Shown one piece after another: positions 1-30,822 of a stretch of DNA of 30,822 bases. The position numbers were made by a program, and so were the translations under genes. Numbering within the stretch: position 1 is the stretch's first letter; every line of letters starts with the position of its first letter. The stretch spans positions 1-30,822 of the forward strand of contig CAMYKY010000062.1 in the NCBI GenBank assembly GCA_947259165.1, written 5' to 3'. Below the pieces are notes generated by a model. It did not search any database. It was not told the DNA's origin and saw only the letters and a list, made by a program, of their open reading frames with translations. The stretch comes from an uncultured Acidobacteriota bacterium. Its GTDB lineage: Bacteria; Acidobacteriota; Vicinamibacteria; Marinacidobacterales; SMYC01.

Positions 1-84
1 AGAGGGGACTGTCCAGGACAGCCCATTTTCTCGTGTTACGGGGAAAACGTACCTGCTACGAAGATTGGTGGCTCCCCCTCACCC

Positions 85-129
85 GGCGGCGCTGGCGCGC
101 CGCCGACCTCTCCCCCACGGGGGAGAGGT
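85..129. other. two adjacent GC-rich hairpins (GGCGGCGC-tggc-GCGCCGCC and CCTCTCCCCC-acg-GGGGGAGAGG)
   Basis: Perfect 8-bp and 10-bp inverted repeats read directly in sequence downstream of the last gene of the minus-strand cluster. Neither strand has a U-tract, so this is not a canonical intrinsic terminator. Confidence 0.4.
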
Positions 130-218
130 TAACCGCTAACATCTTCATGGTTTCGGGTGAGGCGTGGCCTCATGAAGGACTGTCCCTTTTTGAACCTTTT
201 GGGAGAGGTCGGCGAGCG

Positions 219-728
219 CTACTCCTCCAGATACAGTTCTTTTTTTAGCTTCGCCAGCTGCTCGGGGGTGAGAGATTGACTCTCTAGAATCTGGACGAGC
301 TGCTCTCGGTCACGAGCTACGGGACGGAAGCCGCAGCCGTCGAAGAACTCGGGGTTCGCTTGTTCGAGCAGGGGGTGCGGGTAGTCGCGGCACATACCGG
401 GGCGTGAGTCGTAGCTGTCGCAGCGTTTCGTGGATGTATCGAAGTGCGTGCACTTGAAAATGAACGCTTTGTCTTCGCGACGCGCTTCGATGAGCGCGAA
501 ACCATTCACCTTGTCGTGCCACCAGAGAAAGATTTGGCGGGCGAAAGGGAAGTACCAGATTAGATTGCCGACCTGAATCCCGGGTTGCTCGCAGCACTTG
601 GCGCAGCCGACGCACTCTCCGCCGAGCTCATAGCGGACGTCGGCCTGGCTGCGGTGAAGCCACAGTCGAACGTGATAAACGCCGAGGCCGAGCCGCTTGA
701 CGCTTCTTCGGAGCCGGCCGTCGTTCAT
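219..728 (-). CDS. YkgJ/UPF0153-family putative Fe-S or zinc-chelating protein (CxxCxxCC)
   Basis: 169-aa ORF with motif CVGCAKCCEQ followed by a second Cys cluster, CTHFD..RCDSYDSRPGMCRDYP, typical of the CxxCxxCC 'putative zinc- or iron-chelating' family. Its ATG overlaps the stop of the upstream AAA gene (ATGA at 725-728), suggesting translational coupling. Confidence 0.55.
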   Translation of the reverse strand: MNDGRLRRSVKRLGLGVYHVRLWLHRSQADVRYELGGECVGCAKCCEQPGIQVGNLIWYFPFARQIFLWWHDKVNGFALIEARREDKAFIFKCTHFDTSTKRCDSYDSRPGMCRDYPHPLLEQANPEFFDGCGFRPVARDREQLVQILESQSLTPEQLAKLKKELYLEE

Positions 729-2473
729 TGAAGAAGTGCGGCGATCTCCTGGATGCGGTGCTCGAGTGCCGGGGTTTTCTCGGGAGTGCCGAAGCGCTCG
801 CGCAGTTTTTCAGGGATGAACATGGGGTCCGTGCTCTCGCGGATCGCGACGAGCTGCTGAAGCTCTTTTTCGAGGCCGTAGTCAGGCGTTCGAAAGTGCT
901 CGAGGGTCTCGCGAATATGGTTGGCTGTGGGTGCATCCGCGCCAGCGATTGCGGCACGCCGCACGCATTGGACGAGGAGGCTCTCGATATCCGCGCCTGA
1001 GAGCTCCGGCGGTAGCGGAGGAAGATCGTTGTCGTCGATCTTGACGCCATTTTTGCGCGCCATCGCGAGGAACATGCTCTTGCGCGCGGCTTCGGTCTCA
1101 GGAGGGAAGAGCGGGATGTGGACTTCGCACCGTCCCTGGCGCTTCAAGTCGACGGGGAGCAGATCGGGACGGCACGTCAAGAGCATCCACACGATCTTGC
1201 CTCGGTACCGAGTGTCGCTCATGAGAGACGAGATCATCGCGAACATGCGGCTCGAGGTTCCGCTGTCGCCACCCGCGGCGCGGCTTCCCAACGCCGCATC
1301 CGCTTCGTCGATGACGACGACCACCGGGCCGAGGGCTTTGATCACCGATAAGACTTTCTGAAGATTTCCCTCGGAGCTCCCCACCCATTTGCTGCGCAGG
1401 TTCTTGAACACGAGAGTCGGGATCCCAAGACTTCCGGCGAGACACGTTGCCGTGAACGTCTTACCCGTTCCGATCACCCCGCAGAGTAAATAGCCCATCG
1501 GCAAGGCTTCGAGTCGGCCGTCTTTGAAGAGGCGAACATCTTGCTCGAGCCGCTGTCTCACCGCTTCCGGGACGACGACCGTCTCGAGGTCGTAGCTCGG
1601 AGCCACGAAGTCGACCAGGCCGAAGCATTGCTTTTCGATCAACTCCTTTTTGGCCTCACGAAGCCGTTCGAGGTCGACGCGTTTGCCTTTTCCCCCGGAG
1701 CTTCCGACGGCCTGCGAGAGTCCCACGAGCGTGAGTCCGTTGGCCTCACGAGCAACGTCACGAGCCGCTTTGACGTTATCGAACAACGTCTTTGCAAAAC
1801 GCTCGCGTGTCGGCTCATCCGGGAGATCGACCTCGACCTTGGAAATGAACGGATTCTCGACGAGACGGCGATTGACGTCGCCGAGTGCTTCGGCAACGAG
1901 ACAAAGCGTGACATCCGCGCCGCGGATGCCGGGATCGTTGGCCCAATTGAGGACTTTGATGAGATGGGTACCGAGCTCTCCGCTCAGCATCGAGCTATCT
2001 ACGGCAGGGGTAATGGTCTCGATGTAGCGGATGATGATGGCGAGGCCTTTGCGGCTCCCGTTTTCGGGCGCATCGACGAGTTTGTGAAGAATGTAGCGGT
2101 CCAAGAGCTCGAAGACGAGCTTGGGATCTTGGAGACGCGCGTTGGCGTAGCTCGTTCCGCTGATCAGATCGATGGCCTTGAGTGTCTTGTGGAAGTCCTC
2201 CTGCATAGCCGCGCGGCGGTCGCTGTTGCCGGGTGCGAGAAATCGGATGCCGCTTCCACGATCATAGGAAAGGACGATGTCGCGTTGGCCGAAGAGCTGG
2301 GTCGCGAGGTAGTGCTCGAGAGAAACGAACTCCTCGTTCGCCGCCAAGGCTGGGCAAGACACGAGGTCGTGGACGTTGCCGTGGAGCAGAAACACGCTCG
2401 CCGAACCGCCGACGTAGCGGGTCGCGAGCTCGCGCGCCCAATCGGGCGCGCCATCGCCCAGCGGGTTATTCAC
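725..2473 (-). CDS. AAA+ ATPase, classical AAA clade, with ~300-aa N-terminal domain of unknown function
   Basis: 582-aa ORF. Walker A is GVIGTGKTF, Walker B is VVVIDEADA, and the second region of homology is TCRPDLLPVDLKRQGRCEVHI (RPD..R.GR arginine-finger pattern of classical AAA such as Vps4, katanin and FtsH). Its start overlaps the pspA stop by 8 bp. Confidence 0.8.
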   Translation of the reverse strand: MNNPLGDGAPDWARELATRYVGGSASVFLLHGNVHDLVSCPALAANEEFVSLEHYLATQLFGQRDIVLSYDRGSGIRFLAPGNSDRRAAMQEDFHKTLKAIDLISGTSYANARLQDPKLVFELLDRYILHKLVDAPENGSRKGLAIIIRYIETITPAVDSSMLSGELGTHLIKVLNWANDPGIRGADVTLCLVAEALGDVNRRLVENPFISKVEVDLPDEPTRERFAKTLFDNVKAARDVAREANGLTLVGLSQAVGSSGGKGKRVDLERLREAKKELIEKQCFGLVDFVAPSYDLETVVVPEAVRQRLEQDVRLFKDGRLEALPMGYLLCGVIGTGKTFTATCLAGSLGIPTLVFKNLRSKWVGSSEGNLQKVLSVIKALGPVVVVIDEADAALGSRAAGGDSGTSSRMFAMISSLMSDTRYRGKIVWMLLTCRPDLLPVDLKRQGRCEVHIPLFPPETEAARKSMFLAMARKNGVKIDDNDLPPLPPELSGADIESLLVQCVRRAAIAGADAPTANHIRETLEHFRTPDYGLEKELQQLVAIRESTDPMFIPEKLRERFGTPEKTPALEHRIQEIAALLQ

Positions 2474-3221
2474 TGGATTCGGGCGTCGCCTGTTTCTGGG
2501 GACCGACAGTTTTCTCGCTCGGCTCCGAGGACGGCTCCGCGAGCCCCTGTTCGATCTTGAACTGCGCGAGGAGCTCCGAGGCTTCCGCTTGTTCAGCGGC
2601 TTGTTTCGCCTTGAGGTTGTCCAATCCCTGGTCGCTGAGATCGCCCGCGACCTTGGAGCGGGCTTTCGCTTTGTTGATCTGGTCGTCGACGCGGCTCATG
2701 ATCTCGCCGATGTCCGTCGACACGTCGAACGAGGTGTTGAGAGCACCAGCGGTCTCGGAGACTTCGGCGAGCGCGTTTTCCATTTGAAGCGCCGCCTTCT
2801 TTTTTTGCAGATCTTTCTTGGAGTTTCCGATCTCCTTCAGCGCGGCTTTCATCTTCAAGAGGTTGTTCTCGTAGTTTTCTTGGTGCTGCGCGAGCTGCTC
2901 TTTGTTGCTCTCGAGCTCGGTCTTGACCTGCGCCAGCTCGAGCGCGAGCTGCCCGGCCATCTCTTCCTGGTTTGCCTTCAGATGATTCTTGATCTGGCCC
3001 GTGAGGCTAGTGATACGGGAAGTCTCACTTTGGACCTGACCTTGCACTTTCAGCACCATCGCCTGATAGGTGATGAGTCCCTGCCGAGCCTCCTTCAGCC
3101 GCTCGGTAGCCTGCTGCAGCTTGGTGTCGGCGAGCGCGATGACGTGCTTGTCTTCCATCTCGGTGACGGACTTGTTAATCAAGGCATACCAGACGGCTTT
3201 GATGCGTGCGAAAAGCCCCAT
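2466..3221 (-). CDS. pspA: PspA/IM30 (phage-shock protein A / Vipp1 family, ESCRT-III superfamily)
   Basis: The protein from internal Met MGLFARIKAVWYALINKSVTEMEDKHV (252 aa) matches the PspA/IM30 N-terminus (MGIFSRF..INA..EK.EDP) and is a long coiled-coil. There is a strong RBS: AGGGAG lies 6 nt upstream of the ATG at 3221. The 144 aa further upstream in the same ORF are Ser/Arg/Thr-rich low-complexity sequence and lie in the palindrome-containing intergenic region. Confidence 0.85.
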   Translation of the reverse strand: MGLFARIKAVWYALINKSVTEMEDKHVIALADTKLQQATERLKEARQGLITYQAMVLKVQGQVQSETSRITSLTGQIKNHLKANQEEMAGQLALELAQVKTELESNKEQLAQHQENYENNLLKMKAALKEIGNSKKDLQKKKAALQMENALAEVSETAGALNTSFDVSTDIGEIMSRVDDQINKAKARSKVAGDLSDQGLDNLKAKQAAEQAEASELLAQFKIEQGLAEPSSEPSEKTVGPQKQATPESSE

Positions 3222-3330
3222 CACTGACTCCCTTCGATGAATACCGCTCTGGAGAATGGTAAAGAACTCGTTGCCAAGGCGCAACGTTGCAGGTGACGAA
3301 CCGAAACCAGAACTCGCGATCCTCTGCTTC

Positions 3331-3439
3331 TTAACGCAAAGTCGCCAAGGCGCAAAGACGCAAAGAAAAGATTGGCCGAGCGGTTCGGACGAGCCATCCA
3401 CCCCCTTTGCGCCTTCGCGCCTTTGCGACTCTGCGTTAA
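3331..3439. repeat. palindromic CGCAAAG-heptad element (35-bp arms, 39-bp spacer) in the pspA upstream region
   Basis: Left arm is TTAACGCAAAGTCGCCAAGGCGCAAAGACGCAAAG (3331-3365). Right arm is CTTTGCGCCTTCGCGCCTTTGCGACTCTGCGTTAA (3405-3439), the reverse complement with about 85% identity. A further GCCAAGGCGCAACG half-site lies at 3271-3290. A related copy is at 22519-22660 and a fragment at 13739-13754. Confidence 0.6.
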
Positions 3440-3498
3440 AGAACTTACGGTGTCGACTCGTCCCCAGTTGCGCGTGGGCGGCGCTGAGTGAGAGAACA

Positions 3499-6400
3499 TC
3501 ATGTTGCGGGCTCGTCGGTCCCAGGCTCTTCCTCGTCGGTGATGTTCGACAGCGCCGAGACGTTGATCTTCTCGAGCGCTTCCACGAGCTCGGGGATGTC
3601 GTCGACGTACTCGAGTTTGTTGATGAGCGCTTTGATCTTCGGATCGTCGACACCGCGGAATCCCCGAAAGCGATGGGCCATGAACCGCATTAACGGGATC
3701 AGCGTTCCTTCAATAAGGTAGGACTCGCGTGAAATGAGCTCGTAATCGGCCGGCGGCGCCTGCGGCTCTGGCGGCTCGGCGGAGGGGGCGAGCGCGCTTG
3801 CACGCCCATTGCCAAAGGCTTCGAGGAGCTCATGGAGCTTTTCGATATAAGGTCCGAGGTCGAGCTGGACATCAACCTGAGGTGCTGGGGCCGGCTCGGC
3901 GGCCGCGCTGGCAGCAAACGCGAGGTCCGGATCCACAGACGGCGGTACCGGGCGTGATGCTGCTTTCGCTGTCGCCCGGTCGATACTCTCTCCGATACTT
4001 TCAAGGTGCTCGGAAACCATGCTGAGCTGTCCGGTCAGACGTGTCGCGGGGTCGTCGTCGCCACCACCCATGCGCTGGATACGGACGAAGCCTTTCTTGA
4101 TATCCTCCCATCGGGCGCGCTGCGTATCCGTCAAGCGGGCTCGCATCTCGCCGAGCTTGAGGAGATTCTCTTCTGCACCGGTGGTGAGAGTTTGAGACTC
4201 ACCGAGGTAGTGGTCGTCGATGAGGTTTTCGAGCTCTTCGTCGTTCATCGCCGGGACAATCTTTTCAGTGAGCTTGTTCATGTTCCGGTAGCTGCCCTGC
4301 AGCCGGAACGGGGGTTCGGTGCGGTACGCGTCCTCCTGAGATGCGGAGCGGATGTATTGCTGGTTGACGGCTAGAAGTGTCTCCTGCACTTTCAGGAGTT
4401 TCTTCAACACGGATAGAATCTCGCCGATTTCGACCGCCGAGTAGCCGTGTTGGAGCTGGTCGCTCTGGACCGGCTCGCCTTGGGCCATGCGAACCAGCAT
4501 GACGATGTCGTTTTGCTCCCGCGTGGTCAGCGGCGCGAGCACTCCGTTCGACGTTAGAGAATTCTCGATATAGGACAAGGCGAAGAGGTCGCTCTTGCCT
4601 TCGAGAATATCGCCCAGGTTGTAGGTGTCGGCGCGATTGGCCAGCATGTCTGGAATCTGGAACTTTTCCCCGGACTCGGTGTACGGGTTTCCCGCCATAC
4701 AAACGACGAACTTCTTGCCCCGCAGATCGTAGGTGCGGGTGCGTCCTTTCCATACACCTTCGACCTTGCGTTGGGCATCGCACAACGAGATGAACTTCTG
4801 GAGGAACTCGGGATGGGTGTGTTGGATATCGTCGATGTAGAGGAGAACGTTGTTACCCATCTCGAACGCGAGATTGAGCTTTTCGATCTCTTGCCGTGCG
4901 GTGGCGTTACCGGCTTCGGCCGGATCGAGCGACGTCACCGAGTGGCCGAGGGCGGGCCCGTTGATCTTCATGAAGACGAGCCCGAGGCGGTTGGCCAGAT
5001 ACTCCATCAGCGTCGTTTTGCCGTAGCCCGGCGGTGAGATGAGAAGGAGCATGCCCATCAAGTCGGTACGCTTCGCTTCGCCGAGTGCGCCCATTTGCTT
5101 GGCGAGGTTGTCGCCGATCAACGGGAGGTACACGTCGTTGATGAGTCGATTGCGCACGAACGAGGACATCACCTTGGGCTTGTACTCGTCGAGACGCAGG
5201 ACGTCGCGCTCCCGATCCAACACGGCGTGCCGCGCTTTTTGGAAGTCGCGAAAGCCGGGGACGCGTCGGTACCGGAAATGGCCGAGACGTGACAGGAACT
5301 CATCGAGGTGGAGCTGCATGCGGCCCTGCTGGATCCGCGGGTGCTGTCCCAACAAACCCTCGATCGCGACTTTGGCCTGAGCACTCGAAGTTTCGCGGCT
5401 GACCTTGCCTTCGAACAGGATCGCGACAACGGTTTCTTGCGCGGCGCGGACCGGGCGGTCGTTCTTCTCGGCAAAAGTCGTTACCCACGCGAGCGCAACG
5501 TCATAGGCGCGCACCGGCGATTCTCGAAGTCCGCGAAGATCCTGTTCGAAGTCCCGCTCGGCGCCAGATTCTCGCAAGTGTTTATCGAAGGCTTGCTTGA
5601 GCTCGTCGGCTTCCGCACTGAGAACGAATTTCTGGGGCTCACGCGCGATCTCCTGGAGGAGATAAGCGCCCGCGACGCGCGCCGCCCGCTCAGGCACGTC
5701 GATGCCGAGCTCGGACAGATGTTCGACGATCGCCGCGTTGAGCTCGGTGCTGAGCTCGCTCAGCACGTCACTTTGTTCGAAGTGGATACGCAGGCGATGC
5801 AGGCTCTTCGCTTGGCTTTCCCACTCCGAGCGCTTCTTGCGGTCTGGAAACAACGCCCAAAACACCGTGGCGAGCGCTCGCGCTGTCGGTGTGAACCGCA
5901 GCAGGCCGGCACTTTCGTACATGCCGAGCATCTTCTGAAGAATCAGAGCCGCGTCGGCGTCGTGGAGACCGCGCTCGTATCCTTCGTCGTAGCGCTCGGC
6001 CGCGTAGTCCCGCACGGTTGCAAGAAGCTGCTTTTCGACCCGAGTTGCTTCGTGAAGCTTCGCGAGTGAGAGTCCTGCGTCGCCGATTTCAGCGTCTTCG
6101 AGAATGCAATACGCGAGGTATTCCGACCGGTAAACGTCATCGGTCTCGGAGACCAGCTCCTGGTCCCAGAACTCGCGCGTCTTGGAGAAGGCTTCGTCAG
6201 CGATCGCTTCGTAAAAGCCCGTGCCACTCAAGTGAAACGCCATCCCGTCGTCGCGGGGCACCATCGTTAGCTCGAGCGGTTGGGTATTGACGCTGAAGCG
6301 GTGGCGTCCAAACTTGATGACGTTGGCGCCGTCCTCGTAGATTTCCTGGCGATCGCGCAGGCCACGTGCTGCGTCTTCTTTGGCGGCTTTGAGCCGGCCA

Positions 6401-8895
6401 TCAATCTCGTCGGCATGGACCGAGTCGCCGAGCTCTCTCAGGTTGGCCGAGGTGCTTCGAAGCTTGGCGACCATGGGGTCGGCCGCGAAGTATGCGTTCA
6501 GATCGTCGGAGCTTTTGAACGTTTCGGCACGCCGGGTGACGCTTGCGAGAATGCGCTCCGCTGCCTGCATCAACGTCTGCGCTCGTCGTTGGCGCTGGTC
6601 CACGAGGGATTGCTTCTTGGAGCTGAAGGCTTCGTAAATCTCCTCGCGCTTGGTGGTGAGCTCGGTGACGAACTCGTCGAACTCGGAAAAGCGGGTTTCG
6701 AGGTCTTCGAGCTGCAGCATGAGCTTCGACAGCTGCTCGTCGCATTTCTCGGGAGAGCCCGACAGAGCGAGCGCGCTGGTAACGCTTTGGCTGAGGAGCT
6801 GGAACTGGACCCCGAACTCGGCGATGCCTTCTTTGCCGAGTAGCTCCTTCCGCCGGTTGGCGATGAGAGCCCGTACTCGGTTGAGGCTTCCCATGATCTC
6901 CGAGATGTTGCCGAGGATCTGTGTCCTCACCGTCGCATCTTCGATATCGAGCGAGCCGACGACATCGGTCAATAGATCGAGGCTGTCGCCGAGCTCCTGA
7001 AGGGACTCCTGATGTTCGTTGGCTTCGGTGACTTTTGCTAGGCCCGGAACCATTTCTTCGAGCTCGGCCGCTCGCAGGTGGTAGGGAACCAGTGCCTCGG
7101 CCTTCAACAGGAAGTCGACGGCGCGCTGGCTCACAGTATCGAACCGCTCGACGATCTCTGCCTCGAGAGCATCGATATTGTCGAGGTCGACGTAGCGTAC
7201 CTCGCGCAAGGTAATGAGATGGCCGCGGGCCGAGCGCAAGCTGGCGAGACAGGCGACGAACTGATCGATCGACGTCCACGAGTCGGGATAGATGTTGCGG
7301 AAAATATCTTGAACTCTCTCGGCAGATTCGGCAAGCGCTTTTGTCGCGTCGGCGCGCAGCGCTTCGACTTTCTCGAATTCGTCAATGATGCTCTCGGCGG
7401 TGGCGTGAACTTCGTTCAGGACTACACGTAGGTTGCCGATCTCGGCGTTGTCGAGCCAGTAGTAGCTGTCGATCACCCGCTCGGTCGCAGAGACGATGTC
7501 TTCGTACTTTTGTCGGGTGGGCTGCTGCTCGTCGACCATGCGCCGGATGGAGAGGCAATCCGAGACGCCGCGGACGAGCTCGGCGTTGCCGACTTTCTCG
7601 AGAAACGACCCGGTCGGCGGAAGGGCTTTCACGTGGTCGTCACTCATGAACGGCGTGCGCCACAGCTGCATGTTGTGGACGCGCTTGGGCTCGTCGGTGT
7701 CGGCGCGAAAGATGATGACGGTGCCGTCGGGAAAGAGGCTGAACCCGTGGCAGTTGAGAGGATTGTCGACTTCCTTCCGGATCATGTTGTACGGCAGCAA
7801 AATGGTGCGCCCAGAGGCTCGCTCATGAAACGCGTAGAGCACGTCCTCACCGTTGGGTGAGCGGATACGGCGCAAAAACTCCATCCCCTCGATTTCGCGG
7901 TCGAACGATTTGGTGTGACCGCTTTGAAGGTAATAACCGCCGGGGAAAATGATGCCGTGGTCTTCAGGAAGCTGGACGCACGCATGACCGATGGCGTCGA
8001 TCCGATCGACCTGATGGGTCCGAGTGTTGAACACGAGGTAGCGGTACTCGGTCTCACGGTAGGGAAGGACCTTGAGCAGAATGAGGGTTCCCACTTTGGC
8101 GTAGTGGACCTCGGCGTCGTCGAGCGCCTGGTCGGCATCGATCACCGGCTCTTGATAGATGCCTTGGCCGTCCTCCGTGTTGTTCTCGACCTTGATGGTG
8201 AAATCGCCCCCGAGCGTCTCCACGAAGACTTCGTCGAGAATGTTGACGTGGGGGAAACGGCCTGCGATGTGGTCTTCGCGCGCTGTCGTCGTCCATTCGA
8301 AGTCGTGTGTCGGAGGGAATACGTGGTCGCGCTCGCCGCGGTTGTCGATATAGCTGACGGCGCCATCCGGGGTCATGGCCCAGCGAAAGACGCGAACATC
8401 GGTGATCTTTTCGCCGATCTGGAACACCGCGAGGAGCTTGTCGCCGACGGTCCTCAGCTGGAGCAGTCGGGTTTGAGCGTAATATTGATAGAGCTCCTTG
8501 AACTCCTCGACGAACTTGGGATCGGAGAGGAAGTAGGCGGGCGAGTCTTTGGCGACAGCGTGCAACGTGATGCCGTCGTCGGTTTTGTCGAACGTGTGCA
8601 GGCTGAAAACGTCGTCGACGTGCGTCTCGCGCTTGAGGCCGATGAAAACGTTGTAGCCGAAGAGGAGGCGGTTGCCGACCTCCTTGATATCCCGGGGAAC
8701 GCAGTTGTTTTCGGTGCGGATCCGTTCGTTGCCCAGGACTGCGAGCTCGGTGCCGCCGAAGAGCTCGAGGCGTTTCTTGTTGAGGCTATCCGCCCGCTCG
8801 GCCAGCGTTTTACCGTGGCCGAGAAGGCGGTCTCGAATAATCTCGTAAGTGCCGCGCTCGATCTCGGGTTTTTGAGTGTCAGGACTGGTGCTCAT
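3499..8895 (-). CDS. giant (1798 aa) multidomain protein with internal AAA_5 (MoxR/McrB/dynein-like) ATPase module
   Basis: Uninterrupted 5.4-kb ORF. Around aa 1285-1440 (about nt 4560-5050) lie Walker A LISPPGYGKTT, Walker B NVLLYIDDIQH and sensor-1 FVVCMAGNPY. Long predicted helical and coiled-coil stretches precede the ATPase, and an Ala/Pro-rich linker plus a ~80-aa C-terminal domain follow it. RBS AGGTG lies 7 nt upstream of the ATG, and there is only a 10-nt gap after the flotillin stop. Confidence 0.85.
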   Translation of the reverse strand: MSTSPDTQKPEIERGTYEIIRDRLLGHGKTLAERADSLNKKRLELFGGTELAVLGNERIRTENNCVPRDIKEVGNRLLFGYNVFIGLKRETHVDDVFSLHTFDKTDDGITLHAVAKDSPAYFLSDPKFVEEFKELYQYYAQTRLLQLRTVGDKLLAVFQIGEKITDVRVFRWAMTPDGAVSYIDNRGERDHVFPPTHDFEWTTTAREDHIAGRFPHVNILDEVFVETLGGDFTIKVENNTEDGQGIYQEPVIDADQALDDAEVHYAKVGTLILLKVLPYRETEYRYLVFNTRTHQVDRIDAIGHACVQLPEDHGIIFPGGYYLQSGHTKSFDREIEGMEFLRRIRSPNGEDVLYAFHERASGRTILLPYNMIRKEVDNPLNCHGFSLFPDGTVIIFRADTDEPKRVHNMQLWRTPFMSDDHVKALPPTGSFLEKVGNAELVRGVSDCLSIRRMVDEQQPTRQKYEDIVSATERVIDSYYWLDNAEIGNLRVVLNEVHATAESIIDEFEKVEALRADATKALAESAERVQDIFRNIYPDSWTSIDQFVACLASLRSARGHLITLREVRYVDLDNIDALEAEIVERFDTVSQRAVDFLLKAEALVPYHLRAAELEEMVPGLAKVTEANEHQESLQELGDSLDLLTDVVGSLDIEDATVRTQILGNISEIMGSLNRVRALIANRRKELLGKEGIAEFGVQFQLLSQSVTSALALSGSPEKCDEQLSKLMLQLEDLETRFSEFDEFVTELTTKREEIYEAFSSKKQSLVDQRQRRAQTLMQAAERILASVTRRAETFKSSDDLNAYFAADPMVAKLRSTSANLRELGDSVHADEIDGRLKAAKEDAARGLRDRQEIYEDGANVIKFGRHRFSVNTQPLELTMVPRDDGMAFHLSGTGFYEAIADEAFSKTREFWDQELVSETDDVYRSEYLAYCILEDAEIGDAGLSLAKLHEATRVEKQLLATVRDYAAERYDEGYERGLHDADAALILQKMLGMYESAGLLRFTPTARALATVFWALFPDRKKRSEWESQAKSLHRLRIHFEQSDVLSELSTELNAAIVEHLSELGIDVPERAARVAGAYLLQEIAREPQKFVLSAEADELKQAFDKHLRESGAERDFEQDLRGLRESPVRAYDVALAWVTTFAEKNDRPVRAAQETVVAILFEGKVSRETSSAQAKVAIEGLLGQHPRIQQGRMQLHLDEFLSRLGHFRYRRVPGFRDFQKARHAVLDRERDVLRLDEYKPKVMSSFVRNRLINDVYLPLIGDNLAKQMGALGEAKRTDLMGMLLLISPPGYGKTTLMEYLANRLGLVFMKINGPALGHSVTSLDPAEAGNATARQEIEKLNLAFEMGNNVLLYIDDIQHTHPEFLQKFISLCDAQRKVEGVWKGRTRTYDLRGKKFVVCMAGNPYTESGEKFQIPDMLANRADTYNLGDILEGKSDLFALSYIENSLTSNGVLAPLTTREQNDIVMLVRMAQGEPVQSDQLQHGYSAVEIGEILSVLKKLLKVQETLLAVNQQYIRSASQEDAYRTEPPFRLQGSYRNMNKLTEKIVPAMNDEELENLIDDHYLGESQTLTTGAEENLLKLGEMRARLTDTQRARWEDIKKGFVRIQRMGGGDDDPATRLTGQLSMVSEHLESIGESIDRATAKAASRPVPPSVDPDLAFAASAAAEPAPAPQVDVQLDLGPYIEKLHELLEAFGNGRASALAPSAEPPEPQAPPADYELISRESYLIEGTLIPLMRFMAHRFRGFRGVDDPKIKALINKLEYVDDIPELVEALEKINVSALSNITDEEEPGTDEPAT

Positions 8896-8905
8896 ACGTT
8901 AGCAC

Positions 8906-10969
8906 CTAGAGCCTGACGTCGTCGATACCGAGCGCCTTCGCTTGACGCTGGAGTTTCTTGAGCTTCTCCAGGTCGTCTCCTCCCGTTCCAGTGTCCGTGG
9001 CGAGCTTCGCCAGAAGCGCTCCGATGGTGATGTCTTTCAAGGTTCCACCGTCGACGCCGGACTCTTTCAGCGTCTGGCGTATCTCCTTAATGATGTTCTT
9101 GTCGCCGTTCATGTAGTCCTTGGCGAGACCGGAGATCACGTCGCTCTTGTCGATGAGCTCGTCGATACCCTTGCCCATGCCGATGGAGTTCACCATGCGG
9201 TCGAGAAACGCACCGTCGCCGCCGACGATATCGATGTCGGCGGATTCGAGCGCTTTGGAGAGAATCTGGGCCTTGTGCTCCGCGACGTTCTCACGTGCCT
9301 GGATCGCTTCGAGTCCGAGTATTTTCTCGTTCTCGAGACGCAGGCGGTACTCTTCGTGCTCGCGGCTGTCCTTGTCGAGTTCTCGCATCGCCTGGGCTTT
9401 CGCGGCAATGCCTTTTGCTTCGGCGGCGAACTTGTCGCCGATCGCGTGGGCCGTGGCCGTACCTTTCTCGTGAACGACTGCGGCTTCCGCGATCCCGACC
9501 TTCTCCACTACCGCGGCGTCGGCTTCGCGAACGCGAACCTCGGCGAGTCCGTGCTTCTCGGTGGCGACAGCATCCGCTTCCTTCACACGGGCGGCAGCGA
9601 GACCTTCCGCCGCGGATTCAGCCTGGACACCTTCGGCGATCCGAATCTTCGACTTGGCTTCACGGTCGGCGGCTTCGAGCTCGGCGTCCGCCAGGGTGAC
9701 ACGCTCGACGGCCTTGTGCTTCGCGGCCTGCTCCTGAGCTTCGGCGGCCTTGATGTCCTTAACGAGCGCTTCTTCGGCCTCGGCTTCGGCGCCGATGATC
9801 ATTGCGGACTTGGCGCGCTTCGCTTCCTCGACGACCTGAACCTCTTTGATCCGCTCCTGCTCCTCGACGACGGTGCGCTCGACGGCGACCCGCTCGCGGA
9901 TGACGTCTTGAATTGCTTTGCGCTCGACCTCGAGAGCCTTTTCCTTGTCGATCCGCATGAGCTCGACCTCACGCTCTCGATTCACGGCTTCGAGCTGGCG
10001 GTCTTTGTCGACACGCTCGGTCTCGACTCCGATGACTCGCTCGCGGTTTTTCTGCGCGACCTGGACTTGTCGGTTCTTGTTCTCTTCCGCGACCTGGACT
10101 TCTTCGTCGGTCTTGATGCGGGCACCCTCGGATTTCAGCCGTTCCTCCGCCTGAACTTGCATCAGCGTTGCGGTTTCTCGTGCACGGACGGATTCGATCT
10201 CACGTGTTTGCTTGGACTGAGCGTCGGCTTCTTCACGATCCAGCTCGAGAATGACCTTCGCCCGTTCCACGTCTTGCTTCTTGATTGCTTTTTGTTCGTT
10301 GTTCTCGAACTCGTTGGTTTGAATGTGCTCCACCGCCGTGAGCTCGGTGATCCGACGGATACCCTGGGCATCGAGGATGTTCTTGGGGTCGAGATGGGCG
10401 ATGGGCGTCTGCTCGAGGTAGTCGATCGCCGCGTCTTCTAGGACGTAGCCGTTGAGGTCGCGTCCGATGATCTCGATGATAGCGTCGCGAAATTCGTCGC
10501 GTTTGGTATAGAGATCGACGAACTCGAGCTGTTTGCCGACAGTTTTCAAAGCTTCGGAGAATTTGGCGCTGAAAAGCTCGTCGAGGGTTTCGGGAGACGA
10601 AGCGCGGGCGCAGCCGATGGCTTGAGCGACCTTGATCACGTCTTCGACGCGTTTGTTGACGCGCACGAAGAACGTGACCTTGATGTCGGCCCGAATATTG
10701 TCGCCGCAGATCAGACCATCCTTGCTGCGACGGTCGATCTCGATGGTTTTGACCGAGATATCCATGACCTCGGCTTTGTGGATGACTGGAAGCACGAACG
10801 CGCCGGTGAAGGTCACTTCGGGCTCGCGTTTCATTTTGTTGACGACGAGCGCTTTGCCCTGTTCCACCTTGCGGTAGAACTTGGACACCATCATCAAGAA
10901 TCCCCAACCCATGATGATGAGGGCAAAGGCGCCTACGACGCCGAGAACGATCAGGTCCATCATCTGCAT
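8906..10969 (-). CDS. flotillin (SPFH/band-7 domain, FloT/YuaG-like)
   Basis: 687 aa with an N-terminal TM helix, an SPFH region and the long Glu/Ala-rich flotillin repeat region (AEAEAEEAL.., EAAVVHEKG..). The true start may be the 3rd Met (10963), which has GGGG 9 nt upstream. Confidence 0.9.
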   Translation of the reverse strand: MQMMDLIVLGVVGAFALIIMGWGFLMMVSKFYRKVEQGKALVVNKMKREPEVTFTGAFVLPVIHKAEVMDISVKTIEIDRRSKDGLICGDNIRADIKVTFFVRVNKRVEDVIKVAQAIGCARASSPETLDELFSAKFSEALKTVGKQLEFVDLYTKRDEFRDAIIEIIGRDLNGYVLEDAAIDYLEQTPIAHLDPKNILDAQGIRRITELTAVEHIQTNEFENNEQKAIKKQDVERAKVILELDREEADAQSKQTREIESVRARETATLMQVQAEERLKSEGARIKTDEEVQVAEENKNRQVQVAQKNRERVIGVETERVDKDRQLEAVNREREVELMRIDKEKALEVERKAIQDVIRERVAVERTVVEEQERIKEVQVVEEAKRAKSAMIIGAEAEAEEALVKDIKAAEAQEQAAKHKAVERVTLADAELEAADREAKSKIRIAEGVQAESAAEGLAAARVKEADAVATEKHGLAEVRVREADAAVVEKVGIAEAAVVHEKGTATAHAIGDKFAAEAKGIAAKAQAMRELDKDSREHEEYRLRLENEKILGLEAIQARENVAEHKAQILSKALESADIDIVGGDGAFLDRMVNSIGMGKGIDELIDKSDVISGLAKDYMNGDKNIIKEIRQTLKESGVDGGTLKDITIGALLAKLATDTGTGGDDLEKLKKLQRQAKALGIDDVRL

Positions 10970-11003
10970 CCCCCTATCCGAAATTGTCCAAAACTGAAAA
11001 GGC

Positions 11004-11846
11004 TCACGACTCCTCCGTGATCTTCACGGCTTCCGTGAGCGCGGCGTCCACCGGGCCGATGAAGAAGATCCCTTCGGACGGCTCGTAGCGGTAGACGAGT
11101 GCCTGAGTGCCACGTTTTAGATCGTTGTTCTGAGGGCAGCGCACCTCGGCGACAAAGCCCGCGCCACCGTCTTCGATCTCGGCTCGGCCGAATTGTTCGT
11201 CGACGCGCGCCGATAGAACCGTGCACAGCTTCCCCACGAGTGATGCTCGGCGAGGTGCTTGTTGAGTTACGAAGAGTCTTCGGAAAGGCCTCGAGGTCAG
11301 GGCCGCCATCACTAGAGCGCCGAAGCCGGAGGCGACGGCGATGGTGAGACCGGCGAGAAACGTCGCCGCCATGGGGCCCAAGAATCTCGTGGCTAGATAG
11401 CTGATAATCCAAGCCCAGAAGATCGCGAACGTTCCCACGATGGTGATCGGAACGCCGCGTACACCCATGGCGTTCAATATGCCGGACAGGAGGCCACCAC
11501 TGTGTCCGTCGGCCGCCTCCGCCGCACCCTCCGCCGCCGCACCCTCAGCGACTCCCTCAGCGACTCCCTCAGCGACTCCCTCAGCGACTCCCTCAGCGAC
11601 TCCCTCAGCGACTCCCTCAGCGACTCCCTCGAGGGCACCATCCATCACTCCGTCCGCAACGCCGTCGAGGGACTCGATTGCCCCGTCGAATGCAGCGTCC
11701 ATGGAGTCCAGCCCGAGGATGGTGTCGAGGAAGTCGATGTCCAGCGCCCCGAAAATCACCACGAGCCAGTAAAGGAGCGCCATCGCCAGGGCGCACGTGA
11801 ACACGATTGTTGGAAACGACACGAGCGTGGTGAGGAATTCCTGCAC
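11004..11846 (-). CDS. NfeD/YuaF-like membrane protein (C-terminal OB-fold NfeD domain) with internal (GVAE)n repeat
   Basis: Proposed GTG start at 11846 with GGAG 8 nt upstream. The N-terminal portion of the track ORF (11847-12107) looks non-coding. The protein has TM helices flanking a GVAE x7 repeat. The C-terminal soluble segment LVGKLCTVLSARVDEQFGRAEIEDGGAGFVAEVRC..GTQALVYRYE fits the NfeD beta-barrel pattern. Its position immediately upstream of flotillin matches the conserved nfeD-flotillin pair. Confidence 0.65.
   Translation of the reverse strand: MQEFLTTLVSFPTIVFTCALAMALLYWLVVIFGALDIDFLDTILGLDSMDAAFDGAIESLDGVADGVMDGALEGVAEGVAEGVAEGVAEGVAEGVAEGVAEGAAAEGAAEAADGHSGGLLSGILNAMGVRGVPITIVGTFAIFWAWIISYLATRFLGPMAATFLAGLTIAVASGFGALVMAALTSRPFRRLFVTQQAPRRASLVGKLCTVLSARVDEQFGRAEIEDGGAGFVAEVRCPQNNDLKRGTQALVYRYEPSEGIFFIGPVDAALTEAVKITEES
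11545..11628. repeat. perfect 7 x 12-bp tandem repeat (TCAGCGACTCCC) inside the NfeD-like CDS
   Basis: Seven identical units with no synonymous variation, flanked by degenerate copies (11521-11544). On the coding strand they encode (GVAE)7. The repeat is in-frame (12 = 4 codons). Confidence 0.9.
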
Positions 11847-12034
11847 GCTTTCAGCTCCTTTCGACTGACGAGTCGCGGATCGGTCGGTTCGATGACGTGC
11901 CGACGACGCGACAATTAGGCTAAGAGAAGCCTCTCCCGTTCGACAGAAAGCTATCGCTACGCGAGAACCGTGGTTTCGGTTGTAGTTGTGCCGGTTGTGG
12001 TGGTCCGGGCCCTTTGGCTCGAACTCTGCCACCA

Positions 12035-12064
12035 ATAATAAAGCAAACCGGGGCGAAAAATCAA
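12035..12064 (-). promoter_or_regulatory. candidate sigma70-type promoter for the minus-strand six-gene cluster (TTGATT-N18-TATTAT)
   Basis: Read on the minus strand, TTGATT (12064-12059) is followed after 18 nt by TATTAT (12040-12035). This gives a ~180-nt 5' UTR to the GTG at 11846. It is a sequence match only. Confidence 0.25.
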
Positions 12065-12257
12065 GCGCGCATCCAGCGTTTTGCGTCTTCCGGTCACCCG
12101 TGTCCAAGACGTTGTTGCGGTTGTGAAAAGCACAGAGTTTCTTTATGTGTTGTCAGCGGGTGAGCTTCGGACGTGTATAAATTCCTATTCAACAGTGCAT
12201 TGGGGAAGCGTGGTGGCTGAATGCGCGAACGCAGAGTTGCGAATCGGTATTTTCGTC

Positions 12258-12286
12258 TTGACACCAGGAGGGCGCGTCCGTAGTAT
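12258..12286 (+). promoter_or_regulatory. near-consensus sigma70 promoter TTGACA-N17-TAGTAT, divergent from the flotillin cluster, driving the leuB leader
   Basis: TTGACA at 12258-12263, a 17-nt spacer, then TAGTAT at 12281-12286. A ~357-nt leader follows before leuB. Confidence 0.4.
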
Positions 12287-12504
12287 GAGTCTACCCAACA
12301 CAACTAGAGAAAATCGTTATAATTTATGCATTTTGCTTGTGCTTCCAACAAAGGCATATCGCCAGGGGTCCGCATAAGGCCTGTTCATTTTTCATGCCGG
12401 GCCTACCATCCATCGACCGAACCCGCTAATTTATCCTGCAATATCATTAACCTCGTCCTTACAACTCCACATACATAATCCCTGGTAGCTTTTGTTGGGA
12501 CACT

Positions 12505-12528
12505 GGGGGGCGTCTTCGGGCGCCCCCC
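12505..12528 (+). terminator. stable 10-bp GC stem with UUCG tetraloop in leuB leader; candidate attenuator or sRNA 3' end
   Basis: GGGGGGCGUC-UUCG-GGCGCCCCCC followed by GCCCUCUUUCUGG, a weak, interrupted U-tract. Confidence 0.3.
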
Positions 12529-12562
12529 GCCCTCTTTCTGGGCGCACGTTCGCGCGCTAGTG

Positions 12563-12593
12563 CGGTTATCGGCGGTCGGTTATCGGTTATCGG
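12563..12593. promoter_or_regulatory. three closely spaced GGTTATCGG direct repeats 60-90 bp upstream of leuB
   Basis: GGTTATCGG occurs at 12564-12572, 12578-12586 and 12585-12593, immediately before a TTGACC hexamer (12596-12601). Confidence 0.35.
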
Positions 12594-12649
12594 TCTTGAC
12601 CTGATGTTAGCGTTCTCTCCTCGTCGGCTTTCGTGGTAATAATCTCGGC

Positions 12650-13714
12650 ATGAAATTGTCGATTACTATTTTGCCTGGGGACGGGATTGGGCCCGAGGTT
12701 GTTGCGGAGGCGATGAAAGTGCTCGAGGCTGTCGCTTCCAAGTTTGGGCACGAGCTCGATGTCAGTGCTCATCCGTTTGGATCTTCCGGCCTTGAATCGG
12801 CCGGGAGCGGGTTTCCGGACGAGACGCGGGATGCGTGCATGTCGTCGCCGGCGATCTTTCTCGGCGCGGTAGGAGATCCTCGGCACGATCATTTGCCGCC
12901 GAACGAGCGGCCCGAAAAGGCGCTATTGCATCTGCGGCGGTTGATCGAAAGCTTCGCCAACTTGAGGCCCGTGGTGGCCCAGTTCGTCTCGCCCACGTCG
13001 CCGTTCAAGTCGGAGACTCTAAAGGGTGTCGATCTGCTCATCGTGCGCGAGCTCACGGGCGGGCTTTACTTCGGTGAGCCGCGCGGTTTCGAAGGCGAAG
13101 GGAAGGATCGACGGGCGATCAACACCCTCAGATACAGCACTCATGAAATCGACCGCATTGCTCGGGTCGGATTCGACGCGGCGATGAAGAGGCGCCGCCA
13201 CGTGACGTCCGTCGATAAATCGAACGTGCTCGAGACGTCGAAGCTGTGGCGCGAAGTCGTGGACTCGGTCGCGAAGGATTACCCTGACGTGAAGCTCGAG
13301 CACATGCTCGTCGACCGTGCTGCGATGGAGATCATCGCCAATCCCGCGAGCATCGACGTGATGCTTACGAGCAACCTCTTCGGTGACATTCTGAGCGACG
13401 AGGCCTCGATGCTGGCGGGCTCGATGGGGCTGTTGCCGTCGGCGAGTCTGGGCGGAAAGATCGGGCTCTACGAGCCGGTGCACGGCTCGGCGCCCGACAT
13501 CGTTGGCAAAGGCATCGCGAATCCTGTCGGGGCGATCGCGTCGATGGCAATGATGTTGCTCTACTCGTTCGATCTCGAGGACGAGGCCAAGCTCGTCGAG
13601 CGAGGGATCGAATCCTCGTTTGCGGCCGGCTGCGTCACTGCCGACCTGAGCGACACTCCGAAATCAACGGAAGACGTGGGTGACCACATCGCGCGCTTCG
13701 TAGCCGACGCCTAG
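12650..13714 (+). CDS. leuB: 3-isopropylmalate dehydrogenase
   Basis: 354 aa with N-terminal ILPGDGIGPEVV and the isocitrate/isopropylmalate dehydrogenase signature NLFGDILSDEASMLAGSMGLLPSASLG. Confidence 0.9.
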   Translation: MKLSITILPGDGIGPEVVAEAMKVLEAVASKFGHELDVSAHPFGSSGLESAGSGFPDETRDACMSSPAIFLGAVGDPRHDHLPPNERPEKALLHLRRLIESFANLRPVVAQFVSPTSPFKSETLKGVDLLIVRELTGGLYFGEPRGFEGEGKDRRAINTLRYSTHEIDRIARVGFDAAMKRRRHVTSVDKSNVLETSKLWREVVDSVAKDYPDVKLEHMLVDRAAMEIIANPASIDVMLTSNLFGDILSDEASMLAGSMGLLPSASLGGKIGLYEPVHGSAPDIVGKGIANPVGAIASMAMMLLYSFDLEDEAKLVERGIESSFAAGCVTADLSDTPKSTEDVGDHIARFVADA

Positions 13715-13822
13715 GCCGATTCCCCGTCAAGAGTCCTGACGCAAAGTCGCAAAGCTAGTCGAGCCAGATTGGGCCAGGGGCGCCCGTGACGGCGGAGTAC
13801 GGCTGTGGTTCCGTGGCGAATG

Positions 13823-14281
13823 CTATTTTTTTGCGGCCTTAGCTTTCAGCTTCTCGTCGATGAAATCCCCATGTGGGACGTGCAGCAGCTTCGCGACTTT
13901 GCGGATTAGGTATTCTTCGCGTTCTTCGAGGCGATCGTCGCTGAACGCGACTTGCCACAGCAGTCCGACGATGTGCTTTTTCTGCTCCGGCGTGAAGCTG
14001 GCGTCGACGAGGCGGGTGAACTCGTACAACGAGATCGCCTCGTCAACTTCTTGCTCGGCGAGGGCAATGATGTCGCGAGTCTCGTCCTCGGTGATGCCGA
14101 AACCCGAGCGAAGCGCCTCTTCGATCGCGAGTTTCTCTTCTTCCCCGACCTCGAAGTCCGCACGCGAGACTTCGATCAGCAGCGCCGCGGTGGCGAGTCT
14201 TTGTGCGTGCTCCATCGAGGCGGGGGTCGTCTCCTCGGTCACGATGCGAGCGTAGAAAAATTCCTGAATCGTTCTAATCAA
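13823..14281 (-). CDS. TerB-like (tellurite-resistance TerB family) small acidic protein
   Basis: 152 aa with two TerB-like repeats: AALLIEVSRADFEVGEEEKLAIEEAL and VGLLWQVAFSDDRLEEREEYLIRKVAKLL. Confidence 0.45.
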   Translation of the reverse strand: MIRTIQEFFYARIVTEETTPASMEHAQRLATAALLIEVSRADFEVGEEEKLAIEEALRSGFGITEDETRDIIALAEQEVDEAISLYEFTRLVDASFTPEQKKHIVGLLWQVAFSDDRLEEREEYLIRKVAKLLHVPHGDFIDEKLKAKAAKK

Positions 14282-14285
14282 TTTC

Positions 14286-15917
14286 TCAAACCTCGGCCGT
14301 CTTGGCGCCGGCTCTCATACGGTCCTGCGTGTAAACGGAAATCGCTCCGAAGCCCCATAAGGCGATCGCAGCCGGTACGACGAACTCCAAAATCGGAATC
14401 GACTTCGCCACCATGACCAGAAACAGCCCAAGGGCGAAGCGAATCAGGCCTGCGCTTGCGCTCGTGGGTGTCCCCAGTATCTCGCGACCAATGTAGGCCG
14501 CGACGAAGACTTGTGCAACGTAGAGGCCGACGCCGAGGACGAACAGCGTCGTCAGTCCGAGCGGGGCGCCGACGACCGTGATGGTGACGAAACCGCCGAG
14601 CACGAACAGAATCACCGTGGAGAGGACACCGTAGACGAAGCTTCTGCCGTATTCGGGTACGTGTTTCGTGATGATCACTTCGCTCGCCTCCGGCATCAAG
14701 AGGATGATGACGCTGCCGAAGATGAACGCCGCGGTCCAGAAATAGAAAAACGCCGTCACCCAGGAGATGACGGGACGCTCATGATCTTCCTCCTCCACTC
14801 GCTCGAACACGATCGGCGAGCCTAGCTCGGCTTGGGGGTCGACCTCAGCTTCTTTGGGTCCGTAGTACTTCGTGGTGCCGCCGATCGCGCCTTCGGGGCC
14901 GATCGACAGGCTCTCCGCGGCAACGAGCACCGAGCCGCTGACCCGGGCGCGGATCTCGGTCGTCTTGGCGGCGACGATGATGTCGCTCGGGACCGGGGCG
15001 TCGAAGAATACCTCGCGTCCCGCGGCGATCACGCTGCCGCCGAGGTTCGAGCCGCTGGAGAATCGAAGCGTTCTTCCCGCCGAGGTTACGTTCCTGGCGA
15101 CGTCGCCTTCGATCTCCAGCCGCATTGAGGCAGTGCGGACGCTACCGCCGACGCGGCCCGCTATCTCGATGCTTTCAGCAAAGCCGAGGACGTCGCCGCG
15201 AACCTCACCGGTGATTTGAACGATACTTGCGGCGACAATTAGGTCGCCGTTGATGGTCCCCTCGATGCGGATTTCTTTTCCCTTGATGATGAGGTCCGTC
15301 TCGATCACCTCTCCCGCTCGAAGGGTATACACATCGGCGTCGAGCTCGATGACCGCGGCCGTTGCTCGAGCGGCGGGAAGAACAACTCCGCCCAGGACCA
15401 AGAGCATCAGCGAGAACGACGCCGCGGACGAGCGCCAACGACGCCAGGTCCGATGAGCGATAAAACCGGCAAGGGCGAGCGAGGCGAGTAGCACCACTCC
15501 CTGGATGAATTTCATCAACATATCTGTCCAGCCGCTCCATAGAAGACTTTGAATCAAGACGCTGGTGGCAACGCTCGCGCCGTCTAGGCCTACGGTCTCC
15601 ATGCCGTCGACCACGGGTGCGACATAGCGTGTCCATAGCGACGACACGCCGAGCGTGCCGAAGATGAGCATGGCCACGAGGACCCACGAGATGTCAGCGT
15701 GCCGTGGTCGGATGTGATCGGGTAGCGCCTCGGCGTGCTCGTGCACCGCGGCCCGTAGGAGCTCGGTCTCTGCTTTCAAGGCTTCGTACCCCGCGCGACA
15801 CCTGGCGCATTCGATCAGGTGGGTACGAGTCGCATCCTCGCGATCCCTCGACAACTCTCCCTCGGCGAGCCTCATGATTGTCAGCTCGTCGACATGCTTC
15901 ACATCAGATGCGCTCAT
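14286..15917 (-). CDS. zinc-finger (HxxxCxxC) anti-sigma factor with extracytoplasmic beta-helical bactofilin/DUF4097-like repeats and C-terminal polytopic membrane domain
   Basis: 543 aa. The N-terminus carries H..C..C (HLIECARCR), as in ZAS-type anti-sigma factors. Internal TM helices are followed by repeated G.V.G..I.I.G.V beta-helix-like units (EIRIEGTINGDLIV.., EIEGDVARNVTS..). Four or five C-terminal TM helices follow. The start overlaps the sigma gene stop (ATGA). Confidence 0.7.
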   Translation of the reverse strand: MSASDVKHVDELTIMRLAEGELSRDREDATRTHLIECARCRAGYEALKAETELLRAAVHEHAEALPDHIRPRHADISWVLVAMLIFGTLGVSSLWTRYVAPVVDGMETVGLDGASVATSVLIQSLLWSGWTDMLMKFIQGVVLLASLALAGFIAHRTWRRWRSSAASFSLMLLVLGGVVLPAARATAAVIELDADVYTLRAGEVIETDLIIKGKEIRIEGTINGDLIVAASIVQITGEVRGDVLGFAESIEIAGRVGGSVRTASMRLEIEGDVARNVTSAGRTLRFSSGSNLGGSVIAAGREVFFDAPVPSDIIVAAKTTEIRARVSGSVLVAAESLSIGPEGAIGGTTKYYGPKEAEVDPQAELGSPIVFERVEEEDHERPVISWVTAFFYFWTAAFIFGSVIILLMPEASEVIITKHVPEYGRSFVYGVLSTVILFVLGGFVTITVVGAPLGLTTLFVLGVGLYVAQVFVAAYIGREILGTPTSASAGLIRFALGLFLVMVAKSIPILEFVVPAAIALWGFGAISVYTQDRMRAGAKTAEV

Positions 15918-16468
15918 GGTCCCAACCTCGTCCTCAAGGCACGCCGTGCTCTCAGCAACAACACGCCGGCGAAATTGCTCGAGATACCGAGCACTTCACC
16001 GATCTCCGCGTAGCTCATCTCCGCGAAGTAGCGGAGGATGACCACCAAGCGAGTACGGTCGTCGAGAGTTGCGATGGCGCGGCGAATACTCCGCTTGCTC
16101 TCGTTGATCAGAACCGCCTCTTGGGGCGTCGGCGCTTCCGCTTCGAGCTTCGCGATCTCGTCTTCTGAGTCGTCCAGCTCGGGGCGTCGGCGTCTTTTTC
16201 TGAGCTCGTCCCAGCAATGGTTCGCAGCGACCCGGTAGAGCCAAGGCGCGAACGGGCGGGAGTCATCGTATTGAGACAGCCGCAGCCGGGCTCGGAGAAA
16301 AACCTCTCCGGTCGCATCCTCGGCGTCCTGCCGCGTCGGCAGGGCTCTCCGACAAAGCCTGAAAATGGAAGGTGCCATCATTCGATAGATCTCCGCCCAA
16401 GCTTCGGAATCCCCGTCGCCGGCCCCTCGGGCCAAGCTCGCCAGGTCTTCTTCGCTCGACATTCCCAC
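15914..16468 (-). CDS. ECF (group IV) RNA polymerase sigma factor
   Basis: 184 aa. Region 2 is PWLYRVAANHCWDELRKRR. Region 4 HTH is LRYFAEMSYAEIGEVLGISSNFAGVLLLRARRAL. Confidence 0.85.
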   Translation of the reverse strand: MGMSSEEDLASLARGAGDGDSEAWAEIYRMMAPSIFRLCRRALPTRQDAEDATGEVFLRARLRLSQYDDSRPFAPWLYRVAANHCWDELRKRRRRPELDDSEDEIAKLEAEAPTPQEAVLINESKRSIRRAIATLDDRTRLVVILRYFAEMSYAEIGEVLGISSNFAGVLLLRARRALRTRLGP

Positions 16469-16577
16469 TAACTCGTACGCTCCACGCCGTGGATTATTAC
16501 AGTTAAAACGTGTTTACCCCTGTCCTAATCGAGACTGTGCCGCTGCCCCGTAACGTCCCTGTTACTGAGAAAGCCAT

Positions 16578-16695
16578 CGTGCCCCCGCCCGTGCCCGTGA
16601 GCGTGCCCGAAACCCTAAAAGAACGCATGAGTCCGTCGCGAAAATCGGGCACGGGCACGCACGCGGGCACGGGCACGACGGGTGTGCGGGCACCG
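16578..16695. repeat. GGGCAC-repeat palindromic element, copy A (arms ~32 bp, conserved 36-nt loop)
   Basis: Left arm is CGTGCCCCCGCCCGTGCCCGTGAGCGTGCCCG (16578-16609). The loop is AAACCCTAAAAGAACGCATGAGTCCGTCGCGAAAAT. Right arm is CGGGCACGGGCACGCACGCGGGCACGGGCACG (16646-16677), with an extra GCGGGCAC to 16695. It lies in the divergent promoter region between the ECF sigma and the VOC gene. Copy B is at 25465-25559. Confidence 0.7.
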
Positions 16696-16808
16696 ACTTC
16701 GTCGGCGCCCGAACGTTGCCACACTCCTGACAGGACGGTGTCAGGAGTGGGGGCGTAGTCTTCGGGTGGCTCGGACAGGCCGGGCTGAAAAATCCTAGGA
16801 GACGCTAA

Positions 16809-17213
16809 ATGAATCCAAAGAAGCTCTTACCGATGTTTGTGACCGATAAGCTTGCCGAGACGAAAGCGTTTTATACAGAGAAGGCGGGCTTCACGATCAC
16901 GCATGATCTGGACGGCTATCTATCGGTTCACTATGGGGACGAAGACGGCCCCGAGCTCGCGTTCGCGGCATCAGAGACCGAAGTGATGGGGAAGTTGCCG
17001 CTTTTCCGCGGCGAGGGGATCATCGTGAGCATTCCGACACCGAACGCGGATCGCAAGGCGACGGAGATGGCGAGTCACGGTGTGACGCTCATTGGGGAGC
17101 CAGAGACCCGGCCGTGGGGTTGGCGGAGCTTCATGACCGCCGATCCGAACGGTGTGATCCTGGACTTCTTTCACGTACCGGCTGAGAATGCCGGTGCTGA
17201 TGCGACGGGCTGA
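16809..17213 (+). CDS. VOC/glyoxalase-bleomycin-resistance family protein
   Basis: 134 aa with AGGAG 8 nt upstream of the ATG and a typical paired beta-alpha-beta-beta-beta VOC length and composition. Family assignment is by resemblance only. Confidence 0.6.
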   Translation: MNPKKLLPMFVTDKLAETKAFYTEKAGFTITHDLDGYLSVHYGDEDGPELAFAASETEVMGKLPLFRGEGIIVSIPTPNADRKATEMASHGVTLIGEPETRPWGWRSFMTADPNGVILDFFHVPAENAGADATG

Positions 17214-17886
17214 TCGTCTTTTTCAAATCGTCCAGCTGCTGCGCCGCCGGCGGCTCACGACGGCGGCGCAGATTGCCGAGCGCCTCGAAGTTTCGGAGCG
17301 TACCGTCTACCGCGATATCCGCGACCTCGCTTTGTCCGGCGTTCCCGTGCAGGGGGAGGCGGGAGTCGGCTATCGACTTGGCAAGGACTTCGATCTGCCG
17401 CCAATGATGTTCAGCGTCGACGAGATTCAGGCACTCGTGCTCGGCGCGCGCATGGTCGAGAGCTGGGGGGATGAAGAGCTCAGAAGCGCAGCGCGCGCGG
17501 TGTTGACAAAGGTCGAGGCGGTCTTGCCGCCGTCGAAGCGGCATCGGGTGCAGGACACCGCACTCTTTTCGTTGTCGTTTCGAATCTCGCCTGAGGTCCG
17601 GGCGAGTGTCGGCACGTTGCGAAAGGCGATCGACGATCGCGTGAGAGTCCAACTGGATTACGCCGACGCGACCGGCCGACCGAGTGGTCGTACGGTGTGC
17701 CCCTTGGGTCTTTACTTCTGGGGTGCTGTGTGGACGCTAGGGGCATGGTGTGAGCTCCGTCAAGACTTCCGCAACTTTCGCTTGGATCGTATCGCTGAAG
17801 CCGTGTCCCTGGACGAGACTTTCGCCTACGAGTCGCCCCGAACCCTCGAAGATTTCATCCAATCAATGACTCGTGACGACCACTAA
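17200..17886 (+). CDS. YafY-family transcriptional regulator (N-terminal HTH + WYL domain)
   Basis: MRRADRLFQIVQLLRRRRLTTAAQIAERLEVSERTVYRDIRDL is the hallmark HTH of YafY/WYL regulators. A central WYL-type region follows. It overlaps the VOC gene by 14 bp. Confidence 0.75.
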   Translation: MRRADRLFQIVQLLRRRRLTTAAQIAERLEVSERTVYRDIRDLALSGVPVQGEAGVGYRLGKDFDLPPMMFSVDEIQALVLGARMVESWGDEELRSAARAVLTKVEAVLPPSKRHRVQDTALFSLSFRISPEVRASVGTLRKAIDDRVRVQLDYADATGRPSGRTVCPLGLYFWGAVWTLGAWCELRQDFRNFRLDRIAEAVSLDETFAYESPRTLEDFIQSMTRDDH

Positions 17887-17943
17887 CAGAGCAAAATCTT
17901 TTTGTGTGGGTAAATCCCAACGCACTCGTGTGGTGCGGAGCCG

Positions 17944-18987
17944 GTGCTCGAGATCACGGATTCCGTCGTCGGCCTCGCGTACGCTTTTCATGTCGTCCCC
18001 GACATGATGCGCAACGAAAAAGAAGGTACTGCCAGCCGCTCAGCGTTTCCCCTGAGCGCGCAGCAAACGAACCTTGCGCGCTGCGTGCTTCGGGAAGAGC
18101 CGGACTATCTCAACCACGCGCACCAGATAAACCCGAACACGGGTGTCAAAACCGTGATGCGTCTCGAGTCCGAGGAAGTTCAGCGGTTTCGCGCGGTGTG
18201 GGAGAGGCGGCCCGTTGGCTGCATTCGCTCAATGAATCGTGCGATCGCGCGGGTGAGGGCGCCTGAGCGGTCGGTGCGCTATCTTCTTGCGGCCTTCGAC
18301 TTGGAGGTTTTGATGGACCGCTCCAGCTCACCCGCTGCGAGCGATGACCTCGTTGGCATACCAGGCTATTTGAAGGACGGCTACACGGACCTTGGATTCT
18401 TTCCCTCTCCGAATCGACGGGAGAAGATCCTCGTCGACAAGGAGCGATTGAGCCGTCAGCTCGTTTCCTGCAAACGCCAGGCGATCGAGGGTCTCCACGA
18501 TGGGAAGGCTCCGGTAGAAGTTCTTCGAGCGCATCTTCAAGAGGTCGGTCGCGCGCTGCGTGAAAGTGTCGGCTACAAAGAAGGGGAGGTTGGCCCCCGC
18601 CGCTCCGACGAGACCGTATTGTTGTCGGATTGCGTCGAGCGGCGGTCGGTTGCGTGCCGGCATTTGGCGATGTTGATGCAGCTCCGGCTTCAGGAATGCG
18701 GTATTCCTTCGCGGCTGGCGAAGGGGGTCTTACGTCTGTACGGGTTGAAGGGGCGTCACGCGTGGAACCTCGTGCGTCACGCTGGATCCGTCGCGCTGGT
18801 GGATGTAACCTTTGGCGAAGACGACGGGCCGATGGTCATGGTGGGGGCGACCCTCGAAGAGGTCTACGCGCGCGCGAAGGATTTGAATCGTGTCTACTGC
18901 CCGAGCCCGGACACCGAGAACCACTATCAGATACGTTCAAGCAATCCGTCTCGTCGGGGCCAAAGCGAGCAACACCCGGCCTCCTAG
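17944..18987 (+). CDS. transglutaminase-like (papain-fold) cysteine protease superfamily protein
   Basis: GTG start with GGAG 5 nt upstream. The segment VACRHLAMLMQLRLQECGIPSRLAKGVLR..GRHAWNLVR..VALVDVT matches the transglutaminase-core Cys ... GIP.R ... HAW ... D pattern. Confidence 0.45.
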   Translation: MLEITDSVVGLAYAFHVVPDMMRNEKEGTASRSAFPLSAQQTNLARCVLREEPDYLNHAHQINPNTGVKTVMRLESEEVQRFRAVWERRPVGCIRSMNRAIARVRAPERSVRYLLAAFDLEVLMDRSSSPAASDDLVGIPGYLKDGYTDLGFFPSPNRREKILVDKERLSRQLVSCKRQAIEGLHDGKAPVEVLRAHLQEVGRALRESVGYKEGEVGPRRSDETVLLSDCVERRSVACRHLAMLMQLRLQECGIPSRLAKGVLRLYGLKGRHAWNLVRHAGSVALVDVTFGEDDGPMVMVGATLEEVYARAKDLNRVYCPSPDTENHYQIRSSNPSRRGQSEQHPAS

Positions 18988-19422
18988 GGTTCGTGCATAC
19001 CCATAGCACCGGTTCACGGGGTGTTTTCGCCCTAACGATGGGATCAAGGGCTTACGCCGCGGTACCAGGTGTTGCAGTTCGCGGCGAAGACGCCGATCGT
19101 CCTCGTGAATGATCAATCCGCGCTCGAGCGCGATAATGGCCTCGCGCCGCCGGCCGTGTGCGGCCAGTGCCCGGCCGAGATTCAAATACAAGACCCCGCT
19201 ACGCCGACCGTTCTTTTCGACAGCCTCCTCGCACAAACTGATGCTTTCTTCGTTGCGGCCGTGGGTAAACGCCAAAAGTAGCCCATAATACGAAATGTGA
19301 GCGGGATCCCGACTGCCGTCTTGTACGAGATGACCCAGCGACTTGGTGGCCATCGCGAGGCGCCCAGCACGATAGTCCTGAAGCGCCTGCTCGAAAATCC
19401 GTTCCCGTCGTTCAGCATCCAT
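18937..19422 (-). CDS. hypothetical TPR-like protein
   Basis: 161 aa with GGGAG 8 nt upstream of the ATG and helical-repeat-like segments (YYGLLLAF.., LYLNLGRALAAHGRRREAIIALERGL). Its 3' end overlaps the convergent transglutaminase-like gene by ~50 bp, so the boundaries are uncertain. Confidence 0.3.
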   Translation of the reverse strand: MDAERRERIFEQALQDYRAGRLAMATKSLGHLVQDGSRDPAHISYYGLLLAFTHGRNEESISLCEEAVEKNGRRSGVLYLNLGRALAAHGRRREAIIALERGLIIHEDDRRLRRELQHLVPRRKPLIPSLGRKHPVNRCYGYARTLGGRVLLALAPTRRIA

Positions 19423-19606
19423 GGCACGTCTCCCACGGCGGTATTCAGTTTTTTGGATACGTAAGACTAAAACGACTCGTGCCTTGAATCAAGTGCGGGA
19501 GGTCCTTGACACGGATGAGATGAGTGCGGTACTCGTAGGGTCCCCAAGGTCGAATGTGTCCGTCGGGCACGTGGCATGAATTCATTTTTTCCAACATTGC
19601 GAGGAC

Positions 19607-19816
19607 ATGATGGACCGCAACTCCTTTATCGAAGCGCTCGAGGGTTGCATCGGAAGCGCGACAGGGCGTCATTACCCGAACATCGAGTGGGCGAAGATGA
19701 CGGACCGGGGACTCATTGAATGTGCGGAGCTGGTGCGCGATTTGCTGGAAAAGCGATTGCACGCCCTCGACAAGATGCTCACCGCTCCCGAGCCCCGTGA
19801 CGGGAAGATCCATTGA
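19607..19816 (+). CDS. small hypothetical protein (69 aa) translationally coupled to PilZ gene
   Basis: GAGGA 4 nt upstream of the ATGATG start. Its stop overlaps the TTG start of the PilZ ORF (TTGA). Confidence 0.35.
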   Translation: MMDRNSFIEALEGCIGSATGRHYPNIEWAKMTDRGLIECAELVRDLLEKRLHALDKMLTAPEPRDGKIH

Positions 19817-20172
19817 TTGATAGGCGTTTTCCGCGCGTCCCGGTCAAAGTGCCCATGTTCATCACCGTTGGAGGTGGGCGACTTTACGAGAAAGCGGTCG
19901 AGATAGAGTGCCGCGACATCTCCGGCGGCGGGCTGTCGTTCGAGACCCTGCGAGAAATTCCTCTCGACGCCAAGTCGAAGATCGTCATGGGACGTCTGGG
20001 AAACCTGCCCCCGTCCGCGATCATCGAAGGGCGCGTCGTTTACCGACACAAGCAGGATGGCGCCGATCTCTTCACTGTGGGCGTCGAATTCCTCGACTTC
20101 GTCAATACGAGTCGCGAAGAGCTTCTCGAGCGCATCCAGTCGTGGCAGGATGACGCGGCGACCCTGAGGTAA
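19813..20172 (+). CDS. PilZ-domain (c-di-GMP-binding) protein
   Basis: RRFPRV (RxxxR) and DISGGGLSF (DxSxGG) PilZ motifs. 119 aa from a TTG start. Confidence 0.7.
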   Translation: MIDRRFPRVPVKVPMFITVGGGRLYEKAVEIECRDISGGGLSFETLREIPLDAKSKIVMGRLGNLPPSAIIEGRVVYRHKQDGADLFTVGVEFLDFVNTSREELLERIQSWQDDAATLR

Positions 20173-20338
20173 CCACGGAAACACGGAGAACACGGAGGTC
20201 TGACGGAGACGCACCGTAAGGGTTCTCTGTGTCGCGTATGGATACCGATGACTCCGTTGCTACCTCCGACGCTCCTGGTAACGCGGCCGATCGTGCATCG
20301 GGATTCCACGGCGTCCGGTGCGGTATCATGCACCCACC

Positions 20339-21571
20339 ATGAAGAAGTTTTTCCTCTCTGGGGTGGCGTTGGTGCTCGGGGTAGGTCTTTATTTCGGCGT
20401 TCGGGCGATCGACAGGATGGCCGTTTCCTACTTGACCGGGCCGCGTCGGGTTGTTGGTGAGGGGTCCTGGGGCGAGAAGATTCCGAGTGACGGGCCAGTC
20501 CCCGGAACTGCTTTTTTGGGGTTCATGGGACCCTCAGAAGATCCGCCCGGTCTGCGCATCATGCGACCGCGAGAAACAGGACAGGAGCTCGGTCTCCTAC
20601 GCGGCGATGTCGTAACGGAGGTCGACGGCGAGACATTTCGTTCGGGCCGTGAGCTCATGGAGCATCTGGTTCAAAACCATACAGCTGGGGATTCCGTTTC
20701 CATTACCGCGGTGACAGCCGGCGAGCCGCCGCGGACGATGTCGATGAAGCTACGTGCTCTGTTGCGGCATCCCGGAGACTTGGGCCTCGCTTACGAAGAC
20801 GTGGAGATGCAATCGGACAGTGGCAACGTTCTTCGTGGCTGGTTCGTTCCTCCGCCGGAGCGAAGCGACGGTCGGGTCGGCATCTTCGTGCACGGTGCGT
20901 ACTCCTCGAGGTATCAAGCGCTCGAAAACGGCGGGAAGTATTGGTACCCCCGTGGCTACGGTTTGTTGACGATGGACTTGAGTGGACACGGCTCGAGCGG
21001 AGGTGACTACGTTACGTATACCGTCAAGGAGCGCCAGGACGTGGCGGCTATGGTGCGGTGGGCCCGCACCCATCCGGCGATCGATCCTCGACGGGTGGTT
21101 GTGTTCGGCACCTCGAATGGCGCCGCGTCAGTCATCTATGCCGCCGCCGCGGATGGCGAGATTCCCGGGCTCGCTCTCGATGCGCCCTACGGGAACTTGT
21201 GGGATGCGGCGGGCTCGATGTTGAGCGCGCGTGGCGGGAGCGCGATCCTGCGCTACCCCTTATTCCTCGCAGTGTGGTGGCGTACGGGTATCGATCTCGG
21301 AGAGGTACGGCCGGCAGATGTCATCACCGATATCCAAGCCCCGGTACTCTTCATTCATGGGGACGCTGACCGGCGGGTTCCGCTGACTCATTCAGAAAGC
21401 ATGCACGCCGCTCGCGAACAAGCGGGTCTTCCCAGCGAGCTCTGGGTTTTGCCCGGTGGTGAGCACGGCTTTGACAACTACCCACCGGAAGGGATTTTCT
21501 GGAGTCGGGTTCTCGATTTCTTCGATCGAGCGCTCGGAGGTCCTCCGCCCGAGTGGGACCTGTCCTCCTGA
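20339..21571 (+). CDS. membrane-anchored/secreted PDZ-domain alpha/beta-hydrolase (serine peptidase/esterase-like)
   Basis: N-terminal hydrophobic signal/anchor MKKFFLSGVALVLGVGLYF and a PDZ-like segment GLLRGDVVTEVDGETF. The hydrolase triad elements are GTSNG (GxSxG), HGDADRRV and GGEHGF. An alternative start is at 20318. Confidence 0.7.
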   Translation: MKKFFLSGVALVLGVGLYFGVRAIDRMAVSYLTGPRRVVGEGSWGEKIPSDGPVPGTAFLGFMGPSEDPPGLRIMRPRETGQELGLLRGDVVTEVDGETFRSGRELMEHLVQNHTAGDSVSITAVTAGEPPRTMSMKLRALLRHPGDLGLAYEDVEMQSDSGNVLRGWFVPPPERSDGRVGIFVHGAYSSRYQALENGGKYWYPRGYGLLTMDLSGHGSSGGDYVTYTVKERQDVAAMVRWARTHPAIDPRRVVVFGTSNGAASVIYAAAADGEIPGLALDAPYGNLWDAAGSMLSARGGSAILRYPLFLAVWWRTGIDLGEVRPADVITDIQAPVLFIHGDADRRVPLTHSESMHAAREQAGLPSELWVLPGGEHGFDNYPPEGIFWSRVLDFFDRALGGPPPEWDLSS

Positions 21572-21579
21572 AGACGATC

Positions 21580-22302
21580 ATGGCTATCAAAGATCTCCTG
21601 ACTTCCGAGGGGCGCCTCAAATTTCGCATCCAACGCAAGACGAAAACGCTCCTGGAGCGTTACGCGCAACACGATGCGCGTATGGAGGCCGCGGACATAT
21701 TGCGTGAGATTGGAACGCCCGAGGCTATCTTCGGACTCGCGCGCCGGTTCTCGTCGACGTCCGAGAATCTTGGTACCGATCAAGAAGAAAAAAAGCGTAT
21801 CCAGGACGTACTCGTTGCGTTCGGCGACGATGCCGTCGAACCGTTGCAGCGCTACATCCGAAGCTACGACAAGGTGACTTGGGCTATCGATGCGTTGAAG
21901 ACGCTCCAACCGCGAGACGCGCTCATCCCGTTCCTGTTCGAGGTGTTGAGCGAGGGAGATCCTGTCCGGATACGAGGGGAAAAAGCTCACCAGATTCTCA
22001 AAGCGCTCGAGAATCTCGACGACCCCAACGTCGTCGATGGGGTCATGCCTTGTCTGTCGAGCTCTGATGACACGGTGCGTATCGCCGCCATCGAATGCCT
22101 CGAGGTGTACGGAGACGAGCGTGCTCGGGAACCGTTGCTCGAAACGCTCGTGAACCCCGACGAGGACTCGATGCGGGTGAAGATGAAAATTGGTGAAGCG
22201 CTCGAAAAGCTCGAGTGGGACGTCAAGGGCTACCGCAAACGAGTCGAAAGCGCTCTTCCCGAGCAGTTCCGGGTGACGTCTAAAGGTCGGATTACGCACT
22301 AG
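21580..22302 (+). CDS. HEAT/PBS-lyase-type repeat protein
   Basis: Repeated DP.VR..A..AL..LGD..A...L helical units, e.g. DPNVVDGVMPCLSSSDDTVRIAAIECLEVYGDERAREPLLETL. The start is taken at MAIKDL. The track ORF starts 27 nt earlier, inside the upstream gene. Confidence 0.55.
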   Translation: MAIKDLLTSEGRLKFRIQRKTKTLLERYAQHDARMEAADILREIGTPEAIFGLARRFSSTSENLGTDQEEKKRIQDVLVAFGDDAVEPLQRYIRSYDKVTWAIDALKTLQPRDALIPFLFEVLSEGDPVRIRGEKAHQILKALENLDDPNVVDGVMPCLSSSDDTVRIAAIECLEVYGDERAREPLLETLVNPDEDSMRVKMKIGEALEKLEWDVKGYRKRVESALPEQFRVTSKGRITH

Positions 22303-22497
22303 TGCTCGGACCCGCTGATCCTGTCGTAAATTCCGGGTCCTTTTCGGCGCTGCCGGCGTTGCGAGCATCGTTGCAGTTCGGCCTACGGCCTATCCCTCCG
22401 CTCGACAAGCTCGCTGCGGAAGGCGGCAAATATCTCTTGGCAGCGCCAAAAATGACCTCGCAATTTACCGACAGGATCAGCGGGTCCAAGCACTAGC
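22297..22497. repeat. ~200-bp unit bounded by 28-bp terminal inverted repeats (ACTAGTGCTCGGACCCGCTGATCCTGTCG ... CGACAGGATCAGCGGGTCCAAGCACTAG)
   Basis: The left TIR (22297-22325) and right TIR (22469-22497) are reverse complements with one mismatch. The unit starts at the HEAT gene stop codon. It is either a MITE-like element or a long structured RNA. Confidence 0.5.
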
Positions 22498-22518
22498 GCC
22501 GCTGTGCCACTAAGAAAG

Positions 22519-22660
22519 TTAACGCAAAGGCGCCAAGGTGCAGAGACGCAAAAAAAGAGCCGTCGTCGGCGCACAATGCAACCACGCACCGCCGAGATCG
22601 AGATCCCAACGCCCCCGTTTGTGCTGGATGGACGTCCGCCCCTTTGCGTTTTATGTTCTT
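22519..22660. repeat. second, more degenerate copy of the CGCAAAG-heptad palindromic element
   Basis: TTAACGCAAAGGCGCCAAGGTGCAGAGACGCAAAAAAAG (22519-22556) is ~85% identical to the left arm at 3331-3365. A remnant right arm CCCCTTTGCGTTTTATG lies at 22637-22655. It is upstream of the SSF transporter gene. Confidence 0.5.
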
Positions 22661-22689
22661 AGCACTCCATTTGCGGACTTCGTATTAGC

Positions 22690-24102
22690 GTGAACATCCC
22701 CGTTTCGACGGTCCTCGTTCTTCTCCTCTACCTCGCAGCCGTCACCGCATTTGGCTCCTACCTGGGTCGTCGGCGCAAATCCGTCGACGACTACTTTCTC
22801 GCCGAGCGCAGCGTTCCGTGGTGGGCGATCGCCGCGTGCGTCGTCGCCACCGAAACGAGTGTCCTGACCTTTACGAGTGTTCCCGGCTTTGCATTCACCG
22901 GGGATTGGTCGTTTCTTCAACTCGCGATCGGCTACGTGATCGGTCGCATTCTCATCGCAGCCCTTCTGATCCCGGCGTTTTTCAAGGGCCACGTCTTCAC
23001 GTCCTACGAGCTACTCAAGAATCGCTTTGGACCGTCGGTGCGCAGTGTTGCCGCGGCAGTGTTTCTCGTCTCCCGAACGCTCGCCGACGGCGTCCGCCTC
23101 CACGCGGCGGCGCTGGTGGTGGCGATCGCGATCGGCGTGCCCGAGATTTATTGCATCCTCGTGCTCGCGGCGGTGATGATCGTCTACACCGAGGAGGGGG
23201 GTGTCAAAGCCACCATCTGGACGGACGTGGTTCAGATGTTCGTCTATGTCGCTGGCGCTTTCGTCGTGCTCGGAGCGGTCGTGCGTGTCATTCCCGATGG
23301 CTCGATTAGCGCTGCGATGGCGGCGGCAGCCGATGCCGACAAGCTGCGTGTTTTTGTGCCGACGCTCGATTTGAGTGTGACTTATAGCTTGGGCGCGGGC
23401 GTCATCGGGGGAATGTTTCTCACTATCGCGACCCATGGCACGGACCACTACCTCGTCCAGCGTCTCCTGGTGGCGCGAAGCGCTCGGGAGGCGAGTGCCG
23501 GTTTGGTGCTGTCTGGCTTTCTGGTGATGGCACAGTTCGTTTTGTTTTTGTTCATCGGAACGCTTCTGTGGAGTTACTACGGCGGGAGGGAATTCGCGCG
23601 CGGCGACGACATCTTGCCGACGTTCATTGCGGAACAGCTCCCGGGGCCACTGCTGGGGTTCATTCTCGCCGCCGTTGTGGCCGCGGCACTCTCACCGTCG
23701 CTGAATAGCCTCGCCTCGACTACGTTGAAGGACTTCTATATTCCGTACATCGATGCGAACGTCAGCGAACGACGCCAGATCCAGCTCGGCCGAGTCTTCA
23801 CCATTTTCTGGGGTGTGGCGCAGATGGGCGTCGCCATCTTCGCGCAGCGCGCCTCTTCCGCGCTCGAGGCGGGCCTCGCGGTGTTGTCGCTTGCGTCCGG
23901 ACCCACGGTCGGGGCGTTCCTGCTAGCGGTTATCAGTCGGCGAGCGAGCTCACTCGGAGTGCTCGTCGGTATGTTCGCAGGGCTGTTGGCGCCCTTTCTC
24001 GCGAACCAAGTGACGCCCGTGGCCTGGACTTGGAACGTTTTCATCGGGAGCATGACGACGTTTACCGTCGGATGTCTCGTGAGTCGCTACGGCTCGAAGT
24101 AA
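22690..24102 (+). CDS. sodium:solute symporter family (SSF) transporter
   Basis: 470 aa from a GTG start, with ~12-13 hydrophobic helices. The N-terminal pattern LAERSVPWWAIAACVVATETSVLTFTSVPGFAF is characteristic of SSF (PutP/PanF-like) transporters. Confidence 0.75.
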   Translation: MNIPVSTVLVLLLYLAAVTAFGSYLGRRRKSVDDYFLAERSVPWWAIAACVVATETSVLTFTSVPGFAFTGDWSFLQLAIGYVIGRILIAALLIPAFFKGHVFTSYELLKNRFGPSVRSVAAAVFLVSRTLADGVRLHAAALVVAIAIGVPEIYCILVLAAVMIVYTEEGGVKATIWTDVVQMFVYVAGAFVVLGAVVRVIPDGSISAAMAAAADADKLRVFVPTLDLSVTYSLGAGVIGGMFLTIATHGTDHYLVQRLLVARSAREASAGLVLSGFLVMAQFVLFLFIGTLLWSYYGGREFARGDDILPTFIAEQLPGPLLGFILAAVVAAALSPSLNSLASTTLKDFYIPYIDANVSERRQIQLGRVFTIFWGVAQMGVAIFAQRASSALEAGLAVLSLASGPTVGAFLLAVISRRASSLGVLVGMFAGLLAPFLANQVTPVAWTWNVFIGSMTTFTVGCLVSRYGSK

Positions 24103-25082
24103 GGAAGGACCTCCTCGCCGAGCATCCTAATGGCGTCGTGTTCATGGACGCCGTGTGGAGTCCCGAGCTCGAAGACGTCGACGCCCGCGTCGAAGAGCCG
24201 TTCCATCTGTGCAATGACGTCGCGAGGTGTTCCGAAGACGCAGAATCGGCGCAGTGTTTCCGGGGAAATCGCAGCCGCTGCAGCGTCAGTGTCGCCGCGC
24301 GCGAGCGCTACCTCGATGCGTCCGAGCTCGTTCTCGGGCACGGTGTAGGTCGGATCGAGTCTACCGGCGACGGCGATGTACATTGCGACGTTGCGCCGGG
24401 CGACGACTTCGGCAATGCGCGGATCGCGATCGACCACGGTGACAGCTCCGTAAATCAAGTGGATGGACGCGGGGTCGCGCCCGGCGCGCTGTGCGCCCTG
24501 ATTGACGTAGCCGCGAAAGGTCGCTGCGCTATCGGGGTTCGCGCACCCGCCGATCTTGACCATGTCGGCGATCGCTCCGCCCAGCCCGAGGGTGCGGGGG
24601 CCCCAGCCACCGATAAGGACGGGTAGGCGGCGATTTGGGATCGGAAAACGAAGGTAGGCGTCGGCAGATGCGCTGAAGAGCTCTCCGGAGTAAGGAGTTC
24701 GATCGCCTTCAAGGAAACGTTGTACCAACTCGACCATTTCGCGGATCGCAACGAGAGGTTTTGGTTGAGCCACCGCAATCGCGTCGAAAAACGCGCCACG
24801 TCCGACCCCGAGATACGCGCGGCCGCGACTCAATTCGTCGAGCATCGCGAGGTGGCCTGCTACCAACACTGGGTGAGCGAGGTAGGGATTGACGACGGCA
24901 GGGCCGACGAGGGGAGCGGAAGTGAGCTCTGCGAAATGAAACAAGGCCGGCCAGGGAGGTTGAAAAAACAAATCCTGATAAACGCTTACAGCATTGAACT
25001 CGTAGAGATCGACGAGCGCCGCTAACTCGCGATACTCATCGACGGACTTGTCACTTTGGAAGGAAACCGCGAAGCGGGCCAT
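24087..25082 (-). CDS. LLM-class (luciferase-like) flavin-dependent oxidoreductase
   Basis: 331-aa TIM-barrel-like sequence with LLM family features (N-terminal MARFAVSFQ.., ...VLIGGWGPRTLGL.., ...CVFGTPRDVIAQMERL). The 3' end overlaps the convergent SSF gene by 16 bp. Confidence 0.65.
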   Translation of the reverse strand: MARFAVSFQSDKSVDEYRELAALVDLYEFNAVSVYQDLFFQPPWPALFHFAELTSAPLVGPAVVNPYLAHPVLVAGHLAMLDELSRGRAYLGVGRGAFFDAIAVAQPKPLVAIREMVELVQRFLEGDRTPYSGELFSASADAYLRFPIPNRRLPVLIGGWGPRTLGLGGAIADMVKIGGCANPDSAATFRGYVNQGAQRAGRDPASIHLIYGAVTVVDRDPRIAEVVARRNVAMYIAVAGRLDPTYTVPENELGRIEVALARGDTDAAAAAISPETLRRFCVFGTPRDVIAQMERLFDAGVDVFELGTPHGVHEHDAIRMLGEEVLPYFEP

Positions 25083-25400
25083 TTAAGTCAATTCGTTCTT
25101 GACGAGCTCGACTTTCTCGAGTCGCTCGATGCGCATGACGAGGCCTTCGTCCGGGTCGGGGCACACGACGGTGCTATCGGAAGCGAGCCAGTCGTTCTCA
25201 TCGAGCTCGCGCTGCTTCGCGGCCAGAAGCGGCAACACCGCGCCGAGGGCGTAGATGCAAAAATGCCGACCCTCGGGAAGAATGAGCTGGGCGCTATTGC
25301 GAAGCTCGAACCAATCTCCGACCTTCATACCGCACACCGATCTGCCGCGAATCTCGGTCACCGTAACCCGAAGGTTATAGAGCGAAAAGGAGCTGGTCAT
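25083..25400 (-). CDS. small (105 aa) Cys/His-containing protein of unknown function, co-transcribed with LLM oxidoreductase
   Basis: AGAGG 10 nt upstream of the ATG, and the gene abuts the LLM start with no gap. Conserved-looking C..H..C...C spacing. It may belong to a TIGR04076-like small-protein family, but I cannot verify this. Confidence 0.45.
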   Translation of the reverse strand: MTSSFSLYNLRVTVTEIRGRSVCGMKVGDWFELRNSAQLILPEGRHFCIYALGAVLPLLAAKQRELDENDWLASDSTVVCPDPDEGLVMRIERLEKVELVKNELT

Positions 25401-25464
25401 GGGTGAAGACCTCTAAGACGAGACTGGGGGAGGAGCCGCTAAGAAGCACATCGCTACCGACCCT

Positions 25465-25559
25465 CGTGCCCGTGTCCGCATGCGTGCTCGAAAAACCTCC
25501 AGAAAACGCATGGATCCGTCGAGGAATCGGGCACGGGCACGCACGCGGGCACGGGCACG
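25465..25559. repeat. GGGCAC-repeat palindromic element, copy B
   Basis: The right arm CGGGCACGGGCACGCACGCGGGCACGGGCACG (25528-25559) is identical 32/32 to copy A. The loop AAAAACCTCCAGAAAACGCATGGATCCGTCGAGGAAT is ~75% identical to copy A, and the left arm CGTGCCCGTGTCCGCATGCGTGCTCG has diverged. It lies between the methyltransferase stop and the small-protein/LLM operon start. Confidence 0.7.
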
Positions 25560-25587
25560 ATTTCCGTTGCCTTTGACGGAAGAGACA

Positions 25588-26376
25588 TTAAACAGCTGCT
25601 TTCCTGCAGAAGGCCATCAGGTGCCATCCCAGGGGGCGGACCCAGGATTTTGGCAGGGTGTTGAATGTCCCGACGAACACGTTGTTGAAGGCGAAGCCTT
25701 TCCAGCCGCCGTGGAGGCGCGATTTCACCGGGAAACGCTCCGGCACGATGCGGACGTCGTCAAAGACGGAAAGGAGAGCGCGGTACTCGGCGATCGAGTA
25801 CTTTTTCAGCACGGGCGCGTCCTCGTGTTCGAGCTCGACGTGCATGAGCTTCGACAGGCCGTTGAGCCAGGATATCCGGTTGTAGACCATGAAGATGGCG
25901 ACTCCGTTATTGCGCACAACACGCCGACATTCCGCGATCATCTTGTCGGCAGCGGCAGTGTATTGGAGCACGCCATGGCCGTAGACGACGTCGAACGAGT
26001 CGTCCTCGAACGGTAGAGCTTCACCGTTGGCGAGCTCGAGATTCATGCTGACCCCGGCGTGGCGCGCGTTTTTGTCCGCGAGTGCCAAAGCCGTCTCGGA
26101 GATGTCGACGCCGGTGACGTCCGCACCCCCTTTGGCGAAACGGACGAGATCGGTACCGATACCGCAGCCGACCTCGAGGAGTTTCTTTCCTGAGTAGCCA
26201 TTGAAGTCGACGACGTTCGGTAGATAGCGAAGTTTGTCGAATCGGTACTCGTCGAGGTCCGCAAAAAACTCGGCCGTTCCCGGCGCATGCGGGGTCATCT
26301 CCAAGTCGTGGATGCGCTCGTTCCAGTAGTGCTGGACCTGTCCGAGCAGGCTGTCGGCATCGACCCCAGTTTCCAT
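25588..26376 (-). CDS. class I SAM-dependent methyltransferase
   Basis: Motif I LLEVGCGIGTDL, the acidic loop DISETAL and motif post-I DVVYGHGVLQY. 262 aa. Confidence 0.8.
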   Translation of the reverse strand: METGVDADSLLGQVQHYWNERIHDLEMTPHAPGTAEFFADLDEYRFDKLRYLPNVVDFNGYSGKKLLEVGCGIGTDLVRFAKGGADVTGVDISETALALADKNARHAGVSMNLELANGEALPFEDDSFDVVYGHGVLQYTAAADKMIAECRRVVRNNGVAIFMVYNRISWLNGLSKLMHVELEHEDAPVLKKYSIAEYRALLSVFDDVRIVPERFPVKSRLHGGWKGFAFNNVFVGTFNTLPKSWVRPLGWHLMAFCRKAAV

Positions 26377-26409
26377 TTCGCTTGAGCTCTCGTCGACTCT
26401 CTTTCGTGG

Positions 26410-27792
26410 GTGCGAGCCGCTATTATAGTGCGAATGAAACGCGACATCCCCGCGCTGGCACAGCGTGAGTTCGACCTCGTGGTTGTCGGCGCGGGAGTTT
26501 ATGGTGCCGCGACCGCCTGGGACGCATCGCTTCGCGGGTTATCGGTCGCGCTCATCGACAAGGGCGACTTCGGAAGCGGCACGTCGTTCAATAACCTCAA
26601 GACGATTCATGGCGGGCTCCGCTATCTTCAACACGCCGACTTCGCCCGCATGCGGGAGTCGGTGCGGGAGCGCCGCAATCTGATGCGGATCGCGCCCCAT
26701 CTCGTCCATCCTCTTCCGTTTCTCGTGCCGACCTACCGCGGGAGTTTCGTGAAGAGCCGAACGGTCATGCGTGCGGCGTTGTGGATGAACGATCTCGTGA
26801 GCTGGGACCGTAACCGTATCGCTGATCGTCAGAAACACCTGCCGGCGGGCAGGGCGTTGAGCCGCGCTGAATGTCTCAGGCGCGCGCCTGGACTCGATTC
26901 GCGGAATCTCACGGGAGCTGTTGTTTGGCACGATGCCCAGATGCACAACTCGGATCGTCTGACGCTATCGTTCGTGCTTTCGGCGGCCGAGCAAGGTGCT
27001 GTAGTCGCGAATTTCGTCGAGGCGACGGAGTTGATCCGCGCCGACACGCGTGTCGTCGGCGTGCGGGCTCGAGATGTCGTTTCCAACGAGGACGGCGTCG
27101 AAGTCCGTGCGAAGCTGGTTGTGAATGCGTCGGGACCTTGGGTCGATAGTCTCGCGGATTCCCGGCGTCGCTTATTCCATTTTTCGAAGGCGTTGAACCT
27201 GGTGACGCGACGAATCGATAGCGATATCGCCATCGGCGTGACGAGCCGGCGACCGCACCGAGACCGTGACGCGCTGATCGACACGGGCGGTCGCTTCCTC
27301 TGTTTGATCCCGTGGCGCGACGTGACCATGATCGGGACGGCCCACGCGCCGTATACCGGCACCGCCGATGATCTCGAGGTGACCGAACAAGACATTCAGG
27401 ATCTGCTCGACGATGTCAACGAAGCGTACCCCAAGGCGAAGCTCGTTCGGCAGGACGTGCGTCTCGTTCATCGAGGCCTGCTACCCAGGGCATCTGAGGG
27501 GGGAAATGGTAGCGGGGTCACGTTGCTCAAGAGCTATCGCCTCGACGACCACGTCGAGGGACTCCTGTCGATCGTGGGCGTGAAGTATACGACGGCACGC
27601 GACGTCGCCGAAAAGGCCGTCGACCGCGCCATGGCGCTCATCGGAAAAACACCGGTGGCCTCCCGCTCGGCCGAGACGCCCGTGGTCGGCGGAGACATAG
27701 AGAGCTTCGATGACTTCCTCGCCGGGGCTCACGGCGATGCGCCAAGCGATGTCCTGCGTCATCTCGTCTACACGTATGGGAGCCGCTATCCC
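26410..27792 (+). CDS. GlpD/GlpA-family FAD-dependent glycerol-3-phosphate dehydrogenase-like oxidoreductase, apparently 3'-disrupted
   Basis: FDLVVVGAGVYGAATAWDASLRGLSVALIDKGDFGSGTSFNNLKTIHGGLRYL is the diagnostic GlpD N-terminus. There is no RBS, and GTG 26410 or ATG 26434 could be the start. About 460 aa of plausible protein run up to ..RHLVYTYGSRYPVI. Beyond that the frame degenerates into Ser/Arg low-complexity sequence with no nearby stop, reading antisense through the ABC permease gene. Confidence 0.65.
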
Positions 27793-28067
27793 GTGATCTG
27801 CTCGATCCCTACTTCGAGCTCCTGGTCGAGCTGCTGCGAGAGGAGCCTGCCTACACCTTCGGCGAGGACCAGGAGATCTACGACAAGCTGTTCGAGCTCG
27901 GCATCGCCAACTGGTCGAAGGCGACGGACATCACCTTTCCCCAGGACCTCGTCTTCATCGACCGTTCCCTGGGCGGCCACTTCGGCAACCTCGCTCGCCT
28001 CCGCGCCACCGGCCCGTGGCGGCGGTTGGTGCGCTACTACGCCGAGGCGGCGCTGGCCCAGGCCTAG
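27783..28067 (+). pseudogene. orphan C-terminal coding fragment in a different frame and codon regime (..DLLDPYFELLVELLREEPAYTFGEDQEIYDKLFELGIANWSKATDITFPQDLVFIDRSLGGHFGNLARLRATGPWRRLVRYYAEAALAQA*)
   Basis: Protein-like translation with GC3 near 90% begins exactly where the GlpD-like frame degenerates. Upstream the same frame is Arg-rich junk following a TGA at 27711. It ends at TAG 28065-28067. Confidence 0.3.
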
Positions 28068-28098
28068 GGCCTCGCAGTCGTGTGCGGCCGGCGCATGC

Positions 28099-29457
28099 TC
28101 AGGCGTAGCGCATCCACCGCCAGAGCTCCTTCAACGTCGGCTTCTTGCCGTACATCAGGATCCCCGTGCGGTAGACCCGGGCCGAGAGCCAGATCATGCC
28201 GAGGGTGAAAGCGGTGGTCAGCAGATAGCCCAGGGCGACCTGCCAGAACGGTGGCGTCTTGATGGCGATGCGCAGCATCATCAGGAGCGGCGTGAAGAAC
28301 GGGATCAGCGAGGCGACTACCGAGACGGTCGAGTCGGGGTCGTTGATCACCATCCAGAAGAAAAGCACCGGCGCCACCAGGAAGATGACGATGAAGCCGG
28401 CCCACTGCTGCGCCTCCTGGACGTTGTTGAAGGCCGAGCCGATGGCGGCGTAGACGGTGGAGAAGACGAAGAAGCCGAGCAGGAAGAGCAGCACGAAGTG
28501 CACGATCAGCCCGGCCGAGATGGACGGCACGTCGACGTCCTCGGGGATCCAGGCCATGGCCGAGACGACGCCCGGCAGGGTGAAGGCCACCATGGTGCCC
28601 AGCCAGACCGCCAGCTGGGTGAGGGCGGCGCAGCAGATGCCGAGCAGCTTGCCCATCAGCAGCTCGAACGGCCGCACCGTCGAGACCACCACCTCGACGA
28701 TGCGCGACGACTTCTCCTCGATGACGCCGTTCATCACCTGCTGGCCGTAGAAGACCAGCACCATGTAGAGCAGAAAGAACAGGGCGTAGGCGAGGATCAG
28801 ACCGGCCTCGGCGCCTTCCTCCTCGCCGCCCTCCTCGGTGATGCGGAAGGTGGTCATGCGCACCCGGCGGGCGAGCTCGCGGATCTGCTCCGGGTCGAGC
28901 CCGGCATTGCGGTAGCGGTGCTCGCGGGCGACCGCCGTCAAGGCATCCTGCAGCCGGTCCTGGGTGATGAAGTTCGACACGCTCGCGGCGTGGTACTCGA
29001 CGCGGCTCGACTCCAGGGCGTCGCCGGCGATCCAGATCCAGGCGTCGAGCTCGCCCTCGAGGACGCGGCGGTTGAGCTCGGCCTGCTGCGCCTCGGGGTC
29101 CGCCGCCGCCGGCTCAACGGTCACCTCGAAACGGGCCGCTTCGAGCTGCCGCTCGAGCTGCTGCTCGAAGCCCTCGGTGCCGGGCTCAGCCTCGGCCTTG
29201 CCGGCCGTCAGCGCTGCGGGCGCCGCCGCTTCCGGCGCCGGCGCCAGCCGCGTCGCCAGCTCCGCGCCCAGCTCGCCGGTCCGATCGACCACCGCCACCC
29301 GGTGGGCCGAGACCGACTTGAACAGGAACAGCGTCGGCAGGATGCCGATGGCGGCGAGGAACAGCGGCAGCACGATGGTCGCCAGCCAGAAACCGAGCGA
29401 CTTCACCCGCGCGAGGTACTCGCGTTGCGCGACGACGAACGCCTGTCTAACGCGCAT
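28099..29457 (-). CDS. ABC-2 family transporter permease
   Basis: 452 aa with an N-terminal TM helix, a large extracytoplasmic loop and then 5 clustered TM helices, the typical ABC-2 exporter permease topology. It overlaps the upstream ATPase gene by 11 bp. Confidence 0.7.
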   Translation of the reverse strand: MRVRQAFVVAQREYLARVKSLGFWLATIVLPLFLAAIGILPTLFLFKSVSAHRVAVVDRTGELGAELATRLAPAPEAAAPAALTAGKAEAEPGTEGFEQQLERQLEAARFEVTVEPAAADPEAQQAELNRRVLEGELDAWIWIAGDALESSRVEYHAASVSNFITQDRLQDALTAVAREHRYRNAGLDPEQIRELARRVRMTTFRITEEGGEEEGAEAGLILAYALFFLLYMVLVFYGQQVMNGVIEEKSSRIVEVVVSTVRPFELLMGKLLGICCAALTQLAVWLGTMVAFTLPGVVSAMAWIPEDVDVPSISAGLIVHFVLLFLLGFFVFSTVYAAIGSAFNNVQEAQQWAGFIVIFLVAPVLFFWMVINDPDSTVSVVASLIPFFTPLLMMLRIAIKTPPFWQVALGYLLTTAFTLGMIWLSARVYRTGILMYGKKPTLKELWRWMRYA

Positions 29458-30388
29458 GGCGCTCCTCGCCGGCCGCGCCGCCGGTCCGTTCCGAGTCTCC
29501 TACCGCCTGGATGAAGATCTCCTCCAGCTCCGGCTCCTCGGAGCGGAACTCGTGCACGGTGACGGCTTCGAGCAGTCGCGGCAACACCTCGGCTCCGCTG
29601 GCGTCGTCCTCGAGCAGCAGCCTGGCGCCGTCGTCCTGGGCGATGGCCCGGGCCACGCCGGGCACGGCGGCCAGGCGGTCCAGGTTGCCACTGGCCACCA
29701 GCCGATAGGAGTTGCCGCCAAAGCGGCGCTTGATCGCCTTGAGCTCGCCGGCCAGCACCACCCGGCCGCGCGAGATGAGGCAGATCCGGTCGCACAGCTT
29801 GTCGGCCTGCTCCATGATGTGGGTGGAGAACAGCACCGCCCTGCCGTCGCGCCGGTATTCCGCCAGAAGGTCCTTGAACAAGCCCTGGTTGATCGGGTCG
29901 AGACCGGAGAACGGCTCGTCGAGGACCAGCAGGTCCGGCTTGTGGAGCACCGTGCCAACCAGCTGGATCTTCTGCTGCATGCCCTTCGAAAGCTCCTCGA
30001 CCTTCTTGCCGGCCCACTCCGATAGCTCGACCTTGTCCAGCCACTCCTCGATGGCGGGCACCATCCGGCGCTTCTTGGCGCCGTGCAGCCGGCCGAGGAA
30101 GACCAGGTGATCGGTGACCGTCATCTTGCGGTAGAGGCCGCGCTCCTCCGGCAGATAGCCCACCCGCAGCAGATCGTCGCGCTGGCGCGGGCGACCGAAG
30201 AACCGCACCTCGCCGGCATCCGGCGCGATGATGTCCATGATCATGCGGATGCTGGTCGTCTTGCCGGCCCCGTTGGGGCCCAGCAGGCCACAGATCGAGC
30301 CCGGTTCGACGGTCAGCGAGACCCCGTCGACGGCCCTGAAGTCGCCGTAGCTCTTGCGCACGGCGTCGAGTTCGAGCAGTGGGGTCAT
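29447..30388 (-). CDS. ABC transporter ATP-binding protein
   Basis: Walker A GPNGAGKTT, ABC signature LSKGMQQK, Walker B LLVLDEPFSGLD and an H-loop STHIM. Confidence 0.9.
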   Translation of the reverse strand: MTPLLELDAVRKSYGDFRAVDGVSLTVEPGSICGLLGPNGAGKTTSIRMIMDIIAPDAGEVRFFGRPRQRDDLLRVGYLPEERGLYRKMTVTDHLVFLGRLHGAKKRRMVPAIEEWLDKVELSEWAGKKVEELSKGMQQKIQLVGTVLHKPDLLVLDEPFSGLDPINQGLFKDLLAEYRRDGRAVLFSTHIMEQADKLCDRICLISRGRVVLAGELKAIKRRFGGNSYRLVASGNLDRLAAVPGVARAIAQDDGARLLLEDDASGAEVLPRLLEAVTVHEFRSEEPELEEIFIQAVGDSERTGGAAGEERHAR

Positions 30389-30519
30389 GGGCAGAGGTCG
30401 CGCGTACGGTCAGCCGCATCTTAGCGGGCCGCGACGCGTAGATTGCGGCAGTGCGAGGAGTGATCGGCTGAGGGATAATGCCTTTCCTCTGTGCGGCGGC
30501 CGCTTTTCCTCGACAGAAC

Positions 30520-30822
30520 GATGACCAGGCGAGCGATCGGAATTGGAGCGGCCGCCTGGCTGGCCTGGGCGGCGTTGGCCTGGGCCGCGGTCGAGGGTCG
30601 GGTGGTCAGTCGGCGCGGCACGGCGGTGGAGCACGCCCGGGTGGAGATGCCGGCCGGTGGCGTAGCGGTCTTCAGCGGCCCCGCCGGCACGTTCCGATTT
30701 CCGGAGACCGTGTCACCGCCGGCGCCGGTCGAGCTGGTGGTCAGCCACCCGCGCTTTGCCACCCGCACGGTGGCGGTGACGGAGGCCGGCCCGATCGAGA
30801 TCGTGCTGGCGGCCAAGCAGGA
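30520..30822 (+). CDS. 5' part of a secreted protein (signal peptide, then beta-rich domain), truncated by window end
   Basis: ATG at 30520. MTRRAIGIGAAAWLAWAALAWAAVEG has signal-peptide character (basic N-region, Ala/Leu/Trp core, AxA-like site). The frame stays open to the window edge with high GC3. It is absent from the ORF track because there is no stop in the window. Confidence 0.35.

Follow-up and report, generated by a model that had tools for sequence, protein, structure and literature searches.

A lineage-restricted juxtaposition of a flotillin-giant AAA+ module and a PspA-tandem AAA module

Introduction

Does a run of genes that brings together a flotillin, a PspA-family protein and two different AAA+ ATPases encode a single membrane-remodeling machine, or two systems that are neighbors? 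This question is raised by a cluster on the minus strand of a 30,822-nt stretch of DNA, the whole of which is referred to as the window. An earlier note on this DNA had proposed a single composite machine with two motors and both scaffolds. Our analyses indicate that the cluster is a lineage-restricted juxtaposition of two modules rather than a demonstrated six-part machine. We favor as reasonably probable the reading that the region comprises two autonomous, widely conserved membrane-stress modules placed back to back: module A (11846-3499), a trio of YqiJ-like, flotillin and giant AAA+ genes, and module B (3221-219), with genes for PspA, a tandem AAA ATPase and a CxxCxxCC protein. This reading is preferred because the modules were together in none of 80 and none of 80 loci in two surveys, and because a sister lineage without the trio has module B in the same slot.

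Results

Layout of the cluster

All six open reading frames were confirmed on the minus strand (Table 1), so the earlier description of co-directional genes with tight junctions holds. The junctions described earlier also match the coordinates: a 10-nt gap between the flotillin stop (8906) and giant start (8895), 277 nt between the giant stop (3499) and pspA ATG (3221), an 8-nt pspA/AAA overlap (2466-2473) and a 4-nt ATGA overlap of the AAA and CxxCxxCC genes (725-728). A 34-nt gap separates the YqiJ-like stop (11004) from the flotillin start (10969). The original span of 219-12107 required revision: GTG 11846, which is preceded by an AAGGAG ribosome-binding site, is the most likely start of the first gene, rather than TTG 12107. 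The revised cluster covers 219-11846 and leaves ~800 nt of intergenic DNA to the divergent leuB. The latter region, which is of similar length in the related contig L081 (786 nt), presumably holds the module A promoter. A sigma-70-like site occurs at 12064-12035 on the minus strand, the count of such sites being no higher than in shuffles. The flanks of the cluster are housekeeping genes, leuB among them.

Table 1. Features of the cluster and its upstream region in the window.
Feature	Position (nt)	Strand	Basis
Intergenic region, divergent, module A/leuB	11847..12649	.	~800 nt
Module A gene 1: 3TM YqiJ/YuaF-type (NfeD-like) membrane protein, 280 aa	11004..11846	-	RBS, profile match, synteny
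Module A gene 2: flotillin-type SPFH protein, 687 aa	8906..10969	-	Band_7, TM, YqiK match
Module A gene 3: soluble giant protein, 1798 aa	3499..8895	-	Pfam matches, conserved AAA+ motifs
DUF3686 in giant, residues 31-479	7459-8805	-	Pfam, E 1e-212
DUF7902 in giant, residues 600-684	6844-7098	-	Pfam, strong match
AAA+ core of giant, residues ~1283-1408	4672-5049	-	Pfam and motifs
Inter-module spacer, 277 nt	3222..3498	-	Hairpins and TTACnAT box
Module B gene 1: PspA/Vipp1-family (ESCRT-III superfamily), 251 aa	2466..3221	-	PF04012, Vipp1 alignment
PspA C-terminal tail motif FKIEQGLAEP...KTVGP, residues 221-241	2499-2561	-	Clade-specific
Module B gene 2: tandem AAA ATPase, 582 aa	725..2473	-	PF00004, alignment, AF2 model
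Module B gene 3: CxxCxxCC (YkgJ/UPF0153-type) putative Zn-/Fe-binding protein, 169 aa	219..728	-	PF03692

The palindrome reported earlier before pspA proved to be a large, near-perfect hairpin of ~110 nt (3331-3440) in the inter-module spacer, with arms that match over 23 nt with two mismatches (no comparable match in 100 shuffles) and a fold energy of -122 kcal/mol (z = -5). The spacer also contains a small terminator-like hairpin (3269-3286) and, ~35-40 nt 5' of the pspA ATG, a TTACnAT box. This box is kept in relatives both with and without the trio, the trio-less contigs L085 and L086 included, and pspA therefore probably retains its own promoter. The corresponding spacers of relatives are 94, 73 and 64 nt long and lack the large hairpin; such lengths suit co-transcription by read-through and a functional unit more closely knit than the term two modules implies. 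An Rfam mir-627 match to the spacer was rejected as spurious (38 bits versus a cut-off of 86).

Module A

The YqiJ-like protein has three hydrophobic segments. It was previously called an NfeD-like protein, an assignment we replace with YqiJ/YuaF-type 3TM protein: Pfam profile searches gave no PF01957 match, whereas a 34-ortholog profile matched E. coli YqiJ (hhalign probability 94%, E 1.2e-7), and 2K14, the C-terminal domain of YuaF, was the best PDB match (E 0.26). The flotillin assignment was borne out by an SPFH domain (Band_7, PF01145, residues 34-178, E 2.4e-11, a match that appears only with the N-terminal 254 aa as sole query) and by a phmmer match to E. coli YqiK at 6e-37. The flotillin has a single, N-terminal transmembrane (TM) segment (residues 6-24) and a long Glu/Ala-rich coiled coil.

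The giant protein has a long helical region besides DUF3686, DUF7902 and the AAA+ core, and no TM segment was found in it. Its earlier designation as an AAA_5 protein was correct as to the AAA+ core, but the AAA_5 score is marginal (25.3 bits, with AAA likewise marginal at 32.5 bits) and the strong matches are to DUF3686 and DUF7902. More than 6000 homologs, with 55-60% identity across phyla, carry the database names 'DNA repair ATPase' or 'MoxR-like ATPase'. Walker A GYGKT (1290-1294), DD 1355-1356, N1403 and R1421 are invariant.

Module B

Both the PspA and the YkgJ-type CxxCxxCC assignments were upheld. The PspA protein exceeds the PF04012 cut-off (35.1 versus 33.9 bits) over profile positions 1-219 of 220, and aligns over its full length with solved Vipp1 (Synechocystis sll0617, E 1.1e-5). 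Of 47 AAA-linked PspA ORFs, 46 have its C-terminal tail motif, as against 3 of 26,368 other ORFs and none of 15 YjfJ-type proteins, counts made on the same sequences that defined the motif; judged from these sequences, the motif is specific to the AAA-linked PspA clade and is a new lead. The CxxCxxCC protein scored 28.7 bits against PF03692 (cut-off 23), and eight cysteines are kept throughout seven related sequences.

The ATPase of module B, which matches PF00004 (E 1.4e-21), was earlier termed a classical AAA. The AAA assignment stands, with the correction that the protein is a Cdc48-like tandem with a dead first domain. In an alignment of 23 homologs the first AAA domain has a degenerate P-loop, LHGNVHD, while the second has Walker A GTGKT (335-339), Walker B DEAD (389-392), pore loop KWVG (362-365) and arginines R435, R445 and R448. 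With Walker A and B, pore loop and arginine fingers intact, the tandem AAA looks active, its first domain appearing dead and its second functional. An AlphaFold2 model (pLDDT 80) matches p97/Cdc48/Drg1 over ~600 columns (Foldseek, E ~1e-17), and VAT, Afg2 and p97 rank first in a profile search against the PDB (1e-34 to 1e-30); the modeled protein has the Cdc48/p97 D1-D2 fold.

The 8-nt pspA/AAA overlap is kept in L081 and L083 and the ATGA overlap is kept in relatives; the pspA-AAA-CxxCxxCC triad is predicted to be translationally coupled. Relatives with the CxxCxxCC gene were limited to those whose AAA protein has an identity of 68% or more (2 of 60 metagenomic loci).

Conservation and separability of the modules

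The order and strand of the trio are kept in 72 of 80 species-representative loci, and seven of the remaining eight are cut by contig ends. Six or more phyla are represented among these loci (Myxococcota, Actinomycetota, Gammaproteobacteria, Acidobacteriota, Planctomycetota and a Clostridia-labelled MAG). The earlier note had asked whether the giant gene recurs between floT and pspA; this was so in none of the 80 loci. In no case did pspA follow the giant gene, neither the PspA type of the window nor CxxCxxCC was found, and only one locus (L064) had a distant tandem AAA nearby. Conversely, 38 of 60 informative metagenomic loci have PspA beside or close to the AAA gene, immediately 5' of it in 26 and within ~5 kb in the other 12, and the trio was near PspA-AAA in none of the 80 metagenomic loci fetched.

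The fusion was found elsewhere on only three contigs, all of the same lineage and with the same flanks: L081 and L083, which carry all six genes, and L082, which carries five. Counting the window, order and strand are kept on four contigs at about 72-89% protein identity (~72-81% for the giant). Because the same genes and flanks recur on L081, L082 and L083, the arrangement within its own lineage, which is probably Acidobacteriota, is not due to chance. In L085 and L086, which represent a sister lineage whose flanks are identical, sigma70-DUF8173-TerB-leuB is followed by PspA-AAA-CxxC-DUF502 and the trio is absent; the three fusion contigs hold the trio in the very slot left trio-less there. 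Neighbor-joining trees nest the trio-less lineage within the trio-bearing clade. The fusion may thus be ancestral in the clade and have been lost later in the trio-less lineage, a history that would speak for a degree of selective maintenance.

Other PspA-family genes adjoin the trio in unrelated bacteria, including Gammaproteobacteria. YjfI-YjfJ lies directly 5' of it in 15 of the 80 loci, and on plasmid pQBR103 PspA-rhomboid-YjfKLMC-like genes precede it. A second case of a tandem AAA beside the trio may exist in a Planctomycetota MAG.

Discussion

The reading of two autonomous modules has to be weighed against one integrated six-protein machine, encoded by one operon and combining both AAA+ motors with SPFH and ESCRT-III-like scaffolds. 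The co-directional genes, the 64-94-nt giant-pspA spacers of relatives, the order kept on four contigs at 72-89% identity, the independent fusions of PspA-family genes with the trio and the possible second tandem AAA-trio juxtaposition in the Planctomycetota MAG would all suit such a machine. We nonetheless consider it unlikely, given that the modules are together in 0/80 and 0/80 surveyed loci, that the sister lineage has module B alone in the same slot, that the conserved box upstream of pspA is retained, and that in the window the two halves are split by 277 nt that include a highly stable hairpin.

At the other extreme, a rearrangement may have joined unrelated stress modules that inertia then kept together. 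The rarity of the fusion and its limitation to one lineage, the sister lineage without it and the window-specific palindromic insertion at the junction are in keeping with that view, which we nevertheless rate as decidedly improbable. Strand and order survive about 72-89% protein identity, and SPFH-PspA cooperation has an experimental precedent (PMC8581546). Moreover, PspA-type modules of at least three kinds have become linked with the trio in unrelated bacteria (YjfI-YjfJ, pQBR103 and the window), which makes chance hard to credit.

An anti-phage defense island with an IetA-like tandem AAA is very remote: the IetA/IteA-like AAA matches are weak (PADLOC, 50 bits; NCBIfam, 48.9 bits versus a cut-off of 510), the IetS protease partner is absent, PADLOC gave no match for the flotillin, YqiJ-like and CxxC proteins, its matches for PspA and the giant are coiled-coil noise, the flanks are housekeeping genes including leuB, and the giant gene occurs in none of 50,697 phage and 13 of 72,556 plasmid records. 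That the giant is a DNA-repair ATPase in a cluster unrelated to membranes, as its NCBI name, the Pfam text for DUF3686 ('ATPase involved in DNA repair') and weak RuvB-like matches across the P-loop might suggest, is scarcely credible, since the RuvB similarity spans only ~45-70 residues at the P-loop, a Pfam search found no nuclease, helicase or DNA-binding domain in the giant, flotillin and 3TM genes precede its gene in 72 of 80 loci, and DUF3686 (PF12458) was not mentioned in the literature searched.

If the region is two modules, their adjacency in one narrow lineage hints at cooperation, and is most probably explained by shared regulation or by joint action in envelope-stress repair. Functional coupling of A and B is plausible, as is the PspA-flotillin link suggested earlier, PspA-family genes having joined the trio independently in other bacteria. 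The flotillin would be a membrane-anchored YqiK/FloT-type protein with its SPFH domain and coiled coil on the cytoplasmic side, where the giant protein could dock on the scaffold and remodel it or its clients. PspA would polymerize on damaged membrane, and the AAA hexamer, possibly contacting it via the clade-specific C-terminal tail, might take the polymer apart and recycle it by threading PspA subunits, as Vps4 does for ESCRT-III. The CxxCxxCC protein may be a lineage-specific accessory, either an adaptor or a redox or metal sensor. Flotillin domains might in turn recruit PspA, like YdjI in B. subtilis. Modules A and B would each work alone in other lineages, and no obligate six-subunit machine is implied.

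The pore loop of Vps4 is SKWMG, and in ESCRT-III proteins MIM motifs sit in the C-terminal tail. Module B resembles archaeal and eukaryotic ESCRT-III/Vps4 (CdvB/CdvC) in that the gene for an ESCRT-III-superfamily polymer adjoins one for a classical-clade AAA, in the aromatic pore loop (SKWVG in the window) and in the conserved C-terminal tail of its PspA. In contrast to Vps4, no MIT domain was found in the tandem AAA, whose D1/D2 tandem is nearest VAT, Afg2 and p97 rather than Vps4. Module B is thus an analog of ESCRT-III/Vps4, not a family member; according to reviews, bacteria appear to lack a Vps4-like ATPase (PMC7619361, PMC10936438). Module A shares with HflK/C-FtsH the pairing of an SPFH scaffold with an AAA+ enzyme, and with yuaF-floT and yqiJ-yqiK the NfeD-like gene 5' of a flotillin gene. 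Unlike FtsH, however, the giant AAA+ has no TM segment and, by Pfam search, no protease domain, and the flotillin is YqiK-like, unlike HflK/C or YdjI, the SPFH protein that localizes or recruits PspA in B. subtilis (PMC8581546).

In P. aeruginosa, bacABCDEF is one operon by RT-PCR (PMC10948618). Its first genes are one of the YjfI family and one for a PspA_IM30 protein, and the operon has effects on biofilm formation, rhamnolipid secretion and virulence. From domains and synteny in other Pseudomonas, and not from a statement in that paper, we infer that it is a trio-containing operon in which BacC-BacF correspond to the remaining genes, with BacE as the giant. It has a PspA-family gene in common with the window. 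In Pseudomonas-type clusters (15/80 loci), however, the PspA is YjfJ-type, lies 5' of the trio and is paired with a CesT/Tir-like YjfI, whereas the window lacks YjfI and YjfJ and has a Vipp1-like PspA 3' of the trio, with its own tandem AAA and CxxCxxCC.

The view that this was not a described system has to be given up for both halves. The computational study of Ravi et al. 2024 (PMC11237479) describes an operon of YqiJ/YuaF, band-7/flotillin and beta-propeller/coiled-coil/AAA+ genes (example ANH61663.1), whose three gene families and their order are those of module A, and a dyad of PspA with an inactive-AAA/active-AAA protein (examples AEY64321.1 and OGG56892.1), in which, as in module B, PspA adjoins a tandem AAA whose N-terminal domain is dead. 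The window differs from the dyad as presented there in its extra CxxCxxCC gene, found in close relatives only, and in abutting the flotillin trio; the PspA tail motif was not found in the consulted sections of that study. The longer published operons, which include PBP/OmpA and an ABC transporter, recur in the relatives L087 and L089.

Composition of the cluster

The six minus-strand genes near the start of the window are not a six-part undescribed system but two autonomous modules, each already described computationally, that lie side by side in a restricted lineage. Module A is a trio encoding a YqiJ/YuaF-like protein, a flotillin and a giant AAA+ protein, and module B encodes PspA, a tandem AAA protein and a CxxCxxCC protein. 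The earlier note took the six genes for an undescribed system, a claim that does not hold in view of Ravi et al. 2024 (PMC11237479). That study describes an operon of YqiJ/YuaF, a band-7/coiled-coil/flotillin protein and a beta-propeller/coiled-coil/AAA+ protein, often preceded by a CesT/Tir-PspA dyad and with widespread short forms that lack PspA, and it also describes a PspA gene paired with one for an "inactive classical AAA + classical AAA" protein. The window has the trio in the same order, although the beta-propeller is represented here by a DUF3686 match only, and it matches the PspA dyad in that the first AAA domain lacks a P-loop and the AAA gene shares 8 nt with pspA. The YjfI and YjfJ-type PspA dyad placed upstream of the trio in that account is absent from the window, where ~800 nt of non-coding sequence is followed by leuB. 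Queries with Escherichia coli YjfI and YjfJ had no match among the window proteins; they matched 16 and 15, respectively, of 80 trio loci, all from Gammaproteobacteria and with the dyad immediately upstream.

Features of the window discussed in the text, with their coordinates
Feature	Position	Strand	Remarks
CxxCxxCC protein ORF	219-728	minus	169 aa
Tandem AAA ORF	725-2473	minus	582 aa
PspA ORF	2466-3221	minus	251 aa, counted from the ATG that fits PspA
PspA tail motif	2499-2561		PspA residues 221-241
Large hairpin	3331-3440		~110 nt
Giant protein ORF	3499-8895	minus	1798 aa
Flotillin ORF	8906-10969	minus	687 aa
YqiJ-like protein ORF	11004-11846	minus	probable GTG start at 11846
YqiJ-like-leuB intergenic region	11847-12649		~800 nt
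GC-rich hairpin	12504-12529		within the intergenic region
ECF sigma factor, 543-aa membrane protein, TerB	13823-16468	minus	just past leuB
Region past the CxxCxxCC gene	1-218		218 nt, with palindromes
G+C-rich region	29000-30400		G+C up to ~0.70

The six ORFs and their junctions are as first reported: the genes of the trio are 34 and 10 nt apart, pspA follows the giant gene after 277 nt, and within module B the reading frames overlap by 8 nt (pspA/AAA) and by an ATGA (AAA/CxxC). The upstream end of the cluster had probably been placed too far out, at 12107, which is the longest possible TTG start of the YqiJ-like gene; its probable GTG start lies behind an AAGGAG ribosome-binding site and agrees with the starts of its orthologues. 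The palindrome noted in the gap before pspA was confirmed as a near-perfect hairpin with arms of ~35-45 nt, in which a 23-nt stretch has two mismatches between the arms, a degree of matching not equaled in 100 shuffles, and the 277-nt gap as a whole has a fold energy of -122 kcal/mol (z = -5). The corresponding giant-pspA spacers of the three closest relatives are 94, 73 and 64 nt and all lack the large hairpin, a window-specific insertion that resembles palindromic elements of the REP or MITE kind. The sole match in an Rfam scan of the cluster, mir-627 to this hairpin, was spurious.

A TTACnAT box ~35-40 nt 5' of the pspA ATG is kept with and without the trio, and this conservation suggests that pspA retains its own promoter. 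A promoter and terminator scan gave site counts that did not exceed those in shuffled sequence. Both overlaps within module B (pspA/AAA and AAA/CxxC) are kept in relatives, and their conservation points to translational coupling of the module.

Proteins of the flotillin trio

The first gene of the trio had been labeled NfeD. The NfeD profile (PF01957) matched neither the window protein, searched whole or as its C-terminal half at E up to 10, nor any of 34 orthologues at E up to 0.01, and the label was abandoned. A profile of the 34 orthologues aligned with E. coli YqiJ by hhalign over 131 columns (probability 94%, E 1.2e-7), a profile-profile comparison being needed since phmmer with E. coli YqiJ had no match to the window protein. 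The top PDB match was YuaF (2K14), on the C-terminal domain and at E 0.26, and one of the 34 orthologues matched YqiJ_N (PF21001). The protein has three hydrophobic segments, as compared with one in the flotillin and none in the other four cluster proteins by hydropathy, and its gene lies directly upstream of the flotillin gene. Based on the YqiJ profile match and YuaF as the best PDB match, it is best classified from its sequence as a YqiJ/YuaF-type flotillin partner with three transmembrane segments, NfeD-like in the broad sense.

The flotillin assignment was sustained. Full-length flotillin had no match in Pfam, and Band_7 (PF01145) was detected at residues 34-178 (E 2.4e-11) only when the N-terminal 254 aa were searched alone; E. 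coli YqiK as a phmmer query matched the window flotillin at 6e-37. Its single transmembrane segment is at residues 6-24.

The giant protein had been named an AAA_5 ATPase. AAA_5 (PF07728) scored 25.3 bits (cut-off 22) and was exceeded by PF00004 (32.5), both values being marginal, and the Pfam matches are dominated by DUF3686 (E 1e-212) and DUF7902. In a profile search of the PDB, the matches to Rix7, p97 and RuvB were confined to the P-loop. An AF2 model of the AAA+ core, built on a shallow alignment, reached pLDDT 66, and Foldseek returned weak, mixed matches to RuvB, NorQ/CbbQ, MCM and ClpB (E ~1e-3). The family is large and conserved, with >6000 homologous clusters and 55-60% identity kept across phyla. 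Its members carry the database names "DNA repair ATPase" or "MoxR-like ATPase"; the former is suggested to be misleading by the constant pairing of the giant with flotillin. No functional study of this "DNA repair ATPase" family was found in our literature search, and no paper in the literature searched mentions DUF3686 or PF12458. Named homologues of the window's cluster proteins were from Vicinamibacteria (69%) and from Thermoanaerobaculia and Acidobacteriota (~60%).

Proteins of the PspA module

PspA is a member of the PspA/IM30 family, ESCRT-III superfamily, as first proposed. Its PF04012 score of 35.1 bits is barely over the gathering cut-off of 33.9, with residues 2-226 spanning positions 1-219 of the 220 in the profile, and phmmer aligned its residues 1-248 with residues 1-237 of the solved Synechocystis Vipp1 sll0617 (8qfv, 7o3w) at E 1.1e-5, thus essentially end to end. 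The C-terminal tail of AAA-linked PspA proteins carries the motif [FY][EKR]x[EQDS]xG[LM]xxP followed by K.LGP, which in the window is FKIEQGLAEPSSEPSEKTVGP (FKIEQGLAEP...KTVGP). The motif was found in 46 of 47 AAA-linked PspA ORFs, the lone exception being frameshifted, and in three of 26,368 other ORFs of the fetched loci; as it was defined on the same sequences as were counted, only its specificity is evidence. It was kept in AAA-linked PspA down to ~30% identity, and was absent from all 15 YjfJ-type PspA proteins and from E. coli YjfJ. The MIM motifs of ESCRT-III suggest, by analogy, that the tail may be a peptide recognized by the tandem AAA protein.

The 582-aa protein matched PF00004 (E 1.4e-21), in agreement with its original designation as a classical AAA ATPase, but it is more precisely a Cdc48-like tandem AAA protein with a dead first domain. 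In an alignment of 23 homologues the N-terminal half has a degenerate P-loop, with LHGNVHD in the place of Walker A, whereas Walker A (GTGKT), Walker B (DEAD), the pore loop (KWVG) and the arginine-finger region are all preserved in the C-terminal half. VAT, Afg2, p97 and Cdc48 ranked first in the profile search of the PDB, and the AF2 model (pLDDT 80) aligned with p97/Cdc48/Drg1 over ~600 columns, covering D1-D2, at E ~1e-17. No functional study of the PspA-associated Cdc48-like AAA family was found in our literature search.

The CxxCxxCC protein was confirmed as YkgJ-like: it scored 28.7 bits with PF03692 against a cut-off of 23, and eight cysteines (C39, C42, C45, C46, C93, C103, C113 and C132) do not vary among seven related sequences.

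Distribution of the two modules

Species-representative genomes were scanned for the giant gene, and the ORFs of the resulting 80 loci were searched with the six window proteins. These loci were from Myxococcota, Actinomycetota, Gammaproteobacteria, Acidobacteriota, Planctomycetota and one Clostridia-labelled MAG. The YqiJ-like, flotillin and giant genes occurred in that order on one strand in 72 of the 80, and of the other eight, seven were truncated by contig ends and one (L030) had an insertion. The window's type of PspA and its CxxCxxCC protein were found in none of the 80, and the tandem AAA protein was represented only by a distant relative in a Planctomycetota locus (L064) and a weak match in L034. 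Across 71 loci the first ORF downstream of the giant was variable (rhomboid in six, PLD in three, TelA in two); no partner recurred, and the families listed did not include PspA. The expectation that the giant gene is recurrently sandwiched between floT and pspA consequently fails outside the window's own lineage. The gene following the giant was often membrane-related, encoding a rhomboid protease, a PLD-like phospholipase or TelA.

The tandem AAA protein has thousands of homologues, and a metagenome scan with it provided a second set of 80 loci, 60 of them with usable upstream sequence. PspA was directly upstream in 26 of the 60, within ~5 kb in 12, where ABC transporter and PBP/OmpA genes intervene, and not seen in 22, many of which had short flanks. 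The trio was not found near the tandem AAA gene in any of the 80 metagenomic loci, and the CxxCxxCC gene occurred in two of the 60, only where the AAA protein was at least 68% identical. The gene tables of two relatives with longer module B operons (L087 and L089) reproduce longer operons published by Ravi et al.

In L064 (MAG contig JAQIBG010000068.1, positions 3894-6759) the distant tandem AAA gene, with LTGNIHD in D1 and GAGKT/DEAD in D2, lies head to head with a flotillin trio. The gene before it encodes a coiled-coil protein of 279 aa whose amphipathic N-terminus is PspA-like and which matched PspA_IM30 (PF04012) at only E 0.078; comparison of a PspA-clade profile with single sequences by hhalign was too insensitive, with even E. 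coli YjfJ at ~0. This locus may be a second, independent juxtaposition of a tandem AAA gene with the trio, with the coiled-coil protein a putative PspA.

Within the window's lineage, two related contigs (L081 and L083) have all six genes between the same flanks, a divergent leuB upstream and a DUF502 gene downstream, and a third (L082) has five of the six, followed by IS66. Two contigs of a sister lineage (L085 and L086) have the PspA, AAA and CxxCxxCC genes between those same flanks without the trio, their AAA proteins being 68-69% identical to that of the window, and modules A and B are therefore separable within the same chromosomal slot. In neighbor-joining trees of the AAA protein and of PspA, the trio-less contigs fall inside the trio-bearing group; these trees have no support values, so the placement would fit gain or loss of the trio alike.

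Relationship to membrane-remodeling systems

The composite membrane-remodeling machine that the earlier note envisaged is thus better viewed as two autonomous modules, although one part of that idea is retained: PspA-family modules have joined the same flotillin trio repeatedly and independently, so cooperation between the two is plausible. Taken with the YjfJ-type fusions of Gammaproteobacteria, the fusion in the window argues for repeated placement of SPFH platforms and ESCRT-III-like polymers under common control. The first two genes of the Pseudomonas aeruginosa operon bacABCDEF are bacA, of the DUF2170/YjfI family, and bacB, a PspA_IM30 gene; all six genes form one operon by RT-PCR, with a predicted sigma-54 site, and the operon affects rhamnolipids, virulence and the formation of biofilms (PMC10948618). 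We infer from the synteny of other Pseudomonas that BacC-BacF are the counterparts of the trio and that BacE is its giant protein. A third combination of PspA with the trio occurs on the 425-kb Pseudomonas fluorescens SBW25 plasmid pQBR103 (NC_009444.1, 85112-97641), in the order PspA/IM30, rhomboid, DUF2491, DUF350, DUF1190, glutathionylspermidine-synthase-like, YqiJ-like, SPFH and "DNA repair ATPase"; it is a yjfJKLMC-like polyamine operon fused to the trio.

A stronger form of cooperation, which we consider unlikely, is that flotillin scaffold and PspA polymer are united, in the window's lineage, in a single membrane-repair supercomplex with an AAA+ motor for each scaffold. The giant protein would remodel flotillin assemblies and the tandem AAA protein would recognize the PspA tail and extract subunits; on this view bacteria would have a true counterpart of ESCRT-III/Vps4, connected to an SPFH platform. 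According to current reviews (PMC7619361, PMC10936438), no Vps4-like ATPase serves the ESCRT-III homologues of bacteria. Membership of the tandem AAA protein in the Vps4 family itself was rejected: Vps4/CdvC (ESCRT-IV) has an MIT domain and a single AAA domain, whereas the window protein has no MIT domain in Pfam and an AAA-like N-terminal half, its best solved relatives are VAT, Afg2, p97 and Cdc48, and it scored 30 bits with the CdvC model against a cut-off of 650.

A role in anti-phage defense was rejected. The resemblance to IetA of the IetAS system (50 bits in PADLOC; 48.9 in NCBIfam, where the cut-off is 510) is far under family level, the cluster has no protease gene that could be the IetS partner, and PADLOC gave no other meaningful match in the cluster. 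No phage record contained the giant gene, and the 13 plasmid records that did, out of 72,556, were mostly of megaplasmids. DNA repair by the giant protein was dismissed, as no DNA-related domain was found in it and its RuvB similarity is limited to the P-loop.

How PspA/Vipp1 polymers are taken apart is an open question in the field. The dyad of PspA and tandem AAA protein, being common in metagenomes, is a concrete, testable candidate for the missing Vps4-like role, and the clade-specific PspA tail, whose motif is a new detail, provides a specific peptide to test. The window offers one natural case in which this dyad is directly behind a flotillin/giant-AAA+ trio. Its main value is in pointing to two large families, the flotillin-associated giant AAA+ proteins and the PspA-associated Cdc48-like AAA proteins, for which we found no functional study.

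Flanking sequence

At ~800 nt (786 nt in L081), the sequence that separates the YqiJ-like gene from leuB is unusually long, and it contains a GC-rich hairpin; no Rfam family matched in it. Past leuB, the 543-aa membrane protein is bactofilin-like, its relatives having DUF8173, and the set that it forms with the ECF sigma factor and TerB is partly conserved in L081, L082 and L085/L086; this set may be an envelope-stress regulator of the neighborhood. On the other side, the sequence past the CxxCxxCC gene contains palindromes cctctcccccgtgggggagagg and does not reach the DUF502 gene of the relatives. Several long ORFs overlap on both strands of the G+C-rich region near the far end of the window.

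Follow-up and report, generated by a model that had tools for sequence, protein, structure and literature searches.

Results

Genes and features of the locus

The window, which is the whole stretch of 30,822 nucleotides that we analyzed, comes from an uncultured Acidobacteriota bacterium. As shown in Table 1, a gene for a PspA/IM30 homolog is followed on the same strand by a gene for an ATPase with two AAA domains, D1 and D2. Genes for YqiJ-like, flotillin-like and giant DUF3686 AAA+ proteins lie upstream of this dyad and a gene for a YkgJ-type protein lies downstream.

Table 1. Coordinates of the PspA/ATPase dyad, its motifs and its neighbours in the window.
Feature	Position (nt)	Strand	Basis or description
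CxxCxxCC (YkgJ-type) Cys-rich protein, 169 aa	219..728	-	Pfam PF03692, E=2.1e-6
Tandem AAA ATPase, soluble, 582 aa; degenerate D1 and active-type classical-clade D2	725..2473	-	Pfam, motifs, predicted structure
D2 (aa 286-582): AAA cassette and conserved ~50-aa C-terminal helical extension	725..1618	-	Pfam, alignments
D2 second region of homology	1118-1177	-	
D2 Walker B, VVIDEAD	1298-1318	-	
D2 pore loop KWVG, aromatic	1379-1390	-	
D2 Walker A, GVIGTGKT	1457-1480	-	
D1 (aa 1-285): AAA+ fold without Walker A or B	1619..2473	-	Predicted structure, motif positions
PspA/IM30 homolog, divergent (ESCRT-III superfamily), 251 aa	2466..3221	-	PF04012 and Vipp1 matches
Long near-perfect palindromic hairpin in the giant-AAA/PspA spacer	3290..3450	-	RNA fold -122 kcal/mol, z=-5
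Giant DUF3686 + DUF7902 + AAA+ protein, 1798 aa, directly upstream of PspA	3499..8895	-	Pfam
Flotillin/YqiK-like membrane protein	8906..10969	-	N-terminal TM, SPFH-like region, long coiled coil
YqiJ/NfeD-like multi-TM protein	11004..12107	-	Maximal ORF

The reading frames of PspA and the ATPase overlap, as a sequence-only reading of this DNA had reported. The overlap is 8 nt long (GTGAATAA), and the PspA stop codon TAA (2468-2466) falls within it. The GTG at 2473-2471 is the earliest start codon of the 582-aa ORF (725-2473), and no other codon retains the family-invariant P10/W12. The identical 8-nt overlap was found in the close relatives L001-L004 and L008. Judged from the overlapping frames, the pair is translationally coupled. 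The ATPase stop overlaps the start of the CxxCxxCC protein by 4 nt (ATGA). No sigma-70 promoter was found by a promoter scan of positions 1-3700. A sigma-54-like element, TGGCA-N-TTCT, stands ahead of pspA but was too weak by eye to be kept.

The PspA homolog

The protein opens with MGLFARIKAV, and an N-terminal amphipathic helix, MGLFARIKAVW, can be read from the sequence. The PspA_IM30 profile (PF04012) covers residues 2-226, which correspond to profile positions 1-219 of 220, with E=1.4e-8 and 35.1 bits, a narrow margin over the gathering score of 33.9. Cyanobacterial Vipp1 sll0617 (8qfv, 7o3w) aligned over its full length (PspA residues 1-248 against 1-237, E=1.1e-5). By family membership, PspA of the dyad would be a membrane-binding, polymer-forming type of protein. 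Its C-terminal tail, ...FKIEQGL.EP...K-T/E-V/L-GP, is conserved among 69 syntenic homologs. A local HMM built from dyad-type PspA missed the canonical PspA of locus L081, also when its filters were switched off. This marks the two PspA subfamilies as very divergent and the tail motif as clade-specific.

The tandem AAA ATPase

Pfam placed an AAA domain (PF00004, E=1.4e-21) at residues 329-454 of the ATPase. The second region of homology, RPDLLPVDLKRQGRCEVHI, occupies residues 435-453 and includes R445 and R448, so the earlier assignment to the classical clade is borne out. G332-T339, W363/G365, D389/E390 and R445/R448 are all invariant across the family; for Walker A, DE389-390 and R445/R448 this was judged over 41 homologs. 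The sensor-1 position holds Cys434, aligned to the Asn of VAT "ATNRPD", in place of the polar Asn. Homologs carry Cys, Ser or Ala there, and the adjacent T433 is invariant. Loss of the sensor-1 Asn may mean slow or regulated hydrolysis. From these motifs, D2 appears to carry the parts of a substrate-threading motor.

In D1, SVFLLHGNVHD stands at the P-loop site and AIIIRY at the hhhhDE site. The stand-alone model of D1 matched only AAA+ modules, and the earlier proposal that this ~300-aa N-terminal domain is an MIT analogue did not survive. By hhalign, D1 and D2 aligned in register with E=0.44. This value is not significant, so D1 is assigned from its predicted structure and the positions of its motifs. 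With a degenerate AAA domain at its N-terminus, the protein has a tandem and not a single-cassette architecture.

We compared NCBIfam scores of the ATPase, which were 58.4 bits for CDC48, 49.9 for PAN, 43.9 for FtsH and 30.3 for CdvC. The CDC48 score (TIGR01243) lies far below the cut-off of 802.65 bits, and the ATPase is therefore not a member of the CDC48 family. The best sequence match of D2 was VAT, of the type-II Cdc48/VAT/p97 kind (E about 1e-30), and Vps4 was not among the 60 best PDB sequence matches to the ATPase. Pfam gave no match for MIT, Vps4_C (PF09336, E<=0.01) or the CDC48 N-domain. On these scores, the ATPase would be a classical-clade protein closest to Cdc48/VAT/p97, proteasomal and FtsH ATPases, not to Vps4/CdvC, and the Vps4-like affinity put forward earlier is not upheld. 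Some homologs of the ATPase are labelled "SpoVK/Ycf46/Vps4 family" by JGI.

The wider family defined by D1 comprises 2143 cluster representatives. In one member, P0210, the same D1 is joined to a genuine FtsH AAA domain and an M41 protease. We sampled six distant members for their neighbours, and five had no PspA neighbour; PspA specificity is therefore no intrinsic property of the motor. No PspA-ATPase fusion protein was found among the cluster representatives. Fusion candidates of ~820-856 aa turned out to be triple-AAA proteins with two inactive D1 copies and D2.

Conservation of the pair

Conserved synteny of PspA with the ATPase, on which the sequence-only reading had made its proposal depend, was found in 74 of 80 related loci, in which PspA lies directly upstream of the ATPase on the same strand. 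These loci come from Acidobacteriota, Planctomycetota, Binatia and "Deltaproteobacteria" (at least three phyla), with identities of 41-85% for the ATPase and 33-86% for PspA. Of the six loci without an upstream PspA, four lack the upstream DNA; in L023 and L026 the ATPase is present and PspA is absent. A canonical-type PspA lies 10 nt upstream of P0184, which belongs to the ATPase family but is divergent (L081/L082). This second PspA subfamily, together with the reverse gene order in Clostridium (see Discussion), indicates that the PspA-ATPase link recurs in separate lineages.

Distant loci combine PspA and the ATPase with genes for a PBP+OmpA protein, a small protein, a TM coiled-coil protein, a permease and an ABC ATPase. 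This long ABC/OmpA-type operon was found in about 22-25 distant loci and is missing from the window. The TM coiled-coil protein (~300 aa) is a putative Snf7-like counterpart. No protease gene accompanied the dyad in the loci examined.

Flanking genes

Downstream of the ATPase, the YkgJ-type gene was found only in L001-L004, L006 and L008. Its coupling to the ATPase, claimed earlier, holds in the ATGA overlap; as the gene occurs in close Acidobacteria relatives only, it counts as an accessory of this lineage and not a core part.

The giant protein upstream of PspA matched DUF3686 (E=1e-212), DUF7902 and an AAA domain at residues 1283-1364. Its gene is also upstream of PspA in L001-L005 and L008, and in L002-L004 and L008 a spacer of no more than about 50-70 nt separates the two. 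Copies related to the hairpin in the window's spacer were found in L001, L005 and L008, and this site is empty in L002-L004. The hairpin probably represents a lineage repeat of the REP/MITE-like kind that does not belong to the system.

The flotillin-like ORF gave no match in Pfam, NCBIfam or PDB sequence searches. Its homologs, at 62-94% identity, go by the names "flotillin family protein" or "YqiK", and PF01145 Band_7 matches some of them; the putative flotillin identity rests on these names and matches. From about residue 71-112 on, the YqiJ-like protein has conserved counterparts in L001-L005 and L008, and its true start is probably near 11,850. It had no profile match, and the assignment is based on sequence reading and on the gene order given in Table S3 of Ravi et al. 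In L089 and L090, a gene of 204-231 aa precedes flotillin at the position of the YqiJ-like gene, and the giant DUF3686 protein follows flotillin.

The dyad thus lies directly downstream of a YqiJ-like/flotillin/giant DUF3686 AAA+ module, which is a new combination. We did not find this trio followed directly by the PspA/tandem-AAA dyad described in the literature. The placement of the dyad between this module and the YkgJ-type gene points to a larger membrane-maintenance operon.

Discussion

Relation to known systems

A protein with an inactive and an active AAA domain beside PspA is known from comparative genomics, and ATP-dependent membrane remodelling has been put forward for the pair (Ravi et al. 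2024, mSystems; PMC11237479). Examples are AEY64320.1/AEY64321.1 in Clostridium and the operon of OGG56892.1 (PMC11237479). The window ATPase is alike in combining an inactive N-terminal AAA domain with a second AAA domain in a single chain and in being encoded next to PspA. In the Clostridium pair the ATPase precedes PspA, whereas here PspA precedes the ATPase and their codons overlap. Orthology of the window ATPase to AEY64320.1 rests on architecture and shared neighbours. Relatives of the window share with the OGG56892.1 operon the PBP+OmpA, permease, ABC ATPase and TM coiled-coil/Snf7-like genes, but their ATPase occupies another position. The window itself differs from that long operon, having no ABC/OmpA genes; the flotillin/DUF3686 module and YkgJ flank its dyad.

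Upstream of the window PspA, the gene order is that of the YqiJ/YuaF, flotillin and "beta-propeller + coiled coil + AAA" operon that Ravi et al. give for the surroundings of ANH61663.1 in Table S3. The giant DUF3686 AAA+ protein matches the third of these, and the CesT/Tir chaperone of that operon is absent from the window. Functional links between SPFH proteins and PspA are documented (PMC8581546, PMC10936438).

The dyad resembles Vps4/CdvC with ESCRT-III/CdvB in that a gene for an ESCRT-III superfamily polymer is coupled to a classical-clade AAA gene with an aromatic pore loop, and in the predicted logic of ATP-driven subunit extraction. It differs in that the ATPase is a tandem cassette without an MIT domain, Vps4 beta-domain or Vps4_C match, its sequence and structure scores favour Cdc48/FtsH/PAN, and its partner is of the PspA type and not the Snf7 type. 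With type-II AAA proteins (Cdc48/VAT/p97, AFG2, NVL/Rix7, Pex1/6, NSF) it shares the tandem D1-D2 layout. A catalytically weak or inactive ring is found in several type-II families. Unlike these proteins, the window ATPase has no double-psi-barrel N domain and is much shorter (582 aa), and its D1 is entirely without Walker A and B.

In E. coli as well, PspA is functionally tied to an AAA+ ATPase from the same locus. That ATPase, PspF, is a sigma-54 enhancer-binding protein of the NtrC type with an HTH, and PspA inhibits it. The window ATPase, by contrast, belongs to the classical clade, has a threading-type pore loop and lacks a DNA-binding domain.

A dedicated remodeller of PspA and its alternatives

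The gene for a divergent PspA, a membrane-repair protein related to ESCRT-III, stands directly beside that for a two-domain AAA ATPase in many bacteria, and therefore the ATPase probably remodels PspA polymers. On the observed gene identities, domain architecture, motif state and synteny, our main reading is a conserved two-gene module in which a dedicated type-II-like (Cdc48/NSF-style) AAA protein disassembles or remodels PspA on the inner membrane; we give it a probability of roughly 0.55. D1, which has lost its nucleotide motifs, would probably be an assembly or partner-docking ring. We infer that the ATPase assembles as a hexamer and that PspA is its substrate, engaged as protomers, with the conserved, unstructured tail at the C-terminus of this PspA clade plausibly being the recognition element. 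The D2 pore would then thread PspA with ATP power and extract subunits. The predicted effect is that PspA assemblies on the inner membrane are disassembled or remodelled and PspA is recycled. In function such a cycle would parallel the action of Vps4 on ESCRT-III, but its motor would descend from a Cdc48/FtsH-like line. We found no experimental study of a PspA/tandem-AAA pair in the literature.

PspA could instead be a regulator or membrane adaptor that restrains the ATPase or recruits it to damaged membrane. The real substrates would then be different ones, such as membrane or envelope proteins that have misassembled, or parts of the ABC/OmpA-PBP or flotillin complexes encoded alongside. We consider this reading somewhat unlikely. 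It would fit P0210, in which the same D1 is fused to an FtsH AAA domain and M41 protease, and the many D1-family members without a PspA neighbour. The ABC-transporter and OmpA-domain genes of distant loci and the flotillin of the window, a scaffold tied to protein quality control, also agree with it. In E. coli the AAA+ protein PspF is held in check by PspA (PMC7619361), so the regulatory direction of the dyad could be the reverse of that in our main reading. Against this, a tight 1:1 pair, often translationally coupled across phyla, and a clade-specific conserved PspA tail suit a dedicated partner or substrate at least equally, and the loci examined have no protease gene with the dyad.

A role in anti-phage defence or conflict, with the ATPase as an IetA-like or other defence AAA protein, is improbable. 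Weak PADLOC/NCBIfam IetA/IteA matches (E=7e-14, 49-50 bits) and one distant family member in phage-like, intein-containing surroundings speak for it. However, the IteA score of 48.9 bits is a tenth of the cut-off of 510, and the match spans only the generic AAA core. Neither the IetS protease nor another defence gene adjoins the dyad, the genes around it are of the membrane-maintenance kind, and the arrangement holds from phylum to phylum, as that of a defence island would not. A defence assignment of the window genes, for which there were just weak IetA and coiled-coil (LmuB/JetC) matches, was rejected.

We regard it as very improbable that the ATPase is a true bacterial Vps4/CdvC orthologue, that is, a meiotic-clade protein with an MIT-like domain, derived from archaea and partnered with an ESCRT-III homolog. 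Its gene does adjoin an ESCRT-III superfamily gene, the KWVG pore loop resembles that of VAT D2, and the JGI names given to some homologs point the same way. A KWVG-type pore loop also occurs in Vps4. These points are opposed by the missing MIT and Vps4_C matches, a conserved C-terminal extension of another kind, the tandem layout with its degenerate N-terminal AAA, the CdvC score and the place of Vps4 outside the 60 best PDB matches. In addition, Ravi et al. place the archaeal-derived bacterial Vps4-like ATPases in another family, whose loci have a gene for a TPR+6TM protein instead of snf7 (PMC11237479). Finally, that the adjacency is a meaningless one of unrelated neighbours, as L023 and L026 might suggest, is hardly credible given that the pair is retained in 74 of 80 loci across phyla though the flanking genes change completely, that the stop/start overlap is conserved and that the link recurs with another PspA subfamily.

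Dedicated remodelling of PspA remains our preferred reading. More tentatively, the locus may encode a bacterial, ATP-driven ESCRT-III remodelling machine, in which a Cdc48/FtsH-like tandem AAA protein with a degenerate D1 does the job of Vps4 on PspA and, in the acidobacterial lineage, joins a flotillin scaffold and the giant DUF3686 AAA+ protein, encoded in the same operon, in a supercomplex for membrane repair. An origin of Vps4 by loss of one ATPase domain has been proposed (PMC10936438). A stronger version would make the pairing of a two-domain Cdc48-like motor with an ESCRT-III-like polymer the ancestral state, close to that origin; our results speak neither for nor against it.

Ravi et al. 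(2024) have already published the idea of the pair. What the window contributes is a well-resolved, translationally coupled example, fold evidence for D1, the conserved PspA tail and the combination with flotillin and DUF3686. The dyad, which comprises two soluble proteins, is a concrete, testable candidate for how PspA/Vipp1 polymers are taken apart. If the ATPase disassembles PspA, bacterial membrane repair would gain an energy-driven cycle that is analogous to ESCRT-III/Vps4 and comes from another AAA lineage.

Gene layout of the locus

All relevant genes lie on the minus strand. The sequence-only reading had described a pspA gene followed by an overlapping ATPase gene, and this observation was confirmed. 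The pspA and ATPase genes overlap by 8 nt, with the stop of the former and the start of the latter both inside GTGAATAA; ATGA is common to the ATPase stop and the start of the YkgJ gene. The ATPase ORF first offers a start at GTG, and no later start codon would keep P10 and W12, both invariant in the family.

Features of the pspA/ATPase locus in the window
Feature	Position	Strand	Remarks
Multi-TM ORF, YqiJ-like	11004-12107	minus	maximal ORF
Membrane/coiled-coil protein, 687 aa, flotillin/YqiK-like	8906-10969	minus	
Giant protein, 1798 aa	3499-8895	minus	Pfam DUF3686 E=1e-212; DUF7902; AAA at residues 1283-1364
Spacer, 277 nt, with palindromic hairpin	3222-3498		
PspA/IM30 homolog, 251 aa	2466-3221	minus	
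AAA ATPase, 582 aa	725-2473	minus	
Cys-rich protein, 169 aa, CxxCxxCC/YkgJ-type	219-728	minus	PF03692 E=2.1e-6

The spacer hairpin (3290-3450, minus) is a long near-perfect palindrome with an RNA fold of -122 kcal/mol (z=-5). Among the related loci, L001 carries a relative at the same site, L005 has one between pspA and the ATPase gene, and in L008 it lies ~7 kb off. It is absent from the giant-AAA/pspA spacer of L002-L004. The element has the appearance of a REP/MITE-like repeat specific to this lineage.

The window contains two further gene pairs. In one, an ECF sigma factor gene is followed by a gene for a 543-aa bactofilin-domain protein (14286-16468, minus); in the other, a regulator of HTH+WYL (PafC-like) type precedes a protein with a weak transglutaminase-core match (17188-18987, plus). 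Neither is evidently linked to the PspA/ATPase pair.

Conservation of the PspA/ATPase pair

The window PspA is divergent. It scored 35.1 bits against a Pfam cut-off of 33.9, with the whole profile covered, and Vipp1 sll0617 aligns with it end to end (E=1.1e-5). The clade of window-type PspA proteins has a conserved C-terminal tail past the last helix, FKIEQGL.EP...K-T/E-V/L-GP.

A scan covering one genome per species yielded 193 relatives, of which 80 loci were retained and probed by tblastn with the window proteins. In 74 of these loci a PspA homolog immediately precedes the ATPase and has the same orientation. Four loci (L012, L039, L043 and L050) have less than 750 nt of DNA upstream of the ATPase, and PspA is truly missing from only two of the 80, L023 and L026. 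ATPase identity is 69-85% in the Acidobacteriota loci (Marinacidobacterales) and 41-47% in Planctomycetota, Binatia and "Deltaproteobacteria"; the genes neighbouring the pair differ completely among these groups. The 8-nt overlap is maintained in L001-L004 and L008. In the case of P0184, a far more remote relative within the ATPase family, the gene 10 nt upstream encodes a canonical PspA_IM30 protein (E=2.7e-18), which shows no detectable similarity to the window PspA except in the N-terminal motif. Loss of this synteny in related genomes had been set beforehand as refuting; given the 74 loci and the distant P0184 pair, the proposed pairing therefore stands. A chance adjacency of the two genes is unlikely.

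Domain structure of the ATPase

The ATPase is a tandem AAA protein with a dead N-terminal domain, D1 (aa 1-285), and a live C-terminal domain, D2 (aa 286-582). In D2, Walker A reads GVIGTGKT and Walker B VVVIDEAD, the pore loop is SKWVG, and R445 and R448 of KRQGR are invariant; the domain belongs to the classical AAA clade, as the sequence-only reading had it. At the sensor-1 position, where classical AAA proteins have Asn, the window ATPase has Cys434 (window 1172-1174), and Cys, Ser or Ala stands there throughout the family. The adjacent T433 is invariant, and every other catalytic motif of D2 is intact.

The proposed affinity to Vps4 did not hold. Among NCBIfam models, the ATPase scored 58.4 bits with CDC48, 49.9 with PAN, 48.9 with IteA, 43.9 with FtsH and 30.3 with CdvC. 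The 57 best PDB sequence matches were VAT, Cdc48, p97, AFG2, NVL and Rix7, followed by mycobacterial Cdc48 and FtsH; Vps4 was absent from the top 60. A true Vps4 orthologue is improbable.

The sequence-only reading had suggested that the N-terminal domain could recognise PspA in the manner of an MIT domain. D1 instead has conserved but degenerate blocks at AAA motif positions: SVFLLHGNVHD for the P-loop, AIIIRYIE for Walker B, VTLCLVAE at the sensor-1 strand and ENPFISKVEVDLPD at the expected position of the second region of homology. When the D1 profile was compared with that of D2, the match fell short of significance (E=0.44). By motif positions and predicted structure, D1 is an inactive AAA domain rather than an MIT-like bundle.

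A search with the D1 profile returned 2143 cluster representatives at E<=1e-3, of which 1211 remain at E<=1e-10. The D1 fold is widespread, and the link to PspA characterises particular subfamilies only. Four of the proteins found (P0125, P0137, P0140 and P0217; 818-856 aa) are triple-AAA proteins, in which the active domain comes after two successive inactive domains of the D1 type. In the distant member P0232 (L085 4001-6158), an intein (PF14890) interrupts the coding sequence; its neighbourhood is phage-like, with many small unannotated genes and without PspA.

Related operons and accessory genes

Pairing of PspA with a tandem AAA ATPase was described by Ravi et al., whose Table S3 gives two arrangements (PMC11237479). 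Clostridium sp. BNL1100 is among the carriers of the dyad that they name. In our distant loci the order is PspA, ATPase, a small protein of 107-186 aa, an NMT1-type binding protein fused to OmpA, a BPD permease, an ABC ATPase and a ~300-aa TM/coiled-coil protein. The components are those of the published operon, with the ATPase at a different position. Judged by architecture and shared neighbours, the window ATPase is a member of the family already described. The ABC/OmpA genes are absent from the window.

The small protein lies directly 3' of the ATPase in ~25 Planctomycetota, Binatia and delta loci (e.g. L009 11760-12083), and also at L023 (8447-8875), one of the loci without PspA. It matches no Pfam family and bears no relation to YkgJ, which holds the same position in the window. 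It could be another of the ATPase's core partners. YkgJ is an accessory gene, since it is confined to L001-L004, L006 and L008.

In the window the dyad comes after a trio of genes (3499-12107) for a small YqiJ-like TM protein, flotillin/YqiK and a 1700-1900-aa DUF3686+DUF7902+AAA protein, in the same order as in another PspA-linked operon of Table S3 (PMC11237479). Homologs of the flotillin gene carry the names "flotillin family protein" or "YqiK", some with Band_7. The Pfam label for DUF3686, 'ATPase involved in DNA repair', conflicts with the membrane context of the trio. The trio also occurs alone, without PspA or tandem AAA, in one Thermoanaerobaculia and one deltaproteobacterial genome (L089, 9377-17008; L090, 9223-17909), and is joined to the dyad only in the window's lineage. 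The gap between the giant gene and pspA is just ~50-70 nt in close relatives, and in this lineage the module and the dyad are probably co-transcribed. Their combination is a modest new variation.

A possible role of the ATPase

A soluble tandem AAA protein with an intact D2 threading apparatus is tightly and recurrently linked to PspA genes. We infer, with a probability of roughly 0.55, that the ATPase would assemble as a hexamer, recognise PspA, possibly via its C-terminal tail, and extract subunits, so that PspA polymers are disassembled or remodelled. The main alternative, which we consider doubtful, is that PspA regulates or localises the motor, as it does with PspF, and that the substrates are other membrane proteins. 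The FtsH-like structural rank of the ATPase favours this alternative, as does P0210 (721 aa), in which the same D1 is fused to a genuine protease module of FtsH. This soluble FtsH-like protease (FtsH_fam 432 bits; Peptidase_M41) has the inactive N-terminal AAA domain and linker where FtsH has its transmembrane region, and shares 27% identity with the window ATPase over D1 and D2. PspA is also missing beside five of the six distant members of the family that were sampled. A defence system is an unlikely role for the locus.

For the pair as a whole, Ravi et al. propose ATP-dependent membrane remodelling, which they liken to Snf7/Vps4 (PMC11237479). Reviews still state that a Vps4-like ATPase appears absent from bacteria (PMC7619361), and our literature search found no experimental paper on a PspA-linked tandem AAA ATPase. 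This kind of pair is already known as a prediction from comparative genomics, and the window provides a further member. Of the original interpretation, the Vps4 and MIT parts fall away, and it is plausible that the window ATPase is a dedicated ATPase for bacterial ESCRT-III.

Follow-up and report, generated by a model that had tools for sequence, protein, structure and literature searches.

A tandem-repeat palindrome upstream of pspA in an Acidobacteriota genome is probably a cargo-less copy of a cross-phylum element linked to GxxExxY genes

Among the extragenic palindromes of bacteria, REP/BIME carry a GTAG/CTAC head on a short imperfect palindrome, and the RAYT (Y1 transposase) gene is flanked by such repeats. 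As RNA, the REP/BIME hairpins can stabilise the upstream mRNA.

The 23S rRNA IVS of Coxiella, Leptospira, Salmonella and others combine a terminal complementary stem of about 28-35 bp, which is cleaved by RNase III, with a loop that can contain a small ORF; short versions without the ORF exist as well, and the IVS are regarded as selfish, with an unknown mechanism of mobility (PMC4990558). Intergenic heptamer repeats, such as TAACTGA (PMC4679880) and GGGNATC (PMC4692102), show a puzzling distribution across phyla.

Here we analyse a palindrome that lies directly upstream of pspA in a 30,822-nt stretch of DNA, referred to below as the window, which, judged by its PspA homologs, belongs to Vicinamibacteria-like Acidobacteriota. 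An earlier note on this DNA had described an inverted repeat of 35/35 bp with a 39-bp spacer in the gap between pspA and an adjacent giant gene and had read it as a regulatory site, with a small mobile palindromic repeat family as the alternative. The repeat itself is confirmed, and the distribution of its relatives, together with its presence and absence among orthologous loci, supports the alternative. The locus comprises the following features.

Positions 2466-3221, minus strand: pspA, with a PspA_IM30 match and the ATG at 3221.
Positions 3222-3498: gap between the giant gene and pspA, 277 bp.
Positions 3273-3308, minus strand: outer right flank, which holds the 'half-site' GCCAAGGCGCAA, the palindrome GCAACGTTGC and a small, terminator-like hairpin at 3286-3269.
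Positions 3331-3365, minus strand: arm that is 3' in the sense transcript, CTTTGCGT CTTTGCGC CTTGGCGA CTTTGCG followed by TTAA.
Positions 3366-3404, minus strand: loop of 39 nt without an ORF, homologous to the loop of the orthologous copies in L134 and L137, with GGCTCGTCC in common.
Positions 3405-3439, minus strand: arm that is 5' in the sense transcript, TTAA followed by CGCAGAGT CGCAAAGG CGCGAAGG CGCAAAG.
Positions 3449-3479, minus strand: outer left flank, which pairs with 3273-3308 and does not occur in L125, L126 or L134.
Positions 3499-8895, minus strand: giant gene of 1798 aa with DUF3686, DUF7902 and AAA domains.

The palindrome spans 109 bp in total (3331-3439), and its two 35-nt arms are 89% complementary. 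Each arm consists of TTAA and four 8-nt units CGCNAAGN, a unit being a 7-nt core plus one variable base, mostly a purine; the repeat period is accordingly 8 nt (TRF), rather than that of the CGCAAAG heptad from which the arms had been thought to be built. When up to 2 mismatches are allowed, the window contains 10 occurrences of the motif CGCAAAGNCGCAAAG, compared to 0.49 expected, and none of 100 shuffles reaches 10. The 121-nt RNA of the palindrome region is predicted to fold with -75.1 kcal/mol, compared to -40.5 in shuffles (z = -9.85), and the outer helices formed by 3449-3479 and 3273-3308 enlarge this hairpin into a 207-nt compound, imperfect palindrome, so that the whole gap amounts to one compound hairpin. 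Rfam covers the window with no family at gathering score and no rRNA matches, and the matches below threshold are to miRNA precursors alone, reflecting a generic long hairpin. Short, non-coding and bounded by terminal inverted repeats, the palindrome is built like a MITE; its location between two protein-coding genes is not the 23S rRNA helix tip that is characteristic of IVS.

A very stable, GC-containing hairpin between two genes might be an intrinsic, possibly bidirectional, terminator or attenuator separating the giant gene from pspA. However, a U-tract follows the stem on neither strand, the stem is far longer than those of terminators, the flanks across the family described below are rich in T on the 5' side and in A on the 3' side, which is the reverse of a terminator, and the sole find of a terminator scan of the gap is the small ancestral hairpin 3286-3269. 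Termination or attenuation by the palindrome thus appears extremely improbable.

We compared the window with 20 related pspA loci, among which the cluster of the giant gene, pspA, the AAA gene and the CxxCxxCC gene is conserved. In many of these (L001/L125, L002, L003/L004/L133, L127, L128, L129, L130/L138), the spacer between the giant gene and pspA is 49-94 bp long and free of the palindrome; this set includes the closest relative, L125/L001, which is 90% identical to the window in the nucleotide sequence of pspA and is its sister. The CGCAAAG palindrome is present in the same spacer of three relatives, L126, L134 and L137, with a loop and immediate flanks homologous to those of the window (GGCTCGTCC; GTT[CT]TT[TC]AACGC...GCGTT[AG]A[GA]AAG). 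In these three loci, the element lies 8 nt after the stop codon and 50-53 nt before the pspA ATG; the corresponding distances in the window are 58 and 109 nt. In the neighbor-joining (NJ) tree of pspA, ((L137,L134),L126) is the sister group of (L125,window), a topology that, combined with the presence or absence of the element, implies either one gain and one loss or two gains. The copy would have entered the DUF3686-AAA/pspA spacer in the ancestor of a small Vicinamibacteria-like clade, and the sister lineage would have lost it later or never gained it.

The additional half-site that had been assigned to the array, at 3271-3290 and including the palindrome GCAACGTTGC (3281-3290), is real (82%) but does not belong to the intact array. 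The block is kept in the element-free L125/L001 as ttgcgccatggca and is therefore ancestral, either predating the intact element or separate from it; the proximal part of the outer right flank is likewise common to L125/L001. A separate observation is a 9-nt direct repeat AGTTCTTTA on the minus strand, found at 3444-3436, just before the element, and at 3268-3260, just before the conserved pspA leader. We do not regard this repeat as a simple target duplication, given that its second copy is preceded by ancestral sequence that L125 has too.

The ancestral sequence downstream of the element also contains the best candidate for a pspA promoter.

Positions 3256-3284, minus strand: candidate pspA promoter, TTGCGC at 3284-3279, N17 and TACCAT at 3261-3256, ending 34 nt before the ATG.

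A sigma-70 scan of the gap reports no promoter, this candidate scoring just below the scan threshold. A similar box is found also in relatives without the palindrome, and in every relative a TA[CG][CG]AT box lies 32-36 nt ahead of the ATG, even where a different gene precedes pspA. By this conservation, TTGCGC-N17-TACCAT is a plausible promoter, and pspA may still be expressed independently, in that case more likely through this box than through the palindrome. A sigma-54 reading of TGGCA-N-TTCTTT, made by eye, was not maintained, since the -12 GC is missing. A clade more distant from the window (L131, L132, L135, L136, L140) does not have the giant gene upstream of pspA; in the region about 330 nt upstream of pspA, these loci have a terminator-like hairpin and a long non-coding leader with the extended -10-like box TGTGTTACGAT, so that pspA has its own promoter in that clade.

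Two other sites in the window had been listed as related copies, one upstream of an SSF transporter gene and the other downstream of leuB.

Positions 22519-22650, between divergent genes: degenerate second copy, with the left arm TTAACGCAAAGGCGCCAAGGTGCAGAGACGCAAAA and a right arm reduced down to CCCCTTTGCGTT.
Positions 13740-13754, plus strand: two-unit fragment CGCAAAGTCGCAAAG, 25 nt downstream of leuB.

Ahead of the SSF gene, a copy is indeed present but degenerate, with 4 units in the left arm, one left in the right arm and fold z values of only -1.2/-2.2. The site near leuB contains the two-unit fragment, but its complementary partner at 13887-13903 is coding sequence of a genuine terB (TerB, E = 8.6e-33), and the fragment may be a remnant or a chance match. 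The intergenic 17-mer 13740-13756 is 94% complementary to 13887-13903, the codons RKVAKL near the 3' end of the convergent terB; this pairing may be due to chance, antisense/terminator pairing or an inverted duplication. The loops of the first copy (3383-3397) and the degenerate second copy (22621-22634) have in common a 14-15-nt motif TGGATGG(C)NCGTCCG, located at an equal distance from the right arm in both but in opposite orientation.

The window contains other repeats as well. A 31-nt inverted repeat (22296-22326 / 22469-22499; 94% complementary, 142 nt apart), the left arm of which overlaps the start of ORF 21478-22368, adjoins the degenerate CGCAAAG copy and suggests another nested or adjacent palindromic element. 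A second family of palindromic tandem repeats is represented at 16574-16681 and 25464-25560 by CGTGCC / CGGGCA hexamers in arms of 37 and 27 nt, with homologous loops (AACGCATG.GTCCGTCG..GAA.ATCGGGCACG) and hairpins of -68 and -61 kcal/mol (z -4.8 and -5.6). Within ORF 11004-12107 (minus strand, no Pfam domain), the perfect 12-nt tandem repeat CCCTCAGCGACT (x7.4, 100% identity, 11542-11630) looks like a recently expanded 4-aa repeat.

Beyond this lineage, scanning GTDB representative genomes with the pattern TTAACGCARAGNCGCNAAGNNGCNNAG yields matches in at least 120 loci from Verrucomicrobiota, Acidobacteriota, Chloroflexota, Planctomycetota, Chlamydiota, Lentisphaerota and Kiritimatiellia as well as Myxococcota, Geomonas, Nostoc, Bacteroidota and Gammaproteobacteria, a few of the MAG assignments in this taxonomy being doubtful. 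Complete isolate genomes are among the matches listed (three of Sorangium, Verrucomicrobia IMCC26134 and two of Geomonas). The architecture is constant, namely, (t)TTAA, 2-5 units CGCAAAGR, a loop and a mirror arm ending in TTAA or TTGA, such that the typical ends are (T)TTAACGC...GCGTTAA(A), and the loops, from a few nt to more than 160 nt long, show no kinship between genomes. A clear partner arm (alignment score of at least 13) accompanies about half of the listed matches, nearly always within 58-250 nt, and several more have a weaker, decayed partner arm close by. Only 9 of the 120 listed loci contain at least two separate copies per 8 kb; in L006, the loops of two copies separated by 2.3 kb are homologous, a sign that the element has spread inside a genome. 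Nested tandem-repeat palindromes occur in the loops of L028, L030, L053 and L068. The element-bearing loci are strongly enriched in 7-nt and 8-nt tandem arrays compared to other periods, a general excess into which fits the STRR-like heptamer array CGGTTAT x4.6 at 12563-12594 of the window, just upstream of leuB. In BLAST searches with the arm consensus, plasmid matches come from three plasmids only (Nostoc, Thiodictyon, Sphaerospermopsis), and phages give no convincing match. We found no description of this family in the literature on the arm sequence, GxxExxY, PF13366 or IVS-like elements.

Across these phyla, the copies adjoin unrelated genes, and 20 of the 28 that could be classified with a simple, crude ORF caller lie between co-directional ORFs, often filling the spacer. 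This distribution bears on the proposal that the palindrome is an operator, that is, an array of several sites for a regulator, dimeric or multimeric, through which pspA-AAA-ykgJ would be expressed independently and in a stress-inducible manner, possibly within a regulon. Such a function would be compatible with an inverted repeat of repeated sub-sites directly upstream of pspA, with the related sequence upstream of the SSF transporter gene and with the retention of the element in this spacer in L126, L134 and L137. Yet the closest relative and most orthologs have the same gene cluster without the element, the element is 109 nt away from the start codon of pspA in the window but 50-53 nt in the relatives, the copy ahead of the SSF gene has decayed, the identical architecture recurs beside unrelated genes in many phyla, and full-length copies, to be described presently, have an ORF of their own. 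The operator hence becomes highly improbable, and so does the regulon inferred from the additional copies, given that the family is not confined to a coherent gene set or lineage.

The full-length copies contain, in the loop between the same arms, a gene of the GxxExxY family (PF13366 / PDDEXK_3, with a minimal PD-(D/E)XK fold); GxxExxY genes are found between CGCAAAG-type arms in L110, L031, L105, L141, L145, L147 and L148. The 476-nt copy in L110 includes a 130-aa loop ORF that is GxxExxY (TIGR04256, E = 5e-39), and tblastn of the loci identifies GxxExxY genes with arms TTCAACGCGGAG... on either side in L031 and with a CGCAAAG arm in L105. A decayed 25-aa fragment of GxxExxY remains within the CGCAAAG element of L025, and the GxxExxY genes of L020 and L099 have other repeat types at their flanks. 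With the same termini as the short copies, these ORF-bearing elements correspond to MITE parents, except that the ORF is no recognised transposase. We found no account in the literature of this link between the palindrome family and GxxExxY genes.

This link holds when the loci are chosen without regard to DNA. Four homologs of the L110 protein with about 70% identity (P0117, P0173, P0118, P0194) were picked by protein similarity only, which removes DNA-based ascertainment, and the same arms flank GxxExxY in 4/4 of their loci. All four have the structure host stop, (T)TAA/TGA-(CGCAAAGN)3-4, ATG...GxxExxY...stop, (NCTTTGCG)3-4-TTAA, next gene, with insertions between oppD and oppF-like ATPases, between miaB-like and CDP-alcohol transferase genes and, on two contigs, between pgk and tpiA, and in all four places the GxxExxY ORF is co-oriented with the host genes. 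Beside its ORF-bearing copy, L147 contains another one without cargo, the two being arranged in tandem. The stop codon of the host gene, TAA, coincides with the end of the terminal TTAA of the element in L141 and L147. Co-oriented GxxExxY genes are seen in tight housekeeping-operon spacers, including SDR|next gene, in L141, L145, L147, L148, L156, L159 and L160.

A second, L020-like GxxExxY subfamily is about 35% identical to the first, and its genes lie, in 4/4 loci (L020, L156, L159, L160), between arms of another type, AACCGCGAAT(GAACGCGAAT)n, with a mirror ending in ATTCGCGGTT. The arm type thus co-varies with the protein subfamily in a sample of two subfamilies, mostly from Verrucomicrobiota; such co-variation could reflect simple co-inheritance rather than recognition. 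Within the left arm of this second type (L156:953-1012, L159:924-1012, L160:972-1012), the start codon and the first codons, ATG AAC GCG AAT (MNAN), are repeat units of the arm. GxxExxY homologs from viral contigs have no arms.

In the GxxExxY proteins, the PD-(D/E)XK catalytic set E...D...(D/E)xK is conserved, and the AF2 model is confident (pLDDT 92.7). Its Foldseek neighbours, Cas4, lambda-type exonucleases, splicing endonucleases and a homing endonuclease, are weak and therefore assign no specific nuclease subtype, and a sequence search of the PDB gives no solved relative. The GxxExxY/PDDEXK_3 family is very large, with at least 8,000 candidates, and we found almost nothing on it in the literature; PF13366 is entered as 'unknown, multiple transfers' (PMC3424549).

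The ends of the elements were inspected for duplication of target sites. No direct repeat is detectable beyond the terminal TTAA (mean 1.20 compared to 1.10 in shuffles), and in L126 and L134 the left end TCAA pairs with the right end TTGA, inverted rather than direct, so that the tetranucleotide behaves as a part of the inverted repeat rather than as a duplication. We also considered, and abandoned, insertion of the elements into pre-existing palindromes: long palindromic flanks exist in only 3/54 copies, and the mean excess of flank palindromy over copies is merely T at -1 and A at +1. A REP/BIME-type element moved by RAYT, or a MITE of a classical IS with TTAA or TA target duplication, would also be short, palindromic, extragenic, multi-copy and mostly located between co-directional genes, and the TTAA termini do resemble a possible target duplication. 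However, apart from the inverted TCAA/TTGA ends and the failure to detect a duplication beyond TTAA, the GTAG head is missing, the 30.8-kb window encodes no RAYT or transposase, and GxxExxY is the only ORF repeatedly found between identical arms, all of which makes an element of either of these types very unlikely.

Taken together, these observations lead us to consider it likely that the segment 3331-3439 represents not a site for a regulator of pspA but a MITE-like copy, devoid of cargo, of a palindromic element that spreads horizontally, has TTAA-(CGCAAAGN)n ends and contains GxxExxY in its full-length form; any effect at the RNA level is then most likely a by-product. The sequence pattern suggests that the element may transpose, possibly by means of the GxxExxY protein. 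A point against this reading is that neither the window nor about 100 kb of related Vicinamibacteria-like loci yielded a GxxExxY gene.

Such RNA effects are nevertheless to be considered. Since pspA and the giant gene are both encoded on the minus strand, the element would be included in any read-through transcript. The RNA would then fold into a double-stranded stem measuring about 35 bp in the core and more than 50 bp with the outer flanks, a likely substrate for RNase III and a barrier to 3'-exonucleases. As IVS stems and REP hairpins suggest by analogy, such a stem could uncouple one cistron from the other. For the window, L134 and L126, a very stable hairpin is predicted, and the predicted structures of full-length copies have the ORF enclosed by the paired arms. 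One can go further and suppose that the hairpin was exapted, being kept by selection as an RNase III site or a 3'-end stabiliser that sets the giant-gene:pspA expression ratio; the REP in malE-malF of E. coli has a comparable effect on the expression ratio of neighbouring genes. Four genomes that are about 20% diverged in pspA keep the element in this spacer with near-perfect stems, a persistence that could reflect selection for a function there. In the window, the hairpin is 15 kcal/mol more stable in the sense than in the antisense orientation, with 3/4 of the stem imperfections being G.U in sense; the sense strand is also the more stable one in 7/9 ORF-bearing copies, a weak bias, and the prevalence of copies between co-directional ORFs is in line with a role in transcripts. 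Against this, 23 cargo-less copies have no sense/antisense bias (10 vs 13, p = 0.92), the antisense strand is the more stable one in L126, the sister lineage does without the element, and processes at the DNA level can keep palindromes symmetric. We regard exaptation as the primary explanation as unlikely. Because these tests of selection on RNA are equivocal, we treat the RNA effect of what is probably a mobile-element copy as a by-product, most likely not the reason for the sequence, and maybe exapted in this clade.

At this locus, the analysis removes a false regulatory lead, control of pspA through the palindrome being probably ruled out in favour of an insertion; in annotation, such hairpins are to be expected as insertions able to split or stabilise operon transcripts. 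It also joins two unexplained things, tandem-repeat palindromes scattered across phyla and the very large GxxExxY/PDDEXK_3 family. The co-variation of arms with subfamilies and the repeated insertion in housekeeping operons give a testable hypothesis for IVS-like mobility and for the role of GxxExxY. Tentatively, and as a possibility to which we assign clearly less weight than to the reading of the window copy itself, palindromes of the TTAA-(CGCAAAGN)n type, together with related ones that have other arms, might mark the ends of small mobile elements of a class not yet described, in which a predicted PD-(D/E)XK nuclease of about 126 aa, GxxExxY, is the only gene. This protein would recognise the arms in a subfamily-specific manner, as a DNA hairpin/cruciform or an RNA stem. 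The elements would home to positions immediately behind stop codons in operon spacers and be carried along by transcription of the host genes, as mRNA-borne counterparts of the 23S rRNA IVS. If so, the very large orphan GxxExxY family would gain a function, and IVS-like hairpins and many 'junk' tandem-repeat palindromes of environmental bacteria would gain a testable origin.

The palindrome family is not a member of the IVS, MITE, REP/BIME or heptamer-repeat families. Like IVS, it has a long terminal stem and a loop with an optional small ORF, ORF-less forms included, and this resemblance is an analogy only, not membership. IVS reside in 23S rRNA helix tips, whereas the palindromes occupy intergenic spacers of mRNA; the ORF of IVS belongs to the S23p / four-helix-bundle family, that of the palindromes is GxxExxY; the arms of IVS are not described as tandem 8-nt repeats; and cleavage by RNase III, shown for IVS, would apply to the palindromes by analogy.

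With MITEs and their parents, the family shares short non-coding copies that have the same terminal inverted repeats as the ORF-bearing ones, multiple copies with a patchy distribution among relatives, and decayed copies. Unlike in MITE parents, the ORF is no known transposase and the arms are themselves tandem arrays in which the number of units varies, and, unlike in MITEs, no target-site duplication beyond TTAA was found. REP/BIME of enterobacteria and pseudomonads are likewise extragenic, located mostly between co-directional genes of operons and able to form RNA hairpins; the palindromes differ from them in the lack of the GTAG head and, in the window, of RAYT, and in having much longer stems, a variable loop and a sequence conserved across phyla. 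Finally, the cyanobacterial STRR and the TAACTGA and GGGNATC repeats resemble the palindrome arms in their intergenic tandem units of 7-8 nt and their preference for spacers between co-directional ORFs, but these are direct arrays without a mirror arm or cargo, whereas the palindrome family consists of inverted pairs of arrays that bound a discrete element.

Follow-up and report, generated by a model that had tools for sequence, protein, structure and literature searches.

The window, by which we mean the whole 30.8-kb stretch of DNA analyzed here, contains two hairpin units, copy A and copy B, whose arms are inverted arrays of the hexamer GGGCAC/GTGCCC. We consider it probable that each unit is a miniature, lacking an open reading frame (ORF), of a hairpin cassette that resembles the intervening sequences (IVSs) of rRNA, has hexamer arrays for arms, and is associated with genes for four-helix-bundle proteins of the PF05635 family. 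Judged by their arms, the two units are members of a widespread family of hairpin repeats that is apparently undescribed.

Two hairpin units in the window

The preliminary description of this DNA had reported two GGGCAC/GTGCCC hairpin units, and our analysis confirmed both of them (Table 1). The arms of each unit pair with one another, with 78% complementarity over the 37-nt arms of copy A and 89% over a 27-nt stretch of copy B (25464-25490 with 25534-25560). Folding of both copies on either strand gave energies of -61 to -75 kcal/mol, far more stable than those of shuffled sequences (z = -4.8 to -5.6), none of which equaled the real ones. An isolated arm folds at only -10 kcal/mol. Both units have the inverted arms of ~4 to 6 hexamers of the form GNGCCC/GGGCNC, with flanks ATC...GA, that characterize the family described below.

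Together with the AATC that precedes it, the G-rich arm is identical between the copies at 36 of 36 positions (16643-16678 and 25525-25560, at a spacing of 8882). The identity noted earlier for this arm therefore stands, and its extent, given as 32/32, is corrected. Likewise, the "4-5 GGGCAC repeats" first described for the arm resolve, in both copies, into four exact units plus one variant, GCACGC; a further GGGCAC unit is found just beyond copy A. The loop motif AACGCATGRRTCCGTCG is common to copies A and B and occurs at no other site in the window. When up to one mismatch was allowed, GGGCACGGGCAC matched the window five times, always within copies A and B, compared with 0.24 matches in shuffled sequences. 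The element count within the 30.8 kb is two.

Table 1 Positions of the two hairpin units, their parts, and the neighboring features in the window
Feature	Positions	Strand	Remarks
ECF sigma gene	15914-16468	-	Followed by the gene for a 543-aa bactofilin-domain protein
ECF-type promoter-like motif, TGTAATAATCC-N8-GGAGCGTA	16476-16501	-	Upstream of the sigma gene, outside the element
Copy A, whole unit	16574-16681	+
Copy A, C-rich arm	16574-16610	+	37 nt; GTGCCC-type hexamers, degenerate; pairs with 16645-16681
Copy A, loop	16611-16644	+	34 nt
Copy A, G-rich arm	16643-16681	+	AATC-(GGGCAC)2-GCACGC-(GGGCAC)2-GA
Extra GGGCAC unit	16688-16693	+	Just beyond copy A
Glyoxalase/VOC gene	16809-17213	+	Followed by an HTH-WYL regulator gene
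Spacer with copy B	25401-25587	-	187 nt, from methyltransferase stop to small-ORF start
Copy B, whole unit	25461-25561	+
Copy B, C-rich arm	25461-25490	+	Degenerate: GTGCCC, GTGTCC, GCATGC, GTGCTC
Copy B, loop	25491-25524	+	Resembles the copy A loop
Copy B, G-rich arm	25525-25561	+	Same sequence as in copy A; without the leading AA, 25527-25561
SAM-methyltransferase gene	25588-26376	-

Copy A is located between the divergent ECF sigma and glyoxalase/VOC genes. Copy B is located in a run of minus-strand genes, where it begins 27 nt past the stop codon of the methyltransferase gene and finishes 61 nt ahead of the start of a 105-aa ORF, which is followed on the same strand by a gene for a luciferase-like monooxygenase (LLM). 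The nearest named homologues of the sigma factor and of LeuB encoded in the window come from Vicinamibacteria (Acidobacteriota), with 63 to 73% identity, by which an assignment to this phylum is probable. No U-tract terminator was found at copy A or copy B, so that neither qualifies as an intrinsic (Rho-independent) terminator. Searched against Rfam 15 at the gathering score, neither the window nor a set of 18 element-bearing loci gave a relevant family, and copy A gave nothing relevant when the threshold was relaxed to E <= 10. No rRNA was detected in the window or in the same 18 loci.

Close relatives lack both copies

We compared the window with 14 loci of close relatives (~150 kb in total): four chosen by their sigma gene (L123 to L126, 84 to 92% identical), those chosen by their methyltransferase gene (L127 to L134, >=90% identical), and two of 21 kb each that are fully syntenic with the window and whose LeuB is 88% identical (L215 and L216). 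None of these loci contains a GGGCAC/GTGCCC array, defined as at least two neighboring units. The locus with the most similar sigma (L126, 92%) has the same arrangement of the VOC and WYL genes and the sigma gene, without the arms, and its intergenic region measures 242 nt compared to 340 nt in the window. At the other site, the methyltransferase stop codon and the small-ORF start are separated by 6 nt in L127, overlap in L215, and are 187 nt apart in the window. Copy B is therefore part of ~180 nt of DNA inserted at a tight gene junction.

By this comparison, copies A and B are shown to be insertions specific to the lineage of the window, with the presence/absence polymorphism between close relatives that this entails. 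We saw no target-site duplication and no defined termini at the window copies or at the other family copies compared. In MAFFT alignments of filled and empty sites, the flanks of the empty sites were too diverged for the exact insertion borders to be placed.

The arms belong to a repeat family present in several phyla

Do the arms occur outside this lineage? We scanned a genome collection with the pattern GGGCACGCNNNCGGGCACGGGC, which requires part of the arm, so that the resulting counts and taxonomic spread describe a biased sample. The scan returned at least 117 loci. Among the matches listed, those from high-GC genomes (Streptomyces, Nocardia, and myxobacteria) were mostly chance-like and fell in coding sequence, and ~70 loci had 37 to 50% G+C, with the arm in intergenic DNA and usually in an inverted pair. 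The hosts of these low-GC loci were environmental Chlamydiota, Verrucomicrobiota, Coxiellaceae, and a gammaproteobacterial MAG; the few further hosts were Gemmataceae, Pseudomonadota, and an unclassified MAG. The arm was carried by at least 34 assemblies, and 78 kb sampled from the Chlamydiae MAG JABDAY contained at least 15 elements.

The consensus of the arm is (A/G)ATC-(GGGCAC)1-2-GCAC(G/A)C-(GGGCAC)2-3-GA(AA), in which the flanks ATC and GA(AA) emerged independently of the search pattern. With two repeats on either side of the variant hexamer (RR-GCACGC-RR), the window arm has one of the four commonest architectures. Inverted pairs elsewhere have arms identical at up to 37 of 37 positions. 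BLAST of the window against all loci gave matches of 35 to 38 nt at 100% identity in seven loci, six from Parachlamydiales (L012, L054, L070, L078, L082, and L105) and one from Verrucomicrobiae (L018); these matches extend over 35 to 36 nt for the arm of copy A and over 37 to 38 nt for that of copy B (L070, L012, L078, L082, L105, and L018). The similarity is limited to the arms, and the loops and flanks are unrelated. A pattern that combined loop and arm had no match in metagenome contigs, and the loop subfamily of the window was not found elsewhere. Among the low-GC loci, 23 elements have the topology of the window copies (C-rich arm, loop, G-rich arm) and 18 have the opposite one (G-rich arm, loop, C-rich arm); many single arms were present too, some of them at contig ends. 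With many intergenic copies scattered in all orientations, the fallback suggestion of the preliminary description, a REP- or MITE-like repeat, proved essentially right. A separate scan of viral contigs gave five matches.

The open-access literature, which our search covered, held no description of hexamer-array arms around PF05635 genes or of dispersed ORF-less forms. Full-text searches left GGGCACGGGCAC unmatched and found GTGCCCGTGCCC only in two unrelated mouse papers.

Hexamer arrays flank many genes of the PF05635 family

Four loci link the arms to PF05635, with the gene or a piece of it enclosed by the arms or adjoining them. In the Verrucomicrobia locus L087, 1.5 kb separate the two arms, and this interval contains an IS630 transposase gene and a 117-aa ORF, the product of which is a PF05635 protein ("23S rRNA-intervening sequence protein," E = 6e-23). 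A tblastn search placed a gene 68% identical to that of L087 exactly between the arms of L056, a locus of the Chlamydiae MAG JABDAY, and in L007 a homologue with 31% identity adjoins a GTGCCC arm. The fourth locus, L116, has a PF05635 fragment, RMAKRPSTECAAIVDAC, inside the 103-nt loop of its hairpin; this content shows the short hairpin of L116 to be a deletion product that has kept an internal fragment of the gene. Full-length forms of the same arm class were found at L056, L087, L146, L147, L152, and L156. The ORF-less hairpins of JABDAY share their arms, their purine-rich outer flanks, and their loop ends (GAAAGAGAAGA...CTCTTTC) with the L056 cassette. Forms with and without the ORF but with the same arms are thereby shown to coexist.

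The reciprocal test started from the protein. We fetched 80 metagenome loci encoding PF05635 relatives, of which 68 had usable flanks, and significant flanking inverted arms (z > 5 compared with shuffles, at least 20 nt) were present in 43 of the 68. The arms had a mean self-identity of 0.70 at lag 6 and 0.68 at lag 12, compared to ~0.24 at other lags. Upstream flanks had runs of at least five similar hexamers in 51% of cases and downstream flanks in 69%, versus 2.7% of control windows, and the length of the runs around PF05635 genes peaked at 5 to 6 units. The type of hexamer differs between loci and follows the clustering of the PF05635 proteins: GTGCCC, GAGCCC, and GTCCCC go with the protein cluster of the query, GGGGTC and GGTATC with a second cluster, TAATCG, TAATCT, and TACTCT with a third, GACGGC with a fourth, and GTGCTC and GTGCAC with a fifth. 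On the sense strand, an ORF-bearing cassette of the GGGCAC class reads AATC-(GTGCCC)n-GAA, ribosome-binding site, ATG, gene, (A)ATC-(GGGCAC)n-GA. The cassettes showed no significant co-orientation with neighboring genes.

Are there traces of such a gene in the window? No similarity to PF05635 was detected there by tblastn, and the presence of two copies only, with no PF05635 gene, within 30.8 kb weighs against taking the units for miniature cassettes. The minus strand of the copy A loop reads GATTTTCGCGACGGACTC-ATG-CGT-TCT-TTT..., which we compared with cassettes that bear an ORF, for example L137 (ATGCGTCATTTT); it might be a remnant of the cassette leader and first codons (MxxF), a suggestion that we make with reserve. 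Both window copies run on this strand from the conserved C-rich arm through GATT..CGACGGAnnC-ATG-CGT-T(C)T-TT.. to the degenerate G-rich arm. This is the order found in ORF-bearing cassettes, and it is weakly suggestive of, and compatible with, a cassette stripped of nearly its whole ORF.

Placement of the elements and the primacy of gene or hairpin

We determined the position of 73 elements in low-GC loci relative to genes. The flanking genes were codirectional for 28 elements, convergent for 15, and divergent for 10, and another 10 elements fell in "ORFs" that were mostly created by the stop-free arms themselves. Among the elements between codirectional genes, 25 of 28 had the upstream gene's stop as the nearer gene end, at a distance of typically 10 to 40 nt (two-sided binomial, ~3e-5, against a null of 0.5 that is crude). 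Copy B conforms to this placement behind stop codons. Clustering of the neighboring genes in the sampled low-GC and related loci revealed no family that recurs beside the elements.

This bias in placement, which is strong, is what would be expected if the hairpins were primary, as structural repeats of the host or of selfish nature that act as terminators, mRNA stabilizers, or processing sites, and if PF05635 genes were separate mobile ORFs that home into their loops, in line with their location in the apical loops of 23S rRNA helices; the window copies would then never have carried an ORF. The IVSs of rRNA do occupy helix loops (PMC4990558). On either side of its ORF, the JABDAY cassette has the loop ends known from the short form, as would be expected after insertion and after deletion alike. 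The loop of L116, however, with its internal ORF fragment, is the product of a deletion, and the hexamer class tracks the protein clade over many classes, which is easier to understand if the arms travel with the gene. A U-tract, moreover, is missing. We therefore consider this reading of the hairpins improbable. As to the direction of derivation, loss of the ORF from a hairpin and insertion of an ORF into an existing hairpin are both possible, with derivation shown for L116 only.

Mismatches within the stems bear on a role of the stem as RNA. In 41 stems, G·U and A·C mismatches on the sense strand numbered 36 and 46, respectively (p = 0.32), and transversions exceeded transitions. The lack of a G·U bias together with the excess of transversions means that there is no positive sign of selection on the stem as RNA. 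The missing U-tract and the lack of an orientation bias among ORF cassettes likewise speak against a role at the RNA level alone. It is the sequence of the arm that is conserved, and not merely its complementarity, which by itself would permit drift; this argues that something reads the arm sequence. The preliminary description had favored a protein as the reader of the GGGCAC array. That part of it remains plausible, since the arm sequence is kept across phyla and the hexamer class covaries with the protein clade.

REP elements, regulatory modules, and quadruplexes

REP sequences are defined by an imperfect palindrome of 20 to 40 nt, a GTAG or CGTC tag, and associated RAYT genes (PMC3733652). 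Could the units be ordinary REPINs, that is, two inverted REP units mobilized by a REP-associated tyrosine transposase (RAYT)? Like REP dimers, the elements are intergenic, multicopy inverted doublets in both head-to-head and tail-to-tail arrangement (PMC3733652), and one relative has a Y1_Tnp gene in its genome (L215). That locus, however, has no GGGCAC array. The single unit does not form a stable stem-loop (-10 kcal/mol), and the ends of the arms read ATCG...CGA with neither a GTAG nor a CGTC tag. The absence of a recurring neighbor family in the sampled low-GC and related loci means that no RAYT recurs there, and the gene between the arms belongs to PF05635 and is not a transposase. On this evidence, mobilization as an ordinary REPIN seems quite unlikely to us.

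The preliminary description had interpreted the GGGCAC x4 array as a shared cis-regulatory module, perhaps the autoregulatory target of the ECF sigma factor, through which the sigma/anti-sigma and small-protein/LLM operons would be controlled together. It was right that each copy precedes minus-strand genes and that the two share one orientation, and one arm is indeed perfectly conserved between them; its assignment of both to promoter regions did not hold for copy B, which lies in inserted DNA, 27 nt past a stop codon. An ECF-type promoter-like motif, TGTAATAATCC-N8-GGAGCGTA, is present between the sigma gene and copy A. It is the single occurrence in the 30.8-kb window, with 0 in shuffled sequences. 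In the form CTGTAATAATCC-N8/9-GGAGCGTA, it is common to the window and the orthologous sigma loci, ~35 to 60 nt before the sigma start codon, and it has been kept in L123, L124, L125, L126, and L215. We regard the motif at 16476-16501 as a conserved candidate for the autoregulatory site and as likely to be the real promoter of the sigma gene.

Sigma loci with 84 to 92% identity thus lack the element yet keep the motif beside the gene, and the motif has no counterpart ahead of the small-ORF and LLM genes. A scan for sigma-70 promoters found nothing at copy A or copy B. Dozens of copies in any gene orientation, which had been named in advance as speaking against a regulatory module, do exist in other genomes, where the arm accompanies unrelated genes in many unrelated hosts. 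Since the element has no counterpart at the orthologous loci, the sigma motif is elsewhere, and the LLM genes have no such motif, the proposal of autoregulation is not supported, and a shared regulatory module is very unlikely.

A role of the G-rich arm as a G-quadruplex and of the C-rich arm as an i-motif, with effects on replication or transcription, is least likely of all and close to negligible. Each G-rich arm does contain four GGG tracts (GGG-N3-GGG-N9-GGG-N3-GGG), but folding with quadruplex energies yielded no quadruplex, not even when the arm was folded by itself, and a fully complementary partner is always close by. Sister classes of hexamer (TAATCG, TAATCT, and GTGCTC) have no G-tracts, which therefore are not the common denominator of the family.

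A model for the cassette and its miniatures

According to the reading that we prefer, in which the window units are miniatures of a PF05635-associated cassette, the arms of the cassette would be inverted arrays of ~5 hexamers, here of the class GGGCAC/GTGCCC. Short forms would arise from full-length cassettes by deletion and would then spread or persist nonautonomously, in the fashion of MITEs. Spreading would depend on sequence-specific recognition of the hexamer arrays, for which the four-helix-bundle protein, supplied in trans, is the obvious candidate and a possible reader of the arms. If transcribed, the ~30-bp G+C-rich stem may behave like the stem of an rRNA IVS or like a REP hairpin, as a substrate of RNase III and/or as a 3'-end barrier of the upstream message. 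Most likely, the elements in the window are selfish insertions. Copy B may affect the methyltransferase/small-ORF/LLM transcript, by uncoupling or processing, and copy A is probably neutral, given its place upstream of the sigma promoter.

A bolder version of this model can be put forward only tentatively, and we hold it to be possible but doubtful. In it, the PF05635 protein would recognize the hexamer arrays between which it is encoded, with a homo-oligomer reading ~5 tandem hexamers. Each protein clade would have coevolved with a hexamer of its own (GTGCCC, GAGCCC, GGGGTC, TAATCG, GACGGC, GTGCTC, and others), and the pair of protein and array would propagate or protect the cassette and its ORF-less miniatures, including the rRNA intervening sequences. 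The solved structure closest to the PF05635 protein is that of XCC0516 (2GSC), with five chains in the entry, and 2GSC has been described as a homopentamer (PMC4990558). The run lengths peak at 5 to 6 units and not at 5, which weakens the notion of a pentamer that reads exactly five hexamers.

Relation to known elements

ORF-less short forms exist among rRNA insertions too. The S23p family (PF05635) was first seen in the intervening sequences of 23S rRNA, which have complementary ends that form a stem of ~28 bp and are cut by RNase III (PMC4990558). These IVSs are regarded as selfish, and their mechanism of mobility is unknown (PMC4990558, PMC11270868). The cassettes described here resemble the 23S rRNA IVSs with an S23p ORF, such as those of Leptospira and Coxiella burnetii, in having a small PF05635 ORF within stem-forming ends of ~28 to 30 bp, and also in a sporadic distribution that suggests horizontal spread and in their selfish character (PMC4990558, PMC11270868). 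They differ in that they are located in ordinary intergenic DNA, outside rRNA, in that their arms are hexamer arrays that covary with the protein clade, and in that their ORF-less copies are dispersed, with many per genome; the stem, in the present case, is predicted by folding.

Like REPs and REPINs, the elements are short inverted doublets outside genes that occur in both arrangements and in many copies per genome and lie mostly in 3' untranslated or intercistronic DNA (PMC3733652), whereas their unit is a direct hexamer array without a tag or a link to RAYT and with PF05635 as the partner. They are similar to MITEs as noncoding miniatures whose inverted arms recur, within one genome, on a longer form that carries an ORF, and in the insertion polymorphism between close relatives. 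Unlike in MITEs, no target-site duplication was seen, the partner ORF encodes a PF05635 protein and no recognizable transposase (the IS630 gene of L087 being a single occurrence), and the hairpin extends past the conserved arm in several subfamilies. The existence of two arm topologies, which also sets the elements apart from MITEs, argues against a classical model of transposon ends. A relative of the PF05635 family is Avd, a homologous four-helix-bundle protein with a nucleic-acid-associated accessory role in diversity-generating retroelements (PMC10053308); in contrast to the Avd systems, the cassettes sampled here have no reverse transcriptase and no template or variable repeats beside them.

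Implications for the S23p family

Locally, these results remove a tempting regulatory hypothesis and identify what is likely to be the real sigma promoter. The interesting part goes beyond the window copies and is the general architecture of the cassette. The S23p family of "23S rRNA intervening-sequence proteins" is very common, and to our knowledge no function has been known for it in three decades. The occurrence of many PF05635 genes between hexamer arrays that track the protein clade, together with that of dispersed ORF-less forms in several phyla, including environmental Chlamydiota, offers a testable handle on the function of S23p. If the arrays were in fact recognized by the protein, this would be the first function for the S23p/IVP family, and the element would represent a novel type of mobile or self-maintaining DNA. 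The repeat is itself G+C rich, sits within A+T-rich symbiont genomes, and appears to move between phyla.

The hexamer arms should also be noted as a cause of broken assemblies; several contigs terminate within them.

Conserved motifs between the sigma and VOC genes

An ECF-type promoter-like motif lies upstream of the ECF sigma gene and has a single occurrence within the window. The motif is conserved upstream of the orthologous sigma genes of close relatives (L123 to L126 and L215). Comparison of the palindrome ahead of the VOC gene with relative L126 revealed that the stem is kept and the spacer is variable. This palindrome is a putative operator of the HTH-WYL regulator encoded downstream.

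Features located in the window and contig ends in other loci
Feature	Position	Description
Palindrome	16725-16748	CTCCTGACA-N6-TGTCAGGAG; perfect, 9 bp; ~60 nt upstream of VOC start codon
ECF-type promoter-like motif	16476-16501	TGTAATAATCC-N8-GGAGCGTA; minus strand
Second hairpin-repeat family	3331-3440; 22519-22650	Arms of tandem ~8-nt units, (A/G)CGCAAAG
Inverted repeat	22296-22326 / 22469-22499	31 nt, 94% complementary, spacer 142 nt; intergenic
Tandem repeat	11505-11636	CTCAGCGACTCC and variants, 12 nt, at least 7 copies; within 367-aa ORF
MAG contig ends	L012 7695-7744; L019 5078-5106; L017 23-52; L031 6449-6479	Within GGGCAC/GTGCCC arm

The small-ORF/LLM pair in relatives

Both genes of the pair encoding the small protein and the luciferase-like monooxygenase (LLM) are intact in the window (24087-25400), whereas in two relatives (L127, 6797-7253, and L215, 18800-19030) the small ORF is truncated and the LLM is reduced to its C-terminal ~98 aa. 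Most of the pair has been lost in these relatives.

Other repeats in the window

The arm sequences of the second hairpin family are TTAACGCAAAGTCGCCAAGGCGCAAAGACGCAAAG and CTTTGCGCCTTCGCGCCTTTGCGACTCTGCGTTAA. Its first copy lies ~59 nt after the stop of a 1798-aa DUF3686 gene, and its second copy is degenerate. The 31-nt inverted repeat precedes a sodium:solute symporter gene. The ORF that hosts the 12-nt tandem repeat (11004-12107, minus strand) is without a Pfam match.

GGGCAC arms in other genomes

Several MAG contigs end inside a GGGCAC/GTGCCC arm, which indicates that this repeat breaks short-read assemblies. In Parachlamydiales SW_18 (L054, 6380-6570, and L070, 7600-7790), CACAGAG/CTCTGTG-type short-repeat hairpins directly adjoin single GGGCAC arms, suggesting that one genome hosts several repeat-armed hairpin families. 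A GGGCAC-armed cassette of Verrucomicrobia SZAS-6 (L087, 4312-5875) holds an IS630-family transposase gene beside the four-helix-bundle gene; this single occurrence is probably a secondary insertion. In a Sandaracinaceae locus (L007), C-rich hexamer arrays flank the PF05635 four-helix-bundle gene on both sides, with GAGTCC/GCGTCC/GTGCCC upstream (4080-4190) and GTCCGC/CTCCGC downstream (4800-4960). These two arrays share the same (direct) orientation, in contrast to the inverted arms observed elsewhere.

What the first reader, a model, noticed from the sequence alone, without database searches (positions are those of the whole stretch)
27700..28100. Abrupt compositional and reading-frame junction: the GlpD-like gene loses its C-terminus exactly where GC3 jumps, and everything downstream is ~70% GC
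Up to about nt 27790 the GlpD-like frame is protein-like with moderate GC3 (~75%). Within a few codons it becomes Ser/Arg junk with no stop. Simultaneously a different frame becomes a clean, very-high-GC3 (~90%) C-terminal peptide ending at 28067. In sampled 60-nt lines the sequence changes from ~60% to ~70% GC, and that composition persists through the ABC-2 exporter and the secreted-protein gene to the window end. This is the signature of a junction between DNA of two different origins: either a horizontally acquired high-GC block whose insertion truncated glpD, or an assembly chimera. A simple frameshift is less likely because the tail lacks the conserved GlpD C-terminal motifs (..EMA.T..DVL.RRT..) and has different codon usage.
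Basis: seen in the sequence. Interest (0 to 1): 0.55.

Follow-up and report, generated by a model that had tools for sequence, protein, structure and literature searches.

The report
Two genomes joined in one contig
At about base 27,780 the sequence switches from one soil bacterium's DNA to another's, cutting a gene on each side; this is most likely a metagenome assembly error, not biology.

Summary
Bases 1-27,779 are 60.0% GC with gene GC3 of 0.68-0.78. Bases 27,780-30,822 are 68.5% GC with GC3 of 0.90-0.95.

**Left side.** The GlpD-like gene (26434-27795) keeps 454 of about 540-550 codons and has lost most of its DAO_C domain. In every relative found, the same neighbourhood carries a full-length glpD followed by an MFS transporter gene.

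**Right side.** The peptide ending at 28067 is not a GlpD tail. It is the last 95 residues of an ABC1/UbiB-type kinase. Window 27776-30822 is 99.8% identical to contig CALZJC010000036.1 of a Thermoanaerobaculia MAG. There the kinase is intact (446 aa) and the contig continues past both ends of the match.

**The join.** It sits at the only place in 13 kb of that contig that resembles glpD, a 20-nt stretch with a 12-14-nt shared core. No tRNA, integrase, repeat or mobile-element feature is present. The missing gene halves are nowhere in the window.

**Verdict.** This is a join between two genomes, mediated by a short shared sequence. It is most likely an assembly or library chimera (about 0.8). 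A real, very recent transfer by microhomology-mediated illegitimate recombination is not excluded (about 0.1). A frameshift and plain contig concatenation are rejected. Interest is low, except as a quality flag.

The parts
1..27779 (.). Left block: 60% GC DNA of an Acidobacteriota-like genome. It is syntenic with relatives L003-L007 up to the breakpoint.
   Evidence: GC is 0.600. blastn to L003-L007 covers window 16725-27799 in the same gene order: SSF transporter, luciferase-like, small ORF, methyltransferase, GlpD. Tetranucleotide distance to L003 is 0.0117 and to L007 0.0144.
26434..27795 (+). 3'-truncated GlpD-like gene (FAD-dependent glycerol-3-phosphate dehydrogenase/oxidase). It has 454 codons; about 86-96 C-terminal residues, including most of DAO_C, are missing.
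   Evidence: Pfam finds PF01266 DAO (E 7.7e-46) and no PF16901. Homologues of 540-550 aa carry PF16901 and match 100% of the 454 aa at up to 87% identity. P0006 has DAO_C at residues 411-525. Homologues continue GSRYPEIL..., whereas the window reads GSRYPVICSIPTSS.
27780..27794 (.). Crossover interval. The shared core is GAGCCGCTATCC(CG), inside a 20-nt stretch (27780-27799) that is compatible with both parents.
   Evidence: Left relatives align up to 27799 and L001 from 27780. Ungapped identity to L008 starts at 27780. V454 (GTG, 27793-27795) is not among the six commonest residues at that column in 120 GlpD homologues. The L003 20-mer GAGTCGCTATCCGGAGATCT matches L008 once with <=3 mismatches, exactly here, against 0 expected.
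27780..28067 (+). 5'-truncated ABC1/UbiB-type atypical kinase gene: the last 95 codons plus the stop. The first 351 codons, including the whole kinase domain, are missing.
   Evidence: The translation is identical to the C-terminus of the intact 446-aa protein at L008:7391-8731(-), which carries PF03109 ABC1 at residues 98-337. It is 93% identical to P0001, which follows an ABC1 fragment on L001. The tail alone has no Pfam hit.
27780..30822 (.). Right block: 68.5% GC DNA, 99.8% identical to Thermoanaerobaculia MAG contig CALZJC010000036.1. It runs to the end of the window.
   Evidence: blastn of window 27776-30822 against L008 7683-4636 gives 5 mismatches and one 1-nt gap. L008 and L024 continue beyond both ends of the match. 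Tetranucleotide distance to the rest of L008 is 0.0207.
28099..29457 (-). ABC-2 family transporter permease gene (452 aa), intact.
   Evidence: PF12698 at E 1.8e-48. The gene is at the same place in L008/L024, L001 and L009.
29447..30388 (-). ABC transporter ATPase gene (313 aa, DrrA-like C-terminal domain), intact.
   Evidence: PF00005 and PF13732. The exact protein is on record only on CALZJC010000036.1.
30522..30822 (+). 5' part of a TonB-dependent receptor gene. It runs off the end of the window.
   Evidence: The sequence is shown. In L024 the corresponding gene (708 aa; CarboxypepD_reg, Plug, TonB_dep_Rec) lies 133 nt from the ATPase gene, on the opposite strand.

Best explanation
The window is a chimeric contig. 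About 27.8 kb of one genome (about 60% GC, Acidobacteriota-like) is joined to about 3 kb of a different genome (about 69% GC, Thermoanaerobaculia). The join lies at a short stretch where the glpD gene of the first happens to resemble the ABC1-kinase gene of the second.

Shown here:
- The two sides have different parents.
- Each parental gene is intact in its own lineage.
- The breakpoint lies within 27780-27794.
- The join coincides with the only glpD-like 20-mer in the donor contig.

Inferred: the join was made in silico or in the library, not in a cell. The assembler, or a chimeric template molecule it trusted, stepped from one genome's path to the other's through the shared sequence. It then followed the second genome until the contig ended. 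The result is two out-of-frame gene stumps and no functional product.
For: - Composition changes at the breakpoint by about 10 sd in GC and about 18 sd in tetranucleotide distance. The right piece is compositionally indistinguishable from the rest of the Thermoanaerobaculia contig.
- On the left, relatives L002-L007 keep full-length glpD (540-550 aa with DAO_C), followed by an MFS gene in L003-L007. They align to the window only up to 27799.
- On the right, window 27776-30822 is 99.8% identical to CALZJC010000036.1, with 1,120 nt of perfect identity directly after the join. That contig continues leftward into the intact ABC1 kinase, an acid phosphatase gene and more. It also continues rightward past the window end.
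- The join lies in a 20-nt overlap of the two homologies. The glpD 20-mer from L003 has a single <=3-mismatch match in 13.4 kb of L008, at the join, with 0 expected.
- The fusion is out of frame. The missing gene halves are nowhere in the window.
- No tRNA, repeat or mobility gene is present.
- The foreign piece is a short terminal segment running to the window end.
- Inter-genome translocations were the most prevalent misassembly type in the CAMI benchmark metagenome assemblies (PMC9661791, read).
Against: - No reads, coverage or assembly graph are available, so the artefact itself is not demonstrated.
- The exact shared core inferred from relatives is only about 12-14 nt (at most about 20). 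That is shorter than the k-mers of common de Bruijn assemblers. A plain k-mer crossover therefore needs the unknown true left parent to share more than its relatives do, or needs a chimeric read.
- Microhomology of this length is also what genuine illegitimate recombination leaves behind.
- The source contig and its true left parent were not found in any collection. It is not known whether the window is a whole contig.
Confidence: 0.8

Rival explanations
1. A real, very recent horizontal transfer. A 60%-GC Acidobacteriota cell took up chromosomal DNA of a co-resident Thermoanaerobaculia. It integrated at least 3 kb by illegitimate recombination at a 12-14-nt microhomology, destroying glpD and importing a kinase stump plus an intact ABC-2 exporter operon.
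For: The join lies at a GC-rich microhomology, GAGCCGCTATCC(CG), flanked by imperfect similarity. By my own knowledge of homology-facilitated and double illegitimate recombination in naturally transformable bacteria, that is the junction those mechanisms leave; I did not read the papers listed. Both partners appear to be Acidobacteriota (names). Identity of 99.8% would fit a recent event.
Against: - No independent occurrence of the junction was found.
- There is no mobile-element, integrase or tRNA signature.
- The event would inactivate a gene that is intact and syntenic in all relatives examined, yet would have to be frequent enough in the population to be assembled.
- Only one boundary is visible, and the foreign part is a short terminal piece.
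- The prior for inter-genome misassembly in complex metagenomes is much higher (PMC9661791).
Confidence: 0.12
2. A data-handling join: two separate contigs of one bin were concatenated end to end without a spacer. The two broken genes would then simply be contig ends.
For: Both genes are cut, and the missing halves are absent from the window. The composition change is a clean step.
Against: Blind concatenation predicts no relation between the first bases of the right piece and the continuation of glpD. Here the 20 nt after 27779 match the glpD continuation of L003 at 17 of 20 positions, in register. That 20-mer occurs nowhere else in L008, with 0 of 200 shuffles giving any match. My own binomial estimate for a fixed register is about 5e-7.
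Confidence: 0.05
3. A frameshift or local rearrangement within one genome: the tail is the real but divergent C-terminus of this oxidoreductase, or the missing parts lie nearby.
For: None beyond the adjacency of the two frames.
Against: - The tail is identical to the C-terminus of an intact PF03109 ABC1 kinase. It has no DAO_C similarity.
- 120 GlpD homologues continue differently.
- tblastn finds no credible match to the GlpD C-terminus or the ABC1 N-terminus anywhere in the window. The best matches are a 23-residue stretch at E 0.049 and one at E 0.28.
- Composition differs on the two sides.
Confidence: 0.01

Closest known systems
Inter-genome translocation misassembly (chimeric contig) in metagenome assemblies, as defined by MetaQUAST and targeted by metaMIC, DeepMAsED and similar tools
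   Same: The two flanks map to different genomes, each of which continues colinearly past the breakpoint. There is a step in composition and codon usage, genes are cut at the breakpoint, and a shared sequence lies at the join. The foreign part is a short terminal piece of the window. This was the most prevalent error class in the CAMI benchmark assemblies (PMC9661791).
   Different: Read-level hallmarks (clipped reads, discordant pairs, a depth step) could not be examined. The shared sequence inferred here (12-20 nt) is shorter than the usual assembler k-mers.
Foreign DNA acquisition by illegitimate recombination at microhomology (homology-facilitated or double illegitimate recombination after natural transformation)
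   Same: The junction lies at a short GC-rich microhomology, no mobile-element machinery is present, and genes are broken at the junction.
   Different: There is no second junction, no anchor homology and no independent observation. The donor and recipient fragments show no sign of selection, and the fusion is out of frame and non-functional.
Genomic island with atypical GC content
   Same: A block of higher GC and different codon usage begins abruptly.
   Different: There is no integrase, tRNA target, direct repeats or mobility genes. The block starts inside a gene and itself begins with a gene fragment. It is nearly identical (99.8%) to ordinary chromosomal DNA of another lineage, in the same gene order.

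Membership tests
Inter-genome chimeric contig (misassembly) | The two flanks align to different genomes or lineages, and each reference continues colinearly beyond the breakpoint | tested here: met
   Left relatives L002-L007 align up to 27799 and continue with the GlpD C-terminus, followed by an MFS gene in L003-L007. L008/L024 aligns from 27776 at 99.8% and continues upstream with the ABC1 N-terminus and further genes.
Inter-genome chimeric contig (misassembly) | Step change in composition and codon usage at the breakpoint, with each side matching its own reference | tested here: met
   GC is 0.600 against 0.685, and GC3 is 0.68-0.78 against 0.90-0.95. Tetranucleotide distance from right to left is 0.0535, and from right to the rest of L008 is 0.0207.
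Inter-genome chimeric contig (misassembly) | Sequence shared by both parents at the breakpoint | tested here: met
   The two homologies overlap by 20 nt (27780-27799). The match of the glpD 20-mer in L008 is unique. The exact length shared by the true parents is unknown; 12-14 nt is inferred.
Inter-genome chimeric contig (misassembly) | Read-level signature: clipped reads, discordant pairs, a depth step, no spanning long reads | not testable with these tools
   No reads or assembly graph are available. The source contig is not in the searched collections.
Horizontally acquired genomic island | Mobility or integration machinery (integrase, transposase), a tRNA or att target, flanking direct repeats | tested here: not met
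   No tRNA was found in the window. No repeats lie at or around the junction. The right-side genes are an ABC1 stump, an ABC-2 permease, an ABC ATPase and a TonB-dependent receptor.
Horizontally acquired genomic island | Two boundaries inside the recipient genome | not testable with these tools
   The window ends at 30822, still inside donor-type DNA.
Horizontally acquired genomic island | The same junction seen in independent genomes or assemblies | tested here: inconclusive
   The 60-mer across the junction has no exact match in genome contigs or metagenome contigs. The source itself is absent from these collections too, so absence is weak evidence.
GlpD-type FAD-dependent glycerol-3-phosphate dehydrogenase/oxidase (PF01266 + PF16901) | N-terminal FAD-binding DAO domain | tested here: met
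   PF01266 at residues 14-351, E 7.7e-46. Identity to full-length homologues reaches 87%.
GlpD-type FAD-dependent glycerol-3-phosphate dehydrogenase/oxidase (PF01266 + PF16901) | C-terminal DAO_C domain (PF16901) | tested here: not met
   No PF16901 hit in the window copy. It is present at residues 411-525 of P0006 and in almost all full-length homologues. The window copy stops matching at about residue 453. This is a truncated gene, not a functional member.
ABC1/UbiB atypical kinase (PF03109) | ABC1 kinase-like domain | tested here: not met
   The window holds only the last 95 residues and has no Pfam hit. The intact L008 protein has PF03109 at residues 98-337. No ABC1 N-terminus occurs anywhere in the window. 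This is a gene fragment.

The most novel reading that the evidence does not exclude
The junction is a real event caught almost in the act. A chromosomal fragment of a Thermoanaerobaculia bacterium, still 99.8% identical to the donor population, was integrated into the chromosome of a distantly related soil Acidobacteriota. Integration was by microhomology-mediated illegitimate recombination with no mobile element. It knocked out glpD and delivered an ABC-2 exporter operon. That would be a rare direct observation of transformation-type gene flow between uncultivated soil lineages.
Probability: 0.1. Interest if true: 0.45.

Novelty: not a real feature. Interest (0 to 1): 0.1.

Why it matters
The main value is as quality control. 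The last 3 kb of this window should not be attributed to the organism that owns the first 27.8 kb. The 1,026-codon open frame, the "truncated GlpD" and any "GlpD-kinase fusion" should not be annotated or interpreted. The ABC-2 exporter operon would be contamination if the contig is binned.

If read data showed instead that the junction is genuine, it would document very recent gene flow, independent of mobile elements, between two uncultivated soil Acidobacteriota lineages. That would be of moderate interest.

Tried and rejected
- **Exact-protein look-ups of window genes.** I tried the ABC-2 permease, methyltransferase, 105-aa ORF, luciferase-like protein and the 1,026-aa read-through ORF. None is on record, so neither the source contig nor a near-identical left parent could be recovered. 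Only the ATPase was found, and only on the Thermoanaerobaculia MAG contig.
- **Junction searches.** The junction 60-mer gave no hit in genome contigs or metagenome contigs. A conserved 26-mer just right of the junction gave none in metagenome contigs.
- **Literature.** A search for the MAG name, to learn the assembler used, found nothing.
- **Mobile-element and ncRNA explanations.** No tRNA or tmRNA, no meaningful direct or inverted repeats around the junction, and no Rfam family in the window.
- **Frameshift or local rearrangement.** Rejected, because the tail is an ABC1 kinase C-terminus and the missing halves are absent.
- **Blind concatenation of contigs.** Rejected because of the in-register 20-nt overlap.
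- **Taxon names for the closest complete-genome GlpD homologues.** None could be obtained. The class of the left side remains "Acidobacteriota-like", based on the names.
- **Not run.** I ran no further search on left-side taxonomy, because it would not change the verdict.
Full report
**1. What is in the sequence**

The window changes character at about 27,780.
- GC is 0.600 for 1-27795 and 0.685 for 27796-30822. No 3-kb window on the left exceeds 0.619 (mean 0.599, sd 0.009).
- GC3 is 0.68-0.78 in nine genes on the left, including the last 100 codons of the GlpD-like gene (0.78). It is 0.90, 0.95 and 0.92 in the three coding regions on the right.
- The strand-symmetrised tetranucleotide distance from the right piece to the left is 0.0535. 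Left 3-kb pieces differ from the rest of the left by 0.0212 +/- 0.0018, with a maximum of 0.0252.

The GlpD-like frame starts at 26434. It is protein-like up to ...LVYTYGSRYP and then turns into Ser/Arg-rich text. It runs without a stop to 29514. I infer this is because it lies antisense to a gene with GC3 of 0.95.

A second frame, with codons from 27780, gives EPLSRDLLDPYFELL...AEAALAQA and stops at 28065-28067.

**2. The left side**

The 454-residue GlpD-like product has the DAO domain (PF01266) but no DAO_C (PF16901).

Its homologues are 540-550 aa long and carry PF01266 plus PF16901. They match 100% of the 454 residues at up to 87% identity. The few that are named are called Acidobacteriota or Vicinamibacteria MAG proteins. 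In P0006, DAO_C spans residues 411-525, so the window copy is cut inside that domain.

The contigs carrying the closest homologues (L003-L007) have the same gene order as window 16725-27799: SSF transporter, luciferase-like (in L007), small ORF, methyltransferase, glpD. In all of them glpD is full length and is followed by an MFS transporter gene.

**3. The right side**

The tail peptide has five homologues. The best, P0001 (93% identity), lies directly after a 332-aa PF03109 (ABC1) fragment on a 242-kb, 70% GC contig (L001). That contig also carries the ABC-2 permease, the ABC ATPase and the TonB-dependent receptor.

A search of species-representative genomes with the ABC-2 permease found CALZJC010000036.1. 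This is a 21.8-kb contig of the MAG "Thermoanaerobaculia bacterium FO_M_Acidobacteriota_08.1" (GCA_945787525.1; loci L008 and L024).

Window 27776-30822 is 99.8% identical to that contig, with 5 substitutions and a 1-nt gap at 27780. The first substitution is at 28900, so 1,120 nt directly after the join are identical.

The MAG contig continues on both sides of the match. Upstream it holds the rest of an intact 446-aa ABC1 kinase (PF03109 at residues 98-337), then an acid phosphatase gene and more. Downstream it holds the full TonB-dependent receptor.

The last 95 residues of that kinase are identical to the window's tail. The tail is therefore a 5'-truncated ABC1 kinase gene, not a GlpD C-terminus. 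Compositionally, the right piece sits within the MAG contig's own range (distance 0.0207).

**4. The breakpoint**

Left-side relatives align up to 27799. Right-side relatives align from 27780 (ungapped) or from 27776 (with a 1-nt gap). The 20 nt GAGCCGCTATCCCGTGATCT are therefore compatible with both parents:
- In the glpD frame they read (G)SRYPVI.
- In the ABC1 frame they read EPLSRDL.

GlpD homologues read GSRYPEIL. Val is not among the six commonest residues at position 454 in 120 homologues. The left-derived sequence therefore most likely ends before 27795, and the exactly shared core is about 12-14 nt, GAGCCGCTATCC(CG). This length is an inference, because the true left parent was not found.

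The glpD 20-mer of L003 (GAGTCGCTATCCGGAGATCT) has exactly one match with <=3 mismatches in the 13.4 kb of L008, on either strand. That match is the junction. None of 200 shuffles gave any match. The join is therefore mediated by sequence similarity. It is not a blind end-to-end concatenation.

**5. What is not there**

- No tRNA or tmRNA.
- No direct or inverted repeats of note around the junction.
- No Rfam family.
- No integrase or transposase among the right-side genes.
- No credible match to the missing GlpD C-terminus or the missing ABC1 N-terminus anywhere in the window. The best tblastn matches have E 0.049 and 0.28.
- No frame continuity: the two stumps are out of frame with each other, so no fusion protein is encoded.
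- No exact match to the junction 60-mer in the two large contig collections. The source contig is not there either.

**6. Explanation**

Shown: the window joins DNA of two different genomes at a short shared sequence, and each side is intact in its own lineage.

Inferred: the join is an artefact. It would be an inter-genome translocation misassembly, or a chimeric library molecule accepted by the assembler. Four points favour this over a real event:
- The foreign piece is a short terminal segment running to the window end.
- It is ordinary chromosomal DNA in donor gene order, starting in mid-gene.
- It would break a conserved, syntenic gene.
- Inter-genome translocations were the most prevalent misassembly type in the CAMI benchmark metagenome assemblies (PMC9661791).

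I put this at about 0.8.

The main rival is a genuine, very recent transfer by illegitimate recombination at a microhomology. It is not excluded, and I put it at about 0.1. A 12-14-nt shared core is short for a k-mer crossover, and it is exactly what such recombination leaves. Only reads, the assembly graph or PCR can decide.

**7. Comparison with known things**

The window behaves like a textbook inter-genome chimeric contig. Three of the four defining features I listed were tested and met: different references on the two flanks, a composition step, and a shared sequence at the join. The read-level feature could not be tested.

It fails the tests for a genomic island, having no integration machinery and no repeats.

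The GlpD-like gene fails the DAO_C criterion and the kinase stub lacks the ABC1 domain. Both are fragments, not functional family members.

**8. Verdict**

The junction is most likely not a biological feature. Interest is low (0.1), apart from flagging the last 3 kb as foreign to the rest of the contig.

Noticed in passing
window 12108-12649: A 540-nt AT-rich gap between two genes: a 367-aa ORF with no Pfam hit (11004-12107, -) and an isocitrate/isopropylmalate dehydrogenase gene (12650-13714, +). The 12001-12500 window is 49% GC against a 60% background. The gap ends with a strong GC-rich hairpin (GGGGGGCGTCTTCGGGCGCCCCCC, about 12505-12530). No Rfam family matches. It could hold an undescribed small RNA or a long leader.
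   Followed up: partly
window 725-12107 (- strand): A run of large same-strand genes. It comprises an AAA ATPase (582 aa), a PspA/IM30-like protein (395 aa; 33.2 bits, just below the Pfam cut-off of 33.9) and a 1,798-aa protein with DUF3686 ("ATPase involved in DNA repair", E 1e-212), DUF7902 and AAA domains. These are followed by 687-aa and 367-aa proteins with no Pfam hit. It looks like an uncharacterised multi-ATPase operon and was not examined further.
   Followed up: no
L001 10384-12364; L009 about 7407-9008: In two relatives of the right side, about 1.6-2 kb lies between the ABC1 kinase gene and the ABC-2 permease gene. In L001 this stretch holds a PIN/PhdYeFM toxin-antitoxin pair and small genes. 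In the window and in L008 the two genes are only 31 nt apart. This is an indel polymorphism of a toxin-antitoxin cassette within the lineage.
   Followed up: no
L001 9019-10360 and 13781-14725: On contig ERZ25039508:contig_29998 the ABC1 kinase is called as two pieces (332 + 119 aa) and the ABC ATPase as two pieces (154 + 83 aa). The orthologues in L008 are single genes. This suggests frameshift errors in that assembly, not real pseudogenes.
   Followed up: no
window 26410-29514 (+): The longest ORF near the junction (1,034 aa from the GTG at 26410, or 1,026 aa from the ATG at 26434) is an artefact. It consists of 454 real GlpD codons followed by about 570 stop-free codons, lying out of frame over the kinase stub and antisense to a gene with GC3 of 0.95. 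A gene caller could report it as a giant fusion protein.
   Followed up: yes
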